Positions 1 to 64,000 of a DNA stretch of 64,000 bases are shown here, one piece after another. Both the position numbers and the translations under genes were made by a program. Source of the DNA: a virus (taxonomy: Duplodnaviria > Caudoviricetes); the IMG/VR virus record IMGVR_UViG_3300028242_000036, positions 8,222 through 72,221 of that record; one strand, 5' to 3'. Positions within the stretch are counted from its first letter, which is position 1. Each line of letters opens with the position of its first letter. The notes beneath the pieces are model-generated. The model saw only the letters and a list, made by a program, of their open reading frames with translations. It was not told where the DNA came from and searched no databases.

Positions 1-1
1 T

Positions 2-394
2 TGAAAGAAAATCATTTCCTTTGTAATAAGAAAGCATTTCTTTAATGTGTTCATCTTCAAAAGTTTTGATAATATAATTCTCTTCGTGTAGCCATTTTAC
101 TTTTAAAGAAACATTGGCACAATATCCTTCGTTAGAACAGTATTTAAAAAAGCTTCTAATGTTTTTAAGTATACCATTGATATAAATTGCTTTTCTTTTC
201 TTGCTACTTAAATAGTTTAAATAATTCTTAATGTGTACAGGTCTAACTTCTTCAAGGTCATCAATTCCCAATTCATCAATAGTATATTTAGCAAATTTCA
301 GTAGATTATTTTTGTAACCTTTGATAGTTTTTTGTGTGTAATTCCTACATTCAATATCGTATAGATACTCTTTTACTGCTTCTTGTAAATACAT
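2..394 (-). CDS. Tyrosine recombinase/integrase (XerD-like), N-terminal part; runs off window start
   Basis: Manual translation MYLQEAVKEYLYDIECRNYTQKTIKGYKNNL...RSFFKY...IIKTFEDEHIKEML resembles the SAM-like N-domain of XerC/D integrases; not in ORF track because truncated. Confidence 0.75.
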   Translation of the reverse strand, partial: MYLQEAVKEYLYDIECRNYTQKTIKGYKNNLLKFAKYTIDELGIDDLEEVRPVHIKNYLNYLSSKKRKAIYINGILKNIRSFFKYCSNEGYCANVSLKVKWLHEENYIIKTFEDEHIKEMLSYYKGNDFLS

Positions 395-768
395 ATAAAA
401 ACACCCCTCGTATAATTTATTGTTGATAAAACATAAATAAATTACACAAGAGGTATGTCATAATCAATGACTGTGATTTTTATTGCATATTCCATAGTCG
501 AATAGATTTTTTACCCTAAATTAACCTCTAAAAACGGTTCTACCCTTTATTCATCCCAGCCTTCAGGGAATTCTGCATTATGGTAAACATTTTGACTACC
601 GTAGTGCCAAAGGTTGAAAAGTGAGTAAAATCAAGGGTTGAGAGAGAGATTAAAACTCTTGATAATTTATTATGTTTTTCATAATCAATTATACTCTCTT
701 TTCCGTAGTCGGTCAAGGGTTTATCATAGTCATTTTTTAAAATTATTTTTTAAATTTTATTTTGTTGT

Positions 769-2166
769 TTAATCGTAACTTACTTCTTTGCCTTGTTCTC
801 TTAAAGAAACGAAAACAGGGAATTGCAAACTTTCAAGACCTGTATCTTTGTTTTTGGTAATCTCTTTATATTTAACTTCGATTACTCTACCAAGAATACT
901 ATCTTTATTTTCCCAAAATTCTTTTCTCTGTTCATCGGAAAAGCCTGAACCTACATTAACTGTATTACCTTTGTAATCTACAACTAATGCACCAAGAGTT
1001 CCTTTAAGTCTACCGTCACCTTCAACAGCATCTACAACTTTAAGGTCAAGTGTATAGAATTTCTTTACCTTAATTAAGTTCTTTGTACGCTTACATTCAT
1101 AAGGTGTGTCAAGGTTAATCATAATACCTTCCATATCATTTTGTTCTGCAAATTCTAACCACTTCCAAATTTCACTTTGGTCTGCACCTTGATAGAACAT
1201 AGTAACAACAGAAAGGTTTTTGATATTACTATTCATTGAAAAAGCCAATGCCAAACTTACCAACATACCTCTTCTGCTTGAATATTTAAGTTTGGAAACA
1301 CCTTCCTCAAATTCTTTTGTAGGTAACATATCGAAAATAACAAGCTTTAATTCTTCTTTATTTTCTTTGTCTGAATTTGCAATGCCTACGCCCTTTTGGA
1401 AAGCTTCGCTATCACTTAAGGAATTATCTTTAAGAATAAGCTCACCATCAAATACATAATCAGTGAGCGTAGGATATTGTGCAATCAAATTCTTAATATC
1501 CTTAATGATATGCTCACAACCTGTATAAACTTTGCCCTGTCTTGTATAGAGTTTTCCTTTATAATAAAAACATCTTGAACCATTTAACTTTTGAGAAATA
1601 TAAAAATATGTATCTTTAGGAATTTTACATTTCTCAATGCTTGTACCAAGCATAACATTAAGAACAGGAATAAAATCTTTGCCATAAACCTTATTGACAG
1701 TCTTTATGTCAACACCAAGTTTAAGAGATTTGGTGATGATTGATTTGATAAATTGTCTAAGCTCTTCATCTTCAGCTAAAAACTTAATATAAAATTGTAC
1801 ATAAGCAATATCAATATCTGTACCTGTGTTATGTTCTTTAACATAGTTTAATAAGTCGTTGAAGATGTCGATAAAAGATTTTGTTGTGATTTCTAACAAA
1901 CTAATATTAAGATTTGTAGGCTTAATTTTTTTATCAATTTTCTTTTTACTAATGCCTGTAACAATTTGATTATCAAGCAAAAACTTTAAAATTTCTTTAA
2001 ATAATTCATCATTTTCGTGTTGTTTAAGTAGGTTTTGTTTCGCAATAGTTGATGATGTGTTTTGTAATTCTTTAAAAATATTATAAAGAATTTGTAGTCT
2101 TGCTTCATTGCCCATATATTCATCAACAATATTTATTGTCGCTCTCATTCCTTGTAATTCACTCAT
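769..2166 (-). CDS. lig: ATP-dependent DNA ligase
   Basis: Motif I QKLNGSR, FDGEL, IFD, EGIM, LIKVK, OB domain with VGSGF and LQFPVF. Confidence 0.93.
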   Translation of the reverse strand: MSELQGMRATINIVDEYMGNEARLQILYNIFKELQNTSSTIAKQNLLKQHENDELFKEILKFLLDNQIVTGISKKKIDKKIKPTNLNISLLEITTKSFIDIFNDLLNYVKEHNTGTDIDIAYVQFYIKFLAEDEELRQFIKSIITKSLKLGVDIKTVNKVYGKDFIPVLNVMLGTSIEKCKIPKDTYFYISQKLNGSRCFYYKGKLYTRQGKVYTGCEHIIKDIKNLIAQYPTLTDYVFDGELILKDNSLSDSEAFQKGVGIANSDKENKEELKLVIFDMLPTKEFEEGVSKLKYSSRRGMLVSLALAFSMNSNIKNLSVVTMFYQGADQSEIWKWLEFAEQNDMEGIMINLDTPYECKRTKNLIKVKKFYTLDLKVVDAVEGDGRLKGTLGALVVDYKGNTVNVGSGFSDEQRKEFWENKDSILGRVIEVKYKEITKNKDTGLESLQFPVFVSLREQGKEVSYD

Positions 2167-2177
2167 TTACTTCCACC

Positions 2178-2603
2178 TCAAATCTCAAACATATCAGTTA
2201 TGTAGTCAAGTGCTTCATCTAAAGTGTCAAATCGAACATCAAAAAGACTACGCATATGGGGTCTTTTAAGCCAAGGTGTTTTGCCAAATGCAACAACAGG
2301 TTTATGTTCTCTCCAAGCCATTGAAAGCTCCCACACTGTACCCACGCTATCATTAATCATATCGAGATTAACTAACACAATGTCACAGTTTTTAAGATAA
2401 AAATAATTTTGTTTAATAAGTCCGTCTTGTGGATATTCCCAACAACGAGGCTTTTCTTTGCAAGGGTCAAAGCATTTAATGTCAAACTGTTCAAAGTGTT
2501 TTTCGGCTCTTTCTCTCCATATAGTTGCTCTAAAAGGTTGGTTAATATTATAAAAATATGAAATCGTACCTGCGAGATAAACAGATTTTTTAAATGGTTT
2601 CAT
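2178..2603 (-). CDS. Nucleoside 2-deoxyribosyltransferase-like protein
   Basis: VYLAG, FDP, CDIVLVNL, SVGTVWEL, PVVAF pattern. Confidence 0.75.
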   Translation of the reverse strand: MKPFKKSVYLAGTISYFYNINQPFRATIWRERAEKHFEQFDIKCFDPCKEKPRCWEYPQDGLIKQNYFYLKNCDIVLVNLDMINDSVGTVWELSMAWREHKPVVAFGKTPWLKRPHMRSLFDVRFDTLDEALDYITDMFEI

Positions 2604-2947
2604 TAGAATCTAATACCTCCACTGTGATATGAGGTAGTTGATGCTTTGTTTACCGATGTTGTTTCTTTTTCTTTTTCATTATCCATTTCAATAATGGTCA
2701 TCATACAATAGTTAGCAAGGTCAAGCAGTGTATCTCTAATACTCTCGTCTTTAACCTTACGCTCTTCTGCTGATTTGGTTGCAAGAGAACAAATACGATT
2801 ATATTTATCTGAAATTCTTGTTACGGCAGAAATGATACCAAGCTTTTCAAAAGTTTCACCAAATGAATTACCGTAATCTGAGTTTTTCTGTTCGTAAATT
2901 TTATTAAGGTTTTCACAAATTTCTCTATGTCTTTCTACTCTGTTCAT
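2603..2947 (-). CDS. DUF1599-like nucleotide-modification-associated domain protein
   Basis: KNSDYGNSF...RISDKYNR...ESIRDTLLDLANY. Confidence 0.8.
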   Translation of the reverse strand: MNRVERHREICENLNKIYEQKNSDYGNSFGETFEKLGIISAVTRISDKYNRICSLATKSAEERKVKDESIRDTLLDLANYCMMTIIEMDNEKEKETTSVNKASTTSYHSGGIRF

Positions 2948-2961
2948 TTATATTCTCCTTG

Positions 2962-3441
2962 TTATATTGAATTACTTTCAAACCATAAAAGTTTATCATT
3001 GTTTATAATTTCTTTTGGGAAGGTCATTATCAACTTAGAAATATCCATATCTACTGTATACAAACCATATTCGTTTTCTTGTGACAGTTCGATAGCAGTT
3101 GTTGGTGATTGACAATGAATCAATCCCCCTTTAAAACCATATCTTTTTATCCATTTTTTATTAATACGCTTTTTCTTGTGGTATCTTGTTTGGATTAAAA
3201 TAGGTATATCATATTCAAGATACAAGTTTTTTGTAGATTGTGCTGTTAAAGACTTTAGTGCTTCTACATTAAGATAATCAAGTTCAGCATTTAAACTTGC
3301 CTCACCTGTCATATGGTATATAGGAGATGTATCTGCACTAAGTTCGGTAGTGCAGATAGCATCATTAAAGTCTGCAATTTTATAAATCTCTTTATTGTTT
3401 GTTAGGTTAATTAATGTTCCACCTGTGAGTTCAATCCCCAT
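2962..3441 (-). CDS. Hypothetical protein
   Basis: 159-aa ORF abutting dUTPase. Confidence 0.6.
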   Translation of the reverse strand: MGIELTGGTLINLTNNKEIYKIADFNDAICTTELSADTSPIYHMTGEASLNAELDYLNVEALKSLTAQSTKNLYLEYDIPILIQTRYHKKKRINKKWIKRYGFKGGLIHCQSPTTAIELSQENEYGLYTVDMDISKLIMTFPKEIINNDKLLWFESNSI

Positions 3442-3938
3442 TACTTGCCACTACTTCCTAATGCCCCATCGCCACGCTCAGATTCAATAGCCTGAAGTTC
3501 TTCATAAGAAATTTCCTCAACAGTTGTCTTGGGGACAGGAACTAAAATAGCCTGTGCAATAGCTTTCTCGCAGTCATATGTAAAACGAGTTGAAGGAATA
3601 CGATGCTTGTTTTCGTAGTTAGGGTTGACAAGGAATAATGGTTGAGAGGTTGTATTTGTTAAACCGATAAACCAAGGATTTCTATATCCTGAGTCGATAA
3701 CACCACAACGAACTGCAATGCCTTTAGAGCCTGTTGAACCTCTTTCTTTTACAATGAAACAATAATCTTTATCACATACGCTTGCAATTTCTGTAGGAAT
3801 GAGACGAGTTTCGTGTGGATTGATTGCGATATAATCTTCATCAAAACACGCATATATATCATAACCTGCATCCTCTTCTCTCTTTGTTGGAATCTTAGCA
3901 TTGGGTTTTACTTTTGCAAATTTAATTGTTGTTTCCAT
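3441..3938 (-). CDS. dut: Trimeric dUTPase
   Basis: DAGYD, RGSTG, GVIDSGYR, AQAIL, RGDGALGSSG motifs. Confidence 0.93.
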   Translation of the reverse strand: METTIKFAKVKPNAKIPTKREEDAGYDIYACFDEDYIAINPHETRLIPTEIASVCDKDYCFIVKERGSTGSKGIAVRCGVIDSGYRNPWFIGLTNTTSQPLFLVNPNYENKHRIPSTRFTYDCEKAIAQAILVPVPKTTVEEISYEELQAIESERGDGALGSSGK

Positions 3939-3952
3939 ATGTATCTCCTATC

Positions 3953-4501
3953 TTAAAATGTGTTTGTAATATAATTCTTAGCAAAATATGTGATAATCTT
4001 TGGGAACATTTTAATTAAAGCAACTTGAATACCTTTTTCTTCATCAAAATTGTCAAAATGTTTATTACAGGTCGATGTGGATTTAAACTTAGTTCCAATT
4101 CCTATATGTAATTCTACATCTGTTTTTTTACCGTTGTTACGAGTATCTATATACCACCACTGATTATCTCTAAGATAATGTTTGAGATATTTAATAACAT
4201 AATGACCATCATTAAGTTCACTCATCATTGTCCACAGTTCATCTTTTTTAATTTGTCTCCACTCTGTCCAAGTAGGTTTCTTTTCTTCAACAACCTTTTC
4301 AAAATACTTTTCGTATTCATCATAAGACATTACACACTTTGCAAGACCTTCGATACCACAAAGCTTCATTTCGCCCTCTAAAGTAATTACAGTACCGTCA
4401 ATATTGGTTACAGTAAAAACTGTACTAAGAGGAATACCAATCATCGGATTTTCGTTTACATATTTAATCTTGTCACCTGTTCTAAGCATTACGCTACACA
4501 C
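3953..4501 (-). CDS. Hypothetical protein
   Basis: ORF in operon; start may be a few codons downstream. Confidence 0.6.
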   Translation of the reverse strand: MCSVMLRTGDKIKYVNENPMIGIPLSTVFTVTNIDGTVITLEGEMKLCGIEGLAKCVMSYDEYEKYFEKVVEEKKPTWTEWRQIKKDELWTMMSELNDGHYVIKYLKHYLRDNQWWYIDTRNNGKKTDVELHIGIGTKFKSTSTCNKHFDNFDEEKGIQVALIKMFPKIITYFAKNYITNTF

Positions 4502-5739
4502 TCCTTTGTTTCTCTTTTATTTTTTAATTTTGTTAAATATATATTGAATTGGTCTATCATATTCTGTTCTTCATTGGTAACAGTTCTATTAAACTTTCCT
4601 CTTGCCTGAACAACCTCGTAATTTCTAATTTCGAGAGTTACCAAACTCTTATTGTATTGTTCTTCTTTTGGGAGAGTTTTATTTTGTTGTCTTAAGAACA
4701 TAATATGACAGTTGCCATCAATAACCTTTTGAATATACGATGCTACACAGTTTGCTTGCTGAACAGCTTCGTCTTTAATATCCTGAGTTGTTTCGGGATA
4801 AATAAATTTATAATCATTAATCTTATATTCTAATTCTTTATCAATACGCTTTGCAAAATCTTGTTCTACAAAATATTCCTTAAGTCTATTGTAATTACGA
4901 CAAGTAATCTGATGAGTTGATAAAAAGTATCTTGGATATTTTTCAAATTTAGGACTGAGCTTACTTGACATTTTTACATAATCATAAAAGTCACTACAAA
5001 GTGTATTAAAATTATCTATTGCTTCATATGTCATTAGATTATCTAAATATGTAAGTAATGATTTAATATTGTAATTATAATTCTCTACTAAATATTTAAG
5101 ATATATAGATTTTGAACCATAGTAATAGTAGCCATCGTTTTCTCGTCTGTTAAAATATAATCCGTATGTTAACAGAAGGTTTTCGATATTATCTTTTGTA
5201 ATTGAATTAAACTCCATACCTAATAACAGAGGATATAAATTAGGAATATTATTATAGGCTTTTAATGTATCTGAGTTTAATGCTATTTTATATTGTCTAC
5301 AAACTTTAATAAGTCCTTTGGGAATATCATTCAAAGAACAATACAGTCTTTTGTTGCTTCTTGAATTTAAATCTACATTAGTAAGTCCACAAGCAAAATA
5401 TTGCTCATACTTAGCATAGTCATTAACTTTAGCAAGAAAACTACCTACATTACTAATTTTATTAACTGTATAATCTGTATATCTATATCTGCCATAATAA
5501 CTATCATATGCTGTGCTTCTGTTCACTTCCGTGTTAACAAAATCCATAAAGTTACGATAATTTTCATCTTCGATACATTCAATAATTTGTTTAATTGTAT
5601 AACCTCTTAACTGTGTGTTTAAGGATTTAACAATGCGATTGTTTTTACCGATTGTCTCACCTGTTGCAAGATTATATTTAACCGTCTTGCCATCGTTAAA
5701 TTCAAAAACGATAAACTGTCTTTCTTTAAAAACTTTCAT
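4489..5739 (-). CDS. PcfJ-like domain protein
   Basis: C-terminal YP..DIKDEAVQQANCVASY...IMFLR...TLEI...VVQARG..NR. Confidence 0.75.
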   Translation of the reverse strand: MKVFKERQFIVFEFNDGKTVKYNLATGETIGKNNRIVKSLNTQLRGYTIKQIIECIEDENYRNFMDFVNTEVNRSTAYDSYYGRYRYTDYTVNKISNVGSFLAKVNDYAKYEQYFACGLTNVDLNSRSNKRLYCSLNDIPKGLIKVCRQYKIALNSDTLKAYNNIPNLYPLLLGMEFNSITKDNIENLLLTYGLYFNRRENDGYYYYGSKSIYLKYLVENYNYNIKSLLTYLDNLMTYEAIDNFNTLCSDFYDYVKMSSKLSPKFEKYPRYFLSTHQITCRNYNRLKEYFVEQDFAKRIDKELEYKINDYKFIYPETTQDIKDEAVQQANCVASYIQKVIDGNCHIMFLRQQNKTLPKEEQYNKSLVTLEIRNYEVVQARGKFNRTVTNEEQNMIDQFNIYLTKLKNKRETKECVA

Positions 5740-5770
5740 TTACATTATTTTCCTTTCACTTGATAATATA

Positions 5771-5799
5771 ATTATAATATTATTTTGTTCATTTGTCAA
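5771..5799 (-). promoter_or_regulatory. Sigma-A promoter
   Basis: TTGACA-17 bp (AATGAACAAAATAATAT)-TATAAT on minus strand. Confidence 0.85.
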
Positions 5800-5828
5800 T
5801 AGTTATATGGAAAATAATACAAGTTTGG

Positions 5829-5883
5829 TGAAAGTGCATAAACCATCCTATTTATATAGAATAATTATATACACTTTCACCAA
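5829..5883. terminator. Long inverted repeat, likely terminator of nrd operon
   Basis: TTGGTGAAAGTG...CACTTTCACCAA directly after FTR-like gene. Confidence 0.55.
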
Positions 5884-5888
5884 TTTAT

Positions 5889-6077
5889 TTATTCTTTATA
5901 ATAAAGCCCACAATGGCAATATCCACTTTCAATTTCTTCTACAAAGTTTTTACACATACATTTTGTATCTTTGTTGCGTTTGTTCGGTGGAACGCAAGGG
6001 CAATGTCCATTTGCTTGTTTAATGGCATCTCTCATTTCCTTAACAAACTCTTTGTCGGGGTTAACTTTAATTTTCAT
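5889..6077 (-). CDS. Ferredoxin:thioredoxin reductase catalytic-subunit-like protein
   Basis: CPC...CMC...CHCGLY triad typical of the FTR [4Fe-4S]/disulfide centre. Confidence 0.8.
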   Translation of the reverse strand: MKIKVNPDKEFVKEMRDAIKQANGHCPCVPPNKRNKDTKCMCKNFVEEIESGYCHCGLYYKE

Positions 6078-6550
6078 TATCTTATTTCCACTCCATATTG
6101 ATTATCTGAGGCAAGATATACTCCTAATGTATCATCATAATGTTTTTGTTGGTTAGGTATATATCTGCCGAATTTAATAATTATAGGCTCATAAAGTCTA
6201 AGCCATTTTAGCTTATCTTCAACTTCATCTTTGTTGTATCCTGTATAAATAACAATATCATCACCACACCAATATCTAAAATTCATAATAAAACATTGTA
6301 GCTCTTCCCAACTATCAAAGGGTTCTAACCCTCCACAAACAACAGCGTGTGTAATTGGGTTGCTCATATATCTTTCAATCAATGAGTTGATAGAAATATT
6401 AATATTGGGCGATTTAACAAGAGAACTGTTTTGACACATTTTTTGACCACACTCCTTCTCACACTTGAAGGTGCAAGAAGGAAATGCGATAAACATACTT
6501 GGTTTTTTATAGTTAACAAAATCCTCATCAACTAATTGTTTAATAATCAT
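6077..6550 (-). CDS. nrdG: Anaerobic RNR activating enzyme (radical SAM)
   Basis: CTFKCEKEC, CQNSSL, GGLEP, YTGY, KFGRY, LASDNQY; adjacent to nrdD. Confidence 0.88.
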   Translation of the reverse strand: MIIKQLVDEDFVNYKKPSMFIAFPSCTFKCEKECGQKMCQNSSLVKSPNINISINSLIERYMSNPITHAVVCGGLEPFDSWEELQCFIMNFRYWCGDDIVIYTGYNKDEVEDKLKWLRLYEPIIIKFGRYIPNQQKHYDDTLGVYLASDNQYGVEIR

Positions 6551-6551
6551 A

Positions 6552-8513
6552 TTAATCTCCTATTAAAGAAGTTTCACCATACATAACACCTGTATCATAC
6601 CACTGTCTTGCTGTAAACTCTTTAATTCTTTCTTTGCTATATGACTTAGAAGGTGTTAAGAAGCCTACTACTCTTTGGTATGTATCAGCTTTAGGTTCAT
6701 TGCACTCAGGGCAAATATCAGTACCAACAAATCCGTGATGGTTTTTGCATACATTGATTTTTGTATTGTAGCAGAAGTAAATAACTCCCTGACTTGCAAT
6801 ATAATTTAACATTTCCCAAGCCATATCTGTATTGGGGAAGTTATTATCAATATTAATGTGTGCAATAGCACCACCCGAACACTTGTTATCAAGTATAGCA
6901 CTTGTACGGATTTTTTCATTAATGGTACACTTTTCGGTAAGGGGTATCCACTGATTACTATAAATAAAGTCATCGTGAACATCAAAAAGCATATTATCTT
7001 TTGCACATAAATTAACGGCGGCTCGTTCAGCAGGAACACTTTCAATATTAAATGAATACTCTGTTGTAAAGTTATCCTTTGTTTCATTTAAGATATTGAA
7101 AATCTTATCAGCAAATTCAATAGCCTCGTCTGTGTAGAATTTATTGCCAAACTCATCAGTATGAATATATCCGAATTTATTCATTACTTCATATAATCCT
7201 AAAATACCAATGGTGCAATACTGCTTATCCATTTCTACACCACCGTCACAATAGTTAGGCAGTAAGTTCTTATCAATATTTCTTTTAATAATATGTCTTA
7301 CTCTATCTAAAACCTTGCAACAAAGGGTCGTTCTCTTTTTGAGTAAGTTAAGATATTTTCTTTCGGTAATTTCTTCTCCAAGCTCATAAAAGATATGTAC
7401 AAGATTAATTGTATTTACCTTTACAGAACCAATACTTAATGCTGTACCACCGATAGAGTTAATAAATCCTTTAAGCTTAGAAGTGTCGGAAAGAAGTCTA
7501 CAACAATTTGATAATGTAGTTACATCGCCACTTACAAAGAAGTTACTATCATTCCACTGACAGTTGTGGTCTGAACACCATCTTGCAAATTCCTTATCTA
7601 CAAACTCACCATCTTTATAAAGAAGTGAATAGGTTAATACAGGGAATGTAAACATATTTTCCTTTCTAACATCAGAAACAACTTCCATAAATACTTTTTG
7701 GTGTTCAATGAACTCATCTACATAGTCAATAGCAAATGTACCATCGGGAAATTCAACTCCACCAAACAGTGCTGTATAATATTCTCTATCGAAAATAGAA
7801 ACATTAACAAAAGCTGATTGGTCAATTCTCATAAAAGGCTGATTAAGTCTATAAATAAGCTTTTGGAATGACTGTCTAAGGTAGTAATCAGGATTCTTGA
7901 TATAATAACCTGTCTCACAGTCTCTCTTCCAAAAATAATAAGTCCATACAAGAATATTAGGAATACCAACTGCACCACTACTTCTATTTGACATAAAGCT
8001 GATAAATTCAATTACATCATCAACAAATGTTGTAAGATGTTTAGGTGGCTGATTATTATAGTTATTTCTTAAAAAGAATAGTCCGTCTGTTGCTAATCTT
8101 GTAAGGTCATAAGCATAACAATAAGGGAAGAATGAAGTTGTGGGAAAATCGTGTAAATAGAATCCACCAATCCATTCGGTTTCAAGCCACTCTTTTGCAG
8201 TCTTTAAACCATACTTCTTTTTAATTTCATAAAATATCTTATTTGCTACAATAAGCTTATCAACTGACTTGCCCTTTTCACTTCTAAGAGATGCCACATC
8301 TTTATTTGAAGCATTTGCATTACTATCTATAGATACATCGGCTACATTCTTATCGACAAAAGCATCAATAAAATCTGAAAAGTTTAACTGAGAGTTATGA
8401 ACACCATTTAAGATTTCAAAATCTTCACCATATTTATCTCTCAAATTATCAATAGCTCTTTCAAAGTCTTTATTAAATTTATAATTTACTTCCATCTTAT
8501 GTCTCCTGTTCAT
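6552..8513 (-). CDS. nrdD: Class III anaerobic ribonucleotide reductase, no ATP-cone
   Basis: YLHD, YCYAY, SNCCRL finger loop, C-terminal CxxH/CPEC zinc site and YQRVVGFL glycyl loop. Confidence 0.93.
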   Translation of the reverse strand: MNRRHKMEVNYKFNKDFERAIDNLRDKYGEDFEILNGVHNSQLNFSDFIDAFVDKNVADVSIDSNANASNKDVASLRSEKGKSVDKLIVANKIFYEIKKKYGLKTAKEWLETEWIGGFYLHDFPTTSFFPYCYAYDLTRLATDGLFFLRNNYNNQPPKHLTTFVDDVIEFISFMSNRSSGAVGIPNILVWTYYFWKRDCETGYYIKNPDYYLRQSFQKLIYRLNQPFMRIDQSAFVNVSIFDREYYTALFGGVEFPDGTFAIDYVDEFIEHQKVFMEVVSDVRKENMFTFPVLTYSLLYKDGEFVDKEFARWCSDHNCQWNDSNFFVSGDVTTLSNCCRLLSDTSKLKGFINSIGGTALSIGSVKVNTINLVHIFYELGEEITERKYLNLLKKRTTLCCKVLDRVRHIIKRNIDKNLLPNYCDGGVEMDKQYCTIGILGLYEVMNKFGYIHTDEFGNKFYTDEAIEFADKIFNILNETKDNFTTEYSFNIESVPAERAAVNLCAKDNMLFDVHDDFIYSNQWIPLTEKCTINEKIRTSAILDNKCSGGAIAHINIDNNFPNTDMAWEMLNYIASQGVIYFCYNTKINVCKNHHGFVGTDICPECNEPKADTYQRVVGFLTPSKSYSKERIKEFTARQWYDTGVMYGETSLIGD

Positions 8514-8730
8514 TTGTATAAGTGTTTATAAAATTATTAGCAGTTGCAAAATCCATTAAAACTCCATCTGCTTCAAGCATAGGCAGAAATTCAATATTTT
8601 TTTCTTGCATAACCACTTCGTCTGTTACTTCAACATACTGAATATTTTTTGCTTTAAGTTTGCTTGCTAACACACGACATCTCGGACAATGTGTTGTGTA
8701 TAATGTGATATTATTCATTAGTTTCACCAC
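8497..8730 (-). CDS. Glutaredoxin/NrdH-like redoxin
   Basis: YTTHCPRC, LPML..DG; next to nrdD. Confidence 0.8.
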   Translation of the reverse strand: MVKLMNNITLYTTHCPRCRVLASKLKAKNIQYVEVTDEVVMQEKNIEFLPMLEADGVLMDFATANNFINTYTNEQET

Positions 8731-9364
8731 TTTCTTTTAAAATCAATTCTTTAAAACGAGGTAATGATTCGACCCATCTACAGAAAATTATCCATTCGGG
8801 TAATCTATGTGTTTTACGCTGATGATATATTGTTTTGAGCTGTCTGTAATTTGTAGTCATTCTTGCAGTAAGCTTAAAACCACAAGGGTTAGAGTAAAGA
8901 ATTTCAAGATAACGCCTTTTCATTTCTTCAGCGTGTTCTTGTTGAATTTGAACGGATTGAGGTGTGAGACTATTTTTCCATTCAAAATCTATTCGATTAT
9001 ACTCTGCTACCTTTTCTTTCATAATTGCAATAATTCTTGGGTCAACATATTCAATGTATGCTTTATCCAAATCAAACTTTGTAATACGATGCATTGTTGA
9101 TTGTGAACTTACAAAATCAAAGAAATGATAACGCTCTGCTTCAGTCCAACATTTAACAGTATAAGTTAAATCAAACTGAACAATAATTCCATTTAAGAAA
9201 TTATCGTGACCCTCACCCATATCACAACTCGCTAAACCAACAGTTCGTTTTGTTATGTCCGAAGAAAGTGTTTCTATATCTACAGACATAGGATATTTTG
9301 AAGCTTTAATACTTTCATCAAAGCCATATACTTTGACATTGCTGATAATATCTTTAATTTCCAT
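8711..9364 (-). CDS. Divergent ThyX-like (flavin-dependent thymidylate synthase fold) protein
   Basis: GHDNFL, ERYHF, VSSQSTMH, TTNYRQLKTIY.QR..HRLPEW; start moved to MEIKD with GGAG RBS. Confidence 0.6.
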   Translation of the reverse strand: MEIKDIISNVKVYGFDESIKASKYPMSVDIETLSSDITKRTVGLASCDMGEGHDNFLNGIIVQFDLTYTVKCWTEAERYHFFDFVSSQSTMHRITKFDLDKAYIEYVDPRIIAIMKEKVAEYNRIDFEWKNSLTPQSVQIQQEHAEEMKRRYLEILYSNPCGFKLTARMTTNYRQLKTIYHQRKTHRLPEWIIFCRWVESLPRFKELILKESGETNE

Positions 9365-9596
9365 TGTTTTCTCCTTGTTCTTCGTGGAATGAATCATACA
9401 GCTCCACCATATGATTTATAAAATCATTTTTTGTAGCAAACATAGCCCATTCAAGCATTGACCTACCTGCACTCAAACACACATTATCAATCTGTTCCTG
9501 TGTTAACATTTCTTCTTCGGTGGTTTCGGTAATTCGAGGTTCGGTAGTGCCAAAATCTAACTGTACTACATTATTCTTTTTGGTCTTTTTTCTCAT
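9354..9596 (-). CDS. Hypothetical protein
   Basis: Start MRKK after AGGAGG RBS. Confidence 0.6.
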   Translation of the reverse strand: MRKKTKKNNVVQLDFGTTEPRITETTEEEMLTQEQIDNVCLSAGRSMLEWAMFATKNDFINHMVELYDSFHEEQGENNGN

Positions 9597-11919
9597 TGTT
9601 GTCCTCCTTAATATTATTTTGTTTATTTGTAAAGTTATCATAGTAATCTATGATATACTCTTTAAACCAAGTATGTCTTGATAAGTCAGCCTTTTTCTTA
9701 ATAGCTGAATTAACGGTTGGTGCTGTGCCAAAATGAATAACCTTATCTTTAGCTCTCGTTACTCCTACATATAATAAATTACTACTTAACATATATGTAT
9801 GAGCTTTAGGAGTAAGTAAAATAATTACCTTTGCACTACCACCCTGACTTTTATGAATTGAAATACTATAAGCAAGTTTAACATTAGCCATATCTGTCTT
9901 GTCATATACTACCATTTCATCATTAAACTTAATATATACAATATTTTTGTCAATGTGTTTGATAACACCAATTTCACCATTTGGAATAAAAGTTTCTTTG
10001 GGTTTACCATTATAACCCTCAATTACTTTATAATTATCATCACATAAATTTGCCTTATAGTTATTTTTTGTTTGGATTACAATGTCATCAATAGCAAATG
10101 TGATAGCTTCATCATCTTTGCCCATTTTTAAACTTTTATCGGTATTGCTTACATTTTTATTAACAATAGACTGTAAAACATTATTTATTGCAGTCGTTCC
10201 ATAGTTGCCTTTGTTATAAGCTGATAAAATTAAAATATCTTCTTTAGGAAATCCTGCATCTATCAACTTTTTATATAAGGTTTTAACCTTATTAACCATT
10301 GTTTCTTGTGGTGTTTCAATAAACATATACTTTTTATCTCCAAGGTCTTTTTTAAGATAGCTTTGAGAGTTTCTTATATCTGTTGCCACAGTAAGAATTG
10401 AATTATTACCATATCGGAAAATCTTGGTCAATCTGTTAATAGGAACTTTGTTAGAATGAACTATATCATATAACACATTACCTGCTCCCACAGAAGGTAA
10501 CTGAGCCTCATCGCCAACTAATAAAAGTTTGGTTTTTGTAAAATCAATTCTGTTAATTAAATTGTAAAATAATGAAAGGTCACACATTGAAACCTCGTCA
10601 ATAATTACCATATCAACATATATTTTAGGGTTTTCCTCCCCCATACTTTCCATAGCATCCATAGAATATAATAACTTATGAATGGTTTGGGCAGGACATT
10701 TGGTATACTCTGATAAAACTTTACTTGCTCTACCTGTTGGTGCTAAAAGCATAAAACTTTTATCATTATCTTTAAGCATTTGGATAAGAGAAAGTGTAGA
10801 GGCAGATTTACCTGAACCTGCATAACCTGACAATACAGAAATATTACTATCACATACCATTTGTAAAGTATTTAACTGCTCATCGGTTAATTGGATATTA
10901 TCGTTGCAACGATACTTTTCAATATCAACACTCCATTTAGTTGAATTATTTAAAGCATCAGCAATAATTTCGGCACACATTACTTCTTTATAATGTGTTC
11001 TTGTATTGGCAATCCATTTATTTTCTAAGTCTACATATATCTGCTTACCTAATTCTTCATCATCATTTGCATTTTTACAAATATCAACCAAATGATTAAA
11101 GCACTCAGGTACAAGACTCTTCAACTCTTTACCTATTGTTTTAATATCAAGTATCGTATTGCCATTTACTTCATTCTCATCAAGCAACCAAGTTAATGCC
11201 GACAAACATCTATCTTTGGAAACACTTAATTCATTATTAAATTTAAATGGTGGTTCTTTACCTTCTTCAATATCCTTATTGATTTGTTTTTCGAGTGTAA
11301 GTAAAGTCTTATCGGCAGTCTTAAAGCCAACACGATTAATTTGACATAAACATTCGTATGGTTTTTGCTCTAATGATTGAACAATTTTCTCCGTTGAACC
11401 ATAATAATCAAAGAGTTTTTTAATAATGGTGAATGAGAAATAGCCTCCCAAACTCTCTACAATATCTGCAAGCATAAAATTAGAGCGTATCTTATTGATA
11501 ATAACTTCAATTCTATATTTACCAATATTATAAAGTTTATTTGTGTCTATTTCATCAGTTCTGTCTTCCATTACAATATCAATAATGTTAGGATATTCCC
11601 TTATGATTTCTTCGGCTTGTGAATAACTTAAATCACAAGCATAAAGAAATTGCTTTAAACCTTCGGTAGACATTGGCTTTTGCTGTTTGATATATTTGAT
11701 TCGATAATCATAACCATACTTGCTCTGCTTTTCGTCTGCCTCAATATCATACAACATTCCTAATGATAAATCGCCACAATCGCCTGAAATTGTAACATTA
11801 AAATAATTATTTAATTTAACATCAGGAAATTTATGCCTATCTATATCACAGGCATATATCTTATAATTATCTGCACTAAAAATGCAGTGTACAGGCGTTG
11901 CTTCAAATTTAATACTCAT
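9571..11919 (-). CDS. recD2: RecD2-like SF1B helicase
   Basis: GYAGSGKS Walker A, LAPTGRAS, IDEVSM, LVGDEAQLPSVGAG, AYSISIHKSQG, LLYVGVTRAK. Confidence 0.9.
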   Translation of the reverse strand: MSIKFEATPVHCIFSADNYKIYACDIDRHKFPDVKLNNYFNVTISGDCGDLSLGMLYDIEADEKQSKYGYDYRIKYIKQQKPMSTEGLKQFLYACDLSYSQAEEIIREYPNIIDIVMEDRTDEIDTNKLYNIGKYRIEVIINKIRSNFMLADIVESLGGYFSFTIIKKLFDYYGSTEKIVQSLEQKPYECLCQINRVGFKTADKTLLTLEKQINKDIEEGKEPPFKFNNELSVSKDRCLSALTWLLDENEVNGNTILDIKTIGKELKSLVPECFNHLVDICKNANDDEELGKQIYVDLENKWIANTRTHYKEVMCAEIIADALNNSTKWSVDIEKYRCNDNIQLTDEQLNTLQMVCDSNISVLSGYAGSGKSASTLSLIQMLKDNDKSFMLLAPTGRASKVLSEYTKCPAQTIHKLLYSMDAMESMGEENPKIYVDMVIIDEVSMCDLSLFYNLINRIDFTKTKLLLVGDEAQLPSVGAGNVLYDIVHSNKVPINRLTKIFRYGNNSILTVATDIRNSQSYLKKDLGDKKYMFIETPQETMVNKVKTLYKKLIDAGFPKEDILILSAYNKGNYGTTAINNVLQSIVNKNVSNTDKSLKMGKDDEAITFAIDDIVIQTKNNYKANLCDDNYKVIEGYNGKPKETFIPNGEIGVIKHIDKNIVYIKFNDEMVVYDKTDMANVKLAYSISIHKSQGGSAKVIILLTPKAHTYMLSSNLLYVGVTRAKDKVIHFGTAPTVNSAIKKKADLSRHTWFKEYIIDYYDNFTNKQNNIKEDNNEKKDQKE

Positions 11920-11940
11920 TACATTCTTCCTTTGATAAAA

Positions 11941-11972
11941 ATAGTGTATTAAATTTTTATCTAATACACTAT
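11941..11972 (-). terminator. Hairpin terminator overlapping the recD2 promoter start site
   Basis: ATAGTGTATTA/TAATACACTAT 11-bp inverted repeat followed by T-run on minus strand. Confidence 0.55.
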
Positions 11973-11974
11973 AT

Positions 11975-12003
11975 ATTATAATATTATTTTATTGCTTTGT
12001 CAA
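11975..12003 (-). promoter_or_regulatory. Sigma-A promoter
   Basis: TTGACA-AAGCAATAAAATAATAT-TATAAT. Confidence 0.8.
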
Positions 12004-12193
12004 TAGTAAATTTAAAAATTTCACTATCTTTTGGTATTTTTATTCTAAAATCAGTATATTCTTTTGTTTCGGGTATATACAATTCTATATTTCCTTCTTC
12101 ATCTTCGTAATATTCTGCTTTTGGTTTATGATTTTTAACACACCAATAAAATAAATTAACTAAATCAACGGTTACTTTATCACCATTTTGCAT
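11984..12193 (-). CDS. Hypothetical protein
   Basis: Start MQNG after GGAGG. Confidence 0.55.
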   Translation of the reverse strand: MQNGDKVTVDLVNLFYWCVKNHKPKAEYYEDEEGNIELYIPETKEYTDFRIKIPKDSEIFKFTIDKAIK

Positions 12194-12195
12194 TA

Positions 12196-15100
12196 TTAGT
12201 ACACCTCCCACTCTGAAAGTATCTGTTCATCCTCATCGGTCTTTTTCCATTCTCCACCGATGCACTTGGTTTTCTTTTGTGTTTTCCATTTAACCACTTT
12301 AACTATATCAAAAAGACCAAACGGAGCAACTGCAAAGAAATCTCTATCTTTTACTTTTGTCTTAATATATTCTCCTGTATTTACATTATAAAGGGTCAAA
12401 TAAGGCTTTAATTTATCCTTAAAGGTTTTATATTCTGTCACTATGAAAAAGCTCTTAGGGGCTTTTTTGTAAAGAGATATGGGGTTTCCTAAGTGTTCTA
12501 TTTCATACTTCATTTGTTCTTTGATTGATAATGCTTTGTTGGGTATCATTTCGGATATTTCAGCTATATATCCAATCATATCTAAATCTTTATACATTTT
12601 TGCTGTTTTAGATTTAGCATACTTTTGGAATATCTCTTCATTAATATTAAGTGTTTCCAAATCGGCAAACTTAATCTGTTTTCTACTTGCTAAATTATCA
12701 TATAACTTATATATTGACAGTAGTTTTTTATTGTTCCCAAAGTCAGAAAAGAAATTCAAACTGATAAGAATTTCTATCTGTCTGCTATCACAAGAGGTTT
12801 TTGTTACAATATCATCTAATAATTCAATAAAGGAGTTATATGTATTGTTTTGAGCTAAATCATAAAGTTCTTTTGCTATTTGTGCATTAAGATATTTTAT
12901 AGATTTAATACCCTGATAAATAGAATTTGTTTTTTTATCCATAAAATACACATCAACGGATTTGCCAAACTTAATAGGATTAATTTCAATACCTTGTTTT
13001 TCAATATAGGTTTTAATCTTATTGCTCTTTCCTTCATCTTCTTGATAAACATTCAAAGCAACTGTTAAAAACTCTAATGGATAATAATATCTTAAATATC
13101 CACACATATATCCTAAGAATGAATAGGGAACAGCGTGGTTATTAGAAAAAAGATAAGAGCTTGCATCAACAATAACTTGAATGAATGATTCGATTAAGCG
13201 TTCACTTTCCTCAGTTGAAATGCTATATTCTTTTTGCATAGTTTCCGTAAAACCATTTTTGATTTTAGGAATAAATTGTTCTGTACCTGTTTTCTTGGCA
13301 AAACCTCGTCTAACAATGTCTGCTTGCCCCATAGTATAACCACAGAATGAGTGCAGAAATTCAATGATTTGTTCTTGATAAACTAAGTAACCAAGTGTAG
13401 GTGCTAAGAAATTATTTAATGCTTCGTGTCCGTTGTCTCTATATATACCCTTTGCAAGCTCTTCACGATAAGAAGCACCAGCAGGTCTAATAGCACCGTT
13501 AGCCATTGACATTAAATCTATATAAGAGAAATTGGGGTTAACTTTTTTGATATTTGATATTGTTGTTTCGCTAAATAGTTCTTTTAAGTAACCACCTGCA
13601 CTATCAGATTCAAACTGAAAGATAGCAGTGTTATCATCTCTGATACTATTCCACACTTTCATATCAGTTAAATCAACATTGTCAGGAGTAAGTCTTTCAA
13701 TACCAACCAAATCACAGGTATCATTGATAAGTCCAACACAGTCTAATCCTAATACATCTAACTTAACAAAATTAAGAGAGTCAATTTCTTTCATATTAAT
13801 TTGAGAGATAGGATTTTCGTTTTCTGAAGTAGTACAAGTACCAAAGAAGGGTTCAATGGGGAATGGGCTTACAACCAATCCCGCAGGGTGATTACCGATA
13901 GATACGATAACACCTTGTACTATATCAACATACTCAAAAAGTTTAGGATATTGTTTACGATATTTTTCATCAATTTTAAATTGTTTATTTTCATCTACAA
14001 ATACTTCGTTGCTTAATTCCTGTGTTTCGACAGGTGACATATCTAATGCTCTACCAACATCTTTTATAGCACCCTTCATAGCAATGGTATTAAATGTAAT
14101 AATATCACAACAATATAATCCTTCTTTGTTGTATAAGTATTTTCTTACTTCGCCTCTATCCCTCTTAAACCAGTCAGTATCAATATCAGCAAGACTAACA
14201 CGCTCTTTATTCATAAAACGCTCAAAGTTAAGATTATATTTAATACTATCTACCTCGGTGATACCAAGTAAATAAGCAATAACACTACCTGATACACTAC
14301 CTCTTGAATATCCAAACGGTATACCATTTTTTCTTAAAGCAGTTTTATAGTCCTCTTCAAGTAACATAAAGTCGATTGCTTCATTGTATTTATATGTATC
14401 ATACTCATATAAAATTCTATCCCGATATTCTTTAAAGTTGGGCTTCTTGTCTATGCCACGCCATTTAATCCCTTTTGCAATCTTTTCTTTAAAAGCCTTT
14501 TCTGAATCATCATATAATTTAGGATATTTCTTTGTGCTATCAATAGTATACTCTTCTACCATATTAGCCATTCTGTTGGTATTTTCAATAGCCTCTAAAT
14601 AAACTTCTCGTGGTAAAACACCTTGTTGCTCATATGCCTGAACTAATTCGTCATAGGTTTTAAAGGTCATATCCCAACCATCTTCGTTATCAAAAGAAGT
14701 ATTTTTTGATTTCTGTAAAATAGCTCTACCCTTTGCATATGTCTCATCCAATGAGTGAGTATCTGTTCCTGCAATAAGGGGGATACCGTAAGTACGGTTG
14801 TAACCCCATAAATATAGGTTGTATCTTGCTTGTTCCATTGTGTTGTGATGTTGTACTTCAAGAAAACACCTATGTTTGTTAGCAATTACCCATTGTAAAA
14901 AGTCATTTTCTAATTCTTCATCATTAGAATTTAAAAGACCACCAAGACAAGCTGTAGTAATAATAATATTATCGCTTGTATTTTTTAATTCTTCATAAGT
15001 TATTCTTGGATTGAAATAAAAATGACCATCTTCACGATTAAATGATTTTGAAGTCAGTTCATTTAATTCTTTAAAACCCTCATAGTTTTTAGCAATTAAA

Positions 15101-15390
15101 ACACAGTGGTAATTATCACGAACTTTAATTGGCTCATTATTTTCATCTATTTCAATAGCTTTAGTAATATAAAACTCACAAGCGTGAATATATTTCATTC
15201 CTGCTTTTTCAATGTCACACTTTTTATGATACCATTCAAAACAGTTGCCGTGTTCGCTAAAAGCCAAAGCTTTCATACCACATTCTTTGGCTTTAGCGAT
15301 ATACATTTTGTACTTAGTAACACTATCCATTATAGTAGTAGCATTAGACAGGTCTGAATGTAAATGGTATACTACATAATTATCTGTCAT
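12196..15390 (-). CDS. dnaE: DNA polymerase III alpha subunit
   Basis: PHP domain (HLHSD, EHG, TDTH), GYSRGSVSGS, ADIDTD, GNHPAG, KLDVLGL, YLFSNNHAVPY. Confidence 0.96.
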   Translation of the reverse strand: MTDNYVVYHLHSDLSNATTIMDSVTKYKMYIAKAKECGMKALAFSEHGNCFEWYHKKCDIEKAGMKYIHACEFYITKAIEIDENNEPIKVRDNYHCVLIAKNYEGFKELNELTSKSFNREDGHFYFNPRITYEELKNTSDNIIITTACLGGLLNSNDEELENDFLQWVIANKHRCFLEVQHHNTMEQARYNLYLWGYNRTYGIPLIAGTDTHSLDETYAKGRAILQKSKNTSFDNEDGWDMTFKTYDELVQAYEQQGVLPREVYLEAIENTNRMANMVEEYTIDSTKKYPKLYDDSEKAFKEKIAKGIKWRGIDKKPNFKEYRDRILYEYDTYKYNEAIDFMLLEEDYKTALRKNGIPFGYSRGSVSGSVIAYLLGITEVDSIKYNLNFERFMNKERVSLADIDTDWFKRDRGEVRKYLYNKEGLYCCDIITFNTIAMKGAIKDVGRALDMSPVETQELSNEVFVDENKQFKIDEKYRKQYPKLFEYVDIVQGVIVSIGNHPAGLVVSPFPIEPFFGTCTTSENENPISQINMKEIDSLNFVKLDVLGLDCVGLINDTCDLVGIERLTPDNVDLTDMKVWNSIRDDNTAIFQFESDSAGGYLKELFSETTISNIKKVNPNFSYIDLMSMANGAIRPAGASYREELAKGIYRDNGHEALNNFLAPTLGYLVYQEQIIEFLHSFCGYTMGQADIVRRGFAKKTGTEQFIPKIKNGFTETMQKEYSISTEESERLIESFIQVIVDASSYLFSNNHAVPYSFLGYMCGYLRYYYPLEFLTVALNVYQEDEGKSNKIKTYIEKQGIEINPIKFGKSVDVYFMDKKTNSIYQGIKSIKYLNAQIAKELYDLAQNNTYNSFIELLDDIVTKTSCDSRQIEILISLNFFSDFGNNKKLLSIYKLYDNLASRKQIKFADLETLNINEEIFQKYAKSKTAKMYKDLDMIGYIAEISEMIPNKALSIKEQMKYEIEHLGNPISLYKKAPKSFFIVTEYKTFKDKLKPYLTLYNVNTGEYIKTKVKDRDFFAVAPFGLFDIVKVVKWKTQKKTKCIGGEWKKTDEDEQILSEWEVY

Positions 15391-15605
15391 TTATATCCTA
15401 TCTCCTTAAAATCAGGTTTTAAACTTGTCTTTATCTTTTGAACAGTATAATCCGATAAAACTTTATACAAGGTATATTTTGTTCTTTGTTTATCGTATGT
15501 AGCTGTATACTGTGGAATATGTTCTTCGTTACAATGTGTATGTAATATAGTTTGACCTTTGGGGATTTTGATTTTTAATATATGTTCAAATTCAACATTA
15601 TTCAT
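15387..15605 (-). CDS. Hypothetical protein
   Basis: ORF with overlapping start/stop junctions on both sides. Confidence 0.6.
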   Translation of the reverse strand: MNNVEFEHILKIKIPKGQTILHTHCNEEHIPQYTATYDKQRTKYTLYKVLSDYTVQKIKTSLKPDFKEIGYK

Positions 15606-17221
15606 TACATCACCTGATTGTTCATTTGTAACTTTGCTACCTCTTCCTTATCATCTGCAATTAATACCTCAGTAGTAAGCACCAAAACTGCAATAGATAA
15701 AGCATTTTGTAATGCACTTCTTGTTACTTTTGCAGGGTCAATAATACCCTTTTCAAACATATCAACATACTGTTCACTATAAACATCAAAACCATAGTTT
15801 GTTTTGCCCATACGCTCAATTTCATTTATAATTACAGAACCTTCAAGACCTGCATTTTCCACAATTCTTCTAATGGGATACTGAATTGCTCTTGATACAA
15901 TTTCAACACCCACCTTTTCATCCCCTGTCAGGTTTTCAAATTCAGCTTCTAAGGCGTTTTTAGCATTAAGTAATGTAACACCACCACCTGCTACAACACC
16001 CTCTTCTACGGCTGATTTTGTGGCAGATAAAGCATCTTCTAATCTTAACTTCTTATCTTTCATTTCGGCTTCGGTGTTTGCTCCAACCTTAATTACACCA
16101 ACACCATTTGAAAGCTTTGCAAGTCTTTCCTGAAGCTTTTCTTTATCATAACTATCGGTTGTGATATTAAGTTGAGATTTAATATGATTAACTCTACTTG
16201 CAATCATCTCAGGATGACCACAACCATCAATAATCGTGGTAATTTCTTTGCCAACCTTAACCTGCTTGGCTTCACCAAGGACTTCCATACCAACCTTTTT
16301 AAGTTCCATTCCTATCTTTGAGTTTACAAATGTACCATTAGTAACAATAGCAATATCTTCAAGAAGGTTGTCTCTATTTTCACCAAATGCAGGAGCTTTG
16401 ACACATACTATCTTTAATGCACCACGCAGTTTATTAGTAACTAATGTTGCAAGTACATCGTTATTAATTTCATCAGAAATAACGAGCAAAGCTCTACCTT
16501 CTTTATTAACGGTATCTAAGATTGGGTAAATATCTTGAATGTTAGTAATTTGCTGATTGGTAATTAAAATATAAGGCTTATCTAAAATTGCCTCCATTTT
16601 TTCCATATCGGTTGCCATATAAGGTGTAACATAACCTCTGTTAAAGCTTAATCCCTCAACAATCTCATATGTGGTTTCACCTGTCTGAGATTCTTCTACA
16701 CTAATCGTTCCATCATTACCAATTTTACCCATAACCTCGGCAATAATATTACCAAACTCAGGGCTTCTTGAAGAAACTGTTGCAATTCTTGCAATATCAT
16801 TTGTTCCTGAAATGGGCTGTGCATTTTCGGCAATATATTCAACAATCTTATCAACCGCTTTCTGCATACCCTTTTTAATAAACACAGGATTTGCTCCTGC
16901 TGTAATATTCTTTAAACCTTCGTTAACCAATGCTTGTGCTAACACAATGGCAGTTGTTGTACCGTCACCTGCAACTGAATTGGTAGTAGATGAGGTTTCG
17001 GTCACAAGTTTAGCACCCATATTTTCAAATTCATCTGCAAGCTCAATATCTCTTGCAATGGTAACACCGTCATTTGTAATAAGAGGTGAATCAAACTGCT
17101 TGTCTATAGCAACATTTCTACCCTTTGCTCCCAATGTAATCTTTACACAGTCAGCAACGGTATCTATGCCTCTTTTTAAAGCATTTTTTGCTTCTGTGCC
17201 ATAAAGTATTTTCTTAACCAT
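15605..17221 (-). CDS. groEL: Chaperonin GroEL
   Basis: TLGAKGRNV, ITNDGVTIA, AGDGTTTA, KLQERLAKL, GIIDPAKV; true start MVKK; no GGM tail. Confidence 0.97.
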   Translation of the reverse strand: MVKKILYGTEAKNALKRGIDTVADCVKITLGAKGRNVAIDKQFDSPLITNDGVTIARDIELADEFENMGAKLVTETSSTTNSVAGDGTTTAIVLAQALVNEGLKNITAGANPVFIKKGMQKAVDKIVEYIAENAQPISGTNDIARIATVSSRSPEFGNIIAEVMGKIGNDGTISVEESQTGETTYEIVEGLSFNRGYVTPYMATDMEKMEAILDKPYILITNQQITNIQDIYPILDTVNKEGRALLVISDEINNDVLATLVTNKLRGALKIVCVKAPAFGENRDNLLEDIAIVTNGTFVNSKIGMELKKVGMEVLGEAKQVKVGKEITTIIDGCGHPEMIASRVNHIKSQLNITTDSYDKEKLQERLAKLSNGVGVIKVGANTEAEMKDKKLRLEDALSATKSAVEEGVVAGGGVTLLNAKNALEAEFENLTGDEKVGVEIVSRAIQYPIRRIVENAGLEGSVIINEIERMGKTNYGFDVYSEQYVDMFEKGIIDPAKVTRSALQNALSIAVLVLTTEVLIADDKEEVAKLQMNNQVM

Positions 17222-17486
17222 TATTTTCTTCTCCTTCTTCCAAATCAATTCGTGCAATTATATTATCGAGGTCTACCGCAATATATGTTTTACCATTGAC
17301 AACACATTCTACTGCTTTTTCTTTGTTATATACAAGAATGTCATCTGTATAAATATAATCTTGCGGTGATGATATAACCTTTAAAACATTATCTGTCTCT
17401 TTAGTGTTTACAATTAAACCATTATGTTGTTCATTAAATTTATAAGGTTCACCAACAACCCATTCATCGTGTGCATATATTCTCAT
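17214..17486 (-). CDS. groES: Divergent co-chaperonin GroES
   Basis: 90 aa, directly upstream of and overlapping groEL; mobile-loop-like NGLIV, ending NGKTYIAVDLDNIIARID. Confidence 0.7.
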   Translation of the reverse strand: MRIYAHDEWVVGEPYKFNEQHNGLIVNTKETDNVLKVISSPQDYIYTDDILVYNKEKAVECVVNGKTYIAVDLDNIIARIDLEEGEENNG

Positions 17487-17518
17487 CTTGCTTCATCTCC
17501 TTTAAAATTTATTTTTAA

Positions 17519-18700
17519 TTACATTAATCCTAAATCTGCCAAATCTTTCATCCATTCCTCATCATCTGTATCGTCTGTTTTATTTAAAAACATTTCTCTA
17601 TTTTCAAGATACTCTGCATAAGGTTTATGAATGTTGGCTGAATAATCACTAAGATTTGCCATAAAGAATGATTGACTGTCGGTAACTTCTTGCCACCAAA
17701 CTCTTTCAGCTTCTTCTTTGTCGGTATATTTAAGACTGTCATATTCTTCTGTTTTAGCTTTAATCTCATTTATTGTTTCAATAATATTATTTTTTAATTC
17801 TGTAATATCATCTTCTGTAAAGTCAATTTCAACATAACAATCATCAACAATAAACTTATCCTTAACATCATCAGGCAGATACTTTAATGTGTTTTCTGCA
17901 ATACATCTTTCAAGCTCGTCACCATTAACAGTGTATTTAGATTCTTTTAGCCACATATTGATGCTTGCACTCAGTTTTTCAACATAATTATTTCTTTCTA
18001 AAGTTCTAACCTTAGTTTTATGTTTTTTGGTTTCTTTATCAATAGCCTTTTGTGTTACGGTGACATTGACATATTTAAGGAAATTCCATCTTGCAACTAT
18101 CTGTTCATAAGGAACACCTCTTTGATGTATACCTTCAATATAAATTAAGAGCTGACCCTTTTCGTGTTCATATTTATCGCCTTTATACATTGAACTACTT
18201 TTCCAGTCAGTAATAATTACTTTGTTAATCTCGTTTCTTTCCTCAATATGAAAAGCATCTATATAACCCTGAAAATATGTATCACCAATAACACTACCAA
18301 TAAATTCTTCAAGCTTAATCTTATGAGGAATCTTATTATGATTTAAAAGGAAATGTCTAATACAATCCTCATATTTATCACCAACAGACTTATTCTTTTC
18401 TTCGTCTGAACGGTCATATTTTAAACCGTTCATTGTATTTTCAAAGAGTCGTTCTTCGTATCTATCAAGCATACCCTGATGATTAAGTTCACCCTTGTAA
18501 AATGCTTCAATACATTCGTGAATATCTCCACCGCTTTTAGCATAGATACCGTCAAATCTATCAGGTGGAATCTTAGCAATATATTTAAGATAATATGTAT
18601 ATGTATCATCTAAGTAAGTTTTATATTTAGACCAAGAAAAAATTTGATTACAATTATTTTGCTTGGCTAATTCTTGGATTTCACTATATTCTTTTCTCAT
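17519..18700 (-). CDS. PD-(D/E)XK nuclease (RecB/Cas4-like)
   Basis: SWSK, FQGYID, ITDWKSS, GQLLIY. Confidence 0.8.
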   Translation of the reverse strand: MRKEYSEIQELAKQNNCNQIFSWSKYKTYLDDTYTYYLKYIAKIPPDRFDGIYAKSGGDIHECIEAFYKGELNHQGMLDRYEERLFENTMNGLKYDRSDEEKNKSVGDKYEDCIRHFLLNHNKIPHKIKLEEFIGSVIGDTYFQGYIDAFHIEERNEINKVIITDWKSSSMYKGDKYEHEKGQLLIYIEGIHQRGVPYEQIVARWNFLKYVNVTVTQKAIDKETKKHKTKVRTLERNNYVEKLSASINMWLKESKYTVNGDELERCIAENTLKYLPDDVKDKFIVDDCYVEIDFTEDDITELKNNIIETINEIKAKTEEYDSLKYTDKEEAERVWWQEVTDSQSFFMANLSDYSANIHKPYAEYLENREMFLNKTDDTDDEEWMKDLADLGLM

Positions 18701-18712
18701 TTCTTTACCACC

Positions 18713-18988
18713 TTATGCACTCATTTCTCTTTTTGCCTTTTCCAAGCCACTACGAGCCTTAATCATCTGATGTATTCTTGAATTAAAACTTGCTATTGTA
18801 TGGTCAAGGTCGGTAGGATTTAAGGCAAGATAATAACCGTGGCTATCACTCGCAATCGCAGTTCCATCAGTTCTTAATTGATTGACTTGTTTTCTTACCT
18901 CTGCACCTGAGATACCCAATTTCTGAGAAAGCTCGGCAGAAGTGATACGATTTTCGTTTCCAATGGGGATAAGTTCAATTAATGTCAT
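18713..18988 (-). CDS. Winged-helix DNA-binding protein
   Basis: ITSAELSQKLGISGAEVRKQVNQLR...GYYL. Confidence 0.75.
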   Translation of the reverse strand: MTLIELIPIGNENRITSAELSQKLGISGAEVRKQVNQLRTDGTAIASDSHGYYLALNPTDLDHTIASFNSRIHQMIKARSGLEKAKREMSA

Positions 18989-19030
18989 AATATCAATTCT
19001 CCTTTAAAATTTAATTTTAATAATATTATT

Positions 19031-19237
19031 TTATTCGTTTATGTCAAGATAGAAAAATTCTGTGTGACTTCCTACATCATATTTCTTACGACCATTTACC
19101 ATCCAACTTCTTGTATAATATGATTTAAAATTATGCTCATCGAGAAACTTATGAATTTCCTTAAAAGCCTCTTCTTCATTAGCTACTTCGGCTATAACTC
19201 TCTCCTCACCATAAGAATTTTCAAAATATAACTTCAT
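19031..19237 (-). CDS. Hypothetical protein
   Basis: RBS GAGGTG; ends DVGSHTEFF. Confidence 0.65.
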   Translation of the reverse strand: MKLYFENSYGEERVIAEVANEEEAFKEIHKFLDEHNFKSYYTRSWMVNGRKKYDVGSHTEFFYLDINE

Positions 19238-19246
19238 AATAACACC

Positions 19247-19588
19247 TCATTCTATAAAAACTATCATTTCTTCTTTAACATCATTTTCAATTTTCGGTGG
19301 AGTACCATCGGAATAAACAGTAATACGAGTACAGTCTTTTGTTTTTGTCCCATACGCTTGAACTACACCAAAATCTAAATGTTTAGCTACTACAAAAGGA
19401 TAACCCATATAAAAAGGTCTTGTTTCAAATCGTTTGAGTGTAATGTTGTGTGGATAAGCCTGTGCTTCTATGATTTGTAATGTTTCATAATTTACAAGAA
19501 GTTTGATATTGTCTAAATCAGCCATTTCAGCTCTTTTAATTAATTTTTGCAACTTATCTTCATTGATTTTAGTTTCGATAATATTCAT
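19247..19588 (-). CDS. Hypothetical protein
   Basis: ORF in tightly packed operon. Confidence 0.6.
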   Translation of the reverse strand: MNIIETKINEDKLQKLIKRAEMADLDNIKLLVNYETLQIIEAQAYPHNITLKRFETRPFYMGYPFVVAKHLDFGVVQAYGTKTKDCTRITVYSDGTPPKIENDVKEEMIVFIE

Positions 19589-20188
19589 TTAATATTCCAC
19601 CTTTTCAAATTTTACTTCAAGAAATTTACGACTTGCAAGATAATCACACATATGCACAAACTTTTGCATATTGGTTTCGGGCTTGTCTAAAACCTCTTCT
19701 CCTATTTTATAATCCTTATTAAATTCACCCATATGCGTAGCAATACATTTACAAATCAACTGTATAGTAGTAATCATATCATCCCAAGGGTTTAAATCTT
19801 TCTTAGTAATAAAATCATTAATAAAATCTACCATTTCAATCGGATGAGTTGACACTGTGTATTTGCTACCATTAAGACCGTGTTTAACACCATCGTGTAA
19901 AAGCAGAGCAGTCAATATAATGTCTCGTTCTTCTTCGCTATATTCACTCTGATACTGTTCAAGGTCAAGCAGTGTTTTAGCAATAAGCACAGCAGACTTT
20001 GTATGTCTTACAAGACCACCCTCACCCAATGAATATTCAGGATGATACTTACCTGTACTACTTGCAGGGACTACAAAGAAATAATCGGGAAGTTCAGCAA
20101 TCATACATACTGCAAACTTTCTAATCTCCTTATTGTTAATCCATTTTAATTCATTTTGAAATGTTAATACTTTTTCTTTCTTGTCCAT
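19589..20188 (-). CDS. HD-domain phosphohydrolase
   Basis: PASSTGKYHP, GLVRHT, LLHDG, VHMCDYLASR. Confidence 0.8.
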   Translation of the reverse strand: MDKKEKVLTFQNELKWINNKEIRKFAVCMIAELPDYFFVVPASSTGKYHPEYSLGEGGLVRHTKSAVLIAKTLLDLEQYQSEYSEEERDIILTALLLHDGVKHGLNGSKYTVSTHPIEMVDFINDFITKKDLNPWDDMITTIQLICKCIATHMGEFNKDYKIGEEVLDKPETNMQKFVHMCDYLASRKFLEVKFEKVEY

Positions 20189-20199
20189 TTTTGCACTCC

Positions 20200-20502
20200 T
20201 TAATCTTCGATTGTAATAGTTGCACTTAATATGTCTAAACCATACGGTGCTAATATGCTTTGTAAAACATAGTCCATTTCATCAACCAAAATTCCCTTAT
20301 ATCCCTGAGATTTAACTTTGTGATTAGCTATATCGTGTATAGTAATGGGTTCAGGTATGTTAATGTTAAGCTTATGAGCCATTTGTGTTATACCGTATTT
20401 CATTCCTGCATTAGCACATAAAATTGGTGCATTATGATATTCACTTGCGTATAACATACGAGTTGTTTTACCTGCCTGTCTTGGCAAATTAAAAATTTTC
20501 AT
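20200..20502 (-). CDS. Small P-loop protein (thymidine-kinase-like fragment)
   Basis: PRQAGKTT Walker A and ILVDE Walker B in only 100 aa. Confidence 0.5.
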   Translation of the reverse strand: MKIFNLPRQAGKTTRMLYASEYHNAPILCANAGMKYGITQMAHKLNINIPEPITIHDIANHKVKSQGYKGILVDEMDYVLQSILAPYGLDILSATITIED

Positions 20503-20503
20503 A

Positions 20504-20761
20504 TTATCCCTCGTTTCTCATTATCAAAGGTGCTTTATCACCACCGTAGGGTAATGCTCTAAAAGTATTGTATTCTACCCAATCAATAGCCTCTTCTTCA
20601 GTCCAACCCTCATCAGCCATAAGCTCTTGCACCATCTTATCAAAATCATATATTGCTCTACCGTCAAAGGTAGTGCCAATAATTGAATTGTCATAAGCCT
20701 GATTAATAAAAATGACTGCATCAGGTGGAAGTTTGCTTCTTATTTCTTGATTAACTGACAT
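20504..20761 (-). CDS. Hypothetical protein
   Basis: YDNSIIG, AIYD, EEAIDWVEYN. Confidence 0.6.
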   Translation of the reverse strand: MSVNQEIRSKLPPDAVIFINQAYDNSIIGTTFDGRAIYDFDKMVQELMADEGWTEEEAIDWVEYNTFRALPYGGDKAPLIMRNEG

Positions 20762-20781
20762 CTTTATTTTCCTTTCAAATG

Positions 20782-21891
20782 TTATTTTTTAAATAAATAT
20801 ATACCCTCTTGTTTTTTAAAAGTATTATCATTATGCCCCTGCCCTCTTCTTGTTTGCAGTTTCATTGGAATCTCTTTAACAAATGTAAAACCTGTATTAA
20901 GACTAATATCAATCCACTGATTAACAAACTCTATGTTTTTATTACCAAGTTTGAAATCGGCAATATTAACCGCATAATATCTATCGGGTTTAAGCATATA
21001 ATAAATATTTTCTATAGTAGGTTGTACATAACCAAGAAACCATTTGTCTAATTCGGGAAATTTGTTATAACACTGAGTATTCTCGTTAGAATATTTTTCT
21101 AAATTAAAATACGGAGGGCTACTAAAAGCAAAGTCTATGGTATTTGCTTTAAGTCGTAAATCTTCACTACCTTTACAAGCAATTTTAAAGATATTTTCTC
21201 TATGTGTTGTTTGCTCTATGTATTTACCTAATCTATTTAAATTATTAAAAGTTTCAATACAAGGCTCTACACCAATATATTTATAGTTGTTTTCACTTGT
21301 TAATGCTCCAAGCATACGCCCACCAAAGCCACAAGAATAATCATAAATAATACCATTAGCAGGACAATATTTTTCATATAAAGCTTTTGCTTTCATTGGT
21401 GAAAAGTTAGTAGCCACATTGCCGCCTAACATTTCCAACCCATCTTTAATAGCAGTAGGCACAACAGGATGGGCTACAGATTTATGGTCGAGGCAAAACT
21501 TAATAGCTCGATATAATTTATGGTCATCATAAAATTTATAATACGGAGAGTTATTTTTAACACCCTTACATTCCACTTCATATAAGTTTGGGAATATAAA
21601 TCTACATAAGCTTGCTCCTTGATTAAATTTAATATTTAAAATATCTCCATCCCATTCAATCTTTTTATTTACACACGATTGAATTTCTGTTTTTATACCT
21701 TCATCGTTATAATATGTAATAGGAAAGATGTTCTTAGCTCTATAAATATTAAAAACTTCTTGTATAATTTCTTCTTGCCTTTGAGGGGTTGACTTTATAT
21801 ATTCTTCTTTGGTGTATGATTTTAATTTATCAAGTACATCTTCATAACCACTCGATGCACTTAGTTCACTTTGATAATTCCAATCTATCAT
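20782..21891 (-). CDS. Amino (N4C/N6A)-type SAM-dependent DNA methyltransferase-like protein
   Basis: YDYSCGFGGRMLG (motif I), YIGVEP, FSSPPYFNLEKY (motif IV). Confidence 0.85.
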   Translation of the reverse strand: MIDWNYQSELSASSGYEDVLDKLKSYTKEEYIKSTPQRQEEIIQEVFNIYRAKNIFPITYYNDEGIKTEIQSCVNKKIEWDGDILNIKFNQGASLCRFIFPNLYEVECKGVKNNSPYYKFYDDHKLYRAIKFCLDHKSVAHPVVPTAIKDGLEMLGGNVATNFSPMKAKALYEKYCPANGIIYDYSCGFGGRMLGALTSENNYKYIGVEPCIETFNNLNRLGKYIEQTTHRENIFKIACKGSEDLRLKANTIDFAFSSPPYFNLEKYSNENTQCYNKFPELDKWFLGYVQPTIENIYYMLKPDRYYAVNIADFKLGNKNIEFVNQWIDISLNTGFTFVKEIPMKLQTRRGQGHNDNTFKKQEGIYLFKK

Positions 21892-21948
21892 TTGTTACAT
21901 TTGTTACCTTTCACAGAATTAATAATATTATTTTGTTTATTTGTAAAA

Positions 21949-22806
21949 TTATTTTTTATATCTACTACTAATAATTTTGGGAACAGCACTATTCCAATCT
22001 ACCCTGTGATGTATTCTTGTATTAACTGTATCCATACCAAAAATTTTAACAAACGATGGGTTGGTCATAACACTATAAAAAGACTTTATATATGTTCCAT
22101 TATCTAAATACTCATCGGTCATTCCACCTTTTGTAGTTTGGGTATTCTTTTGTCTTAATGATATATCTCTAATGGTCATAAATAATTTGCCTTGACTACC
22201 CAATGTGCAATATGTATTTACATCTTCATTGATACTTCCAATAAACTTAAAAGGTTTTTCGGTTGTGCAGAAAAATGAGTTCATTGCTTTTCTTTTAATT
22301 TTTGCTTTAGCTAAAGATGAATCTTTCCCACCGATAAAGTCTCCACCCTGTCCAAAAGCAATAGTGTATGCCTTTGACTCATCTAAAAAGTCAATCATAA
22401 TATCTACCAATTCATCAAATTCTTTGACAGGTAATACTTTGAACTTATCATCTTCTTCATAGCGGTACTCAAAACCTGTATAATCGTCATCTAACTGTAA
22501 GAAATATTTATATCCTAATTCTTTAGCAACATCAAAACAAAAATTTCTTGCATACAATATAACTTTTCTTTTATTAAAATTATCACAAGTATCAGTTAAT
22601 TTTGCTTGTTCTTCTTTATTAAAAATTATGATTTTATCTTTGCCATACTTATTAATATATTCGTCAATGGTAGGGTCATCATCACCCAAAATAATATAAT
22701 ATTTGCCTGTGTAATTACTATTTAATAAACTATTTACTGTATACATACTGTTGGCTCTCTTGTATGACAAAATAAACACACAAAAATCACTTCTCACCGT
22801 CAGCAT
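21949..22806 (-). CDS. GT-A fold glycosyltransferase (DNA-modification/GREB1-TAGT-like)
   Basis: FILSYKR, ARN, FLQLDDD, INEDV, GGMTDEY, RIHHRVDWN. Confidence 0.65.
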   Translation of the reverse strand: MLTVRSDFCVFILSYKRANSMYTVNSLLNSNYTGKYYIILGDDDPTIDEYINKYGKDKIIIFNKEEQAKLTDTCDNFNKRKVILYARNFCFDVAKELGYKYFLQLDDDYTGFEYRYEEDDKFKVLPVKEFDELVDIMIDFLDESKAYTIAFGQGGDFIGGKDSSLAKAKIKRKAMNSFFCTTEKPFKFIGSINEDVNTYCTLGSQGKLFMTIRDISLRQKNTQTTKGGMTDEYLDNGTYIKSFYSVMTNPSFVKIFGMDTVNTRIHHRVDWNSAVPKIISSRYKK

Positions 22807-23146
22807 CCTTTCTAATGTCTACAATATCTTTAATTCTTTTGCTCAACCTTACATAACCATTGGCTATAGCATCATCTACATCAATAATGACTAATGCAGA
22901 TTCTTCCATAAGCTCCTGCATTTCCTTGCTTGCGTGGCAATAACATTCTGCTATAACCGAATAATCAAATTTAATATGTCTTGTCGCTGCTAATTTCAAA
23001 AATTCTTTTTCAGTTTCAGACACATTAGAGTTTTCTATATTTTTAATAAGTGCATCATACTTTGTTTTATCTACTGCCTTGCTTTTCTTTTTAAGACCCT
23101 TTGGTGTATATTGTGGAATACATATTTTCTTAGTATATTTAGACAT
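22787..23146 (-). CDS. Conserved glycosyltransferase-associated phage protein
   Basis: FLKLAATRHIKFDY..IAE.Y.HA..EMQ.LMEESALVIID..DAI.NGYV; overlaps the GT gene. Confidence 0.55.
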   Translation of the reverse strand: MSKYTKKICIPQYTPKGLKKKSKAVDKTKYDALIKNIENSNVSETEKEFLKLAATRHIKFDYSVIAECYCHASKEMQELMEESALVIIDVDDAIANGYVRLSKRIKDIVDIRKDADGEK

Positions 23147-23175
23147 ACTAACTTCTCCTTTGTTCTTGTGTAATA

Positions 23176-23748
23176 TTATTTTGTTTGTTTGTGATATACC
23201 TCATATCCCTTGATAATCTCATCAAGTGTTCTCGGTGTATACCTTATCCAATCCATCATACAACCTACATTGTATGCTCTCATAGGAATATCCTGAAGCT
23301 GTCTTGTTTCGTCTAACCAGCTCTCCATAATATTCCACTGATGTGAATTGTGAATATGACCATATAAATGAACACTATCTCTAAACTGACCATTCCAAAA
23401 AGGCATAGGATAATGACTCATAGTGACCTTTGTTGTGCCATCAACAACCTCGGCATAGTTTTCCATTCTATGAAAACACTGATAAAATTCAATACCTGAC
23501 TTATCGTGATTTCCTTTAATCAGGATTTTACGACCCTTAAGCTGTTTAATAATTTCAATAGTCTTATTTGTATCATACCAACTAATATCACCAAGAATAT
23601 ATACTGTATCTTCATTTGACACAACCCTATTCCAATTATCAATTAAAGCCTTATCCATTTCTTCCGTAGTTCTAAACGGTCTATTATCATATCTAATAAT
23701 GTTTTTATGACCAAAATGAAGGTCACTAATATAAAAAATCTTGCTCAC
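23176..23748 (-). CDS. Calcineurin-like metallophosphoesterase
   Basis: ISDLHFGH, LGD, GNHD, SHYP, HLYGHIH. Confidence 0.9.
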   Translation of the reverse strand: MSKIFYISDLHFGHKNIIRYDNRPFRTTEEMDKALIDNWNRVVSNEDTVYILGDISWYDTNKTIEIIKQLKGRKILIKGNHDKSGIEFYQCFHRMENYAEVVDGTTKVTMSHYPMPFWNGQFRDSVHLYGHIHNSHQWNIMESWLDETRQLQDIPMRAYNVGCMMDWIRYTPRTLDEIIKGYEVYHKQTK

Positions 23749-23752
23749 AAAA

Positions 23753-24778
23753 TTACTCCTTTTCTACATACTTAATTTTATATTTCATTAAAAAATTATA
23801 AGTTTTATTATTGGCATCAGCAGGGCTATCCTTTTCACCAAGCAAATTCCATTTGTCCCAAATAAAATATACATTTCTATATTTACAAAACTTTTTGCAT
23901 ATTTCTTTAATATCTTCTTTGCTTTGGTCTTTATCAAGAGCTACAACAACATCACAATTAAGGCTTAATATTAACCCTACTTGCTCATCAGTAATGTTGC
24001 TACCCCCAATAGCCAAACCTGTCCTATCACCCAAAGAAGCTCTAATCAATACACTTTTTTCGGCTTCAAACAGAACACAATATCCTGCTTGTTGTATGTG
24101 TGCATAGTTTTCACAGAAACCATATACACATTTACCTTTTTTAAAGCCTTGATAACTCCAAAACTTTGGAATATCTAACTCTTTGTATAAAGGTATTGAT
24201 GTTCTACCGCTTAGTCCTACAATACCATTTTGATTACGCCAAGGTATGACTGTTCTTTTCCGTTGAAAGTCGTAGCATAACCCAAACTCTCTACGAACCT
24301 TTTCGGTAATACGACCACCACAATAATCTTGATGAATACAATCACCAAAATCAGTTAAAATATCCTCATCATAAACATCAACATCATTGACCACACATTT
24401 GTGTTTAGATTTTAATTTCGAGGTGAAAATTGATAAGGGGTCGTGTTTGGGTTCACTTTTAGGTTTAACCTTTTTGTTACTCCATTCAAGGTTGAGAGTT
24501 TTATGCAACCATTTTAAAGCAGATATAAAATCTATCTGTTTTAATCCCATTACAAGAGCAATAATATCTCCCTGTATCTTTTGACCTGTATACATTTCAA
24601 CAGAAAGATTATCCTTATATACAATAATAGATTGTGGATTATCCCCTTCGGGTCTTGCACACGCAAAATACTTACCTTTATCTTTGATATGATGACATAA
24701 AAGGGCAGTAAGAACTGTCTCAATTTTGTCATTGTTGATTATATATTCTTTCAACTCTTTAATGTCAATAGTTCTCAC
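23753..24778 (-). CDS. dnaG: DNA primase (TOPRIM)
   Basis: GDII, VIPWR, GLSGR, LFEAEKS, VALDKD, DSPAD. Confidence 0.75.
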   Translation of the reverse strand: MRTIDIKELKEYIINNDKIETVLTALLCHHIKDKGKYFACARPEGDNPQSIIVYKDNLSVEMYTGQKIQGDIIALVMGLKQIDFISALKWLHKTLNLEWSNKKVKPKSEPKHDPLSIFTSKLKSKHKCVVNDVDVYDEDILTDFGDCIHQDYCGGRITEKVRREFGLCYDFQRKRTVIPWRNQNGIVGLSGRTSIPLYKELDIPKFWSYQGFKKGKCVYGFCENYAHIQQAGYCVLFEAEKSVLIRASLGDRTGLAIGGSNITDEQVGLILSLNCDVVVALDKDQSKEDIKEICKKFCKYRNVYFIWDKWNLLGEKDSPADANNKTYNFLMKYKIKYVEKE

Positions 24779-24802
24779 CGCCTTAACTTAATTACATATA
24801 TT

Positions 24803-24831
24803 ATTATAATATTATTTTGTTTGTTTGTCAA
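24803..24831 (-). promoter_or_regulatory. Sigma-A promoter
   Basis: TTGACA-AACAAACAAAATAATAT-TATAAT. Confidence 0.85.
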
Positions 24832-24846
24832 TGTGCATATTGCACA
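24832..24846. promoter_or_regulatory. Palindromic operator-like site
   Basis: TGTGCA-TAT-TGCACA abutting the -35 box; recurs at other promoters. Confidence 0.6.
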
Positions 24847-24851
24847 AAGAT

Positions 24852-25235
24852 TTATTCTTTTTCCTTTAAAACTTTAGGTATATAAAATCTCTTATTATGA
24901 TATTGTTCTTGTCTCCTAACATCGCCCAATACCTGTGTAAGTTGCTTTATAACCTGCTTATTTTTTTGGTCATTCAGGAACTTAATAATAGGCTCATATT
25001 CTTCAACTCTATCTTTGTAGTATCGTCTATCCTTACGATTCATAGCAAGCTTTGTAGCCACCTTATTTCTTTCTTCATATCTTAAATCATCAAGTTCAAG
25101 ACTATGCAGGTAATCTTGTGTAAGCTGTTCCTGTCTTTTCATTTCAGCCAAGCAGAAATTATAAGATGATTCTACTGAAGATAAAAAGTTAAGAAATTCA
25201 CTAATATATTCTGAAGGGTTTTTAGGGTCAATCAT
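24852..25235 (-). CDS. Hypothetical coiled-coil protein
   Basis: QDYLHSLE...RRYYKD...YIPKVL. Confidence 0.65.
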   Translation of the reverse strand: MIDPKNPSEYISEFLNFLSSVESSYNFCLAEMKRQEQLTQDYLHSLELDDLRYEERNKVATKLAMNRKDRRYYKDRVEEYEPIIKFLNDQKNKQVIKQLTQVLGDVRRQEQYHNKRFYIPKVLKEKE

Positions 25236-25268
25236 TTTGTTTCTCTCCTTAAAATTTAAATTTAATTT

Positions 25269-25646
25269 TTAAAAATATTCAGGCAACCAATCTGAATTTT
25301 CTTCACACCATTCCACAAAAGCTTGTTTCCTTTGGTTTTTATATTCTTCAGATTTTCGCTTTGATAATTCCATATTATCTTGAATATATTGCCACATTAG
25401 TTTTTTAAGAGGGGGTGGCATTTTAATACCAGTATTACGATTTATAATTATTCCTGCCTTTAATTGTTTTTCAGTTGCAATCAAATATTGTGGCATCTCC
25501 CACTTACCATTGGTAAATCTAATAAGACAATCTTGACACCAATATTCTTCGTGTAATAAATCAGGATAATCCAAATCCCAACCACCAATACTATAATACT
25601 CATATGAATTATCTCTCATTTCTTTATTGCAATTAGGACATTTCAT
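25269..25646 (-). CDS. Hypothetical protein with CxxC pairs
   Basis: MKCPNC...WCQDC. Confidence 0.6.
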   Translation of the reverse strand: MKCPNCNKEMRDNSYEYYSIGGWDLDYPDLLHEEYWCQDCLIRFTNGKWEMPQYLIATEKQLKAGIIINRNTGIKMPPPLKKLMWQYIQDNMELSKRKSEEYKNQRKQAFVEWCEENSDWLPEYF

Positions 25647-25658
25647 ATTTTGTACCTC

Positions 25659-26582
25659 TTAATGTGCGTTCTTATCTGCTTCGTGAAGTAACATTATATC
25701 CTTATATAAATCCTCACCCCAAAGTTTACGATATTTGTTTAATGTTTTTTCTTCTTTAATAAAATACGGTTGCATATGCCAACGAATAAGAGTTGCAACA
25801 GTTAACGAGCTTATATCATCAGTTCCCCAAAAGAAACTATTATATGAACCTGTATACTGATGGTCGTAATAGTGTGCCTCTTTAGTGGTTTCACCTTTTG
25901 TGTTTTTAAATGTTTTACAGAAAGGTTTGCCACAATCGTGTAACATTGTAGCACATCTTAATGCAACATTATGAAGCTCATAATCCTTTTGATGTGTAGA
26001 AACATAATCCCAAGCTTTATTACAATGTTCACCAAGAGTTAATTGATGATGTGAGTTATGTTGGTCATCAAATTTATAATGATTTAAGAAACCATAAGGT
26101 GTACCATAATATTTTTTATGTGTTTCATCAATATAAATAACTTCAATATCATCCCAACCCTCATACCAATAAGGCACATCGAAATGTCTATACATTCTTT
26201 CAATAACCTCTTCGGGAACTTTTCTATCTCTATAAAATCTGTTATTCTTTAAACACACTTCGTAAGGTGTAGCCATAAAAATACAAATCTTTTCACAAGG
26301 AATTTTATTAAGTTCATTTAAGAAAGCCATACGGCGTTTATAGTTAATATTGGTTGCATCATATATACAATTTTTACCGTTTGTTAAATCCTCTTTAACA
26401 CGGCTATGTAAGGTTTTAAATACCAAATCATTAATATTCTGATTGTTAATATTTCCCGACAGCTCTTCTCTAATAGCATCACTTGCGTGAATATTGGCAT
26501 CGTATTTGTCGGCAAGCTCTTTAGCATAGGTTGATTTACCGCTTGCAGGTAAACCTACGAGCATAATAAATGTAGGTGTCAT
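25659..26582 (-). CDS. Polynucleotide kinase-like AAA + HD domain protein
   Basis: VGLPASGKST, IYDATN..YKRR, HHQLTLGEH, LHDCGKP, HMQPY, HEADKNAH. Confidence 0.85.
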   Translation of the reverse strand: MTPTFIMLVGLPASGKSTYAKELADKYDANIHASDAIREELSGNINNQNINDLVFKTLHSRVKEDLTNGKNCIYDATNINYKRRMAFLNELNKIPCEKICIFMATPYEVCLKNNRFYRDRKVPEEVIERMYRHFDVPYWYEGWDDIEVIYIDETHKKYYGTPYGFLNHYKFDDQHNSHHQLTLGEHCNKAWDYVSTHQKDYELHNVALRCATMLHDCGKPFCKTFKNTKGETTKEAHYYDHQYTGSYNSFFWGTDDISSLTVATLIRWHMQPYFIKEEKTLNKYRKLWGEDLYKDIMLLHEADKNAH

Positions 26583-26584
26583 AT

Positions 26585-26791
26585 TTAACCTTCTTTCTTA
26601 AATACATTTTCAAATTGTTCTGTATATATGACAATGATTCTACTGTCATATTCACCACTTCTTATCTTTTTCCAAACTTCTTTTTCAGAGATAGCGTTTT
26701 TATTAAATATGGCTGTCTTTTCTACTTCGTAAGAACCGCCTACTGTTTCAGTAAAATCCATTCTCATAATATCTTCTAATATCCAAGTCAT
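26585..26791 (-). CDS. Hypothetical protein
   Basis: Short ORF in operon. Confidence 0.55.
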   Translation of the reverse strand: MTWILEDIMRMDFTETVGGSYEVEKTAIFNKNAISEKEVWKKIRSGEYDSRIIVIYTEQFENVFKKEG

Positions 26792-26794
26792 ATC

Positions 26795-27601
26795 TTACTC
26801 TCCAATCTCTTTTTTAAATGAAAATTTTAAAACTTCAATAAGAACATTATTCATAATATCCTCAACCTCTGTATCAATAACAACAGGGTTCTTATCCATA
26901 TAGTCTTGCTTTGTAAGCTTAACAAGACATTCAACATTCTTTGCTATCTGCCTTGCCTCTTCTAACGAATGGATATATTCAGATTTAACATTGATTAAAT
27001 ACTGAGGATTAGTAGGAATAAGACATTCTTCATAAGGTACACCGTTGATATATCTTCTTAAAAATTCTTCACATCTTAAAATATGATGAAGCTGTTTATT
27101 GTCATATCCGTACTTCTCAATCTTATCTTTAAGTGTAGGATAAGGATGTTCCATTGCTTTATGTTTTTCAAATACCATACCTGCAATACAGTTTACAGAA
27201 GCATAATTATTATAATGAGCAATACGCTCTCTATTATCAAACATAGGCTGATAAATTTCTTTGTAATCAACATTTAAACATCTATACTTGGTAAACAAGA
27301 TTTCAATAAAATTGATGTTCTGCTTGCGGAAACATTCGTGCATAAGCCTAATATCTTTTAAATCAATATGTTCATTTGAAGGAAGAATTAAGGTTGTACT
27401 TACAGGCTTACGGTTAAGCACAAAATCTTCAAATGACGGAATAATAATTGCTTTAGTATCAATATCACTACCCTCATAATCAAGATTATAGTTCTGAGAG
27501 CCTTGCAGAAATACACCAAGCACATTATAACCAAGACTTTTAACATATTTATAATCATCAAAAAGTCTCCAATTTATTTTTGTCTCTCGTTCTAATGTCA
27601 T
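26795..27601 (-). CDS. Pol-beta superfamily nucleotidyltransferase
   Basis: GSQNYNLDYEGSDIDTK, KQNINFIEILF, KQLHHILR. Confidence 0.8.
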   Translation of the reverse strand: MTLERETKINWRLFDDYKYVKSLGYNVLGVFLQGSQNYNLDYEGSDIDTKAIIIPSFEDFVLNRKPVSTTLILPSNEHIDLKDIRLMHECFRKQNINFIEILFTKYRCLNVDYKEIYQPMFDNRERIAHYNNYASVNCIAGMVFEKHKAMEHPYPTLKDKIEKYGYDNKQLHHILRCEEFLRRYINGVPYEECLIPTNPQYLINVKSEYIHSLEEARQIAKNVECLVKLTKQDYMDKNPVVIDTEVEDIMNNVLIEVLKFSFKKEIGE

Positions 27602-27635
27602 ATCGTTAACTCCTTTGTTTCATATTACATTTATT

Positions 27636-27664
27636 ATTATAATATTATTTTATTCATTTGTCAA
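27636..27664 (-). promoter_or_regulatory. Sigma-A promoter
   Basis: TTGACA-AATGAATAAAATAATAT-TATAAT. Confidence 0.85.
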
Positions 27665-27723
27665 GATATGTCAGTCATATTCTACCTTTTGCATAAAAAT
27701 AATAAAAGAAACAATATGATATT

Positions 27724-27738
27724 TGTGCAATTTGTACA
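27724..27738. promoter_or_regulatory. Palindromic operator-like site inside a long inverted repeat
   Basis: TGTGCA-ATT-TGTACA flanked by AAAGAAACAATAT/ATATTGTTTCTTT. Confidence 0.55.
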
Positions 27739-27760
27739 TCAATATTGTTTCTTTAATTTA

Positions 27761-27961
27761 TTATTCAACTACTATTAATCTTTCCTTAATACAATCAATG
27801 CAAAGTTCTTCGCTCTCAAATTCATAAAGCTCGTCTACTTCGTCTTTGCACTCATCACAGATATATACTCTTTGATTTTGTAACGGACAGTTGTTACCAA
27901 GGCAAGGATATGCAGGAACGGCACAGTCGCAACATTCATTTCTTATTTCAATCATTATCAC
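27761..27961 (-). CDS. Cys-rich hypothetical protein
   Basis: CCDC, CLGNNCP, CDEC, CIDC. Confidence 0.65.
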   Translation of the reverse strand: MIMIEIRNECCDCAVPAYPCLGNNCPLQNQRVYICDECKDEVDELYEFESEELCIDCIKERLIVVE

Positions 27962-28491
27962 ACTCTCCTAAAAATACTATCATTTGCAGGTTGAAAATCT
28001 TCCATCCATTCTCTATGTATCACATTAAATCCTTGTGTTTTTTCTGTATATAAATTGTCAAATACATAAAGTCGGTTACTTGCTAATTGACAAATATCTT
28101 TTCTATCCTTAATACCATCAAACACTAACGCATCTGCTTTTGTTTTTATTGATATACTTATACCGTCAATATCTCTTATGGTGTTGTACTGTAGATATTT
28201 AGCAAGTTCCACAGCATTTGTATAAACATAAATGTTTTTGATATTCTTATATTTATGTTTATAATATGTGGCAATTTCACAAGGATTTGTAAAAGCAAAA
28301 GGTTCTCCACCTGTTAAGCAAAGTGTTTCAGCTTCTTTTAATTCCTCATCGGTCACATAGGGTATATCGTTTAAATCATATTGCTTATTACAACAATGTT
28401 TACAACTTCTACTACATAAAGATGTTACCATTATGTGAATTATTTTTTTGGTGATTTCAGTTTTTTCATTCAATTTTGTTCTCTGTGTCAT
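27958..28491 (-). CDS. Short radical SAM / 4Fe-4S protein
   Basis: CSRSCKHCC, LTGGEPF, YTN. Confidence 0.8.
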   Translation of the reverse strand: MTQRTKLNEKTEITKKIIHIMVTSLCSRSCKHCCNKQYDLNDIPYVTDEELKEAETLCLTGGEPFAFTNPCEIATYYKHKYKNIKNIYVYTNAVELAKYLQYNTIRDIDGISISIKTKADALVFDGIKDRKDICQLASNRLYVFDNLYTEKTQGFNVIHREWMEDFQPANDSIFRRV

Positions 28492-28497
28492 ACTAAA

Positions 28498-28833
28498 TCA
28501 CCCACCATTTCTTTTACTTTGAATTTCTATAAGAAGCTCTTCCACATTATCTCGCCATTGGTCAGCTAAATTTTGTTTTTCGGCTACCAAATCTTCTAAC
28601 CTCTCAATCTCTGCCTTTTGGTGGTTGAATACATTGAAAACCTCTCGTTCTAAATCAAATCCTTTTGTTCTTATAATACATTCATCTTCAATTTGACAAG
28701 GACAATTATCACATCCACCAAAGTCACTTATATTACAACAAGCATAAGCCTGAATAATCTGTTCATCTGTCATTCTTGGTGTATCATTATCAATATGACC
28801 GTCAATTAAACTTACACTACCCATTATCAACAC
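28498..28833 (-). CDS. Hypothetical protein
   Basis: CDNCPC, QKAEIERL. Confidence 0.6.
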   Translation of the reverse strand: MLIMGSVSLIDGHIDNDTPRMTDEQIIQAYACCNISDFGGCDNCPCQIEDECIIRTKGFDLEREVFNVFNHQKAEIERLEDLVAEKQNLADQWRDNVEELLIEIQSKRNGG

Positions 28834-28970
28834 CTTCTTTCTTATTACCTACATACTTTTCTTTTTGTTGCTGTTTGCTTAATTTACGATTAAGTATTCG
28901 GTCAACTCTTGTTTCACCGTATTTATCGGGACAGTATTCTCTTTGTTCATAACGCTCACGAAGCTTAAAA

Positions 28971-29390
28971 TCAAGGTCTTTCATTAGCACCATCCATTTT
29001 TGCACCACAGTTAGGGCAGTAGTTCATTCCTACTTCGTCGAGATTAGCAACTGCAAAACTACATAAGTTACATCTATATGCCTTATCACCTATTAGCGTA
29101 TATCCAAAGTAATGCCACTCACCGTGTCTAACCTCAACCATATCAACACTCTCAATCGTTTCAATAACCTTTACAGCTTTAATTTTACCGCTTTCAAGAA
29201 GCTCTTCCCCTCTATACCAAGATTTACGGAAAGAGGCTTCTGCTTTATTCTTGCCAAGATATGTCTTGATAGCTGTATTACCAATGTTGTCTATGGGTTT
29301 AAATTCATAGTTTCTTGCTAAACCACAGAATATATCGGTATCGTCACGAATAATTACCCATCGTTCTCTTGATATTTTCATAATTATCAC
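28971..29390 (-). CDS. Hypothetical protein with C-terminal Zn ribbon
   Basis: VRHGEW...CNLC...YCPNCGAKMD. Confidence 0.65.
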   Translation of the reverse strand: MIIMKISRERWVIIRDDTDIFCGLARNYEFKPIDNIGNTAIKTYLGKNKAEASFRKSWYRGEELLESGKIKAVKVIETIESVDMVEVRHGEWHYFGYTLIGDKAYRCNLCSFAVANLDEVGMNYCPNCGAKMDGANERP

Positions 29391-29393
29391 CCC

Positions 29394-29792
29394 TTATTCA
29401 ATAAAAGGTAGATTCATATAAATATCACTCGGCACATTATTTTTCCAAACATAGTTATTTTTAATAATATAATTATTGTAAGTAGAAGCTGTCTTATTAG
29501 CTCTCATTTTTGCCTGTTCAGCCCAAGACTGCTTTTCTTCATTATCACTATCTTTATACTGCTCGTAGGTCATCTTGTCAGAGTTATAACTTGAAATCAT
29601 AGAACGACAAGTATCTTCAACCTTTTTACGAGTTTCATAATTGGTGTTATCATCTGCTACCTGAACAGCGTGAAACCAAGTATTCCACATTGCCTTGCCT
29701 GTCGGTGTTGCATTAAAGAATATAGACGAACCGACAAGAGCCACAAGAACAAGTGTAAGTATAACTGCACCAATCTTATTCATTTGTTGCAC
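29394..29792 (-). CDS. Membrane-anchored hypothetical protein
   Basis: N-terminal hydrophobic helix. Confidence 0.65.
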   Translation of the reverse strand: MQQMNKIGAVILTLVLVALVGSSIFFNATPTGKAMWNTWFHAVQVADDNTNYETRKKVEDTCRSMISSYNSDKMTYEQYKDSDNEEKQSWAEQAKMRANKTASTYNNYIIKNNYVWKNNVPSDIYMNLPFIE

Positions 29793-30354
29793 CTACCTTT
29801 AATACAGGATTTTCAACCTCAAAGGGAATATCTGAATAGAGATAAGTTCCTGTCCATTCGATATACTTACCGTCAGGTGTAAAGAAGAAAATACCTGCAT
29901 CATTTTCACCGTATGAACCGTCAACATCGGAAAGCCATTCATTGTAATATGTGCTTGTTGCACCTGTGGCTATTTCGTAATATTCAGTATCAGGTGTAAG
30001 AAACGAATTAAGACTTGACACCTTACCGTCAACTACAAAATTGCTTATAACCGCACCACTTTCACCAAAAAGAACGATATAACCTAAAGGCTTTTCTACT
30101 TCACAAGGCAGTGCATTTGCCTTTTCTCTCTGTCCATTTACCCAATATGCTCTACGGATAAGATTATATCTTTCAAGAGAATAATTAATATCTGTAGGGG
30201 TGGGCTGATTTGTTGAAAGCTTGTCAGCTATTGCGATTGTTGATTCCTTATCGTCTCTTCTGCCCGAAACTGAATCGCAAGCTACAAAACAGAATGATAC
30301 CATAATTGCTACTAATACTACTGCGATAATCTTTTTCATTATTAATTCCTCCAA
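29776..30354 (-). CDS. Putative lipoprotein
   Basis: MKKIIAVVLVAIMVSFCFVAC signal peptide with lipobox-like Cys. Confidence 0.65.
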   Translation of the reverse strand: MEELIMKKIIAVVLVAIMVSFCFVACDSVSGRRDDKESTIAIADKLSTNQPTPTDINYSLERYNLIRRAYWVNGQREKANALPCEVEKPLGYIVLFGESGAVISNFVVDGKVSSLNSFLTPDTEYYEIATGATSTYYNEWLSDVDGSYGENDAGIFFFTPDGKYIEWTGTYLYSDIPFEVENPVLKVGATNE

Positions 30355-30377
30355 TATTTTAAATTTAAATTTTAATT

Positions 30378-31001
30378 TTAGTTCATTAATGTCTTATACT
30401 GATTAAGCATTTCTTTGAGTTCAGGACTCTTTTCAGCCATCATTTCATACAGAGCAAGTTCCTGCATTTCCTTCATCTTTTTGTCCATCTCACTCTTCAG
30501 CTTCTTAGCTTCTTCTCTGTTCTTCTTACGCTGTTCAAAGTAATAAAAGTTAATAGGAGAAATAATTTCCTTAGTTATCTCAACACCGTCATATTCGTCT
30601 TTGTTAATAATTTCAATCACTTTACCGACACTATATCCGTGTGCTGTATCACAAAGTACATATTCATCTACACTGATATAATCTTCAAACAGTGCAAAAG
30701 CATACTTCTTATCTGTGTTTGTTCCCTGTACAAATTTAACCATTGCTACTCTATAATTTCCTGTAATCATTTCGTTGTCTCCTTTATCTGTAATATTATT
30801 TTCTTCGTTATATAACTTTAAAGAGTTTGCATTATAAGTTCTTTTAAGTCCACCATTAAACTTTACGGTGATGTAAGTATCATTGCTCCAATAACCCTTG
30901 CTAATGTTATCAACCACGCCTACCCATCCGCTTGTTTGACATTGGCTTGTAACAAGAACTTTATCACCTATTTGAAATGTCTTAATATACATTTTTCCCA
31001 T
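30378..31001 (-). CDS. Hypothetical protein (SH3/KOW-like N-terminus)
   Basis: FQIGDKVLV...; C-terminal charged helix. Confidence 0.6.
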   Translation of the reverse strand: MGKMYIKTFQIGDKVLVTSQCQTSGWVGVVDNISKGYWSNDTYITVKFNGGLKRTYNANSLKLYNEENNITDKGDNEMITGNYRVAMVKFVQGTNTDKKYAFALFEDYISVDEYVLCDTAHGYSVGKVIEIINKDEYDGVEITKEIISPINFYYFEQRKKNREEAKKLKSEMDKKMKEMQELALYEMMAEKSPELKEMLNQYKTLMN

Positions 31002-31007
31002 TACACA

Positions 31008-32477
31008 TTACTCACTTTCTACAATTTCCTGTGCCTCTTCCATATCGGCTTCAGTAGCACTATCCTTTACAATTCCTTCGAGAACCTTAAAGGTGAAATT
31101 CTTATGCTTATAAGCAGTAAACTTAGGTCTGTTTTCAATTCTTACAACTACACCCTCACGCCAATGGGTCTTGCCAATGGGGTCAACACCATCATAATAA
31201 TATTCTGCTATATCTTTTACAAATTCGCCAGCTTCTATGGTAATGGGTTCACCCATATCTGTATAAAATACATCATTAGGAATAATAAATCTTTTAAGCA
31301 TAGGTACAACCTTAACACCCATCTGTTCACAACGATACTTCATATAATCATAAGGGTATTCAACTACCTCACCATCTTCATTGGTCATAGTCATACGATA
31401 TACATAAATATCTGACTGAGGTTCACAACGACCAAGATTATATCCACCATTCTTATCGTTCCAACCATTAGGTTCACAACCATAACTAAATATAGTTTCA
31501 TCACCATACTTCTTAACAAATTCCTTATCGTTAAGCTTCTTATTACTTACCGTAGGCATAATAGGTGTGCCTGTATCTGTAAATCCAACTACCTCATAGA
31601 ATACCTCTTCGCCCTTATGTAACTTGCCTACAAACTTATTGTGGTGCTGTTCTCTAAATGAGTTATTACCATAATAGCCACCGTCATAGCTTTCAAGAAC
31701 AGTTCTTCTTGTACCTGATACATAATCCCAATCGTAAATAGGAGTTGCTCGCTTTATAATCCAATCATAGATTTTAGTATCCCAAGGCATCATTTTGCCA
31801 CCATTCTGTTCTTCGTACTTCTTAGCTCCCTCTGTAAACCACTTTTCAAAAGGAGTCTTGTATTTATAACCCTTAAATACAGGCAGATAACCTGTTCTCT
31901 GTGAAGTACCGTGTAGCTTCAGTGTAATTTCAACAATGTCTCCTGCCTTAAAAGCGTGTAGATTATATGCAAGCTGTGCAGTGTCAATATGCTCTTCAAA
32001 ATAAGGAGAGATAACCACTTTCCTTCTCTTGTTTGAGTTGCCTGTTGAATAACTATTGCTTCTATGATTTGTCTTAGGAATATACTTTTCACAAATCAGT
32101 ACACCATTAAGAGTTGTAATTGTATCACCCTCATTAAGTGTCTTAATATCAACATAATCAGCAAGGCTTTCAAGTGGCATAAACAAACCGTCTGACTGTT
32201 CACCACGAAGCTTCAGAGCCTTAATGTTCCTCTTTTCGGGGTCAAGATAACCACCAACATTATTACCATTTTCGTCTTTTCTTCGTACAAGATTATGCTT
32301 ATTTGCAAAGTCCTCACTGAGCTTACCATCTACAGGGAAATATACACCTAACTGATTTTCGGTATAATCAAGGCTTACAATAACATTGTTACCAAAACAT
32401 TCACCACAAAGCAAACGGTCAGCGTTGTGATGGGGTCTTACATTTCTTAATCTTGTAATATATCCACAATATGCCAT
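31008..32477 (-). CDS. RNA ligase (Rnl2/DRB0094-like)
   Basis: N-terminal HHNADRL..., KLHGTS adenylation motif, FYEVVG, IYVY, REGVVVR, KHKNFTFKVLE. Confidence 0.8.
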   Translation of the reverse strand: MAYCGYITRLRNVRPHHNADRLLCGECFGNNVIVSLDYTENQLGVYFPVDGKLSEDFANKHNLVRRKDENGNNVGGYLDPEKRNIKALKLRGEQSDGLFMPLESLADYVDIKTLNEGDTITTLNGVLICEKYIPKTNHRSNSYSTGNSNKRRKVVISPYFEEHIDTAQLAYNLHAFKAGDIVEITLKLHGTSQRTGYLPVFKGYKYKTPFEKWFTEGAKKYEEQNGGKMMPWDTKIYDWIIKRATPIYDWDYVSGTRRTVLESYDGGYYGNNSFREQHHNKFVGKLHKGEEVFYEVVGFTDTGTPIMPTVSNKKLNDKEFVKKYGDETIFSYGCEPNGWNDKNGGYNLGRCEPQSDIYVYRMTMTNEDGEVVEYPYDYMKYRCEQMGVKVVPMLKRFIIPNDVFYTDMGEPITIEAGEFVKDIAEYYYDGVDPIGKTHWREGVVVRIENRPKFTAYKHKNFTFKVLEGIVKDSATEADMEEAQEIVESE

Positions 32478-32509
32478 TATTTTATCTCCTATCTTTTTAA
32501 AATTTAATT

Positions 32510-33019
32510 TTAATTTTCTGAAACAATTTCTACTTTATAGCCAAGTTCTTTTTCGATTTCGGCTACTGTCATTTTCTTAACAGGTTCTTTGGGTCGTTCC
32601 CAAATAAGAGTGAGGTTTTTATCGTCAAAATAAGAGCTTAAAGATAAAGCCTTTGATGTATATACTTTATTAATAGTTGATTCATTATAACGACATTCGA
32701 GCGTATCTGTGTAAGCACTCACCGCTGTATAACAATGTGTACCCCTAAAAGCACCATTTATTAGCACTTTTCTTTTACCATTACTACACTCAACCACCAT
32801 ACCGTCTTTAAGGTCTGACTTGGTAAAAGGTGCTAATTCAAGTTCATCGTCACTCCACCACCAAGGATTTCGTGGAAAATTATAAGAGTAATTATCATTT
32901 TCTCGTATTGCTACAATGGTAAAAATTTGTCCAATGTATTGTGCTTTTGGTAGATAGTCACTTGCTTTTAAAGGTAATGATTTAACAATTCTAACCCTAT
33001 CTCCAATTTTAAATTTCAT
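32510..33019 (-). CDS. Hypothetical protein
   Basis: MKFKIGDRV, SDLKDGMVV, KKMTVAEIEKELGY. Confidence 0.65.
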   Translation of the reverse strand: MKFKIGDRVRIVKSLPLKASDYLPKAQYIGQIFTIVAIRENDNYSYNFPRNPWWWSDDELELAPFTKSDLKDGMVVECSNGKRKVLINGAFRGTHCYTAVSAYTDTLECRYNESTINKVYTSKALSLSSYFDDKNLTLIWERPKEPVKKMTVAEIEKELGYKVEIVSEN

Positions 33020-33070
33020 TTTTAATTCTTCCTTTCCGTATTTGTTATTTCTTTCCTTAACTGTATCTTT

Positions 33071-33099
33071 ATTATAATATTATTTTGTTGATTTGTCAA
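33071..33099 (-). promoter_or_regulatory. Sigma-A promoter
   Basis: TTGACA-AATCAACAAAATAATAT-TATAAT. Confidence 0.85.
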
Positions 33100-33166
33100 T
33101 GGTTTCGGGTGATTTTTTACAGGTTTTACCATTTGCACAAAAATAAAAAGAATGATAATTTAATTT

Positions 33167-33181
33167 TGTATAATATGTACA
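33167..33181. promoter_or_regulatory. Palindromic operator-like site in the loop of an inverted repeat
   Basis: TGTATA-ATA-TGTACA. Confidence 0.45.
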
Positions 33182-33209
33182 TACTAATTAAATATCATTC
33201 CTTTTTGTT

Positions 33210-33392
33210 TTATTCTTGTTCTTTTTGACTTTGTATATATCTTGCCCAATTTTCCATAGCCTCATCTGTTCCACATTGAGAGCATATGTTTGTTTTATTG
33301 TCGGTTCTTGATAACGCAGGATAATCCGTCACAGTTTTACCACACCTCGGACATTCCCAAGGTAAAATATTTCCGTTAGCATCTCTTTCCAT
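33210..33392 (-). CDS. Small zinc-finger protein
   Basis: CPRCG...PALSR.DNKT.ICSQCG..EA. Confidence 0.7.
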   Translation of the reverse strand: MERDANGNILPWECPRCGKTVTDYPALSRTDNKTNICSQCGTDEAMENWARYIQSQKEQE

Positions 33393-33452
33393 TGTAATAC
33401 CTCCGTTAAGGTTTATTGGTTAAATAATGGTTAATTAAATTATAACAAATAA

Positions 33453-34958
33453 TCAATACTCAGGCAAGATGCTACAATACCCTACTTCCTTATAATAGTT
33501 CGTGGCATAATCTACCTCGGCTACAATCTGATAACCATTAGCCTCACCAAATCTATTTTTGGTTACAAAAAAGATTAAATAATTTTTTTCAGGGTCAAGT
33601 TTAAATGGTATCTTTGTTCGTTTACCCTCTATACGGAAACACTTGATACTATTCTTTTCTTCACCCTTTTCATCTTCAAGCACAAGTCTTGAAAGCATAA
33701 CACAGCTCATAGTGTCGATAATATTTTTAGACATACCAATGGAAAAGTTGGTTAAATATCTTTGAACAAGTGCCTGTTTGCCAAGCTGTGCAGTAACAAA
33801 CAAAGCAACATTCTTTACCTTGGGTTTGATAACATCATACAATTTAACCATATCAGTCTGTAATGAGAGCCAACTGTTTTCGGATTTAGCATCATTACCT
33901 AACTTTAAGGTATCAAGTACGAAATACTTACACCCCATAGAACTATACTTTTTGATAAGTTTAATAGCAATATCAACATTATAACTCTCTAATGGTGCGA
34001 TAATAATAGTGTTTTTATCTTTAAGCTCTTGGATTTTTTCAGCACTCTTATATAATAGTTCTTTGGTCTGCTCATCAAATCCACCATTCCTGAGTTGTGT
34101 CTTTGTGATATGACCACCCAAAACATAATTTGCATAAAATACCAACAACTCTTTTTGAACTCTTGTTTCATCCTCTTCGTTGATAATCATACAAATCTTT
34201 TCATCTTGGTCGATAATACTCGGTAATAACCATCTACAAGCAAGAAATGATTTACCACCACCTGAAGCCATAGATAACATATAAATATGACCTTGCTGTA
34301 TACCTGCAATTTGGTTGGATAAAATCTCTGAACCATACATAGACATACCAAAGGTTTCACCCTTATCCATTTTATCAATTAACTCAAAAATACCGTCTGC
34401 AACATTATATGTCTTTATGTTTGTTTCAGCATTAAGGAAGGTGTGATTAAGCAGAGCATCGTAATATTGGTATATTTCTTCAAGTGACATATCCATATAT
34501 TTTGAGAAATTCTGAGCCACAGGAAAGCCTAAATCATTCATTTGTTTTAGTGTCTTAAATTTATGCAAATCTCTAAGGTAGCCATCTATATTAGATACAT
34601 CAACATATTCAGTTGCTTGTTGAATGGTATTATAACCACCATATTCTTCGTACTTTTCGTGTAGCTTACTATGTTTTTGGAGATAGAAGCCAACCGTTAA
34701 TTCGTCAAGAGTATTCTTTTGTTCATCAAGAATAATCTGTCTACCTATTTCAAAATAAACTTTCCATACATTACTTTGGAAATCACTTAATGCAATATTG
34801 TCATAAGTACGATATAACTCAGGGTTCTTCCATAAAATAGCACATACATTTGCTTCGGATGATAAAGAGTTTTCAGCAATTTTTTTATTAACTTTCTCAC
34901 AAGCTTTTTCCCAAGCTGTTTGTGTTACAGTTTTAGTTTCTTTTTTTGTCTTTGGCAT
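33453..34958 (-). CDS. dnaB: Replicative DNA helicase (DnaB-like)
   Basis: MASGGGKS, INEE, VLDTLK, TAQL, TKNRFG. Confidence 0.85.
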   Translation of the reverse strand: MPKTKKETKTVTQTAWEKACEKVNKKIAENSLSSEANVCAILWKNPELYRTYDNIALSDFQSNVWKVYFEIGRQIILDEQKNTLDELTVGFYLQKHSKLHEKYEEYGGYNTIQQATEYVDVSNIDGYLRDLHKFKTLKQMNDLGFPVAQNFSKYMDMSLEEIYQYYDALLNHTFLNAETNIKTYNVADGIFELIDKMDKGETFGMSMYGSEILSNQIAGIQQGHIYMLSMASGGGKSFLACRWLLPSIIDQDEKICMIINEEDETRVQKELLVFYANYVLGGHITKTQLRNGGFDEQTKELLYKSAEKIQELKDKNTIIIAPLESYNVDIAIKLIKKYSSMGCKYFVLDTLKLGNDAKSENSWLSLQTDMVKLYDVIKPKVKNVALFVTAQLGKQALVQRYLTNFSIGMSKNIIDTMSCVMLSRLVLEDEKGEEKNSIKCFRIEGKRTKIPFKLDPEKNYLIFFVTKNRFGEANGYQIVAEVDYATNYYKEVGYCSILPEY

Positions 34959-34974
34959 TTATCCACCTCTCTCT

Positions 34975-35457
34975 TTACCATAAATCATTAGTTAAAGAAG
35001 TAAAGGTGTTATTGTCCGTTTTTTTGGACTCTAAATTATGATTAACATTTTTATCAACTTTAATTTCATAATCAACAACATCGGACTTTTGTATTTTTGC
35101 TTCAGCCTTTTTAGCCTTTTTTAATCTTAAAACTACATCATTGATATTATTATTTACAATAGCAAAAACATAATTAAACTTAGCCTGTTCATTAGCAAAG
35201 CTCTTTGTTTGTAATGCTTGTTGAATCTTATCCTTGCAGAAAATAAAGGTTAAATAAATAGTCTTATAATCATATTTTGCCATAGTTTTAGTTTTCTTAT
35301 TGGCATAATATTTACCTTCTGATAATCCTTTTAATCGCATAACGGCAAATTTTGGTAATGCCATAGTATCATCATAACCTAATATCTTTTTGACATAATT
35401 ATATAATGTGTCCCAATCCTGTTTTTCTTTATCGGTCATTTTTGCCATTGTAATCAC
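34975..35457 (-). CDS. Hypothetical protein (possible helicase partner)
   Basis: Directly upstream of dnaB; KFNYVFAIVNNNINDV. Confidence 0.65.
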   Translation of the reverse strand: MITMAKMTDKEKQDWDTLYNYVKKILGYDDTMALPKFAVMRLKGLSEGKYYANKKTKTMAKYDYKTIYLTFIFCKDKIQQALQTKSFANEQAKFNYVFAIVNNNINDVVLRLKKAKKAEAKIQKSDVVDYEIKVDKNVNHNLESKKTDNNTFTSLTNDLW

Positions 35458-35513
35458 CTTTACTGAATTTAGTATTAAAGGGGATATTGATTTAATATCC
35501 CCTGTTTATTATT

Positions 35514-35542
35514 ATTATAATATTATTTTATTGATTTGTCAA
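35514..35542 (-). promoter_or_regulatory. Sigma-A promoter followed by a 10-bp hairpin (35479-35503)
   Basis: TTGACA-AATCAATAAAATAATAT-TATAAT; AGGGGATATT/AATATCCCCT. Confidence 0.8.
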
Positions 35543-35547
35543 GCCCT

Positions 35548-36507
35548 TTAAAGAGTTTTTATAAGGTCAACTAATTCTTTAAGGTTTTCGAGAGGATTAC
35601 CTGCTAAATCCTTAATATTAATTTCAAGTGATTTCATAGTCTTGGTAAGCTGTGCCTTCTGTGTATCATCGGCAGTCTTAATAAAAGCCTTAATTTCTTC
35701 AGCAAGGTCTTTTGCACTTGCTTCATCACTTGCCATTCTATCCTCGTCTTTAACCGTGTCAGAACGGAAATTTACAACAGCTTCTTTATTCTTGATATTG
35801 TTATTGTAAACATCTTCCCAATTCTTGAAAGAAGGATTTTCAATAATGTCGTGCTTCTTATATGTCTGTGTACGGTCTTTAAGCACTTCACCAAAATACT
35901 TAACTTCCTTGGTCTTTTTATCTTCTTCGGTAGTAAGTCTCAGAATAATATCGTAGTCAAAAGCAATGCCGTTTGCAGTATCAGGCTTGTAGCCTACAAC
36001 AACCCAATTTTCTCCTCTTTTTTCCTTGATTTCTTTTTCCTGTGCAACATTAACAATATTAATACCCTGAGAAGCCAACATAAGCTGTGTATCGTTGATT
36101 CTCTTCATTATATTCTTAATCTTGCCCCATTCTCTCTGTGAAAGGTTAGCATCGTCAACATCTTGACCCTTACGCTTTGCTCTCTTTTCAACAAGATTCT
36201 GCTGAACAACCTGAAGGTTATTATAAAACTTAGTTACACTATCAATAGTTAAAGTCTTAATTGCGTTTTCAGGCAGAAGTTCATTTTCAACTTCGTCAAG
36301 AGCTTCTTCTAAATCGTAAATACTATTTGTAGTTACCATAAGAGCGATATTAGGATTTTCCTTATAGAATGTATAACCATCCTCAGAGTCTACAATAGCA
36401 TTATCGGGGAAACTAAGGGCAAAGGTAGACTTACCTGTGCCTGTGTCTCCATAAAGTAATACTTTAAGTGCTTTCTTTGTCTTTTCAGGCTTTTTAAAAA
36501 TTCCCAT
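35548..36507 (-). CDS. AAA_24/Sak4-like ATPase
   Basis: LLYGDTGTGKST, VDSEDG, TIDSVT, REWGKI, AQEK, FDYDI. Confidence 0.8.
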   Translation of the reverse strand: MGIFKKPEKTKKALKVLLYGDTGTGKSTFALSFPDNAIVDSEDGYTFYKENPNIALMVTTNSIYDLEEALDEVENELLPENAIKTLTIDSVTKFYNNLQVVQQNLVEKRAKRKGQDVDDANLSQREWGKIKNIMKRINDTQLMLASQGINIVNVAQEKEIKEKRGENWVVVGYKPDTANGIAFDYDIILRLTTEEDKKTKEVKYFGEVLKDRTQTYKKHDIIENPSFKNWEDVYNNNIKNKEAVVNFRSDTVKDEDRMASDEASAKDLAEEIKAFIKTADDTQKAQLTKTMKSLEINIKDLAGNPLENLKELVDLIKTL

Positions 36508-36536
36508 ATTATATTATCTCCTTGTCATATTATTCG

Positions 36537-37754
36537 TTAATCTAATCCCAATGCTTTCAGAAGGTCATCTTCGTCATCATTAGAACTATCACCCATAAGC
36601 TCATTAATGTCGATTTCATCATCGTCATCAACTTCTACAGACTCTTCTTCATCGTCTGTATCAACAAACTGACTAATGAATACAAAATCATCAGGTGTGT
36701 ACTTGCCATCTTCACGCATAATTACAAGGTGCTTCTTATCAGGGTCATCACTATCGTTCTTAGTAATAAACTGATTAATTACCATTCGTTTATCCTTTTG
36801 ACCATTGGTATATTTTGCAAACGCCTCTTCCTCACTAAGCATACCTGCATCGACCATCATTCTTACATCGTCATCAAGGTCATCAAGTGTAACCGTAGTA
36901 ATTACACCACCCTCTGAGAATGTTCCAATAACGCCAAGTTCAAGAATAGTATTCTTCTTTGTTGGCTTAAAGAATTTGTCGAGTAACATCTTGGTCTTTT
37001 CAGGAGCTTCAATATTGAGAACATCAAAATAGAATGTCTTGGGGAATACTACATTCTGCTTAACTTCTGTACCGTCAACCTTACCAACATAGTCAATTAC
37101 ATAGGCATCAATAGGATATGTATTCTTTTCTCTATCGAACCTACCTACACTATCGGCATCAAGCAAGATAGTCTGTCTAAACTCTGCCTTAAAATCTTTT
37201 TCTTCGGTTTTTGTTGAAAGATAAATGTTTTTAATATTCTTCTGAACACTAACATTATCGTTGTAATGCTGATACTGAAGATTACCTGTAACATTTACAA
37301 TAGTGCCATCTGTAAGATGTTCTGATAAATATTCAACTGCATCGTATGCAGAAAGGAATTTCTTAACATAGGTCTTACCCTTACTATCCTTTTCAATGCC
37401 TACTCTGATAAAGCAGTCATCACCAATGGTTTCAAGAATCTTATCGTCAAATCTATCATCCCAATCAATAGTAAATCTATTCTCATAGTCTGATACGAGC
37501 TTGCCATTTGTATCCTTCTTGACACCGTGAACATAAATTACATTGTCTCTTGTAGCACCATAGCCACCCATAAGATTTGAGTATACAACACCATTACCAA
37601 CATCAACACCAAGTTGCATTTGTGAATAAATCCAATCACTTGACTGTGATTCGTTGTCAATACTGAATGTATTATCACCAACCTTTGCCTTACCGATAAT
37701 GGTAAATTGAGATGCACCCTTCTTTAGAGGTGTCTTTTCAGTCTGTTTTGCCAT
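36537..37754 (-). CDS. Putative single-stranded DNA-binding protein
   Basis: Beta-rich body, very acidic C-terminal tail, next to Sak4-like ATPase and helicase. Confidence 0.55.
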   Translation of the reverse strand: MAKQTEKTPLKKGASQFTIIGKAKVGDNTFSIDNESQSSDWIYSQMQLGVDVGNGVVYSNLMGGYGATRDNVIYVHGVKKDTNGKLVSDYENRFTIDWDDRFDDKILETIGDDCFIRVGIEKDSKGKTYVKKFLSAYDAVEYLSEHLTDGTIVNVTGNLQYQHYNDNVSVQKNIKNIYLSTKTEEKDFKAEFRQTILLDADSVGRFDREKNTYPIDAYVIDYVGKVDGTEVKQNVVFPKTFYFDVLNIEAPEKTKMLLDKFFKPTKKNTILELGVIGTFSEGGVITTVTLDDLDDDVRMMVDAGMLSEEEAFAKYTNGQKDKRMVINQFITKNDSDDPDKKHLVIMREDGKYTPDDFVFISQFVDTDDEEESVEVDDDDEIDINELMGDSSNDDEDDLLKALGLD

Positions 37755-37830
37755 TAAAAATTCTCCTTTGCAATATTATTTTGTTTATTTGTAAATTTAT
37801 ATAAACACTTATAAATAAGTGATTATTTTA

Positions 37831-39372
37831 TTATACAACTGTACGAAGTGCCTCTTCAACAGCCTTATATCTTTCAGAATTAAGTTCCTTAACTAATGCC
37901 TTATAAGGGTCAAGCTCACCATTCAGCACAAGCTTCATAATGTTTGCAGAGAAACCACTAACAAGTGCTACACCCATATCATTTTGCTTTACAGGAATTG
38001 TACCTGTTCTTGAAGCAAGATTCCAAAAGATAAGTCTCGGAAGTTTATAACCATACTGAGCATACTTATTTGCAATAACATCAAAGAGTGTTGCACTAAC
38101 ACGACCACGACCATTAGTTGTTGCACAACTGTCAAATTCCATATCTGAAAGAATAAGAACATTCTGAGGAATTTCATCCTGTGTCATATGGTTATTGATT
38201 GCTGTCTTTAAAATAAGGTCAAACACAGCTTCAATATTTGTATTTGCCACCTCATTGTGCTTTAATGCAATTTCAAGCTTATCGTGTAAAGAACTTGCAT
38301 TTGTAAAATCAACCAACTGTGGTCTATTACTAAATGTAATATACTTATCCTTAAACTCTCCACTACATCTCTCACCACAATAAATAGCAAGAGCATTTGC
38401 AACCTCTAAAGCAGTTGTAGAAGAATTACTATCAACTGGTGTCATCATAGAACCTGAACCATCGGCAACAACGATTGTGTCTTTAATATTGCCAATATCT
38501 TTAAGTGATTTCCACATCTGTTCAAGTGCTTCGTCATAAGAGCCTACTCTACTGCCCCAATAACCTCTGCTATACTTATGAACTACATCGTGTGGGAAAA
38601 GTACACTTGCATTAATTTTGGTTTCACCCTTTTTGAGACTTTCGAGATATGCTCTTCTTCTCTCTTCATCATTACGCATAAAGGCATTTGAATACTTGAT
38701 ATTTGCCTTTGAGGGAACAGTAGAATAATCAATGTTTTCCCATTCCTTTGCAGACATCTTACATTCAACAACATCAAGATACTTTCTAAGAGCAGAAAGG
38801 GTCTTACGATACCTTCTTGCATCCCAATCTAAACTGTTTCTAATGAGTGTAGCTTTTCTCTTAGTGTCTTTTGAACTTGCATTTTCACTCGGCATCCACT
38901 TTGCAAGAAGTGAAATAGGCTTGTCTTCACGCATATTCATCTTGTCAAGAGCTAACTGAGTTTTAATGCTTACTAATGCTTCATTAACAACTTCTACATT
39001 GCCACATTCAATAAGCGTAATAAGATTATCCCATCTTGAATATTCAGGAATAAGCTTGATTACTGCAATGGCAATATCAGTATGCTGTTCGGCAAGATAA
39101 TTCATAATTACTCTGAATGTTCTTCTTTCGCCAAGACCTTCTCTTACATCTGAAGCATAGAAAAGCCACTTAACTGCAAGCATTGGATTTTCATAATAAG
39201 CATCAATAAACTTATTGATAATTTCCTGCTCACTTGCTTTTCTTAAACTTGCAACTGCAAAGTTTAAATCAAGAAGGTTCTTACCTGTTGTAGCATAACC
39301 TACTGCACCATTTTCTGTAATGGAAATTCGATTATCCATTTCGTTCTTCATTGCTGACATAAAATTACTCAT
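37831..39372 (-). CDS. TROVE/Ro60-like + vWA domain protein (DUF2828 type)
   Basis: TENGA, DVREGLGER, SLLAKWMP, YRKTL, IDYSTVP, LFPHDVV, vWA MIDAS VADGSGSM, TNIEAVF, LSDMEFD, IFWNL, LVSGFS; start MSNF after GAGG. Confidence 0.85.
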   Translation of the reverse strand: MSNFMSAMKNEMDNRISITENGAVGYATTGKNLLDLNFAVASLRKASEQEIINKFIDAYYENPMLAVKWLFYASDVREGLGERRTFRVIMNYLAEQHTDIAIAVIKLIPEYSRWDNLITLIECGNVEVVNEALVSIKTQLALDKMNMREDKPISLLAKWMPSENASSKDTKRKATLIRNSLDWDARRYRKTLSALRKYLDVVECKMSAKEWENIDYSTVPSKANIKYSNAFMRNDEERRRAYLESLKKGETKINASVLFPHDVVHKYSRGYWGSRVGSYDEALEQMWKSLKDIGNIKDTIVVADGSGSMMTPVDSNSSTTALEVANALAIYCGERCSGEFKDKYITFSNRPQLVDFTNASSLHDKLEIALKHNEVANTNIEAVFDLILKTAINNHMTQDEIPQNVLILSDMEFDSCATTNGRGRVSATLFDVIANKYAQYGYKLPRLIFWNLASRTGTIPVKQNDMGVALVSGFSANIMKLVLNGELDPYKALVKELNSERYKAVEEALRTVV

Positions 39373-39429
39373 TTTTAATAACCTCACTTTGAATTTTAAA
39401 TTTTAATTTTAATATATATTTAAAATTCC

Positions 39430-39491
39430 AAGGCTCAATTTTGCATTACAGATTAGCAGTCTGTCCCAAAAGATTTTGCTGTACGAGCCTT
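39430..39491 (-). ncRNA. ACAGCAA-stem RNA copy 1; cargo is a Ser(GCU) anticodon stem-loop
   Basis: AAGGCTC-GTACAGCAAA...ACAGA-CTGCTAA-TCTGT...GAGCCTT. Confidence 0.75.
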
Positions 39492-39512
39492 AGAAATTAT
39501 TTTAAAAAATAC

Positions 39513-39581
39513 AAGTCGCAATTTTTGTATAAGTTTAAATTTCAAGTTTAATCTCATAGTATGATTTGCTGTATGCGACTT
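39513..39581 (-). ncRNA. ACAGCAA-stem RNA copy 2; cargo is a Ser(UGA) anticodon stem-loop
   Basis: AAGTCGCA-TACAGCAAA...TATGAG-A-TTAAA-CTTGAAA-TTTAA-A-CTTATA...TGCGACTT. Confidence 0.75.
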
Positions 39582-39605
39582 ATGTATATTAAAGAAAGGA
39601 GAGAC

Positions 39606-39667
39606 AAGACACATTGAAAAGAAAGCCACCATCGTCTATTAGTAAATTTATTTGCTGTATGTGTCTT
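39606..39667 (-). ncRNA. ACAGCAA-stem RNA copy 3; short cargo
   Basis: AAGACACA-TACAGCAAA...TGTGTCTT. Confidence 0.7.
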
Positions 39668-39692
39668 AAAAGGAGAATCAAAACGAAACCCT

Positions 39693-39766
39693 TGGAGCAA
39701 CATAAGGTACTTGAAACCTTATTTTCTGATTGGAAATCAAATGTGTTACCGTTACACCAATGTTGC
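39693..39766 (-). tRNA. tRNA-Gly(TCC), encoded CCA
   Basis: GCAACAT acceptor, TTTGA-TTTCCAA-TCAGA anticodon arm, AAGGT-TTCAAGT-ACCTT T arm. Confidence 0.88.
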
Positions 39767-39776
39767 ATATAATAAC

Positions 39777-39906
39777 AAGACTCTATCAATAAACAATAGT
39801 CGCTGTCTTACCCCTTGACTACTACCTCATTCGGCAGGTAGGAATCGAACCTACGAATGGCGACTTGGCTTCTGTTATTTGAAAAAAGAATTGCTGTTAG
39901 AGTCTT
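39777..39906 (-). ncRNA. ACAGCAA-stem RNA copy 4; cargo is a circularly permuted tRNA (YrlA-like)
   Basis: AAGACTCTA-ACAGCAA...GCCAA-GTCGC, T arm GTAGG-TTCGATT-CCTAC, closed acceptor CTGCC-GAATGA-GGTAG, D arm GTC-AAGGGGTAA-GAC, GCGAC...TAGAGTCTT. Confidence 0.8.
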
Positions 39907-39913
39907 ATTTATT

Positions 39914-39989
<76 letters not shown>

Positions 39990-40149
39990 ATATATAATTA
40001 AAAAATTTTATAACATTAGGGTGTTATATACCCAACACTTCTCTTACAAGCTCTATCGGCAATTCCTGTCCGTAAGCAAGTGCAAGAATAATTAAACTTC
40101 TCTTTAACTTAGACATTTACATTCCTCCTTATTTTATTTTATTGATTAA

Positions 40150-40225
40150 TGGTGCAGATGGTGGGAGTTGAACCCGACTTAAGCACGATTAAAAGTCGTG
40201 TGCCTGACCGTTAGGCTACATCTGC
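40150..40225 (-). tRNA. tRNA-Lys(TTT), encoded CCA
   Basis: GCAGATG acceptor, CACGA-CTTTTAA-TCGTG, bulged T stem. Confidence 0.85.
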
Positions 40226-40228
40226 ATA

Positions 40229-40304
40229 TGGCGGTGACAGAAGGACTTGAACCTTCGACACAGTGGTTAACAGCCACTCGCTCTACCTACTGAGCTATGC
40301 CACC
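40229..40304 (-). tRNA. tRNA-Asn(GTT), encoded CCA
   Basis: GGTGGCA acceptor, AGTGG-CTGTTAA-CCACT, GAAGG-TTCAAGT-CCTTC. Confidence 0.92.
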
Positions 40305-40435
40305 ATAAAATGATAAGCGTAGCTGACATACTACCTTATCTTGCTTCTGTATTTTACAACTTGCAGTAGACCATTGTTGGGTTTTTACAAAAACGCCTTA
40401 TGTCAGATGTGTTTTCGGTGTTGTCCTTCACATTA

Positions 40436-40510
40436 TGGCAGGGGTAATAGGGTTTGAACCTATAATAATGGAGTCAAAGTCCATCGTGTTGCCAATTACA
40501 CCATACCCCT
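40436..40510 (-). tRNA. tRNA-Gln(TTG), encoded CCA
   Basis: AGGGGTA acceptor, ATGGA-CTTTGAC-TCCAT, ATAGG-TTCAAAC-CCTAT. Confidence 0.92.
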
Positions 40511-40582
40511 ATGTTTGGTGGTTATTAAGGTCAACCACCATAACCTTTTGAAAGAGGTTTATTATGACAAATCATCAACAAG

Positions 40583-40656
40583 TGGTGGAAAATGTCAGAA
40601 TTGAACTGCTCCCCACCCTCCCAAGGGGCGTGTGCTACCGTTACACCACATTCTCC
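40583..40656 (-). tRNA. tRNA-Pro(TGG), weak T stem, encoded CCA
   Basis: GGAGAAT acceptor, CGCCC-CTTGGGA-GGGTG, TTCAATT loop. Confidence 0.75.
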
Positions 40657-40662
40657 ATATTC

Positions 40663-40725
40663 AAGACACATTTCAGGTTTTATAGTTTAAAAGACTATTC
40701 CTAAATAATTTGCTGTATGTGTCTT
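40663..40725 (-). ncRNA. ACAGCAA-stem RNA copy 5; cargo is a Lys(UUU) anticodon stem-loop
   Basis: AAGACACA-TACAGCAAA...TTAGG-A-ATAGT-CTTTTAA-ACTAT-AAAA-CCTGA...TGTGTCTT. Confidence 0.78.
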
Positions 40726-40738
40726 TATTGATTAGGTT

Positions 40739-40825
40739 TTAATAGGGCAGTAAATCTGCACCGAAAATTAAACAAAAGAAATTCATAATTGATGTGAATA
40801 CAATATTGATAATATCAAGTGCCAT
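40739..40825 (-). CDS. 28-aa hydrophobic peptide
   Basis: MALDIINIVFTSIMNFFCLIFGADLLPY with GAAGGGAG RBS 7 nt upstream. Confidence 0.6.
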   Translation of the reverse strand: MALDIINIVFTSIMNFFCLIFGADLLPY

Positions 40826-40858
40826 AGTGTTACTCCCTTCTTTTAAATTTCTATATTC

Positions 40859-40998
40859 AAGATACATTTTTATTGATTTATCGTTGCTCTACCGACTGAG
40901 CTATCCTGCCATTGGGGGCAGGAGCAGGACTCGAACCTACGACCTACGGCTCTATGTTGCTTATCATTAAAAATTTACTTATTTGCTGTATGTATCTT
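40859..40998 (-). ncRNA. ACAGCAA-stem RNA copy 6; cargo is a circularly permuted tRNA with CCA in the acceptor loop
   Basis: AAGATACA-TACAGCAAA...T arm GTAGG-TTCGAGT-CCTGC, TCCTGCC-CCCAAT-GGCAGGA, D arm GCTC-AGTCGGTA-GAGC...TGTATCTT. Confidence 0.82.
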
Positions 40999-41000
40999 TT

Positions 41001-41087
41001 TGGTAGCGATAGTGGGACTTGAACCCACACGGTATTTCTACCCTCAGATTTTAAGTCTGATGTGTCTGCCTATTCCACCATACCGCC
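41001..41087 (-). tRNA. tRNA-Leu(TAA), long variable arm, encoded CCA
   Basis: GGCGGTA acceptor, TCAGA-CTTAAAA-TCTGA, GTGGG-TTCAAGT-CCCAC. Confidence 0.92.
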
Positions 41088-41094
41088 ATATTTA

Positions 41095-41116
41095 CAGGGT
41101 GTAATCAAACACACCC
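41095..41116. terminator. Hairpin in tRNA cluster
   Basis: AGGGTGT-AATCAAAC-ACACCCT. Confidence 0.4.
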
Positions 41117-41129
41117 TATTTTATTTTGC

Positions 41130-41285
41130 AAGGCTCTAATTCTAAACTCTATTCAACACGGCTTTAAAAACTATCAACGATACAGGTATCGTCAGATTTG
41201 GAAACTCACCGTAAAAGTTTTGTTCAACCCAATTCTTTTTAAATCTTTATTTGATAATTTCACTATCGTTTGCTGTGTGAGCCTT
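41130..41285 (-). ncRNA. ACAGCAA-stem RNA copy 7; long (~125 nt) cargo
   Basis: AAGGCTC-ACACAGCAAA...GAGCCTT; internal ACGATA-CCTG-TATCGT hairpin. Confidence 0.68.
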
Positions 41286-41294
41286 TAATTTTTC

Positions 41295-41369
41295 AAGACA
41301 CATTGCATTATAACTTTTTTATTCCTCTAATAAATGTCTATAATTTCTAATGTTTGCTGTATGTGCCTT
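41295..41369 (-). ncRNA. ACAGCAA-stem RNA copy 8; extended hairpin cargo
   Basis: AAGGCACA-TACAGCAAA...TTTAT-TAGAGGA-ATAAA...TGTGTCTT (one G.U pair). Confidence 0.72.
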
Positions 41370-41541
41370 TCGTGTCTTCGTCAGACTAAAATTTTCAACT
41401 GATATTAAGCTAAAGGACTTTCACCTTTAGGAATGGTGGTTGGGTTTGTGTATGCATCCACTTCCAACGGTCTACTGATGACCAATCGCTAATCTGTTAC
41501 ACCATTTTTTCATATCTTGTACTTTTAAGAGATTTTCTTTT

Positions 41542-41624
41542 TGGTCGATGCAATTAGGAATCGAACCTAATCCTTGCGACTCACTCTGAGTCACTGTGCT
41601 ACCCATCCTCTACACTATACATCT
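41542..41624 (-). tRNA. tRNA-like gene with non-canonical anticodon arm (undetermined isotype)
   Basis: D arm GTGT-AGAGGATGGGTA-GCAC, GTGACTC-AGAGT-GAGTCGC, TTAGG-TTCGATT-CCTAA, ends ACCA. Confidence 0.7.
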
Positions 41625-41752
41625 AAATCCCTGCTACACCAAACTCACTATTGTACGGATAGTATTGAGCTTAGTTTGTACATTGTAGCATACTCGATAT
41701 GGCTTTGTACTCACTACTTAATTTGTTCTGTAATCTCTCGACTACATTTACT

Positions 41753-41781
41753 ATTATAATATTATTTTGTTGTTTTGTCAA
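41753..41781 (-). promoter_or_regulatory. Sigma-A promoter P3 of the RNA island
   Basis: TTGACA-17-TATAAT. Confidence 0.85.
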
Positions 41782-41853
41782 GAGGTTTTTGAAACTTTTT
41801 TGATTTTTTCTTAAATCTTTTTGTTCGGCTTTCTTCGACCACTGACATACTCT

Positions 41854-41882
41854 ATTATAATATTATTTTATTCATTTGTCAA
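41854..41882 (-). promoter_or_regulatory. Sigma-A promoter P2 of the RNA island
   Basis: TTGACA-17-TATAAT. Confidence 0.85.
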
Positions 41883-42013
41883 GGGGTTTTTGAAATATTT
41901 TTCAAAAAGTTGGCTACCGATTTGAGGAAAGACTATACAGACACTTATATCCAACAGTTCGACAGCTCAATGCTTTCCTACAATCAAACTGTTCCCTCCA
42001 CCTGACATATTCT

Positions 42014-42042
42014 ATTATAATATTATTTTCTTGTTTTGTCAA
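42014..42042 (-). promoter_or_regulatory. Sigma-A promoter P1 of the RNA island
   Basis: TTGACA-17-TATAAT. Confidence 0.85.
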
Positions 42043-42061
42043 TACCTTTTTGTAAAATTTT

Positions 42062-42325
42062 TCAATTTCTTTTAAAACTCATATTGCTAATACTTCTGAT
42101 TCCACAAAAGACTGCTCCTGATATTGAACGAATTGCGAATAACACCCAAAAGAAATCCCAATATCCAATAGTAGGAAGGTCTGAAATATACTTACACACT
42201 ACTTCATATCCTTTACCTACCAACCAAGCATTAAGAAAAGTTGCTAATATTGTACCCATAAAAGTTCCTAATACTGTGCCACAACCCTCTGCAATAATTT
42301 TTTCGTCAAACTTCTCTGTTGTCAT
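42062..42325 (-). CDS. Small membrane protein
   Basis: Two hydrophobic segments; AAGGAG RBS. Confidence 0.7.
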   Translation of the reverse strand: MTTEKFDEKIIAEGCGTVLGTFMGTILATFLNAWLVGKGYEVVCKYISDLPTIGYWDFFWVLFAIRSISGAVFCGIRSISNMSFKRN

Positions 42326-42344
42326 TGTTATATACTCCTTTCTA

Positions 42345-42995
42345 TTATGATACTACTGATACATTTCTATACTGTCTACCCCAATTTAAAGCTGTAGAAT
42401 GACTGTCAAAATAAATATCAATTCTTGACTGACCGTGACCTGCTCCAAATCTATCTGCCACCTGTACTTTACCATACCCTTCTATATATAGAATAGTACC
42501 CATTTTATAATAGTCACTTGCGACAGAATACCCCGATGTAAGTTTCATACCTGTAGCACCGTACTTCACCTCGTCATCTGTAGCCCACTTACCACAACAC
42601 TTTGAGCATCCACAATAGGCTGTGATATTACCTTTAAAACTATTTGAATCAGAGCTTGTCTTAGTTGTTGACGGCTTGGTTGTAGTCGGCTTGGTTGTTA
42701 CAGGTTTCTTTGTGGTGGTTATAGCTTCAGTAGTAGCTTCAAGCTTTTCCTTATAATCTTCAATTTGAGATTGATAAGTTTGAATTTCATCTACATAGCT
42801 TTCAACCTTACCTTCAAGCTCAGAATATTCAATGCTATATTCCTCAATTACAGATAGATATTCTGAGTTCTGTTGCATCAGCTCTTTCCGTTCTACTTGA
42901 ACATATGCTATCGACATAGCAAAAATGATTAAGAAAACAGCACACAGTATTGTTGCAATTCGTACATTAGTTTTTTCATTTCTTCTGACATTCAT
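42345..42995 (-). CDS. Membrane-anchored 3D-domain cell-wall protein
   Basis: TM helix, coiled coil, Thr/Lys/Pro linker, ITAYC..C..CCG, VASD, VADRFGA, RIDIYF. Confidence 0.82.
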   Translation of the reverse strand: MNVRRNEKTNVRIATILCAVFLIIFAMSIAYVQVERKELMQQNSEYLSVIEEYSIEYSELEGKVESYVDEIQTYQSQIEDYKEKLEATTEAITTTKKPVTTKPTTTKPSTTKTSSDSNSFKGNITAYCGCSKCCGKWATDDEVKYGATGMKLTSGYSVASDYYKMGTILYIEGYGKVQVADRFGAGHGQSRIDIYFDSHSTALNWGRQYRNVSVVS

Positions 42996-43113
42996 AATTA
43001 TAACTCCTTAAATATTATTTTGTTTGCTTGTCTGTATATAATTATAATATTATTTACACAAAAAAATCAATACGCAAAATACACAAAGAATTTATTGACT
43101 TTTCAACATTCTT

Positions 43114-43128
43114 TGTGCATTTTGTATA
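43114..43128. promoter_or_regulatory. Palindromic operator-like site
   Basis: TGTGCA-TTT-TGTATA. Confidence 0.5.
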
Positions 43129-43133
43129 TCCTG

Positions 43134-44204
43134 TTAATTTAGATATATGCTTTCGACACCTACCTTGATTAATTCTTGTAAGCTACCTACCCTTGCATTG
43201 ACAACTAAATGTCCGTCATTACCTGTTGGTACATAAGGTTCACAATAATTAAATTTACCTGCTATTTGAGCTACTTCATATCTGTCAAGTTCTTTTGCAC
43301 CCTTTTCTTTCATCATTGAATATGCTTCGTGTAAAATACCACTATGATACAAATTGGTTACAGTAATATAAGGATTGCCTACCCACTCCCTAATTACACG
43401 CACTCTTGCTTGTAATCCCTTTTGTTCCATAGGTACATCTATTTTCTTGCCACCAGCAGTTTTAAATACATAAACACTTTCAGGGAATCTTAATGTTCTT
43501 ACTCCTAAACCGTTTGTTAATATCTTGTTAGGGTCTTTTCTGCTTTGAGCAGTACCGTTATTTAAATAATATGCCTGTTGAGATATAGTTAGTTTAAGTA
43601 GTTCAAAACATCTTTCAGAACAACCAAATATCTTTCTTACATTCCCTTTTTTATCAGTAGCAACAATACCTTTCTCTTTAAAATCAATATCTGTCTCTTT
43701 AAGATTTATTAATTCATCAGGCTTTAAACCATTAAATAGTAATTCTAACATACACCTATCATTAAAATTAACCAACTTTTCTTCTATCTCTCTTACCTCT
43801 TGATAGGTTAGATACTTATTTTCCATAGCATTTTTATTCACATACTGTGAATAGTCTGTGATTATTTCAAATGGATTTAATGTTGTTAAATTGTGTTCAA
43901 TACAGTAATTTATATACTTTTTAATATATGATATACCTGTTCTTACAGTAGCCACCGATTTATAACTAAATTCATTTTCTATTAGTTCATTAACTTCGGC
44001 TAAATTAAAATTATATACACTTTTCCCAATTAGTTTTTCAAACTTATCAACCTTTAATAAAACACCCTTCAATGTTTTTGCTGTACTTGGATTTAAAGTA
44101 TTTAAAAAATCTTCTTTGTTGGCACTATCTATCTCAAATTTTCTATCTGCTAATGCCACTAAACCATTTCGGCATACTTTAACCTCTTTCTTTTTGTTAT
44201 TCAT
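43134..44204 (-). CDS. Tyrosine-recombinase-fold protein lacking catalytic Arg residues; candidate repressor
   Basis: DRCMLELLFNGLKPDELINLK (K at catalytic R) and ITVTNLYHSG (for HxLRHS). Confidence 0.72.
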   Translation of the reverse strand: MNNKKKEVKVCRNGLVALADRKFEIDSANKEDFLNTLNPSTAKTLKGVLLKVDKFEKLIGKSVYNFNLAEVNELIENEFSYKSVATVRTGISYIKKYINYCIEHNLTTLNPFEIITDYSQYVNKNAMENKYLTYQEVREIEEKLVNFNDRCMLELLFNGLKPDELINLKETDIDFKEKGIVATDKKGNVRKIFGCSERCFELLKLTISQQAYYLNNGTAQSRKDPNKILTNGLGVRTLRFPESVYVFKTAGGKKIDVPMEQKGLQARVRVIREWVGNPYITVTNLYHSGILHEAYSMMKEKGAKELDRYEVAQIAGKFNYCEPYVPTGNDGHLVVNARVGSLQELIKVGVESIYLN

Positions 44205-45543
44205 TCTCCCTCTCTCCTATAAACAAATTATATAATTTATTTTTTGCAGATTTATTTAAGTTATTAGTAAGATTAGATATATAAATATTATTCTGATTAT
44301 CTCTGCCAAAATCATAAGAAGAAAACACTTTAGATACTATTTGTATCCAATCATTCACTCCGTATAATTTTCTACTCATACCTATATATGCCATAAACAT
44401 ATATTTATTGGTTGAAAAATCATTCTTGCTTAAAAACTGACTAATGTGATTCAAGAAATTTACTATCCAATCTGCTACTGATTTTGCCATAGATTTATTT
44501 GTTAATAAGTCACTATAATTATCTGCAATAGCTGTGGCAAGCAAACTCTTTTTAGTATAACCGTCATATCTTAACTCTTGTTCAGTATTTTTTATCTTAT
44601 CTGATAATTCAAACAAAGGACTATCTATAATTAAATCAACTACTAAATTTTCTATTTTACTTTTGTCTAAAGTATTAACATACTCTTTTTTAATAGGTGT
44701 CTGCTTATTAATTTGCACCATAAAATCTTGTGCTTTTTGTTCTGTGAAATTTGTTATTGTAAGTTTCCAATTAAATTGAAGTTCAGGGTTTCTAATAATG
44801 GCTAATTGATTTGCTGTCTTTCTGTGAAAACCATCAAATATATCCATTTCACCACTAATGATTTTTAATTCACCAACAACACCATCGGTTGATGAAAATT
44901 CAATTTCATCATCACCGTTTCTCAAAATATTTATTTTGATTTCGTCTGCAAATTGTCTACCACTCAAAAGATTATCTGAAATTTCTTGTATCTTTTTTGT
45001 ATTAACATTAATTCTTTTAATACCAAACATATCTATTTTTGCATTTCTTTGGGTGTTAAAGTTATAAATAATATCGTTAGCTCTGTCAATAAGTGCCAAA
45101 TCTTGTGCCGATATAATTCCTGTATAATGACCATCTGACACTTTTAACATATTTGAAAAAGTATAAGGATACCCCTCTTCTTTTTCAGGGGTATAACTAT
45201 GTTTAGAAAAATATTGTTGTTCGGATAAAGTAAAATAATCCTTAACATCTAATTTAGTTATTTCTTCTTCTAAACCAATAGATTCATCACTTCTATCTTT
45301 AAGTCTTAATGCTTCTTGAAATCCTTCTGTAAAAACATAAAGCACAAATAGTTCTTTATCGTTTTTAATATCTAATGTTTCCAACTCTAATCTTCTGTTA
45401 AGTATTTTAATAGGATAACTACTCAATAAATTCTTTTCTGTAAATTTAGATTTTAGATATTCTTTGACTTGTCTATTTGTGCCATATTTATTTATCATTT
45501 GATTTAGTACATTAATTAAATTTGCGTTGCTTTGATTTAACAT
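44197..45543 (-). CDS. DndB/DGQHR-type ParB-like protein
   Basis: YNFNTQRNAK, DIFDGFHRKTA, FMVQINKQTP. Confidence 0.7.
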   Translation of the reverse strand: MLNQSNANLINVLNQMINKYGTNRQVKEYLKSKFTEKNLLSSYPIKILNRRLELETLDIKNDKELFVLYVFTEGFQEALRLKDRSDESIGLEEEITKLDVKDYFTLSEQQYFSKHSYTPEKEEGYPYTFSNMLKVSDGHYTGIISAQDLALIDRANDIIYNFNTQRNAKIDMFGIKRINVNTKKIQEISDNLLSGRQFADEIKINILRNGDDEIEFSSTDGVVGELKIISGEMDIFDGFHRKTANQLAIIRNPELQFNWKLTITNFTEQKAQDFMVQINKQTPIKKEYVNTLDKSKIENLVVDLIIDSPLFELSDKIKNTEQELRYDGYTKKSLLATAIADNYSDLLTNKSMAKSVADWIVNFLNHISQFLSKNDFSTNKYMFMAYIGMSRKLYGVNDWIQIVSKVFSSYDFGRDNQNNIYISNLTNNLNKSAKNKLYNLFIGERENE

Positions 45544-45634
45544 AATACACCACCTTTTTTACCATTAGTTTCATAGTATCACAAGATGTATAATATGTCA
45601 AAGTTTTAGTTTATAAATTTTATTTTATTTTGCT

Positions 45635-45865
45635 TTAATAAATTGCTCTATAGGAAAATTGATGACATTCTCCTATACTAACAGCAATTTTATTTAATTG
45701 TTCAATATAATCTGTGACACTCTTTTCGGTTTTAAACAGCTTAACAGCACATCTTTCCTTGGTGTTATAAGCAACATAATGTAATCCATCTTTTTCTTTT
45801 ACATAACCAACAACATATTTACCATTTTCATCAATAATAACATACCCTTTTCTGTCTTTCATCAA
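45635..45865 (-). CDS. Hypothetical protein
   Basis: RBS-preceded short ORF. Confidence 0.55.
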   Translation of the reverse strand: MMKDRKGYVIIDENGKYVVGYVKEKDGLHYVAYNTKERCAVKLFKTEKSVTDYIEQLNKIAVSIGECHQFSYRAIY

Positions 45866-46021
45866 ACTATCCCCCTTGAAGTCTTGATAATTAGAATAAT
45901 AAATGTTATAATTACGGTGTCGGAGCTTATCATTCTAATGCTTATGTCTTAGTTTGATATTATCTCTAATATAATTCTTGCAGGGTAATTTAGATATTAC
46001 CCTGCTTTAATTTTCTGTCAA

Positions 46022-46369
46022 TTATAGCTTTATATACCATTCTGCAACAACCTCTGCAATCTTTGTAGGGATTTTATAATATGTGTTGCGGATAGCTGTA
46101 ACAACAATATCCTTAGTCACCTCTTCTACGGTGCTTTCTGCAAGATAAGTATTGATACAATTAAGCATTTCTTTTTCTGTTACTGTAAAACTCATAGAAT
46201 TTTTGGTTATCAGCTTTCCATTAGCAACAACAAAATCATCAAGAATAAAGAACAGATTTCCGTCAGTTTCTTTTACCATCAGCACTTCATTTTCAGGGAT
46301 ATATGCAAGTGCTACCACTCTTGTATCGTGCATAAAATACTTCTTGCCAACCTCAATTACATTTTTCAT
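46022..46369 (-). CDS. Hypothetical protein
   Basis: AAGGAG RBS. Confidence 0.6.
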   Translation of the reverse strand: MKNVIEVGKKYFMHDTRVVALAYIPENEVLMVKETDGNLFFILDDFVVANGKLITKNSMSFTVTEKEMLNCINTYLAESTVEEVTKDIVVTAIRNTYYKIPTKIAEVVAEWYIKL

Positions 46370-46396
46370 AAATCATTACTCCTTTAAAAATAAATT

Positions 46397-46660
46397 TTAA
46401 TCTTTAATTAATTCTTTAATATCAAAGTTATATAGGACAGCCAACCATAATGCATCTTCAAATGTAGGAATATTAGGTGAACTCAAAGCAAACCAACTGT
46501 TAACCTTATGAGCATTATATTGAGTATCTTCAATAACCTGTTTGTTTTTGATACGAAGTTTCTTAGAAATCGTTGACAAATTAATTGTAATAATTCTTCT
46601 GTCCATATTATTGTACTTTCTCATAATTTCAAGGAACTCTTCCTGTGTATAGTTTATCAT
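46397..46660 (-). CDS. XRE-like helix-turn-helix protein
   Basis: Start MINY after GAGGTG; SWF...IPTFEDALWLAVLYNFDIKELI. Confidence 0.5.
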   Translation of the reverse strand: MINYTQEEFLEIMRKYNNMDRRIITINLSTISKKLRIKNKQVIEDTQYNAHKVNSWFALSSPNIPTFEDALWLAVLYNFDIKELIKD

Positions 46661-46751
46661 TCTTTCACCTCTCGTTGTCAATTCTAATCCAATTATAGCA
46701 TTATCAATATTTTCTGTCAATATAAATATTATTTTATTTACTTATGGAAAA

Positions 46752-47375
46752 TTAGTGCTTACTTTCCATAATTACACCACATTTCTTACATTCAATTTCC
46801 AATCCCTCTTCCCCTCTTACACTAATTTCACAACAAGGGCAAGTGTATTTGGTAGTTTTCTTTGTGGTCTTTTTAGTTTCTTTGCCTTTACCCATAGGTA
46901 TCTTTCTGAAGAATTTAAAATTATCCTCATTGATATTTAAGCTCTGCACATATTTAATAAACTGTTCTGTCGGTGTGGTAACACTCCAACCAATAGTCTG
47001 TGCTTTTTCAATAATCAAATCTCTCTTCTCTGCTTCTTCCTTGAACCTCTTATTATGATATACATTGCCATTACTTGTGTCTTTAATATCATTTATTCTG
47101 CAATACAGATGTACCATTTCGTGATTTACTGTACCACAAAGATTTGCTAAAGGTCTACTGAGATGTTCTGCCGAAACATTGATTTCGTGGAAGAGCTGTC
47201 CTTCGTCTCCCTGTCCACCCCAACGGTCAGGTGCGAACCATCCATATGCCTTACCTTTAGGTGATGACTGAATGGTAATCACTACTTCAGGCAGTTCATT
47301 GTTGTAATATTTTCTGTTAAGATTATCATAGATATTCTTCAGTTCTTTAACTGCATTTGTATAAAACTCTGTCAT
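46752..47375 (-). CDS. SprT-like zinc metalloprotease domain protein
   Basis: HEMVH, YHNKRFKEEAEKRDL, C-terminal CPCC...CKKC. Confidence 0.8.
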   Translation of the reverse strand: MTEFYTNAVKELKNIYDNLNRKYYNNELPEVVITIQSSPKGKAYGWFAPDRWGGQGDEGQLFHEINVSAEHLSRPLANLCGTVNHEMVHLYCRINDIKDTSNGNVYHNKRFKEEAEKRDLIIEKAQTIGWSVTTPTEQFIKYVQSLNINEDNFKFFRKIPMGKGKETKKTTKKTTKYTCPCCEISVRGEEGLEIECKKCGVIMESKH

Positions 47376-47410
47376 AGCTCAATACTCCTTTATACTTTTA
47401 AAATTTAATT

Positions 47411-47605
47411 TTAATCTTCCATATACATTTCTTCATACATTTCCATATCTTCAAGTGCTGAAATAAGTCCGTCAAAATCCTCGTTCTCACCAAGCATACT
47501 TGCCAAACCATATACCTCCATATATGAAACACCGTATGATTTTGCTAAACTTTCAAGATATTCTCTTCTGTTCTTATAACCATTTCTTGTATAAACATTA
47601 CTCAT
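47411..47605 (-). CDS. Hypothetical protein
   Basis: NGYKNRREYL..LA..YG...LG.NEDFDGL. Confidence 0.65.
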   Translation of the reverse strand: MSNVYTRNGYKNRREYLESLAKSYGVSYMEVYGLASMLGENEDFDGLISALEDMEMYEEMYMED

Positions 47606-47916
47606 CGGATTTCCCTCCAACCATTCTTTTGAATTATAGCTCTCATATTTGCAACACCTACAGGATTAGCAGAGTGCAGTATAAATATAATGTTGCTAAC
47701 TGCCTCGGCAAATTCTTGACTTCTGTGTGCTTTTCTTTCCAACTCCTCAACAATAATAATAGCATCACCACCAAAAGTATCTCCCATATCGTGGTCTAAG
47801 TGAAGAATTTCAACTTCTTTTATATTCGCAACAATTAGTCGTAAAGCTTCGTTTGTGCTTTTGCACCATATATATCCTTCAGGTGCAGGTCTTACATCGT
47901 CAACCCAAACTTTCAT
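47602..47916 (-). CDS. Cyclic-phosphate-processing receiver-like domain protein
   Basis: MKVWVDDVRPAPEGY, LHLDHDMG, ILHSANPVG..NM. Confidence 0.75.
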   Translation of the reverse strand: MKVWVDDVRPAPEGYIWCKSTNEALRLIVANIKEVEILHLDHDMGDTFGGDAIIIVEELERKAHRSQEFAEAVSNIIFILHSANPVGVANMRAIIQKNGWREIR

Positions 47917-47935
47917 TTTTCTGCCACCCTTCTTA

Positions 47936-48250
47936 TTATTGCATTGTTCTGCTAAAAGCTTCAACAAGTATTTTGGATAACTTATCATAAATTTTATATT
48001 GTTTTGTTGTAGTTTGAATAAGTTCTTCATATAATGGTCGGATAAGTTTAGAAGCTTCTTCTACTGTAAATCCGTATGTAACAACACTATCATAAGAGTA
48101 TTCTTCATCCTGCCTTTTCTTTGTTGGATTAGTCACAAAGTAACAAACTCCGTCTTTACTCACAAGAACGGTATCATTATCTTCTGCCATTACAAGACAA
48201 TCACCAAGATTTTTTAGTGTAATTTTTTCTGCGATTCTCACTATAATCAC
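47936..48250 (-). CDS. Hypothetical protein
   Basis: RBS-preceded ORF. Confidence 0.55.
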   Translation of the reverse strand: MIIVRIAEKITLKNLGDCLVMAEDNDTVLVSKDGVCYFVTNPTKKRQDEEYSYDSVVTYGFTVEEASKLIRPLYEELIQTTTKQYKIYDKLSKILVEAFSRTMQ

Positions 48251-48257
48251 TCTCCTA

Positions 48258-48440
48258 TTATATAACTCTTACTTTAAAGTATTCAGGTTTATAAACCTGA
48301 CACAAGGCATTTGCACAAGTATAAGCATTGCCACTACTCGACACCTTTGCTAACACAAATACATCTCCAACCTTACAGTTACAACAAGATTGAAATTTAA
48401 TACACTCTGCCGTTACTGTCCACCATTTTTTATTTGCCAT
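48258..48440 (-). CDS. Hypothetical protein
   Basis: AAAGGAG RBS. Confidence 0.55.
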   Translation of the reverse strand: MANKKWWTVTAECIKFQSCCNCKVGDVFVLAKVSSSGNAYTCANALCQVYKPEYFKVRVI

Positions 48441-48479
48441 TTGACTCTCTCTCCTTTGCTATCTCTTATTTACAATATA

Positions 48480-48508
48480 ATTATAACACTATTAATGCAA
48501 TTTGTCAA
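48480..48508 (-). promoter_or_regulatory. Sigma-A promoter
   Basis: TTGACA-17-TATAAT. Confidence 0.8.
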
Positions 48509-48541
48509 GAGTTTTTTGTAAATTATTTTTAAAATTTTATT

Positions 48542-48766
48542 TTATTTTTCTGCTTGGAGTAGCCAATCGGTAAACCGATTAGTTAACTCTCTTGCCTTGC
48601 TACCTAACATCCAAGGAAAAACTGTTTTGGCTAACAAATCAAACACAGTTATATCTTCGCCCAGCTCGATAAAAAAGGTAGATGTATAAGCACACACTAT
48701 TATTAATGCAGTTACACTCCATACAAGTATTCTTCTTTTGTTCATTTCTTTATACCTCTTATCCAA
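48542..48766 (-). CDS. Small membrane protein
   Basis: Hydrophobic N-terminal segment. Confidence 0.5.
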   Translation of the reverse strand: MDKRYKEMNKRRILVWSVTALIIVCAYTSTFFIELGEDITVFDLLAKTVFPWMLGSKARELTNRFTDWLLQAEK

Positions 48767-49145
48767 ATATCACATCATCAAAAACAGCATACTGAATAAT
48801 ACAATCACAAGTAGTAGCATCGTAATTCTCTAAATCACAATCCCAAGGTCTTTCTTCTGCATTTTTCTGTATTCCTACAAGCAATCTGTCAAGGGTAAAA
48901 TCATACTTAGGCTCTTCATCCTCTTTTATATCTGTGATTTTAACTTTGCCACCATTCAGGATAATCTTTGCTACAATTTCAGCAGTAGCAAGGTCTGTTG
49001 TATTGTAATACTTTTCAAATTCCTCTGTGTCATTGTGAAGCATAGCCCAATATCCAATGCCTGTTTCAAGCCCATCAATGACAAGATTCGTAATCTCTTC
49101 TTCTGTGATTTTCTTCTTAATTGTATATTCAAACTCTCTGCTCAT
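48759..49145 (-). CDS. Hypothetical protein
   Basis: GIGYWA...DATTCDCIIQYAVFDDVIFG. Confidence 0.7.
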   Translation of the reverse strand: MSREFEYTIKKKITEEEITNLVIDGLETGIGYWAMLHNDTEEFEKYYNTTDLATAEIVAKIILNGGKVKITDIKEDEEPKYDFTLDRLLVGIQKNAEERPWDCDLENYDATTCDCIIQYAVFDDVIFG

Positions 49146-49156
49146 ATTATCTCTCC

Positions 49157-49366
49157 TTATCCCATTTTATAATTTTTGTACCAACTGTCTTTTCTCGGTG
49201 TTGTTCTTGGCTTATATTTATTACAATCTTTTATATCACAACCTCTCGGTTCTTCTGTTTTTATACAATAACAACAAGCTTTATACGGTGTGTATTCCCA
49301 CATAAGGATTTCACCATATTCACAACTCTCCCACTTCGGACAGTCACAATGTTTTACATTACTCAT
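49157..49366 (-). CDS. Cys-rich hypothetical protein
   Basis: GAGG RBS; multiple Cys. Confidence 0.55.
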   Translation of the reverse strand: MSNVKHCDCPKWESCEYGEILMWEYTPYKACCYCIKTEEPRGCDIKDCNKYKPRTTPRKDSWYKNYKMG

Positions 49367-49399
49367 AATTCAATACCTCTTTCTTTATTATACTCTTTA

Positions 49400-49810
49400 T
49401 TATTCTTTAGTCCAATAGTTTCCTATACAACCGTCTGTGCTATCCCAAGTATCAATCACTTTTCCATCTTTAATGCAGACTATATGACCACCACCAATAT
49501 GTGCCACACAAGTGCCTTTAAACTTTTTCACAAATTCTACACCTGTATATTTTGTGCCATCTGCTTTTTTAGGCTGTTTCTGTTTTATCCAACCATTATC
49601 AGCTAAATATTTGGAATAACATTCTGTACTACCCATAGACACTTTATATTTGATGACATACTCAAATAATCCTTTTGCCACATCATCCCAGCTTTTATCC
49701 ATTGCAGTACATATTGCCCTTATAACACAATCACCTGTTCTTCTGTCTTTAGGATTTGCATTATAAAACTTAAAAGATTTTGTGTTTGTTGGTATTTTTC
49801 TAATTGCCAT
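49400..49810 (-). CDS. Papain/C39-like fold phage protein
   Basis: YNANP...GDCVIRAI...GHIVCIKDGK..DTWDS; start MAIR. Confidence 0.6.
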   Translation of the reverse strand: MAIRKIPTNTKSFKFYNANPKDRRTGDCVIRAICTAMDKSWDDVAKGLFEYVIKYKVSMGSTECYSKYLADNGWIKQKQPKKADGTKYTGVEFVKKFKGTCVAHIGGGHIVCIKDGKVIDTWDSTDGCIGNYWTKE

Positions 49811-49840
49811 AATCATAACTCCTTTTCTGTTGTTGATATA

Positions 49841-49869
49841 ATTATAACATACATAATGCAATTTGTCAA
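49841..49869 (-). promoter_or_regulatory. Sigma-A promoter
   Basis: TTGACA-17-TATAAT. Confidence 0.8.
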
Positions 49870-49901
49870 TACCTTTTTTAAAATTTTATTTTATTTTTTT
49901 G

Positions 49902-50066
49902 TCAGTATTCTAAAGATTTCTGCCAACTTTTATCTTTTCTGTTGTACTTATCTTTCCTATTAACAACTTTTGTTATCGGTGAACAAGTCCACAAAGTTCT
50001 CTGCTTATTATTCTGCTCTTTCTTTTGTTTCTTATTAGGATTTTTATTTGTTACATATCGTTTCAT
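49902..50066 (-). CDS. Small basic protein
   Basis: MKRYV...SPITKVV...KYNRK. Confidence 0.6.
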   Translation of the reverse strand: MKRYVTNKNPNKKQKKEQNNKQRTLWTCSPITKVVNRKDKYNRKDKSWQKSLEY

Positions 50067-50068
50067 AA

Positions 50069-50239
50069 TTAATACTCCTTGTAAGGACATTCAAGCACAC
50101 AATTTAAGCAATCATTATTACAATAACCATTTTCAACTGTACTGCTTTCACCATTGTCATAGCTTTCAAATGCATCATATTCTGCCATTTTGCTCATAGC
50201 TTCTGTGCCATAGATAAATCTGTTAATATTCTGTCTCAT
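50069..50239 (-). CDS. 56-aa hypothetical protein (not in ORF track)
   Basis: MRQNINRF...CNNDCLNCVLECPYKEY; AGGAG RBS. Confidence 0.55.
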   Translation of the reverse strand: MRQNINRFIYGTEAMSKMAEYDAFESYDNGESSTVENGYCNNDCLNCVLECPYKEY

Positions 50240-50257
50240 AATTATAATCTCCTTCTG

Positions 50258-50839
50258 TCAAATTTCAATATCGTCAATGGTTAAATTACTTATTCTAATT
50301 CTTTCTGCTATAAATTCTTTTGCCAATACTTTAAGTCTATCAATATCAGCTAATACACTCTCACCTTTTATTGATAAATCTGAATCAGTTACTCTTTTAT
50401 ATACCTTTTCATACTCTGCTCTAATGCTCATTAAATGCTCATTAAAGCTCTTTATATAAGAGGTAATATAAATTCCCTGCTCACCCTCATAAATCGCTCT
50501 AACCTGTGTAGAATACATTATTTTATGCTCTACAAAGTGAATGTTTAACATATCGGCAGGAATATATAAATCTGCTTCTATATCACTACCACAAAACTCT
50601 TTACCTTGACTGATAGCAAATACTGTTCCGTCAAACTTAACTTTTCTCTTCAGCTTCAACTCTTCTATGGGTAATTCAACTTCTTTTATATCACCCTGCT
50701 TTGTTTCAAGCCAACCACTATTTGAGGAAACAACAATCCCCTCTGCATTATAAAAATGTATCTGATGAATTTTATAAGCCTTATTGTTTACTGTTATTGC
50801 ATAAGGTCTGTACCAATTAGTTGTTCTTCCTATCTTCAT
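50258..50839 (-). CDS. Hypothetical protein
   Basis: GGAGG RBS. Confidence 0.65.
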   Translation of the reverse strand: MKIGRTTNWYRPYAITVNNKAYKIHQIHFYNAEGIVVSSNSGWLETKQGDIKEVELPIEELKLKRKVKFDGTVFAISQGKEFCGSDIEADLYIPADMLNIHFVEHKIMYSTQVRAIYEGEQGIYITSYIKSFNEHLMSIRAEYEKVYKRVTDSDLSIKGESVLADIDRLKVLAKEFIAERIRISNLTIDDIEI

Positions 50840-50841
50840 AA

Positions 50842-51015
50842 TTAATCCTCCCTAAGTAATCTTTGAAGTCTATCAACTTCCCTTTGCAATGCTCGTGGGT
50901 CTTTGCCACACTCATCCATTTGTTCAATGGTTGACTGCAAATATTCTATTCTGTGTTCTACATACTGTTTGCATCTTATGAGTATTTCCATACCTTTAAT
51001 AAAATCATTATCCAT
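50842..51015 (-). CDS. 57-aa hypothetical protein (not in ORF track)
   Basis: MDNDFIKG...RLQRLLRED; GGAGG RBS. Confidence 0.55.
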   Translation of the reverse strand: MDNDFIKGMEILIRCKQYVEHRIEYLQSTIEQMDECGKDPRALQREVDRLQRLLRED

Positions 51016-51027
51016 AACAAACCCTCC

Positions 51028-51549
51028 TTAAACTGCAATTTTTGAATACCAAGTTTCACCATTACTGAATCTTGCTGATACACCATAAGCTTCAAAACCA
51101 TACTCTTCACCAAGCTTTTTGAGTATCTTATTTATTTTGTTGATTTCTGACTTGTATTTTCTTCTTGCCTGACTTCTATACATATCATAGTAACAATGTG
51201 CATCATAGTTATCAAGGTCAAGCTCACCGTTAGCATCTTCATCGTGATGCATAGTTTCACAATAAAACTGAACACCTGAATAATAGCCACTCTTTAATTC
51301 AATCTTGTGGAAAATCAAATCATAATTGATTTCTTTAAGCTTTTTATCAATCTCATTGCAAATGTACTCTGCCTCCCATTCATCATAAAAGCTTTCTGCT
51401 TCATTTGATAAATCACAACCACAAAATTCACATTCATCATTTTCGTTATCCTGCATTGTTCTACATTCGGGACAAATTTTACACTCTTCATAAAAATCTC
51501 TTGCCCAAAGAGGGAAATTATCCATACTCCAAAAATTAGCTGTACCCAT
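51028..51549 (-). CDS. Hypothetical protein with Zn ribbon
   Basis: MGTANF, CPEC..CEFCG, SGYYSGVQF, RFSNGETWY. Confidence 0.7.
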   Translation of the reverse strand: MGTANFWSMDNFPLWARDFYEECKICPECRTMQDNENDECEFCGCDLSNEAESFYDEWEAEYICNEIDKKLKEINYDLIFHKIELKSGYYSGVQFYCETMHHDEDANGELDLDNYDAHCYYDMYRSQARRKYKSEINKINKILKKLGEEYGFEAYGVSARFSNGETWYSKIAV

Positions 51550-51571
51550 AAATCTTAACCCCTTTCAAATA

Positions 51572-51913
51572 TCATTCTTCTAATTCATCTTTGAATTTTA
51601 TTGTACCCCATCCACATTCAATAGGAATTACCTTGTCACCCATAACATTGCAAATTGCTTTCATATAAAGAGCATCACAATTATATAAGCAGGTTTCTTC
51701 ATTATCGTCTGTGGTAATGTTGTATTCTTCGATTGCCCAAGGCAAAAGCTTAATTACTTCTGATTCAATTTCATCAAAAACATTTTTGTTTTCAGTAATA
51801 TAATTGTAAAGAGCATCACTGATTTCACTTTCATACATATTCTCAATCTTATCAATTAGGTCAACAATAGTTTTAAGTTGCTCATTGGTGTAACTGTTAA
51901 TATTAAGTTTCAT
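51572..51913 (-). CDS. Hypothetical protein
   Basis: GGGAG RBS and own promoter. Confidence 0.65.
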   Translation of the reverse strand: MKLNINSYTNEQLKTIVDLIDKIENMYESEISDALYNYITENKNVFDEIESEVIKLLPWAIEEYNITTDDNEETCLYNCDALYMKAICNVMGDKVIPIECGWGTIKFKDELEE

Positions 51914-52050
51914 ATTTAATCTCCCCTTTAAAATTTGATTTGTTTTGTAACCTCTGTTTGATTACACCTATATATTACCATAAATCTTTTACATTGTCAA
52001 TATAATAATTGCACAAATATTATTTTATTTATTTGTAGAATATGTACAAA

Positions 52051-52367
52051 TCACTCCATTATTTTGACAATCTTCATTCTTTGTGCAAGTATCCAGCACC
52101 ACCTTGGCTTTCGGGTCTGTCATAAGATGCCCAATCTTCTACCTCACACTCTACCCACACTCTTTTCTCGCCGTTTGCTAACTGTGTTTTTAAGTGTGGA
52201 GCAATGGGTTGAAAACAACAATGCCAACCTTGTCTAACTGCAAATCCTTTTGTCGGGTGACACTCTGCATCCATCCACTCACCAATCGGTGTCGGTACAG
52301 TTTTGTTAATAAACAATGGATAAAGATTTCCGTCTTTCTTCATTCTTAATAATTTGTAAGCAGTCAT
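52051..52367 (-). pseudogene. Phage protein with apparent 1-bp frameshift near the 3' end
   Basis: ...RPESQGGA then GYLHKE*; restoring one T gives WILAQRMKIVKIME*. Confidence 0.5.
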
Positions 52368-52532
52368 AATGTTTACCTCTCTTAATATTATTTTGTTTTC
52401 TTGGTTTGTGCCTCTATTATATCACAAATATTCATATTGTCAATACAATTTTCATAAAAATAATGCACAAATAAATACTTGTTTTATTGTGCAATTCTAC
52501 CAAATATACTACCGTGGTGGTATAAAGACTAA

Positions 52533-52662
52533 TATTTTACCGTTGTAATTATTTTACCATTTATAATATTTTACCGTTTATAAATTATTATTTTACCGTT
52601 TATAAATTATTATTTTACCGTTCTCATAATTAACTCATATACCCTATTGATATTTTACCGTT
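52533..52662 (+). repeat. ATTTTACCGTT repeat block 1 (~6 copies)
   Basis: Direct, co-oriented, irregular spacing. Confidence 0.9.
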
Positions 52663-52696
52663 TTAAAATTAAACATATAAAAAAAGATAGCTGGTA

Positions 52697-53905
52697 TTAC
52701 CCAACTATCTTAACTCTGCTTATCTCTGTTTGTTTTTCTTCTTTATATTCTGTATGCTTTTTAATTGTTGCCTTAATCTTTTTAACTTTATCGGTATGCT
52801 CAATAAAATTACTTGTTTTCCATATCAATATATCACCATTTACAGTTTCAAATCTGTATATTCTCATCATTCCATAATCCGTGGGAAAGCTCGTTACACA
52901 TTCTACTGATGCTATATCAATATCTAATCTTTCGCCAACATTTCCAACATAGCTTTTATTTTCGTTTAAAGCTCGTTTCTCGGCTCTCTTCTGTTCTCTT
53001 AATAATCTGTCTTGCTCTCGTTCAAAAACCTTAAAATAGGCTGAAGGAAGGCTTACAACTAAACCAAAATCTCTGCTCTCACAATACTTATCTGCAACTG
53101 TTGTTTTAAGATTATAGATATATTGACTATTATTATCTGTTTTATCCAACCACTCCAACATCTTGTGCAGTTCAGCTTCGTTCTCTTTGGTTTCAGCATT
53201 ATAACCTATCTGCTCCATCTCTTTGAGAATATCTTTTCTATTCATACAACGGTGTGGAAACATAAACTCTGTAACTCTCTCTGTTGTTGTTTTGATGAAT
53301 CTATCATTACTTTCCATTGCCATTGTTTTACTAATAAAACCATAATGCTTAATAGTTTCTATTGCATTTAATATAATATCCTTAACTGAATAATACTTTT
53401 TACTATTCAAAGAATCTACTGCTTCGCCTTGTATAACCTCGTCAAACCAAGATATATATTGTGCTACATTCTCTGCTGATAATCCATTTGTAAAAGAATT
53501 TAAACAACTCTTTCCCACCTGCTTAAACTCTTTAGTTATTTCGTTATAAATTAAATAAGTATCTTTTCTTAATCTTTTTGAATTACAATGTTCACATACA
53601 CTATCGGTTGACCGATATACTTCGGGTATCTCTATATTAGTTTCAAACTGTCTGATAATATTACCTGTGTCTTTATGTTGAATTGTAGCAACAAAAACCC
53701 AATCATTAACCTTTGCTACCCCTTCAACCTCTACAAGATAATATTTAACATTATATTTTCTATCATCTTCTGTTATTTCTCTAAACTCTTCACCCTTAAT
53801 CTCAAATAGAAATTCTGTGTTGCCATATTTCTTACATTTATTTTCTATTCTTTTAAGTTTCTTTTTCAATCTTTCCATATTACCTTCGTGAATTAAATAC
53901 TCCAT
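52697..53905 (-). CDS. Hypothetical protein with Zn site and C-terminal OB-like fold
   Basis: CEHCN..RLR, QVGKSC, YVGNVGERL, KATIKKH..Y...KQT.ISR. Confidence 0.7.
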   Translation of the reverse strand: MEYLIHEGNMERLKKKLKRIENKCKKYGNTEFLFEIKGEEFREITEDDRKYNVKYYLVEVEGVAKVNDWVFVATIQHKDTGNIIRQFETNIEIPEVYRSTDSVCEHCNSKRLRKDTYLIYNEITKEFKQVGKSCLNSFTNGLSAENVAQYISWFDEVIQGEAVDSLNSKKYYSVKDIILNAIETIKHYGFISKTMAMESNDRFIKTTTERVTEFMFPHRCMNRKDILKEMEQIGYNAETKENEAELHKMLEWLDKTDNNSQYIYNLKTTVADKYCESRDFGLVVSLPSAYFKVFEREQDRLLREQKRAEKRALNENKSYVGNVGERLDIDIASVECVTSFPTDYGMMRIYRFETVNGDILIWKTSNFIEHTDKVKKIKATIKKHTEYKEEKQTEISRVKIVG

Positions 53906-54011
53906 AATTCTAACCCCTTTAAGTTTTATTTATGATGTCATTATAACACTTGTAATATAATTTGTCAAGTATTTCTAAATAATTATTTTACAATTTTATT
54001 TTATTTCTTTA

Positions 54012-54144
54012 TTATTTTACCGTTATAAATATTTTACCGTTTTAAAATACCCATTTTAATATTTTACCGTTTAATATTCTGCCATTAATATTATTTTACC
54101 GTTTGATATTTTACCATTTCTTTTTCTATTGTTATTTTACCGTT
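54012..54144 (+). repeat. ATTTTACCGTT repeat block 2 (~6 copies)
   Basis: Direct co-oriented copies. Confidence 0.9.
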
Positions 54145-54189
54145 ACTATTTTAGGGAACAAAAAATAGAGAACAGAATAAAACTGTTCC

Positions 54190-54594
54190 CTATTTTTTAG
54201 ACAATTCTTTTGTCCACTTTATTAAATTATAAATATTTCTATCAATAATTTCTTCTTTTTGTTCATCTGTTAGTTTCTTTATTTTTCTGCCATCAGGTAT
54301 AATACTTCTAATAATATTATATTTATAATGCTTAATTTTTTTATAGGTATAACTATCATACTGCCATCCTTCGGGTAACTCCTCAAACCATTGTTCATTT
54401 TTATCCCCTGCAAAATAAATATATGCTTGAATACTTCCGTTGTCTATATGTCCTTCACAACAGAAAATAGTTCTATATCCCAACAGATTCAATTCTTTTA
54501 TTGCTGGATATATCTTATTGTCTATTTCTGCATAATCCATACTGTTGCATTTACACTCTTCTTTTTTCTGCCAACACTTTAAACATACTAACAA
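54190..54594 (-). CDS. Hypothetical protein
   Basis: EID..I...I..LN..GYRT.FCCEGH. Confidence 0.65.
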   Translation of the reverse strand: MLVCLKCWQKKEECKCNSMDYAEIDNKIYPAIKELNLLGYRTIFCCEGHIDNGSIQAYIYFAGDKNEQWFEELPEGWQYDSYTYKKIKHYKYNIIRSIIPDGRKIKKLTDEQKEEIIDRNIYNLIKWTKELSKK

Positions 54595-55293
54595 TTACCT
54601 CAACCCTCTTTCATATAAATAATCATAATCATAATCACAGTTATAAGATTTATGACCATACTTCCCATACATCTGTTGTCTTGCTAAATGTAACTCTCCC
54701 ATTCTTTTTCCCTCACAAAAACTCTGCGGAGCTTCATATACGGTATCACCCTTATAATACTCCGAAGGAAAATTAGATGCAAATATTTTTCCACCATTTT
54801 CACAAGGGATATATTTTAAACTACCGTAATTTTTATTAGCAAACACCTTTCCGTTTTCATATCCCAAGAATACACTATTATAGTATTTTGTATCTTCTGT
54901 GATACTGTCACTTGATAACAAGATGTTTTCTGTATCTGTTAATCCCTTTTTAACAACTGTGTAATTTCTTTCTGTACCATTCATTGCTAAAACTTTTCTG
55001 TCGTACTCAAAAGGATGACAATTATCATTGCTTATCTTTCCAATACTTGCAAGTCTTGTATGATAAATCACCCATTTTATTCTGTCAATATTATTAAGTA
55101 TTTCTGCTGATATAACATCGTTAGTGAGCAACACTCCTTTGTCAATCGAATAACTTCCGTCTTTGTAAATAATACAACAACCATTGCCGTGTCCTCCCAA
55201 CTGATTTTCTAAATAATTAAATAACTCTTCCAATCCATACTGTTCTTCAATATGTTTAATTCCTGCCGTATTAATTAATGCCAATCTACACAT
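54595..55293 (-). CDS. Class II (Ntn) glutamine amidotransferase-like protein
   Basis: N-terminal MCRL, GHGNG, YHTRLAS, NCHPF, MNGT, TDTE. Confidence 0.75.
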   Translation of the reverse strand: MCRLALINTAGIKHIEEQYGLEELFNYLENQLGGHGNGCCIIYKDGSYSIDKGVLLTNDVISAEILNNIDRIKWVIYHTRLASIGKISNDNCHPFEYDRKVLAMNGTERNYTVVKKGLTDTENILLSSDSITEDTKYYNSVFLGYENGKVFANKNYGSLKYIPCENGGKIFASNFPSEYYKGDTVYEAPQSFCEGKRMGELHLARQQMYGKYGHKSYNCDYDYDYLYERGLR

Positions 55294-55414
55294 TAAACAT
55301 TCCTCCTTTACATTGTTTCTTGTTGTTCCATTCTTAAATCTTCGTAAAATTCTTTCTGTTCTGCCGTAAGTATATTATTTTCTTTTTCTGTTGTATTCTC
55401 CATAATACTCTCCT

Positions 55415-55912
55415 TTACTTATTTAAAAACTCTGTTATCTGCTTACCTACTTGACAAGCATATTTATTTCTGTCATCGTAATTATTCTGCTCGTACATTT
55501 CTGCACACTTTTCAAGCCACCAAATACAAAGCTCTGTAAATTCACCCTGCAAATATCTATGCTCTCTACTCATAGCTTCACAAAATTCTTTCTTACTAAA
55601 CCTGCCATTGATAGCATCTGTAATTGTTGTTGCTAATTGTTTTGCTTTATCATTTGAGTCTTTTGTTACTTCAAAATAAACCACATTTCCCCAACAATCA
55701 TTTGCTATTAGTCTTACTTTTGTATCGGTTTCTCTGTCAACCATAAAAGCATAAAACAACTTTAAACTATTAAGTTTATCTGCTAACTCTTTTCCGTTTT
55801 TGCTATCTTCTACTGCATCCTCAATTTCTGCAATAGAACATTCATCTCCGTACCACATATTACTCAGTGATTCTCTTATACCATCTGAATTTTTTAAAAT
55901 AGGATTCTTCAT
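55415..55912 (-). CDS. Hypothetical protein
   Basis: EHRYLQ..F...C..W......DDRN. Confidence 0.65.
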   Translation of the reverse strand: MKNPILKNSDGIRESLSNMWYGDECSIAEIEDAVEDSKNGKELADKLNSLKLFYAFMVDRETDTKVRLIANDCWGNVVYFEVTKDSNDKAKQLATTITDAINGRFSKKEFCEAMSREHRYLQGEFTELCIWWLEKCAEMYEQNNYDDRNKYACQVGKQITEFLNK

Positions 55913-56196
55913 TACACTTCTCCACCTTTATTTGAAATTTCTGTATCAATAATGTGAGTGATAGCACTCATTCTGTCCCAATTTTCCATTATGTTTTCTG
56001 TTGTTTCATTTTCCTTTGCTTCTCTGCTTAAAAACATTACTGTAAAATCTCTCAAATTTCTCAGTGCAAGTATATCCATTTCTGCAAGATGTAAAGTTTC
56101 TTTGATAATTTTAATTTCTTCGTTTGATGCAAAACCCCTCTGCTTTGGATGATATTTGTTTAAAAGTTCTCTTAACATTTGAAAATTAGTATTCAT
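55912..56196 (-). CDS. Hypothetical protein
   Basis: GGAGG RBS. Confidence 0.6.
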   Translation of the reverse strand: MNTNFQMLRELLNKYHPKQRGFASNEEIKIIKETLHLAEMDILALRNLRDFTVMFLSREAKENETTENIMENWDRMSAITHIIDTEISNKGGEV

Positions 56197-56210
56197 TATC
56201 CTGCCTCCTA

Positions 56211-56432
56211 TTAATAATCTTCTCTGCCATAATTAACAGTTCCACATTGTGAGCCTTCTGTGAGTACAACGGCTTTATAATCTGTTCCACGAAAACTTTC
56301 AATATTGTATTCTGCAATATCACTTCCAATGTTCATTGCAAAATCACTGCCAAATGTCTGCCTCATTCCAATTCTAACCTGCATATTATCATCATAAGTT
56401 TCAAGTATGTTAATCAATTCTCTAACTGTCAT
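56211..56432 (-). CDS. Hypothetical protein
   Basis: MTVRELINILETYDDNMQV. Confidence 0.65.
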   Translation of the reverse strand: MTVRELINILETYDDNMQVRIGMRQTFGSDFAMNIGSDIAEYNIESFRGTDYKAVVLTEGSQCGTVNYGREDY

Positions 56433-56461
56433 AATTAAATCCTCCTATAAATTATCCTTTA

Positions 56462-56776
56462 TCAATTATTCCAATCTGCAAAAGTTTCTTCTAAATCTTC
56501 TTTGTCTGCATTATCTTTGTAATACTGCAAAACTTCTTCTTTGTTATCTACAACATATCCCAAGTCAACAAACTTGTGTTCTGCCATATAGTTTAATGTT
56601 GCTCCACCATTGAATACATCAATGCTAAAACAAGATTCCATATAATTTTCTCCGTCAATCTCTTTTGCCATTTCAACGATTTCTGCTGGAAGTTCTCCAT
56701 CTCCTCTTAAACAAACTCTGCCAATACCACCACAAGGACAAAAACATTCATCAAATAATTCTTTGTTAATATACAT
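56462..56776 (-). CDS. Hypothetical protein
   Basis: GGAGG RBS. Confidence 0.6.
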   Translation of the reverse strand: MYINKELFDECFCPCGGIGRVCLRGDGELPAEIVEMAKEIDGENYMESCFSIDVFNGGATLNYMAEHKFVDLGYVVDNKEEVLQYYKDNADKEDLEETFADWNN

Positions 56777-56802
56777 AACTAAATCCTCCTTAAAATTGTG
56801 TT

Positions 56803-57012
56803 TTAAAATTCTACTTCAATATTTAATTCATTATCGGTTACATACATATACTGAATTTTTGCATTTAAAACCTTTTCTTTGATATTCCAATAATCATATT
56901 CAAAAAACTTGCCTCTGCCAAGTGTTAAATAATCTGCCCTATCTTCATTCCACATCTTAATATGATATGCTCCTTGAATTTCAAATTGTTCACTTAACTC
57001 TTTAATGCTCAT
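56803..57012 (-). CDS. Hypothetical protein
   Basis: GGAG RBS. Confidence 0.55.
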   Translation of the reverse strand: MSIKELSEQFEIQGAYHIKMWNEDRADYLTLGRGKFFEYDYWNIKEKVLNAKIQYMYVTDNELNIEVEF

Positions 57013-57025
57013 ATTAAATCCTCCA

Positions 57026-57526
57026 TTAAAATATCTTTATAAACTCTCCGTTGCAACAACCACAACGGTAATGTTCCCAATGCTTTGTAAAATTGCTTTC
57101 CTTCATTCTATTGTAAACCTTACCACAATCTTTACACTTAAACTGATGCTTAATTGCTTGCGGTGTATTCTCTATAGGCTCTACACCTTTTTCCTCTGCA
57201 CTTGAACATCTTTTAATATTGTATCCGTATGCTCTGTTGACTTTGTTTGCTTCTCGTTTCCAATTCTCACCGTGATTCATACAACCTTTACAAGTATGTA
57301 ACAGTTCGTGAATAATTGTATTAATTGCTCCGTCAACATCAACATCATCTGCCAACAACCTGCTTGAAATACTAATTGTATAACTACCGTTGGAATTATA
57401 TTTACATAAACCCCATCTCTTCTTTGCTCTTGTATTGACCTCCCAATGGATAACCTCTGCATACTGAATACCGATGTTATCAAGTTCTACCATACATTCG
57501 TTTGCAAGTTCGATTAAGTTTTTCAT
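57026..57526 (-). CDS. SprT-like zinc metalloprotease domain protein
   Basis: RAKKRWGLC, IIHELLHT, NHG..WK, CKDCG...RCGCC. Confidence 0.8.
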   Translation of the reverse strand: MKNLIELANECMVELDNIGIQYAEVIHWEVNTRAKKRWGLCKYNSNGSYTISISSRLLADDVDVDGAINTIIHELLHTCKGCMNHGENWKREANKVNRAYGYNIKRCSSAEEKGVEPIENTPQAIKHQFKCKDCGKVYNRMKESNFTKHWEHYRCGCCNGEFIKIF

Positions 57527-57646
57527 TGTTTTTTCTCTCCTAAATTTTATTTTGTTTGTTTCTATACTTATATTATACTCATAATTTTCATATTGTCAAT
57601 AGGATTTCTACCAAAATATTGCACAAATCTTATTATATATTTTTGT

Positions 57647-58021
57647 TTAATGTGTATAAGTTTTTCTGCCGTAACCTCTGATAGCCATTTCTCTTTTTTC
57701 AAATATATCTATATCGTTTAATGATTTTTCTTTAAAAGTAATAATATGATAGTTATTAGGTGCAACCACTATATACTCATATCTATTCAAGGCAATATTA
57801 ACACTACCATCTGTATTGTAATATGCTAATATGGGATACATTATTGCCTTGCGAATATCAATATCGGGATACCTTTCTGCTATTCTCTGTTTGGCGTGTT
57901 TTGTTAAAACAAAATGCTCTGCAATTTCTCTTAACTCTTCTGCCGTTAATTCTTGTCCTCTGTTTAATTTTCTCATAATTCTGTCAACCTTTCTTCTGTT
58001 GTTGTACCTATATTTTACCAT
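57647..58021 (-). CDS. Hypothetical basic protein
   Basis: LTKHAKQRIAER. Confidence 0.55.
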   Translation of the reverse strand: MVKYRYNNRRKVDRIMRKLNRGQELTAEELREIAEHFVLTKHAKQRIAERYPDIDIRKAIMYPILAYYNTDGSVNIALNRYEYIVVAPNNYHIITFKEKSLNDIDIFEKREMAIRGYGRKTYTH

Positions 58022-58116
58022 ATTGATATTGCAAAATCTATTCGCAAAATAACCAAATATTATTTTGTTTTTCTGTTGTTTTTATACATATTGCACAACA
58101 ACCTTTCTGCTGGATT

Positions 58117-58319
58117 ATTATTTTACCGTTGCAATGTTTTATTATTATATTATTTTACCGTTTTGATTTTTAATATTATTATTTTACCGTTCTTAATATG
58201 TTACCGTTTAATTATTTTACCGTTTCCACTTTAATATTTTACGGTTTCTAATATTTTACGGTTTTAAATATTGTTATTTTACCGTTTATTATTTTACAGT
58301 TACTAATATTTTACCGTTT
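58117..58319 (+). repeat. ATTTTACCGTT repeat block 3 (~10 copies incl. ACGG/ACAG variants)
   Basis: Direct co-oriented copies. Confidence 0.9.
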
Positions 58320-58366
58320 ATATAATCCAATAATAAAAAGAGTATCAAAACTGATACCCTTGTGTT

Positions 58367-58645
58367 TTATTCTATTATCATTTCCATTTCTACTGCCATT
58401 TTATATAGTTCTGTGATTATCTTTTCTTCCATCTGCCCAATGCTTAACTCTGTATCACTACACAACCAAATCGCTGTTGCTGTGGCTCTAAAATCGTTCT
58501 GCTTTAACAGTTCAAACATTTTATTATATTGTGCCTCTCCTCCGTGATAAAACCAATGTTCTTTTATACACAATGTCCTCATTAAAGAAACTTTCCAAGC
58601 ATTTTTTAAACCCTTAATTTTTTCTGCCATTTCAATATTATTCAT
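58367..58645 (-). CDS. Hypothetical protein
   Basis: Start MNNIE after GGAGG. Confidence 0.6.
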   Translation of the reverse strand: MNNIEMAEKIKGLKNAWKVSLMRTLCIKEHWFYHGGEAQYNKMFELLKQNDFRATATAIWLCSDTELSIGQMEEKIITELYKMAVEMEMIIE

Positions 58646-59153
58646 TATAACCCTCCTCAACCTCATTAATATATTGCTCTCTCATTTTAATATAATCTTC
58701 TGATTGCATATCTGCTATTACCTGCTTGTCCTCTTCTGTTAATAAATCATATCTTTTCCCTATCCTTTCACAATACGGTCTTAATGCTATTTTATCTAAT
58801 ACCTTTATCATATCTTCAATGAATAAATTCCCAAGGCTCTCGGTATCTTTACTCAATATACTTGATAATGCAACTTTAATTACATTTTCTTCTCTTGTTT
58901 GTGTCTTTATATCTTCTTCAAGCATCATATTATCAAACAATAAATCATCTCTTTTCTGTATTAGTTCATCTCTAACTGATTTAAATTTTTCTATTGTTTG
59001 TAATATCTCTTCCCTGCTCTTTGTTGTTTCTGTGGCTATATTCCTATTGATTTTATCAATAACATTATAACCTTTTTCAATCTTGCTTTCATTCTCTGCA
59101 ATTTCTACCCCTATACCCTTTATCGCATACCCTAATAATTCTTTTCTATCCAT
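58638..59153 (-). CDS. Hypothetical protein
   Basis: Start MDRK after GAGAGGG. Confidence 0.6.
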   Translation of the reverse strand: MDRKELLGYAIKGIGVEIAENESKIEKGYNVIDKINRNIATETTKSREEILQTIEKFKSVRDELIQKRDDLLFDNMMLEEDIKTQTREENVIKVALSSILSKDTESLGNLFIEDMIKVLDKIALRPYCERIGKRYDLLTEEDKQVIADMQSEDYIKMREQYINEVEEGYNE

Positions 59154-59257
59154 ACTTAAACCCCTCTCATTTTGGCTATTTCTTAATATTATTATATGAT
59201 GTAATTTTTCTATTGTCAATATAAATTCTGATAATAATTTTATTTTATTTCCTACTA

Positions 59258-59396
59258 ATATTTTACCATTTTATTATTTTACCGTTTTAATTTCTGCAAA
59301 CTAATATTTTACCGTTTGATATTTTACCATTCTTCTGTTGATATTATTTTACCGTTCTAATTTTTCTTATTTTACCATTACTATTATTTTACCGTT
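59258..59396 (+). repeat. ATTTTACCGTT repeat block 4 (~7 copies)
   Basis: Direct co-oriented copies. Confidence 0.9.
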
Positions 59397-59777
59397 TTCT
59401 TTCTGTTGACTAATAAAAAGCACCAACATTTTTTCTGTCGGTGCTTTATTATTTCAGTTTAATATTATATTGTTTTTCTGCAAACTCCCTCTTTCTTCTT
59501 CAACCTCTCTGTCATTGTCACAACTGCAATAAAATTTTCCGTCTATGTACAGATAATATACTCCCCTCTCTCGTCTGATTTCTAACATTTTAAATCACTC
59601 CTTAATAAGAATAGTATTGTTTGTTATCTCTTAATTCTTCTATTAAATCTAAAACATCATTCAAGCGAACAGATTGAATATCACTAACTCCTACCCAATC
59701 ATTCGGTATATATGCCTTTTCTTTTATTGCTTCAATCAACTGATTTACATTTTCTTCTGTCATTTTTATTTACTCCT

Positions 59778-60056
59778 TTAAAGTGTTTTAATAATTTCTA
59801 TTTCTTTGCTCCATATCCATTCTTCTTTGGGGATGGGTGGATAAGTTTTTTCGTCTTCTTTGTAAGAGAGTTCTAAAGTTTCCAGCCAGTCTTTAAGTAA
59901 CTCGGTAGGCGTATCGTATTCAAAAACATCGACACCGTTGTCGATACAATACTGTCCCTTCTTATTTACAAAGAAATCACCATACCAATTACCAATATCT
60001 TTACAAAGTTTAATTAAATCAATCTTTTCACCATTAAATATAATTTCTTTTTTCAT
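59778..60056 (-). CDS. Hypothetical protein
   Basis: Start MKKE after GGAGG. Confidence 0.6.
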   Translation of the reverse strand: MKKEIIFNGEKIDLIKLCKDIGNWYGDFFVNKKGQYCIDNGVDVFEYDTPTELLKDWLETLELSYKEDEKTYPPIPKEEWIWSKEIEIIKTL

Positions 60057-60071
60057 TTTTCTGTCCTCCAT

Positions 60072-60347
60072 TTAATTATATATTTTGTCTAACTCTGTTA
60101 ATATTCTTGTTACTTCTCTGTCCTGCTCTGTCATTTCAATATGCTCTGTATTTTCCTGCCATCTTTTCAATGCCGTTGTAACTCCATCGGATAAATAATA
60201 GCCTACAATTTCTTCTGCATTTGCCGTTTCATCAAATACCATAGTACAAACATAATCAATATTCTGCACATCTGCCTCCTTTAATGCTCTGTAAATTGCA
60301 TCCATTGTGTTTTCATATTTCTGCTGATAATATGTTATATCCTTCAT
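60072..60347 (-). CDS. Hypothetical protein
   Basis: GGAGG RBS. Confidence 0.6.
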   Translation of the reverse strand: MKDITYYQQKYENTMDAIYRALKEADVQNIDYVCTMVFDETANAEEIVGYYLSDGVTTALKRWQENTEHIEMTEQDREVTRILTELDKIYN

Positions 60348-60363
60348 TTTTCTGCCCTCCTTA

Positions 60364-60726
60364 TTAATAATTGTTATCTAAAAGTTTATAAACTTCTAAC
60401 AGTTCTTTAATGTTTTCCTGCTCGTAAAATTCTCTGATAACTGCATCTCTTTTTTCTGCTGATAATCTCTTAATGTCATTATCTGCTTTGTATACTGCAA
60501 TATAATCTGCTTCGTTAACTTCGATAATATTGCTGATACATCTTTTCATAACTGTTTGGTATCTGTAACACTCCCAAGTTCTGTTGAGATAGTGACAACT
60601 TGCTCTGCCGTGTTTTCTGCCATCAATAAACAGTGTTGTATCGTGTGCAAATCCGTTTCGGGTGTTTCTGCTCTCGTTGATAAATTCGTATTCATTGCCG
60701 TTAATGTTGATTTTTCTAATTGTCAT
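60364..60726 (-). CDS. Hypothetical phage protein
   Basis: RNTRNGFAHD...YLNRTWE.Y.YQTV. Confidence 0.7.
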   Translation of the reverse strand: MTIRKININGNEYEFINESRNTRNGFAHDTTLFIDGRKHGRASCHYLNRTWECYRYQTVMKRCISNIIEVNEADYIAVYKADNDIKRLSAEKRDAVIREFYEQENIKELLEVYKLLDNNY

Positions 60727-61389
60727 AATTAAAACTCCTTTAATATTTTATTTATATTATTTTATATTCTTATTTACTTCTGCCGTTGCATCTGCTTTTA
60801 TTGTATCTTTTATTTCTGTGATTTCTTTCTCTTCTCTCTTCTAATGCCACTAATTTATCCTCGAAAATTATTGCAAATACAATGAGAGTTAATACAGTAA
60901 AAAAGAAAACTGAAAAACTTTCTAAACTATTAAACATTTTTTACACCTCTTTTCTGTCGGCTCTGCCGTTCTCTGTGATTATATGTTATCATAATTTTCT
61001 GTCAATTTCCATTCGCAAATTGCACAAATTTTATTTTATTCCTTTGTGCAATTTGTTAGTTTTCTGTCTGCTGACTATAATATTCTATTAAAAGCATTAT
61101 AGCGTTCTCGTCAAGGTTTATACTGTTTGTGTTGTCTCCTTTAAGTCTGCATAAATAATAATCATTCTGCTTCATTCCGTTTAACATTTCTGTTAAAATC
61201 TGCACTTTGTAATTATCCATTGTGTAGCCTCCATTTAAAATAGTATTTTTGTTTTCTGCAACCTTTTCGATTACACCCTTATTCTACCATATAATTTTTA
61301 CATTGTCAATGTAAAATATGCACAAAGTTTCTGTTAATTTTATTATATATTTTTGTGTAACCTGCACAACGATTTTCTGCCGTGATTAT

Positions 61390-61819
61390 ATTATTTTACC
61401 GTTTCAATTCTTCTGTGACTCCAACGGCTATTATTTTACCGTTTCAATTATTATATTTTATTATTTTACCGTTGCTAAAACTCCTATAATTATTTTACCG
61501 TTACTATTATTTTACCGTTACTATTATGTTACCGTTACTATTATGTTACCGTTACTATTATGTTACCGTTTTAAAAATTCCCTCCCTGCATCATTTAATA
61601 TTTTACCGTTTATATTCTGTATTCTGTTATTTTACCGTTTTAATTATCCTTTAATTATTATTTTACCGTTCTATTATTTTACCGTTTGGATTATAATATT
61701 TTACGGTTTCTGTTATTTTACCGTTGATACTATTATTATTTTACCGTTTTAAATTTCCTTTACTCCCCTGCTTATTATTTTACGGTTTCAAAAATGCTAT
61801 TACTAATATTTTACCGTTT
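61390..61819 (+). repeat. ATTTTACCGTT repeat block 5 (~17 copies, incl. 17-bp tandem CTATTATGTTACCGTTA)
   Basis: Direct co-oriented copies; near-perfect tandem at 61504-61570. Confidence 0.92.
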
Positions 61820-61856
61820 AAAAATAAAAAAATAATAAAAAAAGAAGATTGATTTC

Positions 61857-62174
61857 TCAACCTTCAATTAATTCACTTTCAAGTTCTGCAACTTCAAGCA
61901 CTACGCTTTCTTGGTTCAAAATTTTTCTTAATTCCTTGGCTATGGCTGATGCCGTTGATTTTTCTATAAAAAGCATTTCAATTTTTATACTATTTTCTAT
62001 TACTATTTCGCCGTTGTTGTGTGTGTAAAATCCTTTGGCTTCTGTAAGTGTTGCCCCTTCGATGCCGTTATTTAATAAAGTTTTAAAAATGATGTTGTAT
62101 GCCTTTTCTGTGCTGATTTCTTGTTTTTTAGTTTCCTTATCGTTTAATCCTACAATTACAGTAAATTTTAACAT
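61857..62174 (-). CDS. DUF3574/PII-like small protein
   Basis: VGLNDK, GATLTEAKGFY, ENSIKIE, LNQESV. Confidence 0.55.
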   Translation of the reverse strand: MLKFTVIVGLNDKETKKQEISTEKAYNIIFKTLLNNGIEGATLTEAKGFYTHNNGEIVIENSIKIEMLFIEKSTASAIAKELRKILNQESVVLEVAELESELIEG

Positions 62175-62295
62175 TTCAAAAACTCCTTTAAAAATTATTT
62201 TGTTTCCGTGTTTCTATGGTTAAATTATATCAAATCATTTTTGCATTGTCAATATAAAAATTGCATAAAGATATTATAATTTTATTGTGTTTTTC

Positions 62296-62310
62296 TGTGC
62301 ATATTGTACA
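62296..62310. promoter_or_regulatory. Palindromic operator-like site
   Basis: TGTGCA-TAT-TGTACA upstream of the promoter at 62225-62252. Confidence 0.55.
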
Positions 62311-62375
62311 ATAATTTTCTGCGATTATTTTTCTGTTATCCTTCCTTGACAACTATTAAATTATTTTGTTGTTAG

Positions 62376-62789
62376 TTATTTTACCGTTTACTTTTTTCTG
62401 TTGTGTTTATACTATTATTTTACCGTTTAAAAATTAAACTTCTGCGACTTTATAATTATTTTACCGTTTTGTTCTGTTATGTTTTTATTTTACCGTTCAC
62501 TTTCTGTTGCTCCAACTGATTATTTATTATTTTACGGTTTAATTTTGTGCTACTATTATTTTACGGTTTAAATATTTTACCGTTTTATTATTTCAATCAT
62601 TATTATTTTACCGTTCAAGTTTTTAAATTATTATTTTACGGTTTCGGCTTTCTCTGATTTTCTAATATTAAATATTTTACCGTTTAATTTTATTGATACA
62701 CCTGCTACAAATATTTTACCGTTTAATTTTATTATTTATTATTTTACCGTTTCTGTTTTGCCGATGTACCAATAAATATTTTACCGTTC
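62376..62789 (+). repeat. ATTTTACCGTT repeat block 6 (~13 copies)
   Basis: Direct co-oriented copies. Confidence 0.92.
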
Positions 62790-62829
62790 TAAAAATAAAA
62801 AACAAAAAATTAAAGAGGCTTTCGCCTCC

Positions 62830-63108
62830 TTAATTTAAATAATCTTTTATTATCTGTGCTTTGCTTTCTGCCTTGAATCCGTTCTGCTTCAAAAATTCTT
62901 TGATGTGGCGAAGGGTTGTTGCTGAATATGTGCCGTAAATGATTGCGTATGCTGGGATACTGTAACCGTGATTTTTGTTAACTATTTTTGCGACTTCGGT
63001 TTCATAACTAATAAGTGTTAAACCGTCTCGGTCTGTTCTGATGTGTGCTTTACCGTAAAAAGATTGTCTGCCGTCATAGATTGCTTTTAATTCTGTGTAG
63101 TTTGTCAT
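62830..63108 (-). CDS. Hypothetical phage protein
   Basis: DGRQSFYGKA, LISYET.VA, SATTLRHIKEFL.Q. Confidence 0.75.
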   Translation of the reverse strand: MTNYTELKAIYDGRQSFYGKAHIRTDRDGLTLISYETEVAKIVNKNHGYSIPAYAIIYGTYSATTLRHIKEFLKQNGFKAESKAQIIKDYLN

Positions 63109-63244
63109 TGTTAAAACTCCTTAATATTATATTGTTTTTCTGTCGTGGCTCTCTGTCCTTTTGACACACATATAATATCACATTGACAATATAAAAATCT
63201 ATTCGCATAATGCACAAGATTTATTTTATTTTTCTGCGATGCTT

Positions 63245-63259
63245 TGTGCAATATGTATA
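63245..63259. promoter_or_regulatory. Palindromic operator-like site
   Basis: TGTGCA-ATA-TGTATA. Confidence 0.5.
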
Positions 63260-63312
63260 ATTTTTCTGTGGCTCTGCTTTTCTGCCGTGGCTCTGTCCTG
63301 CTTGGCGATTAT

Positions 63313-63681
63313 ATTATTTTACCGTTTAAAAATCTTTCTGTTACTTATTATATTATTTTACCGTTCTGTTTTCTGTGGCTCTGTGGTTATAAATATTTTA
63401 CCGTTTATATTTTATTATTTTTCTGTCGTTTGTTTTCCTGCTGACCTTATTATATTATTTTACCGTTTTAATTTTCTGCCGTTCTTCCTGCTGGCGTTGG
63501 TTTCCTGCTGATACTATTATTTTACCGTTCAATATTTTTCTGTTGTGCTATTATTTAATATTTTACCGTTTATTATTTCTGTTGTTCCTGCCGTTATTAT
63601 TTTACGGTTTTAATTTCTTCTGTTGTTCTTCTGCTGATATTTTACCGTTTGTTTTTCTGTTGTTATAATATTTTACCGTTT
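63313..63681 (+). repeat. ATTTTACCGTT repeat block 7 (~9 copies, interspersed with TCTGTT/TCTGCC)
   Basis: Direct co-oriented copies. Confidence 0.9.
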
Positions 63682-63737
63682 CAAAATAAAAAAGCGTAAA
63701 AAATAAGGTGCATTTCTGCACCTTTAAATTATTTATT

Positions 63738-63965
63738 TTATATTATTAACTTTGTGCAAGTTCCTTTTTTTGATTTTACAATAATTTTTTTATCTAACAT
63801 AGATTTGTAAACTTTATTTACTGTGCGAAGTTCCTCTGCCGTTAAAATAAGTCTGCAACTGTTGTCCCACGCTCTTTTGTTCCAAATTGCTTGCGAAAGA
63901 ATATTTAAAACAATATCATTTTCTACATATCCATTCATTTCTCTTACTTCTCCAAAATATCGCAA
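63738..63965 (-). CDS. Hypothetical protein; start uncertain
   Basis: ORF at window end. Confidence 0.45.
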   Translation of the reverse strand: MRYFGEVREMNGYVENDIVLNILSQAIWNKRAWDNSCRLILTAEELRTVNKVYKSMLDKKIIVKSKKGTCTKLII

Positions 63966-64000
63966 CTGTTCAATTATATATTTTTCTTTTTCTGCTTTTG

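What the first reader, a model, noticed from the sequence alone, without database searches (positions are those of the whole stretch)
39777..39906. Second permuted tRNA whose opened anticodon loop retains GCCAA: mimic of a nicked tRNA-Gly
Seen: copy 4 reads GCCAA-GTCGC-CATTC, T arm GTAGG-TTCGATT-CCTAC, CTGCC-GAATGA-GGTAG (5-bp acceptor hairpin, no CCA), D arm GTC-AAGGGGTAA-GAC, A-GCGAC-T. GCGAC/GTCGC forms a complete anticodon stem, and GCC-AA sits exactly where positions 34-38 of tRNA-Gly(GCC) would, but in an internal loop joined to the handle. Inference: it resembles a tRNA broken just 5' of the wobble base, the lesion made by PrrC-type nucleases, and may engage repair or quality-control factors.
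Basis: partly seen in the sequence, partly recalled or inferred. Interest (0 to 1): 0.75.

Follow-up and report, generated by a model that had tools for sequence, protein, structure and literature searches.

The report
Permuted glycine-tRNA mimic, phage Ro60-like particle
This 130-base phage RNA is a glycine-tRNA look-alike, rearranged and fused to a docking "handle" for a Ro60-like protein encoded next door; it keeps the glycine anticodon letters in distantly related phages, so it is a new variant of the known tRNA-mimicking Y RNAs, not a chance fold.

Summary
On the minus strand, 39906-39777 folds as terminal stem + ACAGCAA, then GCCAA, a 5-6-bp anticodon stem, CAUUC, T arm, closed 5-bp acceptor hairpin, D arm and the return strand.

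It is one of eight "handle" RNAs in a tRNA array just upstream of a DUF2828/DUF7788 gene. The model of that protein matches only Ro60/TROVE structures at the top. The architecture is that of YrlA-type Y RNAs, a known class, but the handle and the protein family differ.

New here: the GCCAA is not chance.
- Searches that did not specify it recovered the same module with NCCAA (mostly GCCAA, some ACCAA) in at least four lineages. Their partner proteins are 31-55% identical, and stems covary while linkers diverge.
- One lineage is the normal-order form: a complete tRNA-Gly(GCC)-like gene ending U-CCA, with the handle inserted between loop positions 33 and 34.
- ARAGORN calls the de-permuted sequences tRNA-Gly(GCC).

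The "nicked tRNA-Gly mimic that engages repair factors" reading is partly supported: identity and break site fit, function is untested, and the chain is continuous. No PNPase gene was found among the window ORFs scanned. This scan has already reported the handle/DUF2828 system on many other genomes. Verdict: new variant of a known kind.

The parts
39777..39906 (-). Y-e: the whole handle-tagged, circularly permuted tRNA-Gly(GCC)-like RNA (130 nt; a G follows at 39776, as after all 8 copies)
   Evidence: Sequence; MFE fold; YrlA model 27.7 bits; own model R1 86.6 bits (this sequence was in the seed alignment)
39898..39906 (-). Handle, 5' strand AAGACUCUA; pairs with 39777-39785
   Evidence: 9 bp in the MFE fold; 5 of the 7 modelled handle pairs change on both sides across homologs
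39891..39897 (-). Invariant ACAGCAA motif, presumed docking site for the DUF2828 protein
   Evidence: 8 copies in the window against 0.18 expected; invariant in alignment A2; travels with DUF2828 genes
39870..39890 (-). Variable 5' linker (UUCUUUUUUCAAAUAACAGAA)
   Evidence: Cannot be aligned between lineages
39865..39869 (-). GCCAA: equivalent of tRNA positions 34-38 (anticodon GCC + A37 A38); C35, C36 and A37 predicted mostly unpaired (0.77-0.95), G34 intermediate (0.43), A38 mostly paired with U32 (0.22)
   Evidence: NCCAA conserved in at least 4 lineages; unpaired probabilities; background frequency of GCCAA 6e-4 to 1e-3 per position
39860..39864 (-). Anticodon-stem 3' strand GUCGC (39-43); pairs with GCGAC at 39799-39803
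   Evidence: all 5 pairs change on both sides across homologs
39855..39859 (-). Variable loop CAUUC (44-48). It was specified in both scan patterns, so its presence in the recovered relatives is by construction
39838..39854 (-). T arm GUAGG-UUCGAUU-CCUAC
39822..39837 (-). Acceptor stem closed into a hairpin, CUGCC-GAAUGA-GGUAG (5 bp; no discriminator, no CCA)
   Evidence: The 3' strand CUGCC equals the first five bases of CUGCCGC-U-CCA in the normal-order relatives
39804..39821 (-). U8-A9, D arm GUC-AAGGGGUAA-GAC, A26
39799..39803 (-). Anticodon-stem 5' strand GCGAC (27-31), followed by U32 A33
39777..39798 (-). 3' linker UAUUGUUUAUUGA and handle 3' strand UAGAGUCUU
37831..39387 (-). DUF2828 + DUF7788 protein (518 aa), a structural Ro60/TROVE + vWA look-alike; presumed protein partner
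   Evidence: Pfam 2.4e-36 and 4.2e-47; phrog_850 1.4e-135; the top 13 Foldseek PDB hits are all Ro60/TROVE
39693..39766 (-). tRNA-Gly(UCC), 10 nt downstream of Y-e; its 5' processing would define the 3' side of Y-e
39914..39989 (-). tRNA-Met(CAU), 7 nt upstream of Y-e
40859..40998 (-). Y-c: sibling handle RNA with a second permuted tRNA body (YrlA model 42.7 bits)
39430..39667 (-). Y-f (39667-39606), Y-g (39581-39513), Y-h (39491-39430): sibling handle RNAs. Y-g and Y-h carry anticodon-arm-like hairpins (CUUGAAA, CUGCUAA)
40663..40725 (-). Y-d: sibling handle RNA with a Lys(UUU)-like anticodon hairpin (loop CUUUUAA)
41130..41369 (-). Y-a (41369-41295) and Y-b (41285-41130): sibling handle RNAs
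41753..42042 (-). Three perfect sigma-70 promoters (12/12) upstream of the RNA/tRNA array; no minus-strand terminator inside the array

Best explanation
Y-e is a non-coding RNA of the Y-RNA kind, specifically a YrlA-like tRNA mimic. It has two modules. (1) A handle: a covarying 7-9-bp terminal stem followed by ACAGCAA (invariant; predicted unpaired in most relatives, less clearly in Y-e itself). All eight RNAs of this array share it, and it most likely docks the Ro60-like DUF2828/DUF7788 protein encoded directly downstream. (2) A cargo: a tRNA-Gly(GCC) body in circularly permuted order. The natural tRNA ends are closed into a hairpin, and the anticodon loop is opened between positions 33 and 34, where the handle is attached. 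The RNA is probably cut out of a long promoter-driven transcript by the tRNA-processing enzymes that release the flanking tRNA-Met and tRNA-Gly. In the particle, the Ro60-like ring would sit at the anticodon end of an L-shaped tRNA-Gly look-alike. The conserved N-C-C-A-A is displayed there mostly single-stranded, for a factor that reads the glycine anticodon or the tRNA body. Shown: the fold, its covariation, its tRNA-Gly origin, the conservation of NCCAA, co-occurrence of the handle with DUF2828, and the Ro60-like fold of the protein model. Inferred: physical binding, processing, and the identity of the recruited factor. Candidates for that factor are GlyRS, an anticodon nuclease, or the phage RNA ligase and kinase-phosphatase.
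For: - Fold and class: the MFE fold equals the described structure. The Rfam YrlA model aligns end to end. 47 further T arm / closed acceptor / D arm modules lie downstream of ACAGCAA in other viral contigs.
- Handle: 8 copies against 0.18 expected.
- Partner: DUF2828 is found in 23 of 30 RNA-bearing viral records, in 9 of 9 that are at least 90% complete, and in 0 of 14 control genomes. The gene lies next to the RNAs here and in L001, L161, L199 and L221. The model of the protein matches Ro60/TROVE structures at ranks 1-13 (E 2e-9 to 1e-4, full length). A record whose Gly-type RNA lacks ACAGCAA encodes a classical TROVE protein instead.
- tRNA-Gly origin and conservation: scans that did not specify NCCAA or the stem recovered four groups. 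(a) A permuted clade with GCCAA in 18 contigs, ACCAA in 8 and AUCAA in 1. (b) L199 with GCCAA. (c) A normal-order group of more than 25 contigs reading GCGGCAG...GCAGC-CC-[48-nt handle insert]-GCCAA-GCUGC-CAUUC-T arm-CUGCCGC-U-CCA. (d) The window.
- ARAGORN calls de-permuted Y-e, L076 and L199, and de-inserted L178 and L161, tRNA-Gly(GCC).
- The partner proteins of these lineages are only 31-55% identical.
- Covariation: 96.9% of cells paired, 22 of 27 pairs with changes on both sides, 0 of 500 shuffles as high, 33-43% paired when partners are slid.
- Linkers next to NCCAA vary while it stays. The GCCAA background frequency is about 1e-3.
- Transcription: three 12/12 promoters upstream and no terminator inside the array.
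Against: - No expression, processing or binding data exist for this RNA or this protein.
- The Rfam YrlA score is well below the gathering threshold (27.7 against 69 bits). The published Ro60-binding motif GNCGAAN0-1G is absent.
- The protein model has only moderate confidence (pLDDT 68, pTM 0.55, TM 0.34-0.50 to Ro60). Sequence-only searches against solved structures are not significant.
- The covariation alignment was fitted to the model structure, which leans towards it.
- NCCAA is not universal: L258 reads GUCCA in a shifted register, and single contigs read AUCAA or GCCAU.
- L001, the viral-contig locus with the closest DUF2828 protein (51%), shows no Gly-type module in the stretch fetched.
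- Both recovery patterns required the CAUUC variable loop, so all recovered relatives may descend from one tRNA-Gly-derived ancestor. Conservation of NCCAA then shows constraint, not repeated invention.
Confidence: 0.72

Rival explanations
1. Nicked-tRNA mimic. The module imitates a tRNA-Gly cut 5' of the wobble base. As a product or substrate look-alike it engages the phage healing-and-sealing enzymes, a host sensor of nicked tRNA, or the Ro60-like protein's own damaged-RNA binding site, and so regulates tRNA repair.
For: - The discontinuity is exactly between positions 33 and 34 in all Gly-type lineages.
- The phage encodes an RNA ligase (phrog_968, 2e-67) and a polynucleotide kinase-HD protein.
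- In Salmonella, Rsr and YrlA are encoded in the rtcBA repair operon (same paper).
Against: - There are no free ends at the 'nick': both sides continue into the handle, so there is no 2',3'-cyclic phosphate or 5'-OH for a ligase, kinase or CARF sensor to read.
- Most other family members place the junction in the anticodon stem (about 29/30) and keep an intact 7-nt loop. The break site is therefore not a family-wide signature of loop cleavage.
- No RtcR, RtcB or PNPase was found among the window ORFs scanned.
Confidence: 0.15
2. Decoy or sponge. Together with its siblings, which display Ser(GCU)-, Ser(UGA)- and Lys(UUU)-like anticodon hairpins, Y-e soaks up a host tRNA-targeting defence (anticodon nuclease or tRNA-modifying toxin). 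The Ro60-like protein stabilises or delivers the decoys.
For: - The array carries several canonical 7-nt anticodon-like loops on the same handle.
- C35 and C36 stay invariant while position 34 toggles between G and A in two lineages, as expected if a reader of the Gly anticodon is the target.
- The phage carries its own tRNAs and RNA repair genes.
Against: - In Y-e the loop is open and only its 3' half is conserved (position 33 is A, C or U), so it is a poor substrate mimic for a nuclease that needs an intact loop.
- I know of no anticodon nuclease specific for tRNA-Gly, and none was found here.
- The hypothesis is purely inferential.
Confidence: 0.08
3. Precursor of a working tRNA-Gly. The permuted gene would be processed (circularised, or ligated at the handle, and opened at the acceptor) into a functional tRNA, as with the permuted tRNA genes of the red alga Cyanidioschyzon merolae. 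In the normal-order relatives the handle insert would be a new kind of intron.
For: - The normal-order relatives have a full Gly identity set and an encoded CCA.
- ARAGORN accepts them as intron-bearing tRNAs.
- The phage has an RNA ligase.
Against: - Y-e has only 5 acceptor pairs, a 6-nt closing loop, no discriminator and no CCA, so no functional acceptor end can be released.
- Position 33 is A, not the universal U.
- The insert carries a conserved protein-binding handle that also occurs on RNAs with no tRNA body.
- ARAGORN's canonical 37/38 intron placement gives non-conserved anticodons: AUU in L178, AUA in L161.
Confidence: 0.03
4. Decaying relic. A rearranged tRNA-Gly pseudogene that happens to lie inside a handle RNA, with GCCAA retained by chance or recent descent.
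For: The acceptor is shortened and position 33 is not U. Thermodynamic support alone is modest (z = -2.39).
Against: Compensatory changes in every helix, and retention of NCCAA next to fully diverged linkers, across lineages whose partner proteins are 31-55% identical.
Confidence: 0.02

Closest known systems
YrlA-type Y RNAs with Ro60/Rsr (Rfam RF02553; Chen et al. 2014, PMC4201824; Wang et al. 2018, 10.1101/312249)
   Same: A terminal protein-binding stem plus a tRNA-like domain in the order T arm, closed acceptor stem-loop, D arm, anticodon-stem equivalent. Encoded next to the gene of a ring-shaped TROVE+vWA-type protein. Also found in phages. The Rfam model aligns to Y-e end to end.
   Different: - The score is below Rfam's threshold (27.7 against 69 bits).
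- The handle carries ACAGCAA, not GNCGAAN0-1G.
- The partner is DUF2828/DUF7788, not Pfam TROVE (none in this record).
- Published YrlA 'lacks the anticodon loop', whereas Y-e keeps a conserved 3' half of a Gly loop.
- Normal-order relatives with a free CCA end exist.
Thermus phage phiLo Ro60 with Yrl1/Yrl2 (PMC12135203; PDB 9KOP, 9L5Y)
   Same: A phage-encoded Ro60-type ring with phage-encoded partner RNAs upstream of its gene. These are the best structural matches to the window protein's model (E 2e-9 and 7e-8).
   Different: phiLo Ro60 is a classical TROVE protein, and its RNAs were recognised by a CGAA motif. The tRNA mentions returned from that paper showed no tRNA-Gly body in those RNAs. 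Sequence identity to the window protein is about 16%.
Class I RNAs of dictyostelid social amoebae (Rfam RF01414; PMC7919456; pattern printed in PMC5054030)
   Same: A short terminal stem, then an unpaired conserved motif ending ...UACAGCAA next to the 5' strand, then a variable interior, then the 3' strand followed by (U)G. Y-e's 11-mer UCUAACAGCAA matches CCUUACAGCAA at 9 of 11 positions. The four best RF01414 hits in this phage all fall on handle RNAs.
   Different: The scores are far below threshold (about 13 against 41.5 bits, E 0.5-1.1), and Y-e itself is not among the hits. Class I RNAs are 42-65 nt and no tRNA body is described for them. Their reported direct binder is an RRM protein. 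Whether amoebae pair them with a DUF2828 protein was not tested here.
Circularly permuted tRNA genes of Cyanidioschyzon merolae (from my own knowledge: Soma et al. 2007, Science)
   Same: The 3' half of a tRNA is encoded upstream of the 5' half, with the natural ends joined by a short intervening sequence.
   Different: Those genes mature into functional tRNAs through a circular intermediate. Y-e has a truncated 5-bp acceptor without discriminator or CCA, and it carries a protein handle at the junction, so it cannot yield a working tRNA.
Engineered circularly permuted 'nicked tRNA' ligand of RtcR (Chen and Wolin 2023, PMC10159003)
   Same: A tRNA body with closed acceptor ends and an opening in the anticodon loop.
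   Different: That RNA is synthetic, with free ends (2',3'-cyclic phosphate) at the nick. In Y-e the opening is bridged by the handle.

Membership tests
YrlA / bacterial Y RNA (RF02553) | tRNA-like domain in the order T arm, closed acceptor stem-loop, D arm, enclosed by an anticodon-stem equivalent and a terminal stem | tested here: met
   MFE fold; cmscan alignment; parser; covariation
YrlA / bacterial Y RNA (RF02553) | Score at or above Rfam's gathering threshold (69 bits) | tested here: not met
   27.7 bits, E 0.0063 in a 4.5-kb search
YrlA / bacterial Y RNA (RF02553) | Ro60-binding helix with the conserved GNCGAAN0-1G motif (Chen 2014) | tested here: not met
   The handle reads AAGACUCUA-ACAGCAA; no GNCGAA motif
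YrlA / bacterial Y RNA (RF02553) | Encoded beside a TROVE-domain Ro60 ortholog | tested here: inconclusive
   No PF05731 match in the 72-kb record. The adjacent gene is DUF2828/DUF7788, and its model matches Ro60 structures at ranks 1-13
YrlA / bacterial Y RNA (RF02553) | Bound by the Ro60-type protein in vivo | not testable with these tools
   Needs immunoprecipitation or gel-shift
ACAGCAA-handle RNAs of DUF2828 loci (found in none of the papers searched; noted repeatedly by this scan) | Covarying 7-9-bp terminal stem with unpaired ACAGCAA 0-3 nt after its 5' strand | tested here: met
ACAGCAA-handle RNAs of DUF2828 loci (found in none of the papers searched; noted repeatedly by this scan) | Co-occurrence with a DUF2828/DUF7788 gene | tested here: met
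   The gene starts 43 nt downstream of the array's last handle RNA. 23 of 30 records, and 9 of 9 near-complete ones, against 0 of 14 controls. Adjacent in L001, L161, L199 and L221
Canonical tRNA-Gly(GCC) | Open 7-bp acceptor stem with discriminator and CCA; continuous 7-nt anticodon loop with U33 | tested here: not met
   5-bp closed acceptor, no CCA, loop interrupted between 33 and 34, A at position 33. Not called by ARAGORN or Rfam tRNA
Canonical tRNA-Gly(GCC) | Cloverleaf with anticodon GCC once the two halves are put in normal order | tested here: met
   ARAGORN calls tRNA-Gly(GCC) for de-permuted Y-e, L076 and L199 and for de-inserted L178 and L161. I chose the junction, so the anticodon call follows from that choice; the cloverleaf call does not
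Permuted tRNA genes that mature into tRNAs (C. merolae type) | 3' half upstream of 5' half | tested here: met
Permuted tRNA genes that mature into tRNAs (C. merolae type) | Recoverable full acceptor stem with discriminator (and CCA) across the joining sequence | tested here: not met
   Only pairs 3-7/66-70 remain, joined by GAAUGA
Dictyostelid Class I RNA (RF01414) | Score at or above the gathering threshold (41.5 bits) | tested here: not met
   No hit on Y-e. Siblings Y-c, Y-f, Y-g and Y-d score 12.4-13.8 bits
Dictyostelid Class I RNA (RF01414) | Terminal stem plus adjacent unpaired motif CCUUACAGCAA | tested here: inconclusive
   9 of 11 positions match in Y-e; the pattern is printed in PMC5054030. 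The shared layout is suggestive, but homology is not shown

The most novel reading that the evidence does not exclude
The glycine module is a dedicated adaptor kept across very different phages. It would place a Ro60-like ring at the anticodon end of a tRNA-Gly look-alike, so that a glycine-anticodon reader (GlyRS, a T-box leader, or a tRNA-Gly-directed host nuclease or toxin) is captured, blocked or redirected. The normal-order relatives, which keep G1:C72, C2:G71, G3:C70, U73, C35, C36 and CCA, would then be chargeable tRNAs that carry a built-in protein-docking arm. That would be a class of protein-tethered tRNA not described so far. It would also be a living intermediate showing how YrlA-type Y RNAs arose from tRNAs: handle insertion into the anticodon loop, followed by circular permutation.
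Probability: 0.2. Interest if true: 0.85.

Novelty: new variant of a known kind. Interest (0 to 1): 0.62.

Why it matters
Ro60 and its Y RNAs are conserved from bacteria to humans and are a major autoantigen, yet what the tRNA-like half of bacterial Y RNAs recruits is still unknown.

This element adds three things:
- The tRNA-like cargo has an identifiable parent, tRNA-Gly(GCC).
- The anticodon nucleotides that matter for glycine identity (C35, C36) stay fixed even though the RNA cannot decode. That points to a specific, testable class of partners.
- Permuted and normal-order versions of the same module coexist in related phages. This gives a concrete route from a tRNA to a YrlA-type Y RNA.

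It also belongs to a second, widespread Ro60-like protein family (DUF2828, more than 700 phage records). That family has its own RNA handle, which none of the papers searched here describes. The handle resembles the enigmatic Class I RNAs of social amoebae.

Because the same phage carries tRNA genes, an RNA ligase and a kinase-phosphatase, the particle may be part of the phage-host contest over tRNAs.

Tried and rejected
- blastn of the RNA cluster against 50,697 phage records found only ordinary tRNA similarities and no homolog of Y-e. Homologs came only from degenerate pattern scans.
- Sequence-only searches of the DUF2828 protein, and of an 8-sequence profile, against solved structures gave nothing significant (TROVE at E 0.6-0.8). 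The relationship to Ro60 rests on the fold comparison.
- Literature searches found no paper linking DUF2828 to Y RNAs. [quoted passage not shown]
- Unconstrained folding did not recover the cloverleaf for L199, L258, L178 or L161, so unpaired probabilities for NCCAA are informative only for the window and the clade.
- I looked for conserved pairing of GCCAA with the 3' linker. Three pairs are possible in Y-e after a 2-nt bulge, but not in the clade, so I rejected it.
- ARAGORN's default intron placement (37/38) in the normal-order relatives gives AUU in L178 and AUA in L161. It is not conserved, so I rejected it in favour of the 33/34 junction.
- The idea that NCCAA is general to all handle-tagged tRNA bodies was rejected: 0 of 47 parsed modules have CCAA directly before the parsed closing stem (Y-e itself is parsed with a 6-bp stem), so NCCAA is specific to the Gly-type subfamily.
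- The idea that Y-e derives from a tandem tRNA-His/tRNA-Gln pair (those tandems matched the first pattern) was rejected once the normal-order tRNA-Gly relatives and an ordinary tRNA-Gly(UCC) with the same D arm and CAUUC loop (L204) were seen.
- PNPase, RtcB and a classical TROVE gene were looked for among the window's ORFs (and TROVE in the whole record) and not found.
Full report
**Observation.** The element lies on the minus strand, 39906-39777, inside an array of seven tRNA genes. Read 5' to 3' it is: AAGACUCUA / ACAGCAA / a 21-nt linker / GCCAA / GUCGC / CAUUC / GUAGG-UUCGAUU-CCUAC / CUGCC-GAAUGA-GGUAG / UA / GUC-AAGGGGUAA-GAC / A / GCGAC / UAUUGUUUAUUGA / UAGAGUCUU. The unconstrained minimum-energy fold gives exactly that structure: a terminal 9-bp stem, a 6-bp anticodon-like stem, a T arm, a closed 5-bp acceptor hairpin and a 3-bp D stem (-33.3 kcal/mol, z = -2.39). 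ARAGORN and Rfam's tRNA model do not call it. Rfam's YrlA ("Y RNA-like") model aligns to it from end to end at 27.7 bits (E 0.006), and to a second element at 40855-40968 at 42.7 bits. Both are below the 69-bit gathering score.

**Context in the window.** The motif stem-ACAGCAA occurs eight times on the minus strand between 39430 and 41369 (8 matches against 0.18 expected). Each copy opens an RNA that is closed by the complementary strand followed by G.
- Two copies carry permuted tRNA bodies (Y-c and this one, Y-e). Others carry anticodon-arm-like hairpins.
- Three perfect sigma-70 promoters precede the array, and there is no minus-strand terminator inside it.
- Y-e lies 7 nt after tRNA-Met and 10 nt before tRNA-Gly(UCC), so tRNA processing would release it. 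This step is inferred.
- The gene that begins 43 nt downstream of the last handle RNA (39387-37831) is DUF2828 + DUF7788 (Pfam 2.4e-36 and 4.2e-47; phrog_850 "RNA-binding protein", 1.4e-135).
- The phage also encodes an RNA ligase (phrog_968, 2e-67) and a polynucleotide kinase-HD protein.
- No PNPase, RtcB or TROVE gene was found among the window ORFs scanned, and no TROVE match anywhere in the 72-kb record.
- The window is part of a 72-kb viral record estimated to be 46% complete.

**The protein partner.** Sequence searches against solved structures were not significant. An AlphaFold2 model built on eight homologs (pLDDT 68, pTM 0.55) shows a helical-repeat region followed by an alpha/beta domain. 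Foldseek's top 13 PDB hits are all Ro60/TROVE proteins aligned over the full length: Thermus phage phiLo Ro60 (2e-9 and 7e-8), D. radiodurans Rsr (2e-7), and frog and human Ro60. vWA domains alone follow below them. DUF2828/DUF7788 is therefore best read as a divergent Ro60-like protein. It is common in phages, with tblastn hits in 709 records.

**The handle travels with this protein.**
- Of 30 viral records that carry such RNAs, 23 encode DUF2828, including all 9 that are at least 90% complete. None of 14 control genomes does.
- L001, the viral-contig locus with the closest protein (51% identity), has three handle RNAs directly after the gene.
- One record whose Gly-type tRNA-like RNA lacks ACAGCAA and instead has CCGAAG encodes a classical TROVE protein about 1.3 kb downstream of that RNA (L131/L156).
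- So there are two handle types, each matched to one of two Ro60-type proteins.

**What is known.** YrlA RNAs consist of a Ro60-binding stem plus a tRNA-like domain with a T arm, a closed acceptor stem-loop and a D arm. They are found next to Ro60 genes in more than 250 bacteria and phages (PMC4201824). The crystal structure shows a close tRNA mimic that "lacks the anticodon loop" (10.1101/312249). What differs here is the handle (ACAGCAA, not GNCGAAN0-1G), the protein family, and the retained anticodon segment.

**Is GCCAA conserved?** I used two scans that specified neither GCCAA nor the adjacent stem. Both did specify the CAUUC variable loop, so CAUUC in the recovered relatives is by construction.
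- Scan 1, in viral contigs: CATTC-N5-TTCGANTCC-N14-40-TAGNCAAG.
- Scan 2, in metagenomes: ACAGCAA-N15-45-CATTC-N5-TTCGANTCC.

They recovered the following.
- **(a) A clade of large phages with the same permuted architecture.** It has other stems (RCUCC/GGAGY, UUCGG/CCGAA, a 7-bp acceptor). It reads GCCAA in 18 contigs, ACCAA in 8 and AUCAA in 1. The linker just upstream varies in sequence and length.
- **(b) L199.** It is permuted, all its stems are different again, and it reads GCCAA. A DUF2828 gene lies 141 nt downstream.
- **(c) L258.** It is permuted and reads GUCCA-ACUGC, which keeps CCA in a shifted register.
- **(d) A normal-order group of more than 25 contigs (the L178 group).** It reads GCGGCAG-UG-GUG-AAGUGGUCAA-CAC-A-GCAGC-CC-[48-nt insert]-GCCAA-GCUGC-CAUUC-GUAGG-UUCGAGU-CCUAC-CUGCCGC-U-CCA. 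The insert is UAUUACAAU-GCGAAAC-GAGGA-GUUUCGC-UA-ACAGCAA-UGUUCAAGGAA. The DUF2828 gene lies about 120 nt downstream. This group has GCCAA in 19 contigs, ACCAA in 6 and GCCAU in 1.
- **(e) Others.** The TROVE-linked L131 has CCCAA. Further fragments have UCCAA or CCCAA.

GCC, ACC, CCC and UCC are all glycine anticodons. Group (d) carries G1:C72, C2:G71, G3:C70, U73 and CCA; from my own knowledge, these are the bacterial glycine identity elements. Its T arm and acceptor 3' strand match Y-e (GUAGG...CCUAC-CUGCC).

ARAGORN calls de-permuted Y-e, L076 and L199, and de-inserted L178 and L161, tRNA-Gly(GCC). It accepts native L178 and L161 as tRNAs with a 46-47-nt intervening sequence. An ordinary tRNA-Gly(UCC) with the same D arm and CAUUC loop is in the data set (L204).

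**Topology.** The handle stem is closed by a loop in group (d) and open in Y-e. The acceptor is open in (d) and closed in Y-e. They are circular permutations of one design, and the handle is attached between loop positions 33 and 34.

**Depth and covariation.**
- The partner proteins of these lineages are 31% (L199) to 51-55% (L161, L221) identical to the window's protein.
- A covariance model built from Y-e and the clade scores the unseeded L258 at 89.7 bits and L199 at 75.7 bits. Other handle-tagged tRNA bodies score 57 bits or less.
- In the resulting alignment, 96.9% of cells pair and 22 of 27 pairs change on both sides. This compares with 0 of 500 shuffles, and with 33-43% pairing when partners are slid. 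The alignment is fitted to the model, which favours the structure.
- GCCAA has a background frequency of about 1e-3 per position, and NCCAA about 4e-3.
- C35, C36 and A37 of GCCAA are predicted mostly unpaired in Y-e (0.77-0.95); G34 is intermediate (0.43) and A38 is mostly paired with U32 (0.22). All five positions are mostly unpaired in the clade.
- Position 32 is always a pyrimidine. Position 33 varies (A, C, U). So only the 3' half of the loop is under constraint.

**Family-wide picture.** Among 47 other handle-tagged tRNA bodies, the usual layout is a 3-bp closing stem (often CGU/ACG) next to a 2-3-bp hairpin with a canonical 7-nt anticodon-like loop (UGU, GUU, GAU, UUU, GAA, GCU, GUC, CAU, UGG, CCA...). 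That amounts to a 5-bp anticodon stem interrupted near positions 29/30. The Gly type is special in opening the loop itself, and NCCAA is specific to it.

**Mechanism.** The best-supported reading is a bipartite adaptor. The handle docks the Ro60-like ring, and the tRNA-Gly-shaped cargo, with its exposed NCCAA, recruits something that recognises tRNA-Gly. Shown: fold, origin, conservation, co-occurrence and the protein's fold class. Inferred: binding, processing and the recruited factor.

It resonates with the finding that a permuted nicked-tRNA mimic binds RtcR (PMC10159003) and with the phage's ligase and kinase. But the RNA has no free ends at the opening. A decoy role against tRNA-targeting defences is possible but has no direct support. 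Maturation into a working tRNA is excluded for Y-e by its truncated acceptor.

**Relation to earlier scan notes.** This scan has already followed up the DUF2828/ACAGCAA-handle system on many other genomes (128 notes in at least 97 genomes), including normal-order tRNAs carrying the handle. I reached the same reading independently. One note's lead, a resemblance to dictyostelid Class I RNAs, holds partly. The printed pattern GTTGRCCTTACAGCAA...GTCAACTG (PMC5054030) has the same layout, and RF01414's four best hits in this phage fall on handle RNAs. But they score only about 13 bits.

**Verdict.** The feature is real and conserved: a new variant of the YrlA/Y-RNA kind. The parts specific to this finding are the tRNA-Gly(GCC) identity, the conserved NCCAA, and the permuted/normal-order pair.

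Noticed in passing
L178:631-742 (-) and about 25 related loci (L116, L161, L169, L174, L181, L182, L186, L212, L218, L221, L266 and others): Normal-order tRNA-Gly(GCC)-like genes with a full Gly identity set and an encoded U-CCA. A 48-nt insert (closed hairpin + UA-ACAGCAA + linker) sits between loop positions 33 and 34, and a DUF2828 gene lies about 120 nt downstream. Several come from human-gut metagenomes. They could in principle be charged with glycine.
   Followed up: partly
L131:2636-2761 (+), the same stretch as L156:76-201: A Gly-type permuted tRNA body (CCCAA-AUCGC-CAUUC...) without ACAGCAA but with CCGAAG on its 3' side, about 1.3 kb upstream of a classical TROVE/Ro60 gene in a phage that has no DUF2828. 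The same cargo therefore appears on both kinds of Ro-type handle.
   Followed up: partly
window 39430-39581 and 40663-40725 (-): Sibling handle RNAs Y-h, Y-g and Y-d display 5-bp stems with canonical 7-nt loops: CUGCUAA (Ser-GCU-like), CUUGAAA (Ser-UGA-like) and CUUUUAA (Lys-UUU-like). L001 has CUGCUAA, CUUGAAA and CUGAUAA on the same handle.
   Followed up: no
Viral loci L011-L129 (table): Family rule: most handle-tagged tRNA bodies have a 3-bp closing stem (often CGU/ACG) next to a short hairpin with an intact anticodon-like loop, so the handle enters the anticodon stem near positions 29/30. Many closed acceptor loops begin with (N)CCA, a trace of the former 3' end.
   Followed up: partly
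window 41400-42042 (-): Three near-identical promoter units (TTGACA-17-TATAAT), each followed by other small structured RNAs. One, around 41542-41624, has a T arm and an ...ACCA-like end, which ARAGORN does not call as a tRNA or tmRNA.
   Followed up: no
window 40024-40116 (-): A 30-codon ORF (MSKLKRSLIILALAYGQELPIELVREVLGI) with a strong AAGGAGG ribosome-binding site, lying between tRNA-Lys and tRNA-Met inside the RNA array.
   Followed up: no
window 25659-26582 and 31008-32477 (-): A polynucleotide kinase (AAA_33/KTI12) fused to an HD phosphohydrolase domain, and an RNA ligase (phrog_968). Together they form an RNA healing-and-sealing kit 6-13 kb from the RNA array.
   Followed up: partly
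window 39512-39666, 40674-40717, 40953-40990 (-): The four best matches of Rfam's Dictyostelium Class I RNA model in this phage fall on handle RNAs (12-14 bits, not significant). The amoebal motif CCUUACAGCAA shares UACAGCAA with the phage handle.
   Followed up: partly
L118:7852-7952 (+); L137/L138 (loci): Other cargo layouts. In L118 the handle replaces the acceptor stem of an otherwise normal-order D arm / anticodon(GAU) arm / T arm body. L137 and L138 carry chimeric multi-arm tRNA-like RNAs without ACAGCAA, in records with no DUF2828 or TROVE match.
   Followed up: no
window 43134-45543 (-): An MrpR-like tyrosine-recombinase-fold protein (PF22822/PF22823) overlapping a DndB-like gene, upstream of the RNA region.
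   Followed up: no

Follow-up and report, generated by a model that had tools for sequence, protein, structure and literature searches.

A YrlA-like, circularly permuted tRNA mimic with a CCA in its closed acceptor loop, encoded in a phage tRNA operon beside a predicted Ro60-fold protein

Introduction

Ro60 proteins and their Y RNAs are conserved from bacteria to humans. YrlA, the tRNA-mimicking type of Y RNA, is known from Salmonella Typhimurium, many bacteria and 22 phages (Chen et al. 2014, PMC4201824), and a crystal structure of YrlA has been reported (Wang et al. 2018, bioRxiv 10.1101/312249). Wang et al. had already described most YrlAs as circularly permuted tRNAs whose acceptor loops are closed, and tRNA-like Y RNAs encoded near Ro60 on the same strand are known in bacteria and phages (PMC4201824; bioRxiv 10.1101/312249). 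The YrlA of M. smegmatis, with an acceptor stem of 7 bp, is cut at +1 by RNase P (M1 RNA) both in vitro and in vivo. After cleavage, the RNA is nibbled and CA is added, which gives a CCA terminus, and the two halves remain associated with Rsr (PMC4201824). The idea of maturation by RNase P opening to a CCA end is therefore already published for this YrlA.

Two phage systems resemble the locus described here. Thermus phage phiLo encodes a Ro60-fold protein with Y-like RNAs, Yrl1 and Yrl2, just upstream (PMC12135203; PDB 9KOP and 9L5Y). The phiLo RNAs use a CGAA motif, which sets them apart from our element, the phiLo protein is a canonical TROVE protein, and the passages of that report that were searched mention no tRNA-like cargo. 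In Escherichia phage Bas63, the gene for the Ro60-like protein gp130 lies directly upstream of a block of tRNA genes, and the authors guess that some of the “tRNAs” downstream of gp130 are Y RNAs, the RNA partner not being defined there (bioRxiv 10.1101/2024.10.10.617714). The reported role of gp130 is to counter the Ppl defence; we liken it to the protein described below as a Ro60-like protein.

Here, we describe a 140-base element from a phage tRNA operon. Since it combines a rotated tRNA look-alike on a shared handle with an adjoining gene for a Ro60-shaped protein, it is a variant of the known tRNA-mimicking, YrlA-type Y RNAs. We consider it probable (roughly 0.75) that the element encodes a small RNA of the Y RNA kind, in which a stem and handle would place a YrlA-type circularly permuted tRNA cargo on the Ro60-like protein. 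Its new features are an N-CCA that is encoded in the genome in exact tRNA register and recurs in about one-fifth of the family, and a cassette-like turnover of the acceptor hairpin. The locus may represent the Y RNA/Ro60 design in a second lineage, undescribed in the literature and RNA libraries searched, with ACAGCAAA as its handle, DUF2828 as its predicted Ro60-fold family and RNA arrays that mimic separate parts of tRNA.

Architecture of the element

The element occupies positions 40998-40859 on the minus strand of the window, by which we mean the whole stretch of 64,000 nucleotides analysed (positions 8,222 to 72,221 of IMG/VR record IMGVR_UViG_3300028242_000036). The window belongs to a viral contig of 72 kb that is about 46% complete and has nearly all of its genes on the minus strand. 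Read directly from stem to stem, the 140 bases have exactly the order of parts and the coordinates that the earlier note had proposed.

A closing stem frames the element. Its 5′ strand, AAGAUACAU (40990-40998), pairs with the 3′ strand AUGUAUCUU (40859-40867), both in the predicted fold and in the orthologs, and the 3′ strand is followed by a conserved G-AAUAU. The handle ACAGCAAA (40982-40989) lies within a 17-nt unpaired bulge of the 5′ strand (40973-40989). Beyond the bulge, the minimum-energy fold pairs 40963-40972 with 40868-40877 to give an upper stem, which is conserved in orthologs.

The tRNA-like parts follow in rotated order. GCCGU (40950-40946), a remnant of the 3′ strand of an anticodon stem, leads into the variable loop AGGUC (40945-40941), whose C48 is able to form a Levitt pair with G15, and then into the T arm GUAGG-UUCGAGU-CCUGC (40924-40940), the stem of which covaries. 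The 3′ acceptor strand UCCUGCC (40917-40923) and the 5′ acceptor strand GGCAGGA (40904-40910) form a perfect 7-bp hairpin, with C:G at pair 3:70. The loop between them (40911-40916) is composed of discriminator C (40916), CCA (40915-40913) and the spacer AU (40912-40911), which bears out the claim of a loop-closed acceptor. U8-A9 and the D arm GCUC-AGUCGGUA-GAGC (40886-40903) come next, with A14, G15, G18, G19 and A21 all present; the D arm alone, in DNA letters GCTC-AGTCGGTA-GAGC preceded by TA, spans 40901-40886, and its stem is invariant in seven orthologs. A26 and ACGAU, a remnant of the 5′ strand of the anticodon stem (40880-40885), complete the tRNA body, the latter forming 3-4 bp with GCCGU.

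The element thus has the full set of tRNA elbow nucleotides (U8, A14, G15:C48, G18G19, a UUCGA T loop and G53:C61), and the nucleotides for the tertiary contacts U8:A14, R15:Y48, G18G19 with T-loop positions 55-56, T54:A58 and G53:C61 are all there. It is the most complete tRNA copy of its array; ARAGORN calls neither a tRNA nor a tmRNA at this position. The fold energy is -36.8 kcal/mol (z -3.4), and none of 200 shuffled sequences folds equally well. In the minimum-energy fold, the closing stem is followed by the handle-bearing 17-nt bulge and a 10-bp stem, and both the acceptor hairpin and the D arm are formed.

The RNA operon and the Ro60-like protein

Three perfect TTGACA-17-TATAAT promoters (41753-42042, minus strand) head an RNA operon that lies just upstream of a DUF2828/DUF7788 gene, and the element is about 1.5 kb upstream of that gene on the same strand. 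Eight copies of the handle RNA are found on the minus strand between 39482 and 41360. Each has the motif AAG-N5-6-(U)ACAGCAA(A), 50-130 nt before the complement of the variable part and CUUG; the stems differ in sequence between copies, with pairing kept in each. The copies are interleaved with tRNA genes, seven ordinary tRNAs being found by ARAGORN in 39693-41087. One of these, tRNA-Leu(UAA) (41001-41087, minus strand), has its CCA ending 2 nt ahead of the element. Within the array, the minus strand is free of predicted terminators.

The presumed partner is a 518-aa protein encoded at 37831-39387 (minus strand) with Pfam matches to DUF2828 and DUF7788. The RNA array ends at its gene, and the protein matches PHROG 850, “RNA-binding protein”. 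Pfam TROVE has no match in the whole contig, and comparison of the protein sequence with PDB chains showed marginal TROVE similarity only (E 0.036-0.8). We therefore turn to the AlphaFold model (pLDDT 82.5), for which the top 12 Foldseek matches in the PDB are all Ro60/TROVE proteins, aligned over about 520 columns; they include phage phiLo Ro60 (the best match), D. radiodurans Rsr, Xenopus Ro60 and human Ro60. The predicted fold matches Ro60 over the full length of the protein. DUF2828 homologs occur in 709 GenBank phages, where the mycobacteriophage annotation reads “Ro-like RNA binding protein”. The protein family is present in many Felix O1-like phages and also in Listeria and Enterococcus phages, so tractable laboratory hosts are available for testing the system. 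Other partners may be absent from the data because the contig is about 46% complete.

RNA and protein are linked in both directions. At 95 DUF2828 loci, with a protein identity of 38-93%, 215 strict stem-plus-handle elements are on the strand of the gene and 0 on the opposite strand. Conversely, the RNA pattern handle-N25-55-GGTTCGANTCC alone retrieved 117 viral loci, and in 31 of them a DUF2828 homolog is inside the sequence retrieved (23 of 59 when loci of at least 8 kb are considered). On the basis of this strandedness and reciprocal retrieval, we assign the element to a Y-like RNA family tied to a Ro60-fold protein. A search of the literature and RNA libraries turned up neither a paper nor an Rfam family for the handle ACAGCAAA. 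[quoted passage not shown]

Some handle RNAs of relatives (L019:3640-3759, L017:6966-7080 and L025:3829-3909; collected loci are given L numbers) carry tRNA bodies in the normal order of D, anticodon and T arm, with the closing stem in place of the acceptor stem. The handle-RNA family therefore has more than one topology.

Kinship to YrlA

The order of T arm before D arm, with a looped acceptor, had been recognised as the YrlA architecture, and both the Rfam match and the published descriptions (PMC4201824; bioRxiv 10.1101/312249) agree with this assignment. The Rfam YrlA model (RF02553) aligns at its positions 1-114 to 40855-40968 (minus strand) with 42.7 bits and a local E value of 1e-8. This score is below the gathering score of 69 bits, and in control genomes ordinary tRNA features can yield weak YrlA matches.

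As in YrlA, the 5′ and 3′ ends of the RNA pair in a terminal stem that has a putative protein-binding motif on its 5′ strand. The cargo runs from the T arm through a loop-closed, acceptor-like stem of variable sequence to the D arm, the tertiary nucleotides are kept, and the gene for a (predicted) Ro60-fold protein is a few kilobases away on the same strand. By its published description, YrlA shares its strand with a TROVE-domain Ro60 ortholog located within about 4 kb, is bound by Ro60/Rsr and is modified by TruB and DusA (PMC4201824). Unlike YrlA, the element lacks the 5′ motif GNCGAAN0-1G, a putative Ro60 contact; its 5′ strand bears ACAGCAAA instead, placed in the 17-nt bulge, and this handle is conserved throughout the DUF2828-linked RNA family. 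It also differs in that its presumed partner is a DUF2828/DUF7788 protein without a Pfam TROVE match, in belonging to a set of eight handle RNAs interspersed with tRNA genes, and in an acceptor loop that encodes N-CCA in exact tRNA register. The element would work like a YrlA, from which it departs in the Rfam threshold, the 5′ motif and a TROVE partner recognisable by Pfam.

Conservation and turnover among orthologs

Look-ups of close protein relatives yielded seven orthologs beside partner proteins that are 81-93% identical. We aligned window positions 40855-40998 (minus strand), L013:4611-4753, L102:621-764, L224:3200-3340, L097:1880-2025, L099:3200-3361 and L100:956-1117. A conserved-flank pattern search of metagenome and viral contigs gave no further orthologs, and a search of IMG/VR for the same acceptor hairpin with any loop gave no more copies.

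All seven orthologs retain the T arm, D arm, handle and closing stem. Mean pairwise identity is 0.88 for the T arm block, 0.87 for the D arm and 3′ part, and 0.79 for the handle part; the anticodon-loop region reaches 0.54 and the acceptor hairpin 0.29. The RNAalifold consensus of this alignment includes the closing stem, T arm, acceptor hairpin and D arm, with two-sided changes at eight pairs. Compensatory changes are located in the closing stem, T stem and acceptor hairpin; one closing-stem pair, for example, is U:A in some orthologs and C:G in others.

Pairing of the acceptor strands is also seen in a sample that is blind to pairing, defined solely by the handle, then a T arm, then TAGCTCA. 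Here, the 7 nt after the T arm and the 7 nt before the D arm form a mean of 5.09 pairs out of 7, compared with a mean of 3.11 for shuffled partners (maximum 3.62 in 500 shuffles), and the sample contains 27 different acceptor sequences.

The alignment shows an acceptor hairpin and an anticodon-loop region that turn over fast, like cassettes, while the elbow is kept. Acceptor stem and anticodon loop are the parts read by most enzymes, and by the ortholog identities and the mimic counts given below they are thus the fastest changing. A kept elbow with exchanged ends points to recognition by tRNA-binding factors. The cassette-like turnover fits a role as bait or adaptor, without being proof of it.

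The CCA in the acceptor loop

Conservation of the CCA in homologs had been proposed as a check on the idea of a processed RNA, and it fails among the close orthologs: of the seven, only the window copy (W6) and L013 have a CCA, which is absent from L102, L224, L097, L099 and L100. The seven carry five unrelated acceptor hairpins. The window element and L013, its closest relative, share the hairpin with C-CCA-AU, L102 has 7 bp with the loop AUGAAAAGU, L224 has 7 bp with ACAAUAAGU, L097 has 6 of 7 bp with a 14-nt loop, and L099 and L100 have a hairpin of about 10 bp with a 25-nt loop. Because close orthologs swap the entire hairpin, the CCA is dispensable for the core function of the family.

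Across phages, N-CCA stands directly after the seventh pair, at tRNA positions 73-76, in 10 of 52 distinct permuted modules. These tallies require a closing stem, since a more lenient detector (“acceptor stem plus D arm”) fires on ordinary T arms as well (6.6%, compared with 18.5% of T arms linked to a handle). The most frequent triplet at this place is CCA (10), followed by CAA (4); at offset 0, CCA is found twice and at offsets of 2 or more not at all. All 10 N-CCA modules have 7/7 acceptor pairs and 9 have U at -1, compared with 11 of 25 among the remaining loops of at least 5 nt. CCA is followed by AT-rich spacers of 1-10 nt, which resemble the gaps between tandem tRNA genes of these phages. 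In some related pairs, such as L124 and L142, the acceptor stems covary and CCA is kept. Decayed triplets (CAA, CUA and CCU) are found on intact stems, for instance in L203 versus L164, and in many permuted modules the acceptor stem is capped by a tetraloop. Given the exact register in 10/52 modules and U-1 in 9/10, we regard N-CCA as a non-random feature of a subclass and not as a product of chance.

The tRNA(CAU) gene of the window (39914-39989, minus strand) has the acceptor strand TGCAGGA with a U1:A72 pair, identical to the acceptor strand of the element at 6/7 positions, and the tRNA(CAU) genes of relatives have discriminator C followed by CCA, like the C-CCA of the element. L013 has the same hairpin as the element, yet a different tRNA(CAU) acceptor. 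A source tRNA with exactly the acceptor stem of the element was found in none of the collected loci, tRNA(CAU) being the nearest (6/7). Most simply, the hairpin would be the end of a tRNA gene, imported or retained, that is intact in the subclass and eroded or replaced elsewhere. Accordingly, the best reading of the CCA is that of a tRNA-gene end retained in a subclass of possibly processed RNAs.

In a more far-reaching reading, RNase P cuts at U40911|G40910 and the AU is trimmed away, which gives a two-piece RNA whose free CCA-OH end is functional, possibly aminoacylated or a bait. We consider this possible, though on balance unlikely. Opening by RNase P is plausible in itself because the hairpin has the determinants of a bacterial RNase P substrate (7 bp, G+1:C72, U-1 and N-CCA, with C73-CCA in exact tRNA register) and because M. 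smegmatis YrlA, which is matured likewise, provides a precedent; by this analogy, we put the odds that the element may be opened somewhat below even. Like M. smegmatis YrlA, the element has a 7-bp acceptor stem, made up of seven Watson-Crick pairs (UCCUGCC/GGCAGGA). In M. smegmatis, however, CA is added after cleavage, whereas the CCA of the element is genome-encoded and not conserved among orthologs. The offset-1 register of N-CCA in 10 of the 52 modules, the U-1 that accompanies it in 9 of these 10 and the persistence of CCA on covarying stems (L124 and L142) all argue for processing. Several observations argue against a functional CCA end: CCA occurs in one of the five hairpin variants of the orthologs, many members have decayed triplets on intact stems or tetraloop caps, and there is no anticodon-independent identity element (G3:U70, long variable arm or G-1). 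Also, the loop is tight, because 2 nt only bridge A76 and G+1.

A function for the free CCA end strikes us as doubtful. We find it similarly improbable that RNAs of the N-CCA subclass are opened by RNase P, trimmed to CCA-OH and held as a two-piece tRNA body, tethered to the Ro60-like ring as a bait. If this were true, the 3′ end of the tethered body might undergo charging, extension or attack, the body serving for instance as a bait for toxins or enzymes directed at tRNA acceptor ends, and the swapped acceptor and anticodon cassettes would be the record of an arms race. The non-random one-fifth or so of modules that have an exact tRNA 3′ end and U-1 are candidate RNase P substrates like M. 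smegmatis YrlA.

Genes for Thg1-like proteins (3′-5′ nucleotide addition) are located at L013:12362-13198, in L220 (G001:C1:89362-89817) and in L221 (G014:C1:85859-86314). They occur in 2 of 10 records with N-CCA modules and in 0 of 5 with closed modules, which are small numbers from records of which many are fragments. Thg1-like enzymes could add G-1 opposite C73. The 72-kb fragment that holds the window has neither Thg1 nor RtcB.

The anticodon region

The statement that the anticodon loop is replaced by the link to the handle is correct for the window copy and L013, and incorrect for the other orthologs and for about half of the permuted modules. In the window copy, no anticodon relic is readable and no Y-U-NNN-R loop is in register. 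In the other orthologs, the loop just 5′ of GCCGU is CUUUUAA or UUUUUAA (Lys type) or UUGGUAA (Thr type), giving anticodon-type loops for Lys(UUU) in L102, L224, L099 and L100 and for Thr(GGU) in L097. A Y-U-NNN-R loop is in tRNA register in 29 of 55 permuted modules, compared with 3-12 at control offsets. Among handle elements of all kinds, 76 of 215 contain mimics of an anticodon arm, compared with 6.9 in shuffled sequences, Lys(UUU) being the commonest.

The suggestion that the RNA might be chargeable finds no support, as the element has no anticodon, no G3:U70, no long variable arm and no G-1. Identity elements for aminoacylation by Ala, Ser, Leu and His enzymes were looked for in the element and none is present. 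Judged by its nucleotides, charging of this RNA is unlikely.

A further reading takes the module as a decoy or sponge for host defence enzymes that target tRNA, displayed on the Ro60-like protein, with hairpin and anticodon loop as cassettes that would set its specificity. A conserved core next to a hypervariable acceptor hairpin (0.29) and anticodon-loop region (0.54) is what such a decoy would lead one to expect, and the excess of anticodon-stem-loop mimics in handle elements, as well as the anticodon-type loops in register in more than half of the permuted modules, points the same way. In addition, the Ro60-like gp130 of phage Bas63 counters the Ppl defence (bioRxiv 10.1101/2024.10.10.617714). 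However, the window copy itself is without an anticodon-type loop, and Ppl is proposed to act on DNA and not on tRNA. We hold the decoy reading tentatively, as an unlikely alternative.

Short handle RNAs elsewhere in the array (39482, 39572 and 40716, minus strand) have 5-bp stems and 7-nt loops that mimic the anticodon arms of Ser GCU, Ser UGA and Lys UUU. In relatives, the anticodon mimicked by the handle copy closest to the protein gene is that of Asn, Asp, Lys or Ile.

Proposed mode of action and remaining alternatives

We favour the reading of the element as a Y RNA with a YrlA-type cargo, and its mode of action may be pictured as follows. The element would be transcribed as part of the tRNA operon from the three consensus promoters, with its 5′ end abutting the CCA of tRNA-Leu, and would be freed from the precursor by tRNA-processing enzymes. 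The folded RNA is predicted to consist of the 9-bp closing stem, the 17-nt handle bulge and the 10-bp upper stem, leading to a four-way junction that would bear a canonical T arm, the 7-bp acceptor hairpin and a canonical D arm, with all elbow contacts intact. By analogy with Ro60 and Y RNA, the DUF2828 protein would bind the stem and handle (PMC4201824; PMC12135203; bioRxiv 10.1101/312249). The tRNA-shaped cargo might then recruit a tRNA-recognising factor to the DUF2828 protein, or else titrate such a factor. The C-CCA-AU loop would represent the retained end junction of a CCA-encoding tRNA gene. Opening by RNase P would yield pieces of 86 nt (40998-40913) and 53 nt (40910-40858), and this mode of action does not require it.

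The origin of the loop raises the question of whether the element is a non-functional relic, in which two halves of tRNA genes were brought together by rearrangement or tandem duplication in the tRNA cluster. N-CCA with a 2-nt AT junction does resemble the 2-4 nt gaps between tandem tRNA genes of the window's phage, and dimeric tRNAs can be false YrlA matches (Chen 2014, PMC4201824). On the other hand, the acceptor strands pair without a mismatch, the element is enclosed by the handle and a closing stem that covaries, and the architecture is conserved in seven orthologs and 52 distinct modules across phages. We regard a relic as very improbable.

Two-piece tmRNA comes from permuted ssrA genes. 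These genes and permuted tRNA genes share with the element the placement of the 3′ half first and a closed acceptor loop, which in their case is opened by RNase P and 3′ processing. They differ in that their products regain an anticodon loop or a tag frame and act in translation, whereas the element has no tag ORF, has C:G at 3:70 instead of the G3:U70 of tRNA-Ala-like molecules and is not called as a tmRNA by ARAGORN. That the element is a true permuted tRNA gene, whose product would be circularised to yield a decoding tRNA, as happens in Cyanidioschyzon merolae (Soma et al. 2007, as cited in bioRxiv 10.1101/312249), can be given next to no credence: its 3′ half is upstream of its 5′ half with the intervening loop at the acceptor end, but no 7-nt anticodon loop can be rebuilt from its termini, which form a 9-bp stem, 17-nt bulge and 10-bp stem without a bulge-helix-bulge motif, and a splicing endonuclease is not known in bacteria (bioRxiv 10.1101/312249).

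Other features of the locus

A second permuted tRNA-like module (39780-39897, minus strand), part of handle copy 4, scores 27.7 bits against YrlA. It has a 6-bp acceptor stem with the loop GCCGAAUG, and its orthologs in L097 and L098 are capped by AAUA. The first RNA after the promoters (41542-41624, minus strand) is tRNA-shaped, with a T arm and CCA and an aberrant anticodon arm. ARAGORN makes no call at this position in the window; the counterpart at L014:3971-4046 is called as “tRNA-???” with a 4-base anticodon.

Directly after the element lies a 28-codon ORF (40739-40825, minus strand) for a hydrophobic peptide, with AAGGGAG as its strong ribosome-binding site. It is followed by handle copy 5, which ends 5 nt before tRNA-Pro. 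In relatives L013, L014, L097, L102 and L222, the tRNA/RNA array includes called genes for proteins of about 30 aa, and the ending of the peptide is also found ahead of the ortholog in L099 and L224.

Upstream of the RNA operon, the window contains a gene for an MrpR-like, recombinase-fold protein and a DndB-like gene (43134-45543, minus strand), and in relatives a YorH-like gene is located downstream of the operon. These MrpR-like, DndB-like and YorH-like genes are SPbeta-like features and hint at a Firmicutes host.

Follow-up and report, generated by a model that had tools for sequence, protein, structure and literature searches.

The early region of a large uncultured phage related to SPbeta and Tsamsa contains 68 copies of an 11-base word, ATTTTACCGTT, that are all carried by the same strand and grouped in seven intergenic blocks. 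Since relatives of this phage use the same layout with different words, the blocks are probably docking arrays for a DNA-binding protein controlling early genes. The analysis was performed on a window of 64,000 nucleotides (positions 8,222 to 72,221 of IMG/VR record IMGVR_UViG_3300028242_000036), to which all coordinates refer. The 72,221-bp contig is a fragment (~46% complete according to CheckV) of a phage of roughly 150 kb that encodes a DnaE-type polymerase.

Organization of the repeat arrays

Exact copies of ATTTTACCGTT were found 50 times, exclusively on the plus strand and exclusively between positions 52534 and 63680, as opposed to 0.05 copies in shuffled sequences. Extending the count to the full contig added no copy, on either strand. 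Tolerating one mismatch led to 72 matches, including 68 at 52.5 to 63.7 kb, every one on the plus strand, and 4 scattered matches for a chance expectation of 2.8. The distribution among the blocks (6, 6, 10, 7, 17, 13, and 9) was in exact agreement with the original prediction of about 68 co-oriented repeats in seven blocks. The absence of arrays from the first 52 kb and the occurrence of ACGG and ACCA variants (8 and 5 copies) were also confirmed; the variants ATGTT and ACAG accounted for 4 copies and 1 copy, respectively.

Nine of the 11 positions of the core were invariant, and the conserved portion of each unit extended over 11 to 16 bp. The spacers were unrelated, varying in length (4 to 51 bp) and in sequence, with a run of at least 9 nt common to only 24 of 561 spacer pairs. 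The combination of an invariant core and unrelated spacers is the signature of selection acting on a binding site rather than of recent duplication. Center-to-center distances were irregular, as had been noticed, and clustered at 15 to 17, 22 to 23, 28 to 32, 37 to 42, and 62 bp. The 17-bp tandem run reported previously is real and comprises five copies (61492-61570) within block 5. CRISPR had rightly been discarded, since CRISPR repeats are 23 to 47 bp long and alternate with unique spacers of almost uniform length. An explanation based on restriction sites was not supported either. The word is asymmetric in its A/T context and non-palindromic in that context. All genes of the array region are carried by the minus strand, on which the word reads AACGGTAAAAT, and the 68 copies are co-directional with every flanking gene.

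On the transcribed (minus) strand, the order of the elements was terminator, array, and next promoter region. Each block had been proposed to lie between the 3′ end of a gene and a promoter: a gene 3′ end was present upstream of all seven blocks and a consensus promoter was present after five of them. A predicted intrinsic terminator was followed by the array after 19 to 26 nt in six of the seven blocks, and the distance between the end of the array and the −35 element of a consensus sigma-A promoter was 41 to 126 bp in five of them. Arrays neither overlapped nor touched promoters.

Blocks 1 to 4 spanned 129 to 199 bp, and blocks 5 to 7 spanned 365 to 426 bp, all on the plus strand. Block 1 (52534-52662; 6 copies) was located after a terminator (52711-52684) and before a promoter (52443-52416), whereas block 2 (54014-54144; 6 copies) ended 46 bp before the −35 element of a promoter (53968-53940). 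Block 3 (58120-58318; 10 copies) followed a terminator (58361-58338), with a promoter-proximal element, TTGTGCAATATGTATA, at position 58097. Block 4 (59260-59396; 7 copies) was inserted between a terminator (59447-59417) and a promoter (59219-59191). Block 5 (61393-61818; 17 copies including the tandem run) was flanked by a terminator (61865-61844) and a promoter (61309-61281). Block 6 (62378-62788; 13 copies) had the same type of flanks on the minus strand, with 19 nt separating the stem of the terminator (62807-62836) from the first repeat, and an early promoter (62224-62252) that matched the consensus at 12 of 12 positions (TTGACA-17-TATAAT with a TG extension). Block 7 (63316-63680; 9 copies with a spacing of roughly 40 or 62 bp and CAGAA words between the copies) was located after a bidirectional terminator (63724-63705).

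The resemblance of the word to a promoter spacer was also verified: ten promoters located at 5.8 to 42 kb had the spacer AAnnAAyAAAATAATAT, which has AAAATAAT in common with the word.

Arrays in related phages

The exact word was absent from the relatives of this phage despite conservation of the flanking genes, including a neighboring gene that was 84% identical. G002, a complete relative with a polymerase 64% identical to that of this phage, had arrays of identical anatomy in the syntenic location but built on another word, TAAAGTTTTTAA, present 58 times on one strand versus 5 times on the other and distributed in at least 15 blocks. One of these arrays was located upstream of the orthologue of the 84%-identical gene. 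The GC content was equal in the two phages, yet their words were unrelated. Only 4 of ~30 early open reading frames (ORFs) had homologues in both genomes, nearly all of the inter-array genes being different. Two further relatives, G005 and G006, contained arrays of the word ACGGAAAAT, which is similar to ATTTTACCGTT, at the same genomic position. Comparison of G005 and G006 revealed 91 to 96% conservation of the word columns versus ~71% outside (P = 0.004 to 0.05), indicating, at the level of this pairwise comparison, that the words of this sister lineage are under constraint. Conservation of the motif along with that of the flanking genes had been proposed as a critical test of the original prediction. 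By this test, the prediction fails for the sequence, which was not conserved, but not for the architecture. As judged from the genomes compared, the architecture is conserved and the word is replaced.

A location in the first-injected region had been suggested; in complete relatives, the array zone was found where the early arm begins, beside a divergent strand switch, and not at a contig end. The contig of this phage and contig G004 both ended either at the array zone or a short distance before it. The arrays indicate where the early arm begins, and they appear to cause breaks in metagenome assemblies for this group of phages. Among the lineages compared, the array zones had no protein family in common, which counts against the explanation preferred below. 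In G011, the word CAGAAAAA was found at the position of the UP element of many promoters.

Putative function of the arrays and alternative explanations

Their invariant core, their unrelated spacers, and the constraint detected in the sister lineage suggest that the arrays behave like selected protein-binding sites. These features are in favor of the distributed nucleoprotein platform originally proposed but not of its parS/iteron-like version, which was weakened by the dispersion of the arrays in 7 to at least 15 separate terminator-promoter gaps and by the lack of Rep_3 in this contig and in the relatives. From the anatomy and orientation of the arrays, the conservation of their architecture, and the constraint on their word, we infer both the binding of a protein and the direction of its regulatory effect. 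Our preferred explanation, which we put forward tentatively, is that the arrays are orientation-locked protein-binding sites that silence or insulate early genes. A single sequence-specific protein would read an asymmetric site of ~11 to 16 bp, (T/A)AACSGTAAAATAAT on the transcribed strand, in the nontranscribed gaps that separate a terminator from the strong sigma-A promoter following it, where the early (host-takeover) arm begins. Coated by this protein, an array would become an orientation-dependent silencer or insulator, thereby keeping consensus early promoters and terminator read-through shut, in the prophage or after the early phase, and separating neighboring early cassettes. The mode of action would be similar to that of mycobacteriophage stoperators and of the SPBRE/MrpR sites of SPbeta, but would involve dense multicopy arrays. 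Since the word co-evolves with the lineage, the binder is probably phage encoded, the alternative being a host factor.

The extreme and strand-exclusive enrichment of the word, confined to early intergenic gaps, counts in favor of this silencing or insulation. Against it, the arrays lie behind good terminators in DNA that is expected to be untranscribed, where a roadblock seems redundant. A broader proposal, possible although somewhat unlikely, is that the SPbeta/Tsamsa-related subgroup has a new kind of cis-element, consisting of dense, orientation-locked arrays of lineage-specific words in all of the gaps between terminator and promoter in the first part of the early arm. These words would be read by a dedicated protein, which would partition the takeover region into independently silenced or insulated cassettes; alternatively, the arrays would time the early-to-middle switch by titration. 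The latter idea stems from TAAAATAATAT, which is common to the repeat unit and to the invariant spacer of ten promoters of the replication region. If the arrays are protein-coated silencers or insulators, they would show how a large temperate phage quiets many early promoters of consensus strength and keeps small takeover or anti-defense genes as separately controlled cassettes. The stoperator/SPBRE concept would be extended from single sites to whole arrays, the replacement of the word in a constant layout would offer a natural case of co-evolution of a DNA-binding protein and its site, and the word could mark immunity groups.

Two proteins are candidate readers of the arrays. The only recognized sequence-specific DNA binder of the contig is a protein of the MrpR/YopR family with a recombinase fold (43134-44204, minus strand; PF22822, 55.6 bits; PF22823, 37.4 bits; cutoff, 27), whose gene is preceded by a DndB/YopQ-like gene; it is an unproven candidate. 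The second candidate is a lineage-specific winged-helix protein (18713-18988). Six-frame searches of the contig with HTH_3 and HTH_17 returned no match with a coarse filter applied to the half of the genome present, and RHH_1 had no match in the same half-genome. A divergent MrpR-like family was recognized in the relatives (hhalign probability, 96%). The word of G005 and G006 resembles that of this phage, but their MrpR-like proteins are closer to that of G002, a mismatch that argues weakly against MrpR-type proteins as the array reader. Separate from the arrays, a perfect palindrome, TGTGCAATATGCACA, of the form TGTGCA-N3-TGCACA abuts a −35 element (24832-24846, minus strand), and related copies are found beside early promoters at positions 58097, 61026, 61324, 61368, 62310, 63216, and 63259. 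The palindrome is a candidate SPBRE-like operator; it is more SPBRE-like than the arrays and may be the real operator of MrpR, which counts against the preferred explanation.

The arrays might alternatively be iterons involved in replication or partition of a plasmid-like prophage (an origin, incompatibility repeats, or a multilocus centromere) bound by an initiator or a centromere-binding protein. Omega-protein heptads and ParR parC sites are indeed short direct-repeat arrays located in promoter regions, and the relatives identified by polymerase comparison include phage-plasmids, such as pCD1602_4 and c-st. In addition, a nearly identical word, GCAAATTTTRCCGTTTTAAT, is present in 18 co-oriented and irregularly spaced copies immediately before a Rep_3 initiator gene, with a relaxase gene nearby, in the plasmid-like contig L040, although this contig was retrieved by searching 596 Gb for the word itself, so that the likeness may be due to chance. 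The array zone of G002 also abuts the cumulative GC-skew minimum and a divergent strand switch, but the skew merely follows gene orientation. We consider this explanation to be improbable, since Rep_3 (PF01051) was detected neither in the contig nor in G002, G005, G006, Kirov, and pCD1602_4, RHH_1 was not found in the contig, and the arrays, distributed over 11 to 20 kb in 7 gaps of this phage and in 15 or more of G002, are tied to terminator-promoter gaps and not to a rep/par operon. Rep_3 iterons in particular were not supported because there was no PF01051 match beside the repeats and because at least seven clusters with an irregular spacing of 15 to 62 bp do not fit a regular phasing of ~17 to 22 bp or a 22-bp iteron register. 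We are equally doubtful that the arrays serve as module boundaries in a hyperplastic early region and act mainly as recombination substrates for swapping cassettes of small early genes with little or no protein binding. The cassettes all have a terminator, an array, and a consensus promoter at their borders, the inter-array genes of this phage and G002 are almost wholly different within the same architecture, two contigs break at the arrays or shortly before them, a frequent effect of repeats, and T4-type phages offer a precedent in their PeSL cassettes (PMC2839356). However, 11 to 16 conserved bp per unit amid unrelated spacers provide little uninterrupted homology, and recombination needs neither purifying selection on the word, as observed in G005 and G006, nor strict orientation; such a role could coexist with protein binding.

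The host machinery could also be the target. The arrays would then dock or sponge up a DNA-binding protein of the host or, as UP-like or −10-like elements, recruit the polymerase and boost or buffer strong early promoters. Early promoters must fire before any phage protein exists, the words contain A-tracts (GGTAAAAT, GGAAAAT, and TTAAAAAC), to which the word of this phage adds a −10-like TAAAAT, and the TAAAATAATAT match and the G011 word at the UP-element position point in the same direction, as do the similar words of this phage and G005/G006 despite dissimilar MrpR-type proteins. We nevertheless give little credence to this possibility: the arrays reach 500 bp upstream, far past known polymerase contacts, successive sites are not on a single helical face, and the predicted curvature was lower than that of AT-matched controls, which also spoke against DNA curvature as an explanation. 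Moreover, the match between the word and the promoter spacer was not reproduced in G002, whose word is not −10-like and is unrelated to that of this phage at the same GC content. A function at the RNA level, with repeats transcribed by terminator read-through or from antisense promoters and acting as a sponge for an RNA-binding protein or as a regulatory noncoding RNA, is very improbable. A predicted plus-strand promoter-like site (63183-63211; TTGACA-17-CATAAT, 11 of 12 matches) is directed into block 7 and toward its bidirectional terminator, and blocks 1 and 2 are preceded by weak plus-strand promoter-like sites with quasi-palindromic −35 regions. GGA, the core recognized by CsrA-type proteins, is present in the G005 and G006 words. 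However, the antisense promoter is convincing for block 7 only, the arrays are behind strong terminators on the sense strand, GGA is missing from the words of this phage and G002, and there was no Rfam match; a structured RNA was not supported.

Comparison with known systems

The array of L040 has ~15 nt of the unit (ATTTTACCGTTTTAA) in common with those of this phage and is likewise co-oriented, irregularly spaced, and located in noncoding DNA, but it is a single array beside a Rep_3 gene, which this phage and its relatives lack. Omega heptads and ParR parC iterons are direct-repeat arrays read head-to-tail by small oligomerizing proteins. The arrays bound by BldC, Xis, and D29 Gp36 are read in the same manner (PMC12266134). 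Runs of short direct repeats with a spacing of ~13 to 22 bp in promoter regions are common to all of these systems and to this phage; they nucleate a protein filament there and may do so here. Plasmid centromeres of this type (parC, or parS of the omega, ParR, or TubR type) come with genes for a partition NTPase and a small centromere-binding protein. The known arrays are restricted to one to three per replicon, beside a regulated operon, and their binder is a known small protein of the RHH or MerR-like type, whereas this phage group has 7 to at least 15 arrays and no such small protein was detected on the contig. The PeSL cassettes of T4-type phages are likewise found in a hyperplastic region and consist of small nonconserved early genes, each placed between a strong sigma-70-type promoter and a terminator (PMC2839356). 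There, the promoter and its stem-loop form the repeat, which is of sufficient length for homologous exchange, whereas here a separate array of 11- to 16-mers, conserved only in its word, is inserted between terminator and promoter.

L5-type repressors bind to more than 20 asymmetric 13-mers, which are oriented along the direction of transcription and depend on this orientation to function (PMC9283540). These stoperators of cluster A mycobacteriophages (L5 gp71-type repressor; PMC9283540, PMC6550527) resemble the present words in being short asymmetric intergenic sites (13 bp versus 11 to 16 bp) present in dozens of copies, locked to the orientation of transcription, and variable in sequence between related lineages. 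The phages infect hosts of different phyla. Stoperators are single sites dispersed genome-wide in the short intergenic spaces of transcribed operons and in promoters, in contrast to dense arrays of 6 to 17 copies confined to the early-arm terminator-to-promoter gaps of the last 11 kb. That both stoperators and SPBRE are single sites counts against the proposed function. The cognate stoperator repressor is a monomer with an HTH and a stoperator domain; no L5-type repressor was recognizable in the ~46% of the genome present in the contig.

The Bacillus phage SPbeta belongs to the same broad group as this phage, which encodes a DnaE-type polymerase and an MrpR (YopR)-family protein. Binding of MrpR to SPBRE at about 10 early promoters of SPbeta was established by ChAP-seq and electrophoretic mobility shift assay (EMSA) (PMC10516654). 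Like the word of this phage, SPBRE is a repeated element that is found in the intergenic regions of early genes and has the orientation of these genes. Unlike the word, present 68 or more times in arrays at 41 to 126 bp or more from the −35 element, SPBRE is a single element of ~22 bp (double once) that contains an internal inverted repeat and overlaps or abuts its ~10 promoters. The promoter-side palindrome of this phage is closer to SPBRE than is the array word.

Co-oriented arrays in gaps between early transcription units

Searches of the window for the 11-base word ATTTTACCGTT revealed 50 exact copies, all on the plus strand and all within positions 52534-63680, versus 0.05 in dinucleotide-preserving shuffles. 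Up to one mismatch, 72 matches were obtained, including 68 in 52534-63680, all on the plus strand, and 4 scattered elsewhere (chance expectation, 2.8). The original prediction, made from the sequence alone, had claimed seven blocks of 6, 6, 10, 7, 17, 13, and 9 copies in a single orientation, a 17-bp tandem run, and no arrays earlier in the sequence. The recount gave identical figures, and the run was located at 61492-61570 (five copies). The window forms the final 64 kb of a 72,221-bp IMG/VR viral contig that is linear and 46% complete according to its rating. Across this entire contig, all 50 exact copies are on a single strand within 52534-63680, and the opposite strand has none. The extended consensus is TATTATTTTACCGTTT, and 9 of the 11 core positions are invariant. 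The core variants are ACGG (8 copies), ACCA (5 copies), ATGTT (4 copies), and ACAG (1 copy). In the commonest one, ACCGT is exchanged for its own reverse complement, ACGGT, indicating that the center of the site is a small palindrome, ACSGT, in an asymmetric A/T context. Center-to-center spacings cluster at 15-17, 22-23, 28-32, 37-42, and 62 bp.

The core is near-invariant, whereas spacer sequences differ and spacer lengths range from 4 to 51 bp. A common run of at least 9 nt was detected in 24 of 561 spacer pairs, the main common string being the TTCTG word. Had tandem duplication occurred recently, the spacers would be copied as well, which is the case only in the 17-bp run. The core and spacer lengths rule out CRISPR, in agreement with the original prediction. 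Other natures were considered and rejected. There was no Rfam match for a structured RNA. According to a wedge-model estimate, which is indicative only, the arrays are slightly straighter than AT-matched controls (0.967 versus 0.951), arguing against intrinsic curvature. The spacings are non-random modulo 10.5 bp, yet the mean offset of about half to three-quarters of a turn does not place the sites on one helical face. A restriction-site decoy or avoidance of ACNGT was discarded, since this site is not avoided elsewhere (258 observed versus about 197 expected). Coding repeats were discarded, since the spacings are not multiples of three; the long plus-strand open reading frame (ORF) over block 5 results from a lack of A-containing stop codons.

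All genes around the arrays are on the minus strand, on which the word reads AACGGTAAAAT, usually followed by AAT(A). Every block occupies a gap separating two transcription units. A predicted intrinsic terminator stem with a T-run precedes six of the seven blocks, which start 19-26 nt after the stem, and in five of the seven, 41-126 bp separate the block end from the -35 box of a downstream consensus sigma-A promoter. The early promoters near the arrays (TTGACA-16/17-TATAAT, several with a TG extension) each drive one or a few small genes. No array is present at promoters that lack a preceding terminator (57599 and 61005). Thus, the arrays track terminator-promoter gaps, not promoters as such. 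The stretch 52400-64000 also contains CAGAA(AA) words, 104 on the minus strand versus 2 on the plus strand, with zero occurrences of TCTGC on the minus strand. Some of these words are inside long inter-repeat spacers; others belong to a conserved leader, CAGAAAACAAAATAAT, that separates the -10 box from the ribosome-binding site. At block 7, a near-consensus plus-strand promoter (63183-63211) is directed into the block and a bidirectional terminator (63705-63724) lies beyond it, so that ~500 nt of non-coding antisense RNA could be made here. Downstream of this gap, the gene at 62830-63108 has no consensus minus-strand promoter.

Array zones in related phages

The replication module in the window encodes a DnaE-type polymerase, helicases, DNA and RNA ligases, an anaerobic ribonucleotide reductase, and GroEL. 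The polymerase is 53% identical to that of the Clostridioides phage-plasmid pCD1602_4 and about 48% identical to those of large Bacillus siphoviruses (Kirov/PBC2/Tsamsa group); the Clostridioides difficile LIBA and Clostridium botulinum c-st phages are also among its nearest relatives. The original prediction had made its reading depend on conservation of the word in related phages. The word itself is at background level in five large relatives whose polymerases are 62-64% identical and of which three are 98-100% complete. The layout, with the word replaced, is kept in relatives such as G002, including beside a gene whose product is 84% identical. The product of this gene, located just downstream of block 1 (52074-52367, minus strand), is phrog_12224, a 97-aa early protein whose identity to its G002 counterpart (84%) far exceeds that of the polymerase (64%). 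Upstream of the operon, G002 has its own word in place of that of the studied phage.

G002, a complete 153-kb genome of equal GC content, contains 58 copies of TAAAGTTTTTAA on one strand versus 5 on the other. At one mismatch, the copies form at least 15 blocks of 2-9, one every 500-600 bp from 105 to 116 kb, and are spaced 47-48 or 57-58 bp apart. On the transcribed strand, its gaps contain, in order, a terminator, an array, TTGACA-17-TATAAT, and a small gene. This zone is syntenic with that of the studied phage and lies about 40-55 kb upstream of the polymerase gene. In G002, the phrog_12224 gene is preceded by an ArdC-like antirestriction gene. Between blocks 5 and 6 of the window, a 105-aa early protein (61857-62174, minus strand) matches the S-adenosylmethionine lyase family weakly, below threshold, and could be encoded by an anti-restriction gene.

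Two other relatives, G005 and G006, contain at the equivalent position ~2.3 kb of mostly non-coding sequence, dense with co-oriented NCGGAAAAT and related GGA-containing words. The two zones are about 79% identical, with 91-96% identity in columns under words (defined in one genome and compared in the other), ~71% outside words, and 75-81% in random blocks of equal size (P = 0.004-0.05 for word conservation). This indicates purifying selection on the words relative to the surrounding DNA. In complete genomes, the array zone is at the head of the early arm, adjoining the divergent switch to the structural arm. The contigs of the studied phage and of its relative G004 end at or just before this zone, which suggests that, in this phage group, assembly from short reads is interrupted by the repeats.

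Comparable arrays were not found in Kirov, pCD1602_4, or the viral genomes G007 and G008. The apparent word of G004, TACCTCTTAAA, was rejected as an array because it is a Shine-Dalgarno (ribosome-binding-site) context, and G003 was rejected as an evolutionary comparator because it is 100% identical to G002. Exact searches for the word in viral, genome, and metagenome collections did not reveal a second copy of the phage, and matches were mostly chance pairs and ordinary minisatellites (sequences L102, L101, L115, and others). In the published descriptions of the Tsamsa/Tyrovirus group that were consulted, terminal repeats and attP are the only such features mentioned.

Promoter-side elements and candidate binding proteins

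A palindrome, TGTGCA-N3-TGCACA, occurs beside promoters, including those of the array gaps, with sites at 24846 (perfect), 58097, 61026, 61324, 61368, 62310, 63216, 63259, 27738, and 43128. Loose matches number 26, versus about 6 in shuffles. The copy at 24846 is TGTGCAATATGCACA, and the one at 58097, TTGTGCAATATGTATA, includes the core of SPBRE, the element that MrpR of SPbeta binds at about ten early promoters (PMC10516654). Derived from the SPbeta genome, SPBRE is a single ~22-bp element, CAAATACAAAWAATATGTATA, with inverted ends, which overlaps or abuts each promoter and is co-oriented with the gene. Unlike the arrays, it is thus a single promoter-touching element, resembling the promoter-proximal palindrome. 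In Pfam, the 356-aa product of 43134-44204 scores above threshold for each of the two MrpR domains. Its gene has a DndB/YopQ-like gene immediately upstream, matching the yopQ-yopR order of SPbeta. On the basis of its sequence and placement, the palindrome is a candidate operator for this MrpR-type protein.

BLAST did not detect MrpR in the array-bearing relatives. However, G002, G004, G005, and G006 encode a conserved 317-aa family (positions 17202-18155 of L260, the G002 sequence) that has no Pfam match above threshold and that profile comparison identified as a divergent MrpR-like, recombinase-fold family (hhalign probability, 96%; E value, 2e-9). The presence or absence of MrpR therefore decides nothing about the array binder. 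The G005 and G006 word resembles that of the studied phage, not that of G002. Their MrpR-like proteins, by contrast, share 48% identity with that of G002 and give no BLAST alignment to that of the studied phage. This mismatch between words and proteins counts weakly against MrpR-type readers. No protein family was found to recur across all array zones, domains of small direct-repeat readers (HTH_17, RHH_1, and HTH_3) gave no match on the contig, and 20 early ORFs searched against Pfam have no DNA-binding domain. A DUF8033 protein (62830-63108) is common to two array zones; its single-sequence fold model (pLDDT 42) was unusable. At the array-zone edge, a 153-aa protein (49400-49861, minus strand) is 54% identical in G002 and, with an E value of 0.11, faintly resembles the N-terminal core-binding domain found in the MrpR-type protein of the studied phage.

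Ten replication-region promoters on the minus strand (5799, 12003, 19047, 24831, 27664, 33099, 35542, 41781, 41882, and 42042) share a near-invariant 29-bp sequence, TTGACA-AAnnAAyAAAATAATAT-TATAAT; the spacers of promoters in the early region vary. Two promoter classes are suggested by this pattern, perhaps with a spacer-reading factor. The sharing of a TAAATAATAT-type sequence between word and promoter spacer, as originally noted, holds in the studied phage, where TAAAATAATAT, precisely, is common to the repeat unit and the invariant spacer of these ten promoters, but was not reproduced in G002. Such sharing would suit a titration timer. Many early promoters of G002 (94-115 kb) have their -35 box inside a palindrome, CTAC-TTGACA-AGTAG, a likely operator. 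Genome-wide, G011 (IMGVR_UViG_3300006153_000310) contains ~31 single copies of ATTAAATCAGAAAAA on one strand. This SPBRE-like or UP-like promoter element is located either between the -10 box and the ribosome-binding site or directly upstream of the -35 box of consensus promoters.

Possible functions and precedents

The observations are consistent with arrays of binding sites for a sequence-specific protein reading an asymmetric site. This binder would probably be monomeric or polymerize head-to-tail and would co-evolve with the phage lineage. Among functions, we tentatively place orientation-dependent silencing or insulation of the early arm ahead of the others, though at somewhat less than even odds. 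Against it, the arrays are behind good terminators, the promoters are not touched, and no binder was found.

Other readings find some support. The arrays may be iterons or a centromere, a lead that came from L040, a plasmid-like Succinivibrio MAG contig (JAFUGP010000091.1) in which a Rep_3 gene is preceded by GCAAATTTTRCCGTTTTAAT in 18 co-oriented, irregularly spaced copies; the Rep_3 domain is, however, absent from the contig under study and its relatives, and Rep_3 iterons were rejected. On L040, these copies occupy 2.2 kb of non-coding DNA (1927-4144) between the Rep_3 initiator and relaxase genes and, as probable plasmid iterons, would be unusually numerous and dispersed. To a similar degree, the arrays may form a recombination module of a hyperplastic region, as in PeSL (PMC2839356), or dock a host factor or polymerase; with lower probability, they may act as transcribed RNA.

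Repeated operator-like words in phage genomes are already a known kind. The literature searched contained no description of dense arrays (up to 17 copies) that occupy one terminator-promoter gap after another, with dozens to >60 copies per early arm and a layout kept while the word is replaced between related phages. The closest functional precedent for a silencer or insulator is provided by stoperators, asymmetric 13-mers present in >20 intergenic copies per genome, whose orientation is tied to transcription and required for function and which are read by a monomeric repressor (PMC9283540). Small proteins that polymerize on direct repeats spaced 13-19 bp apart provide a further precedent (PMC12266134). 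The known systems rely on single sites, whereas the phage studied here has arrays.
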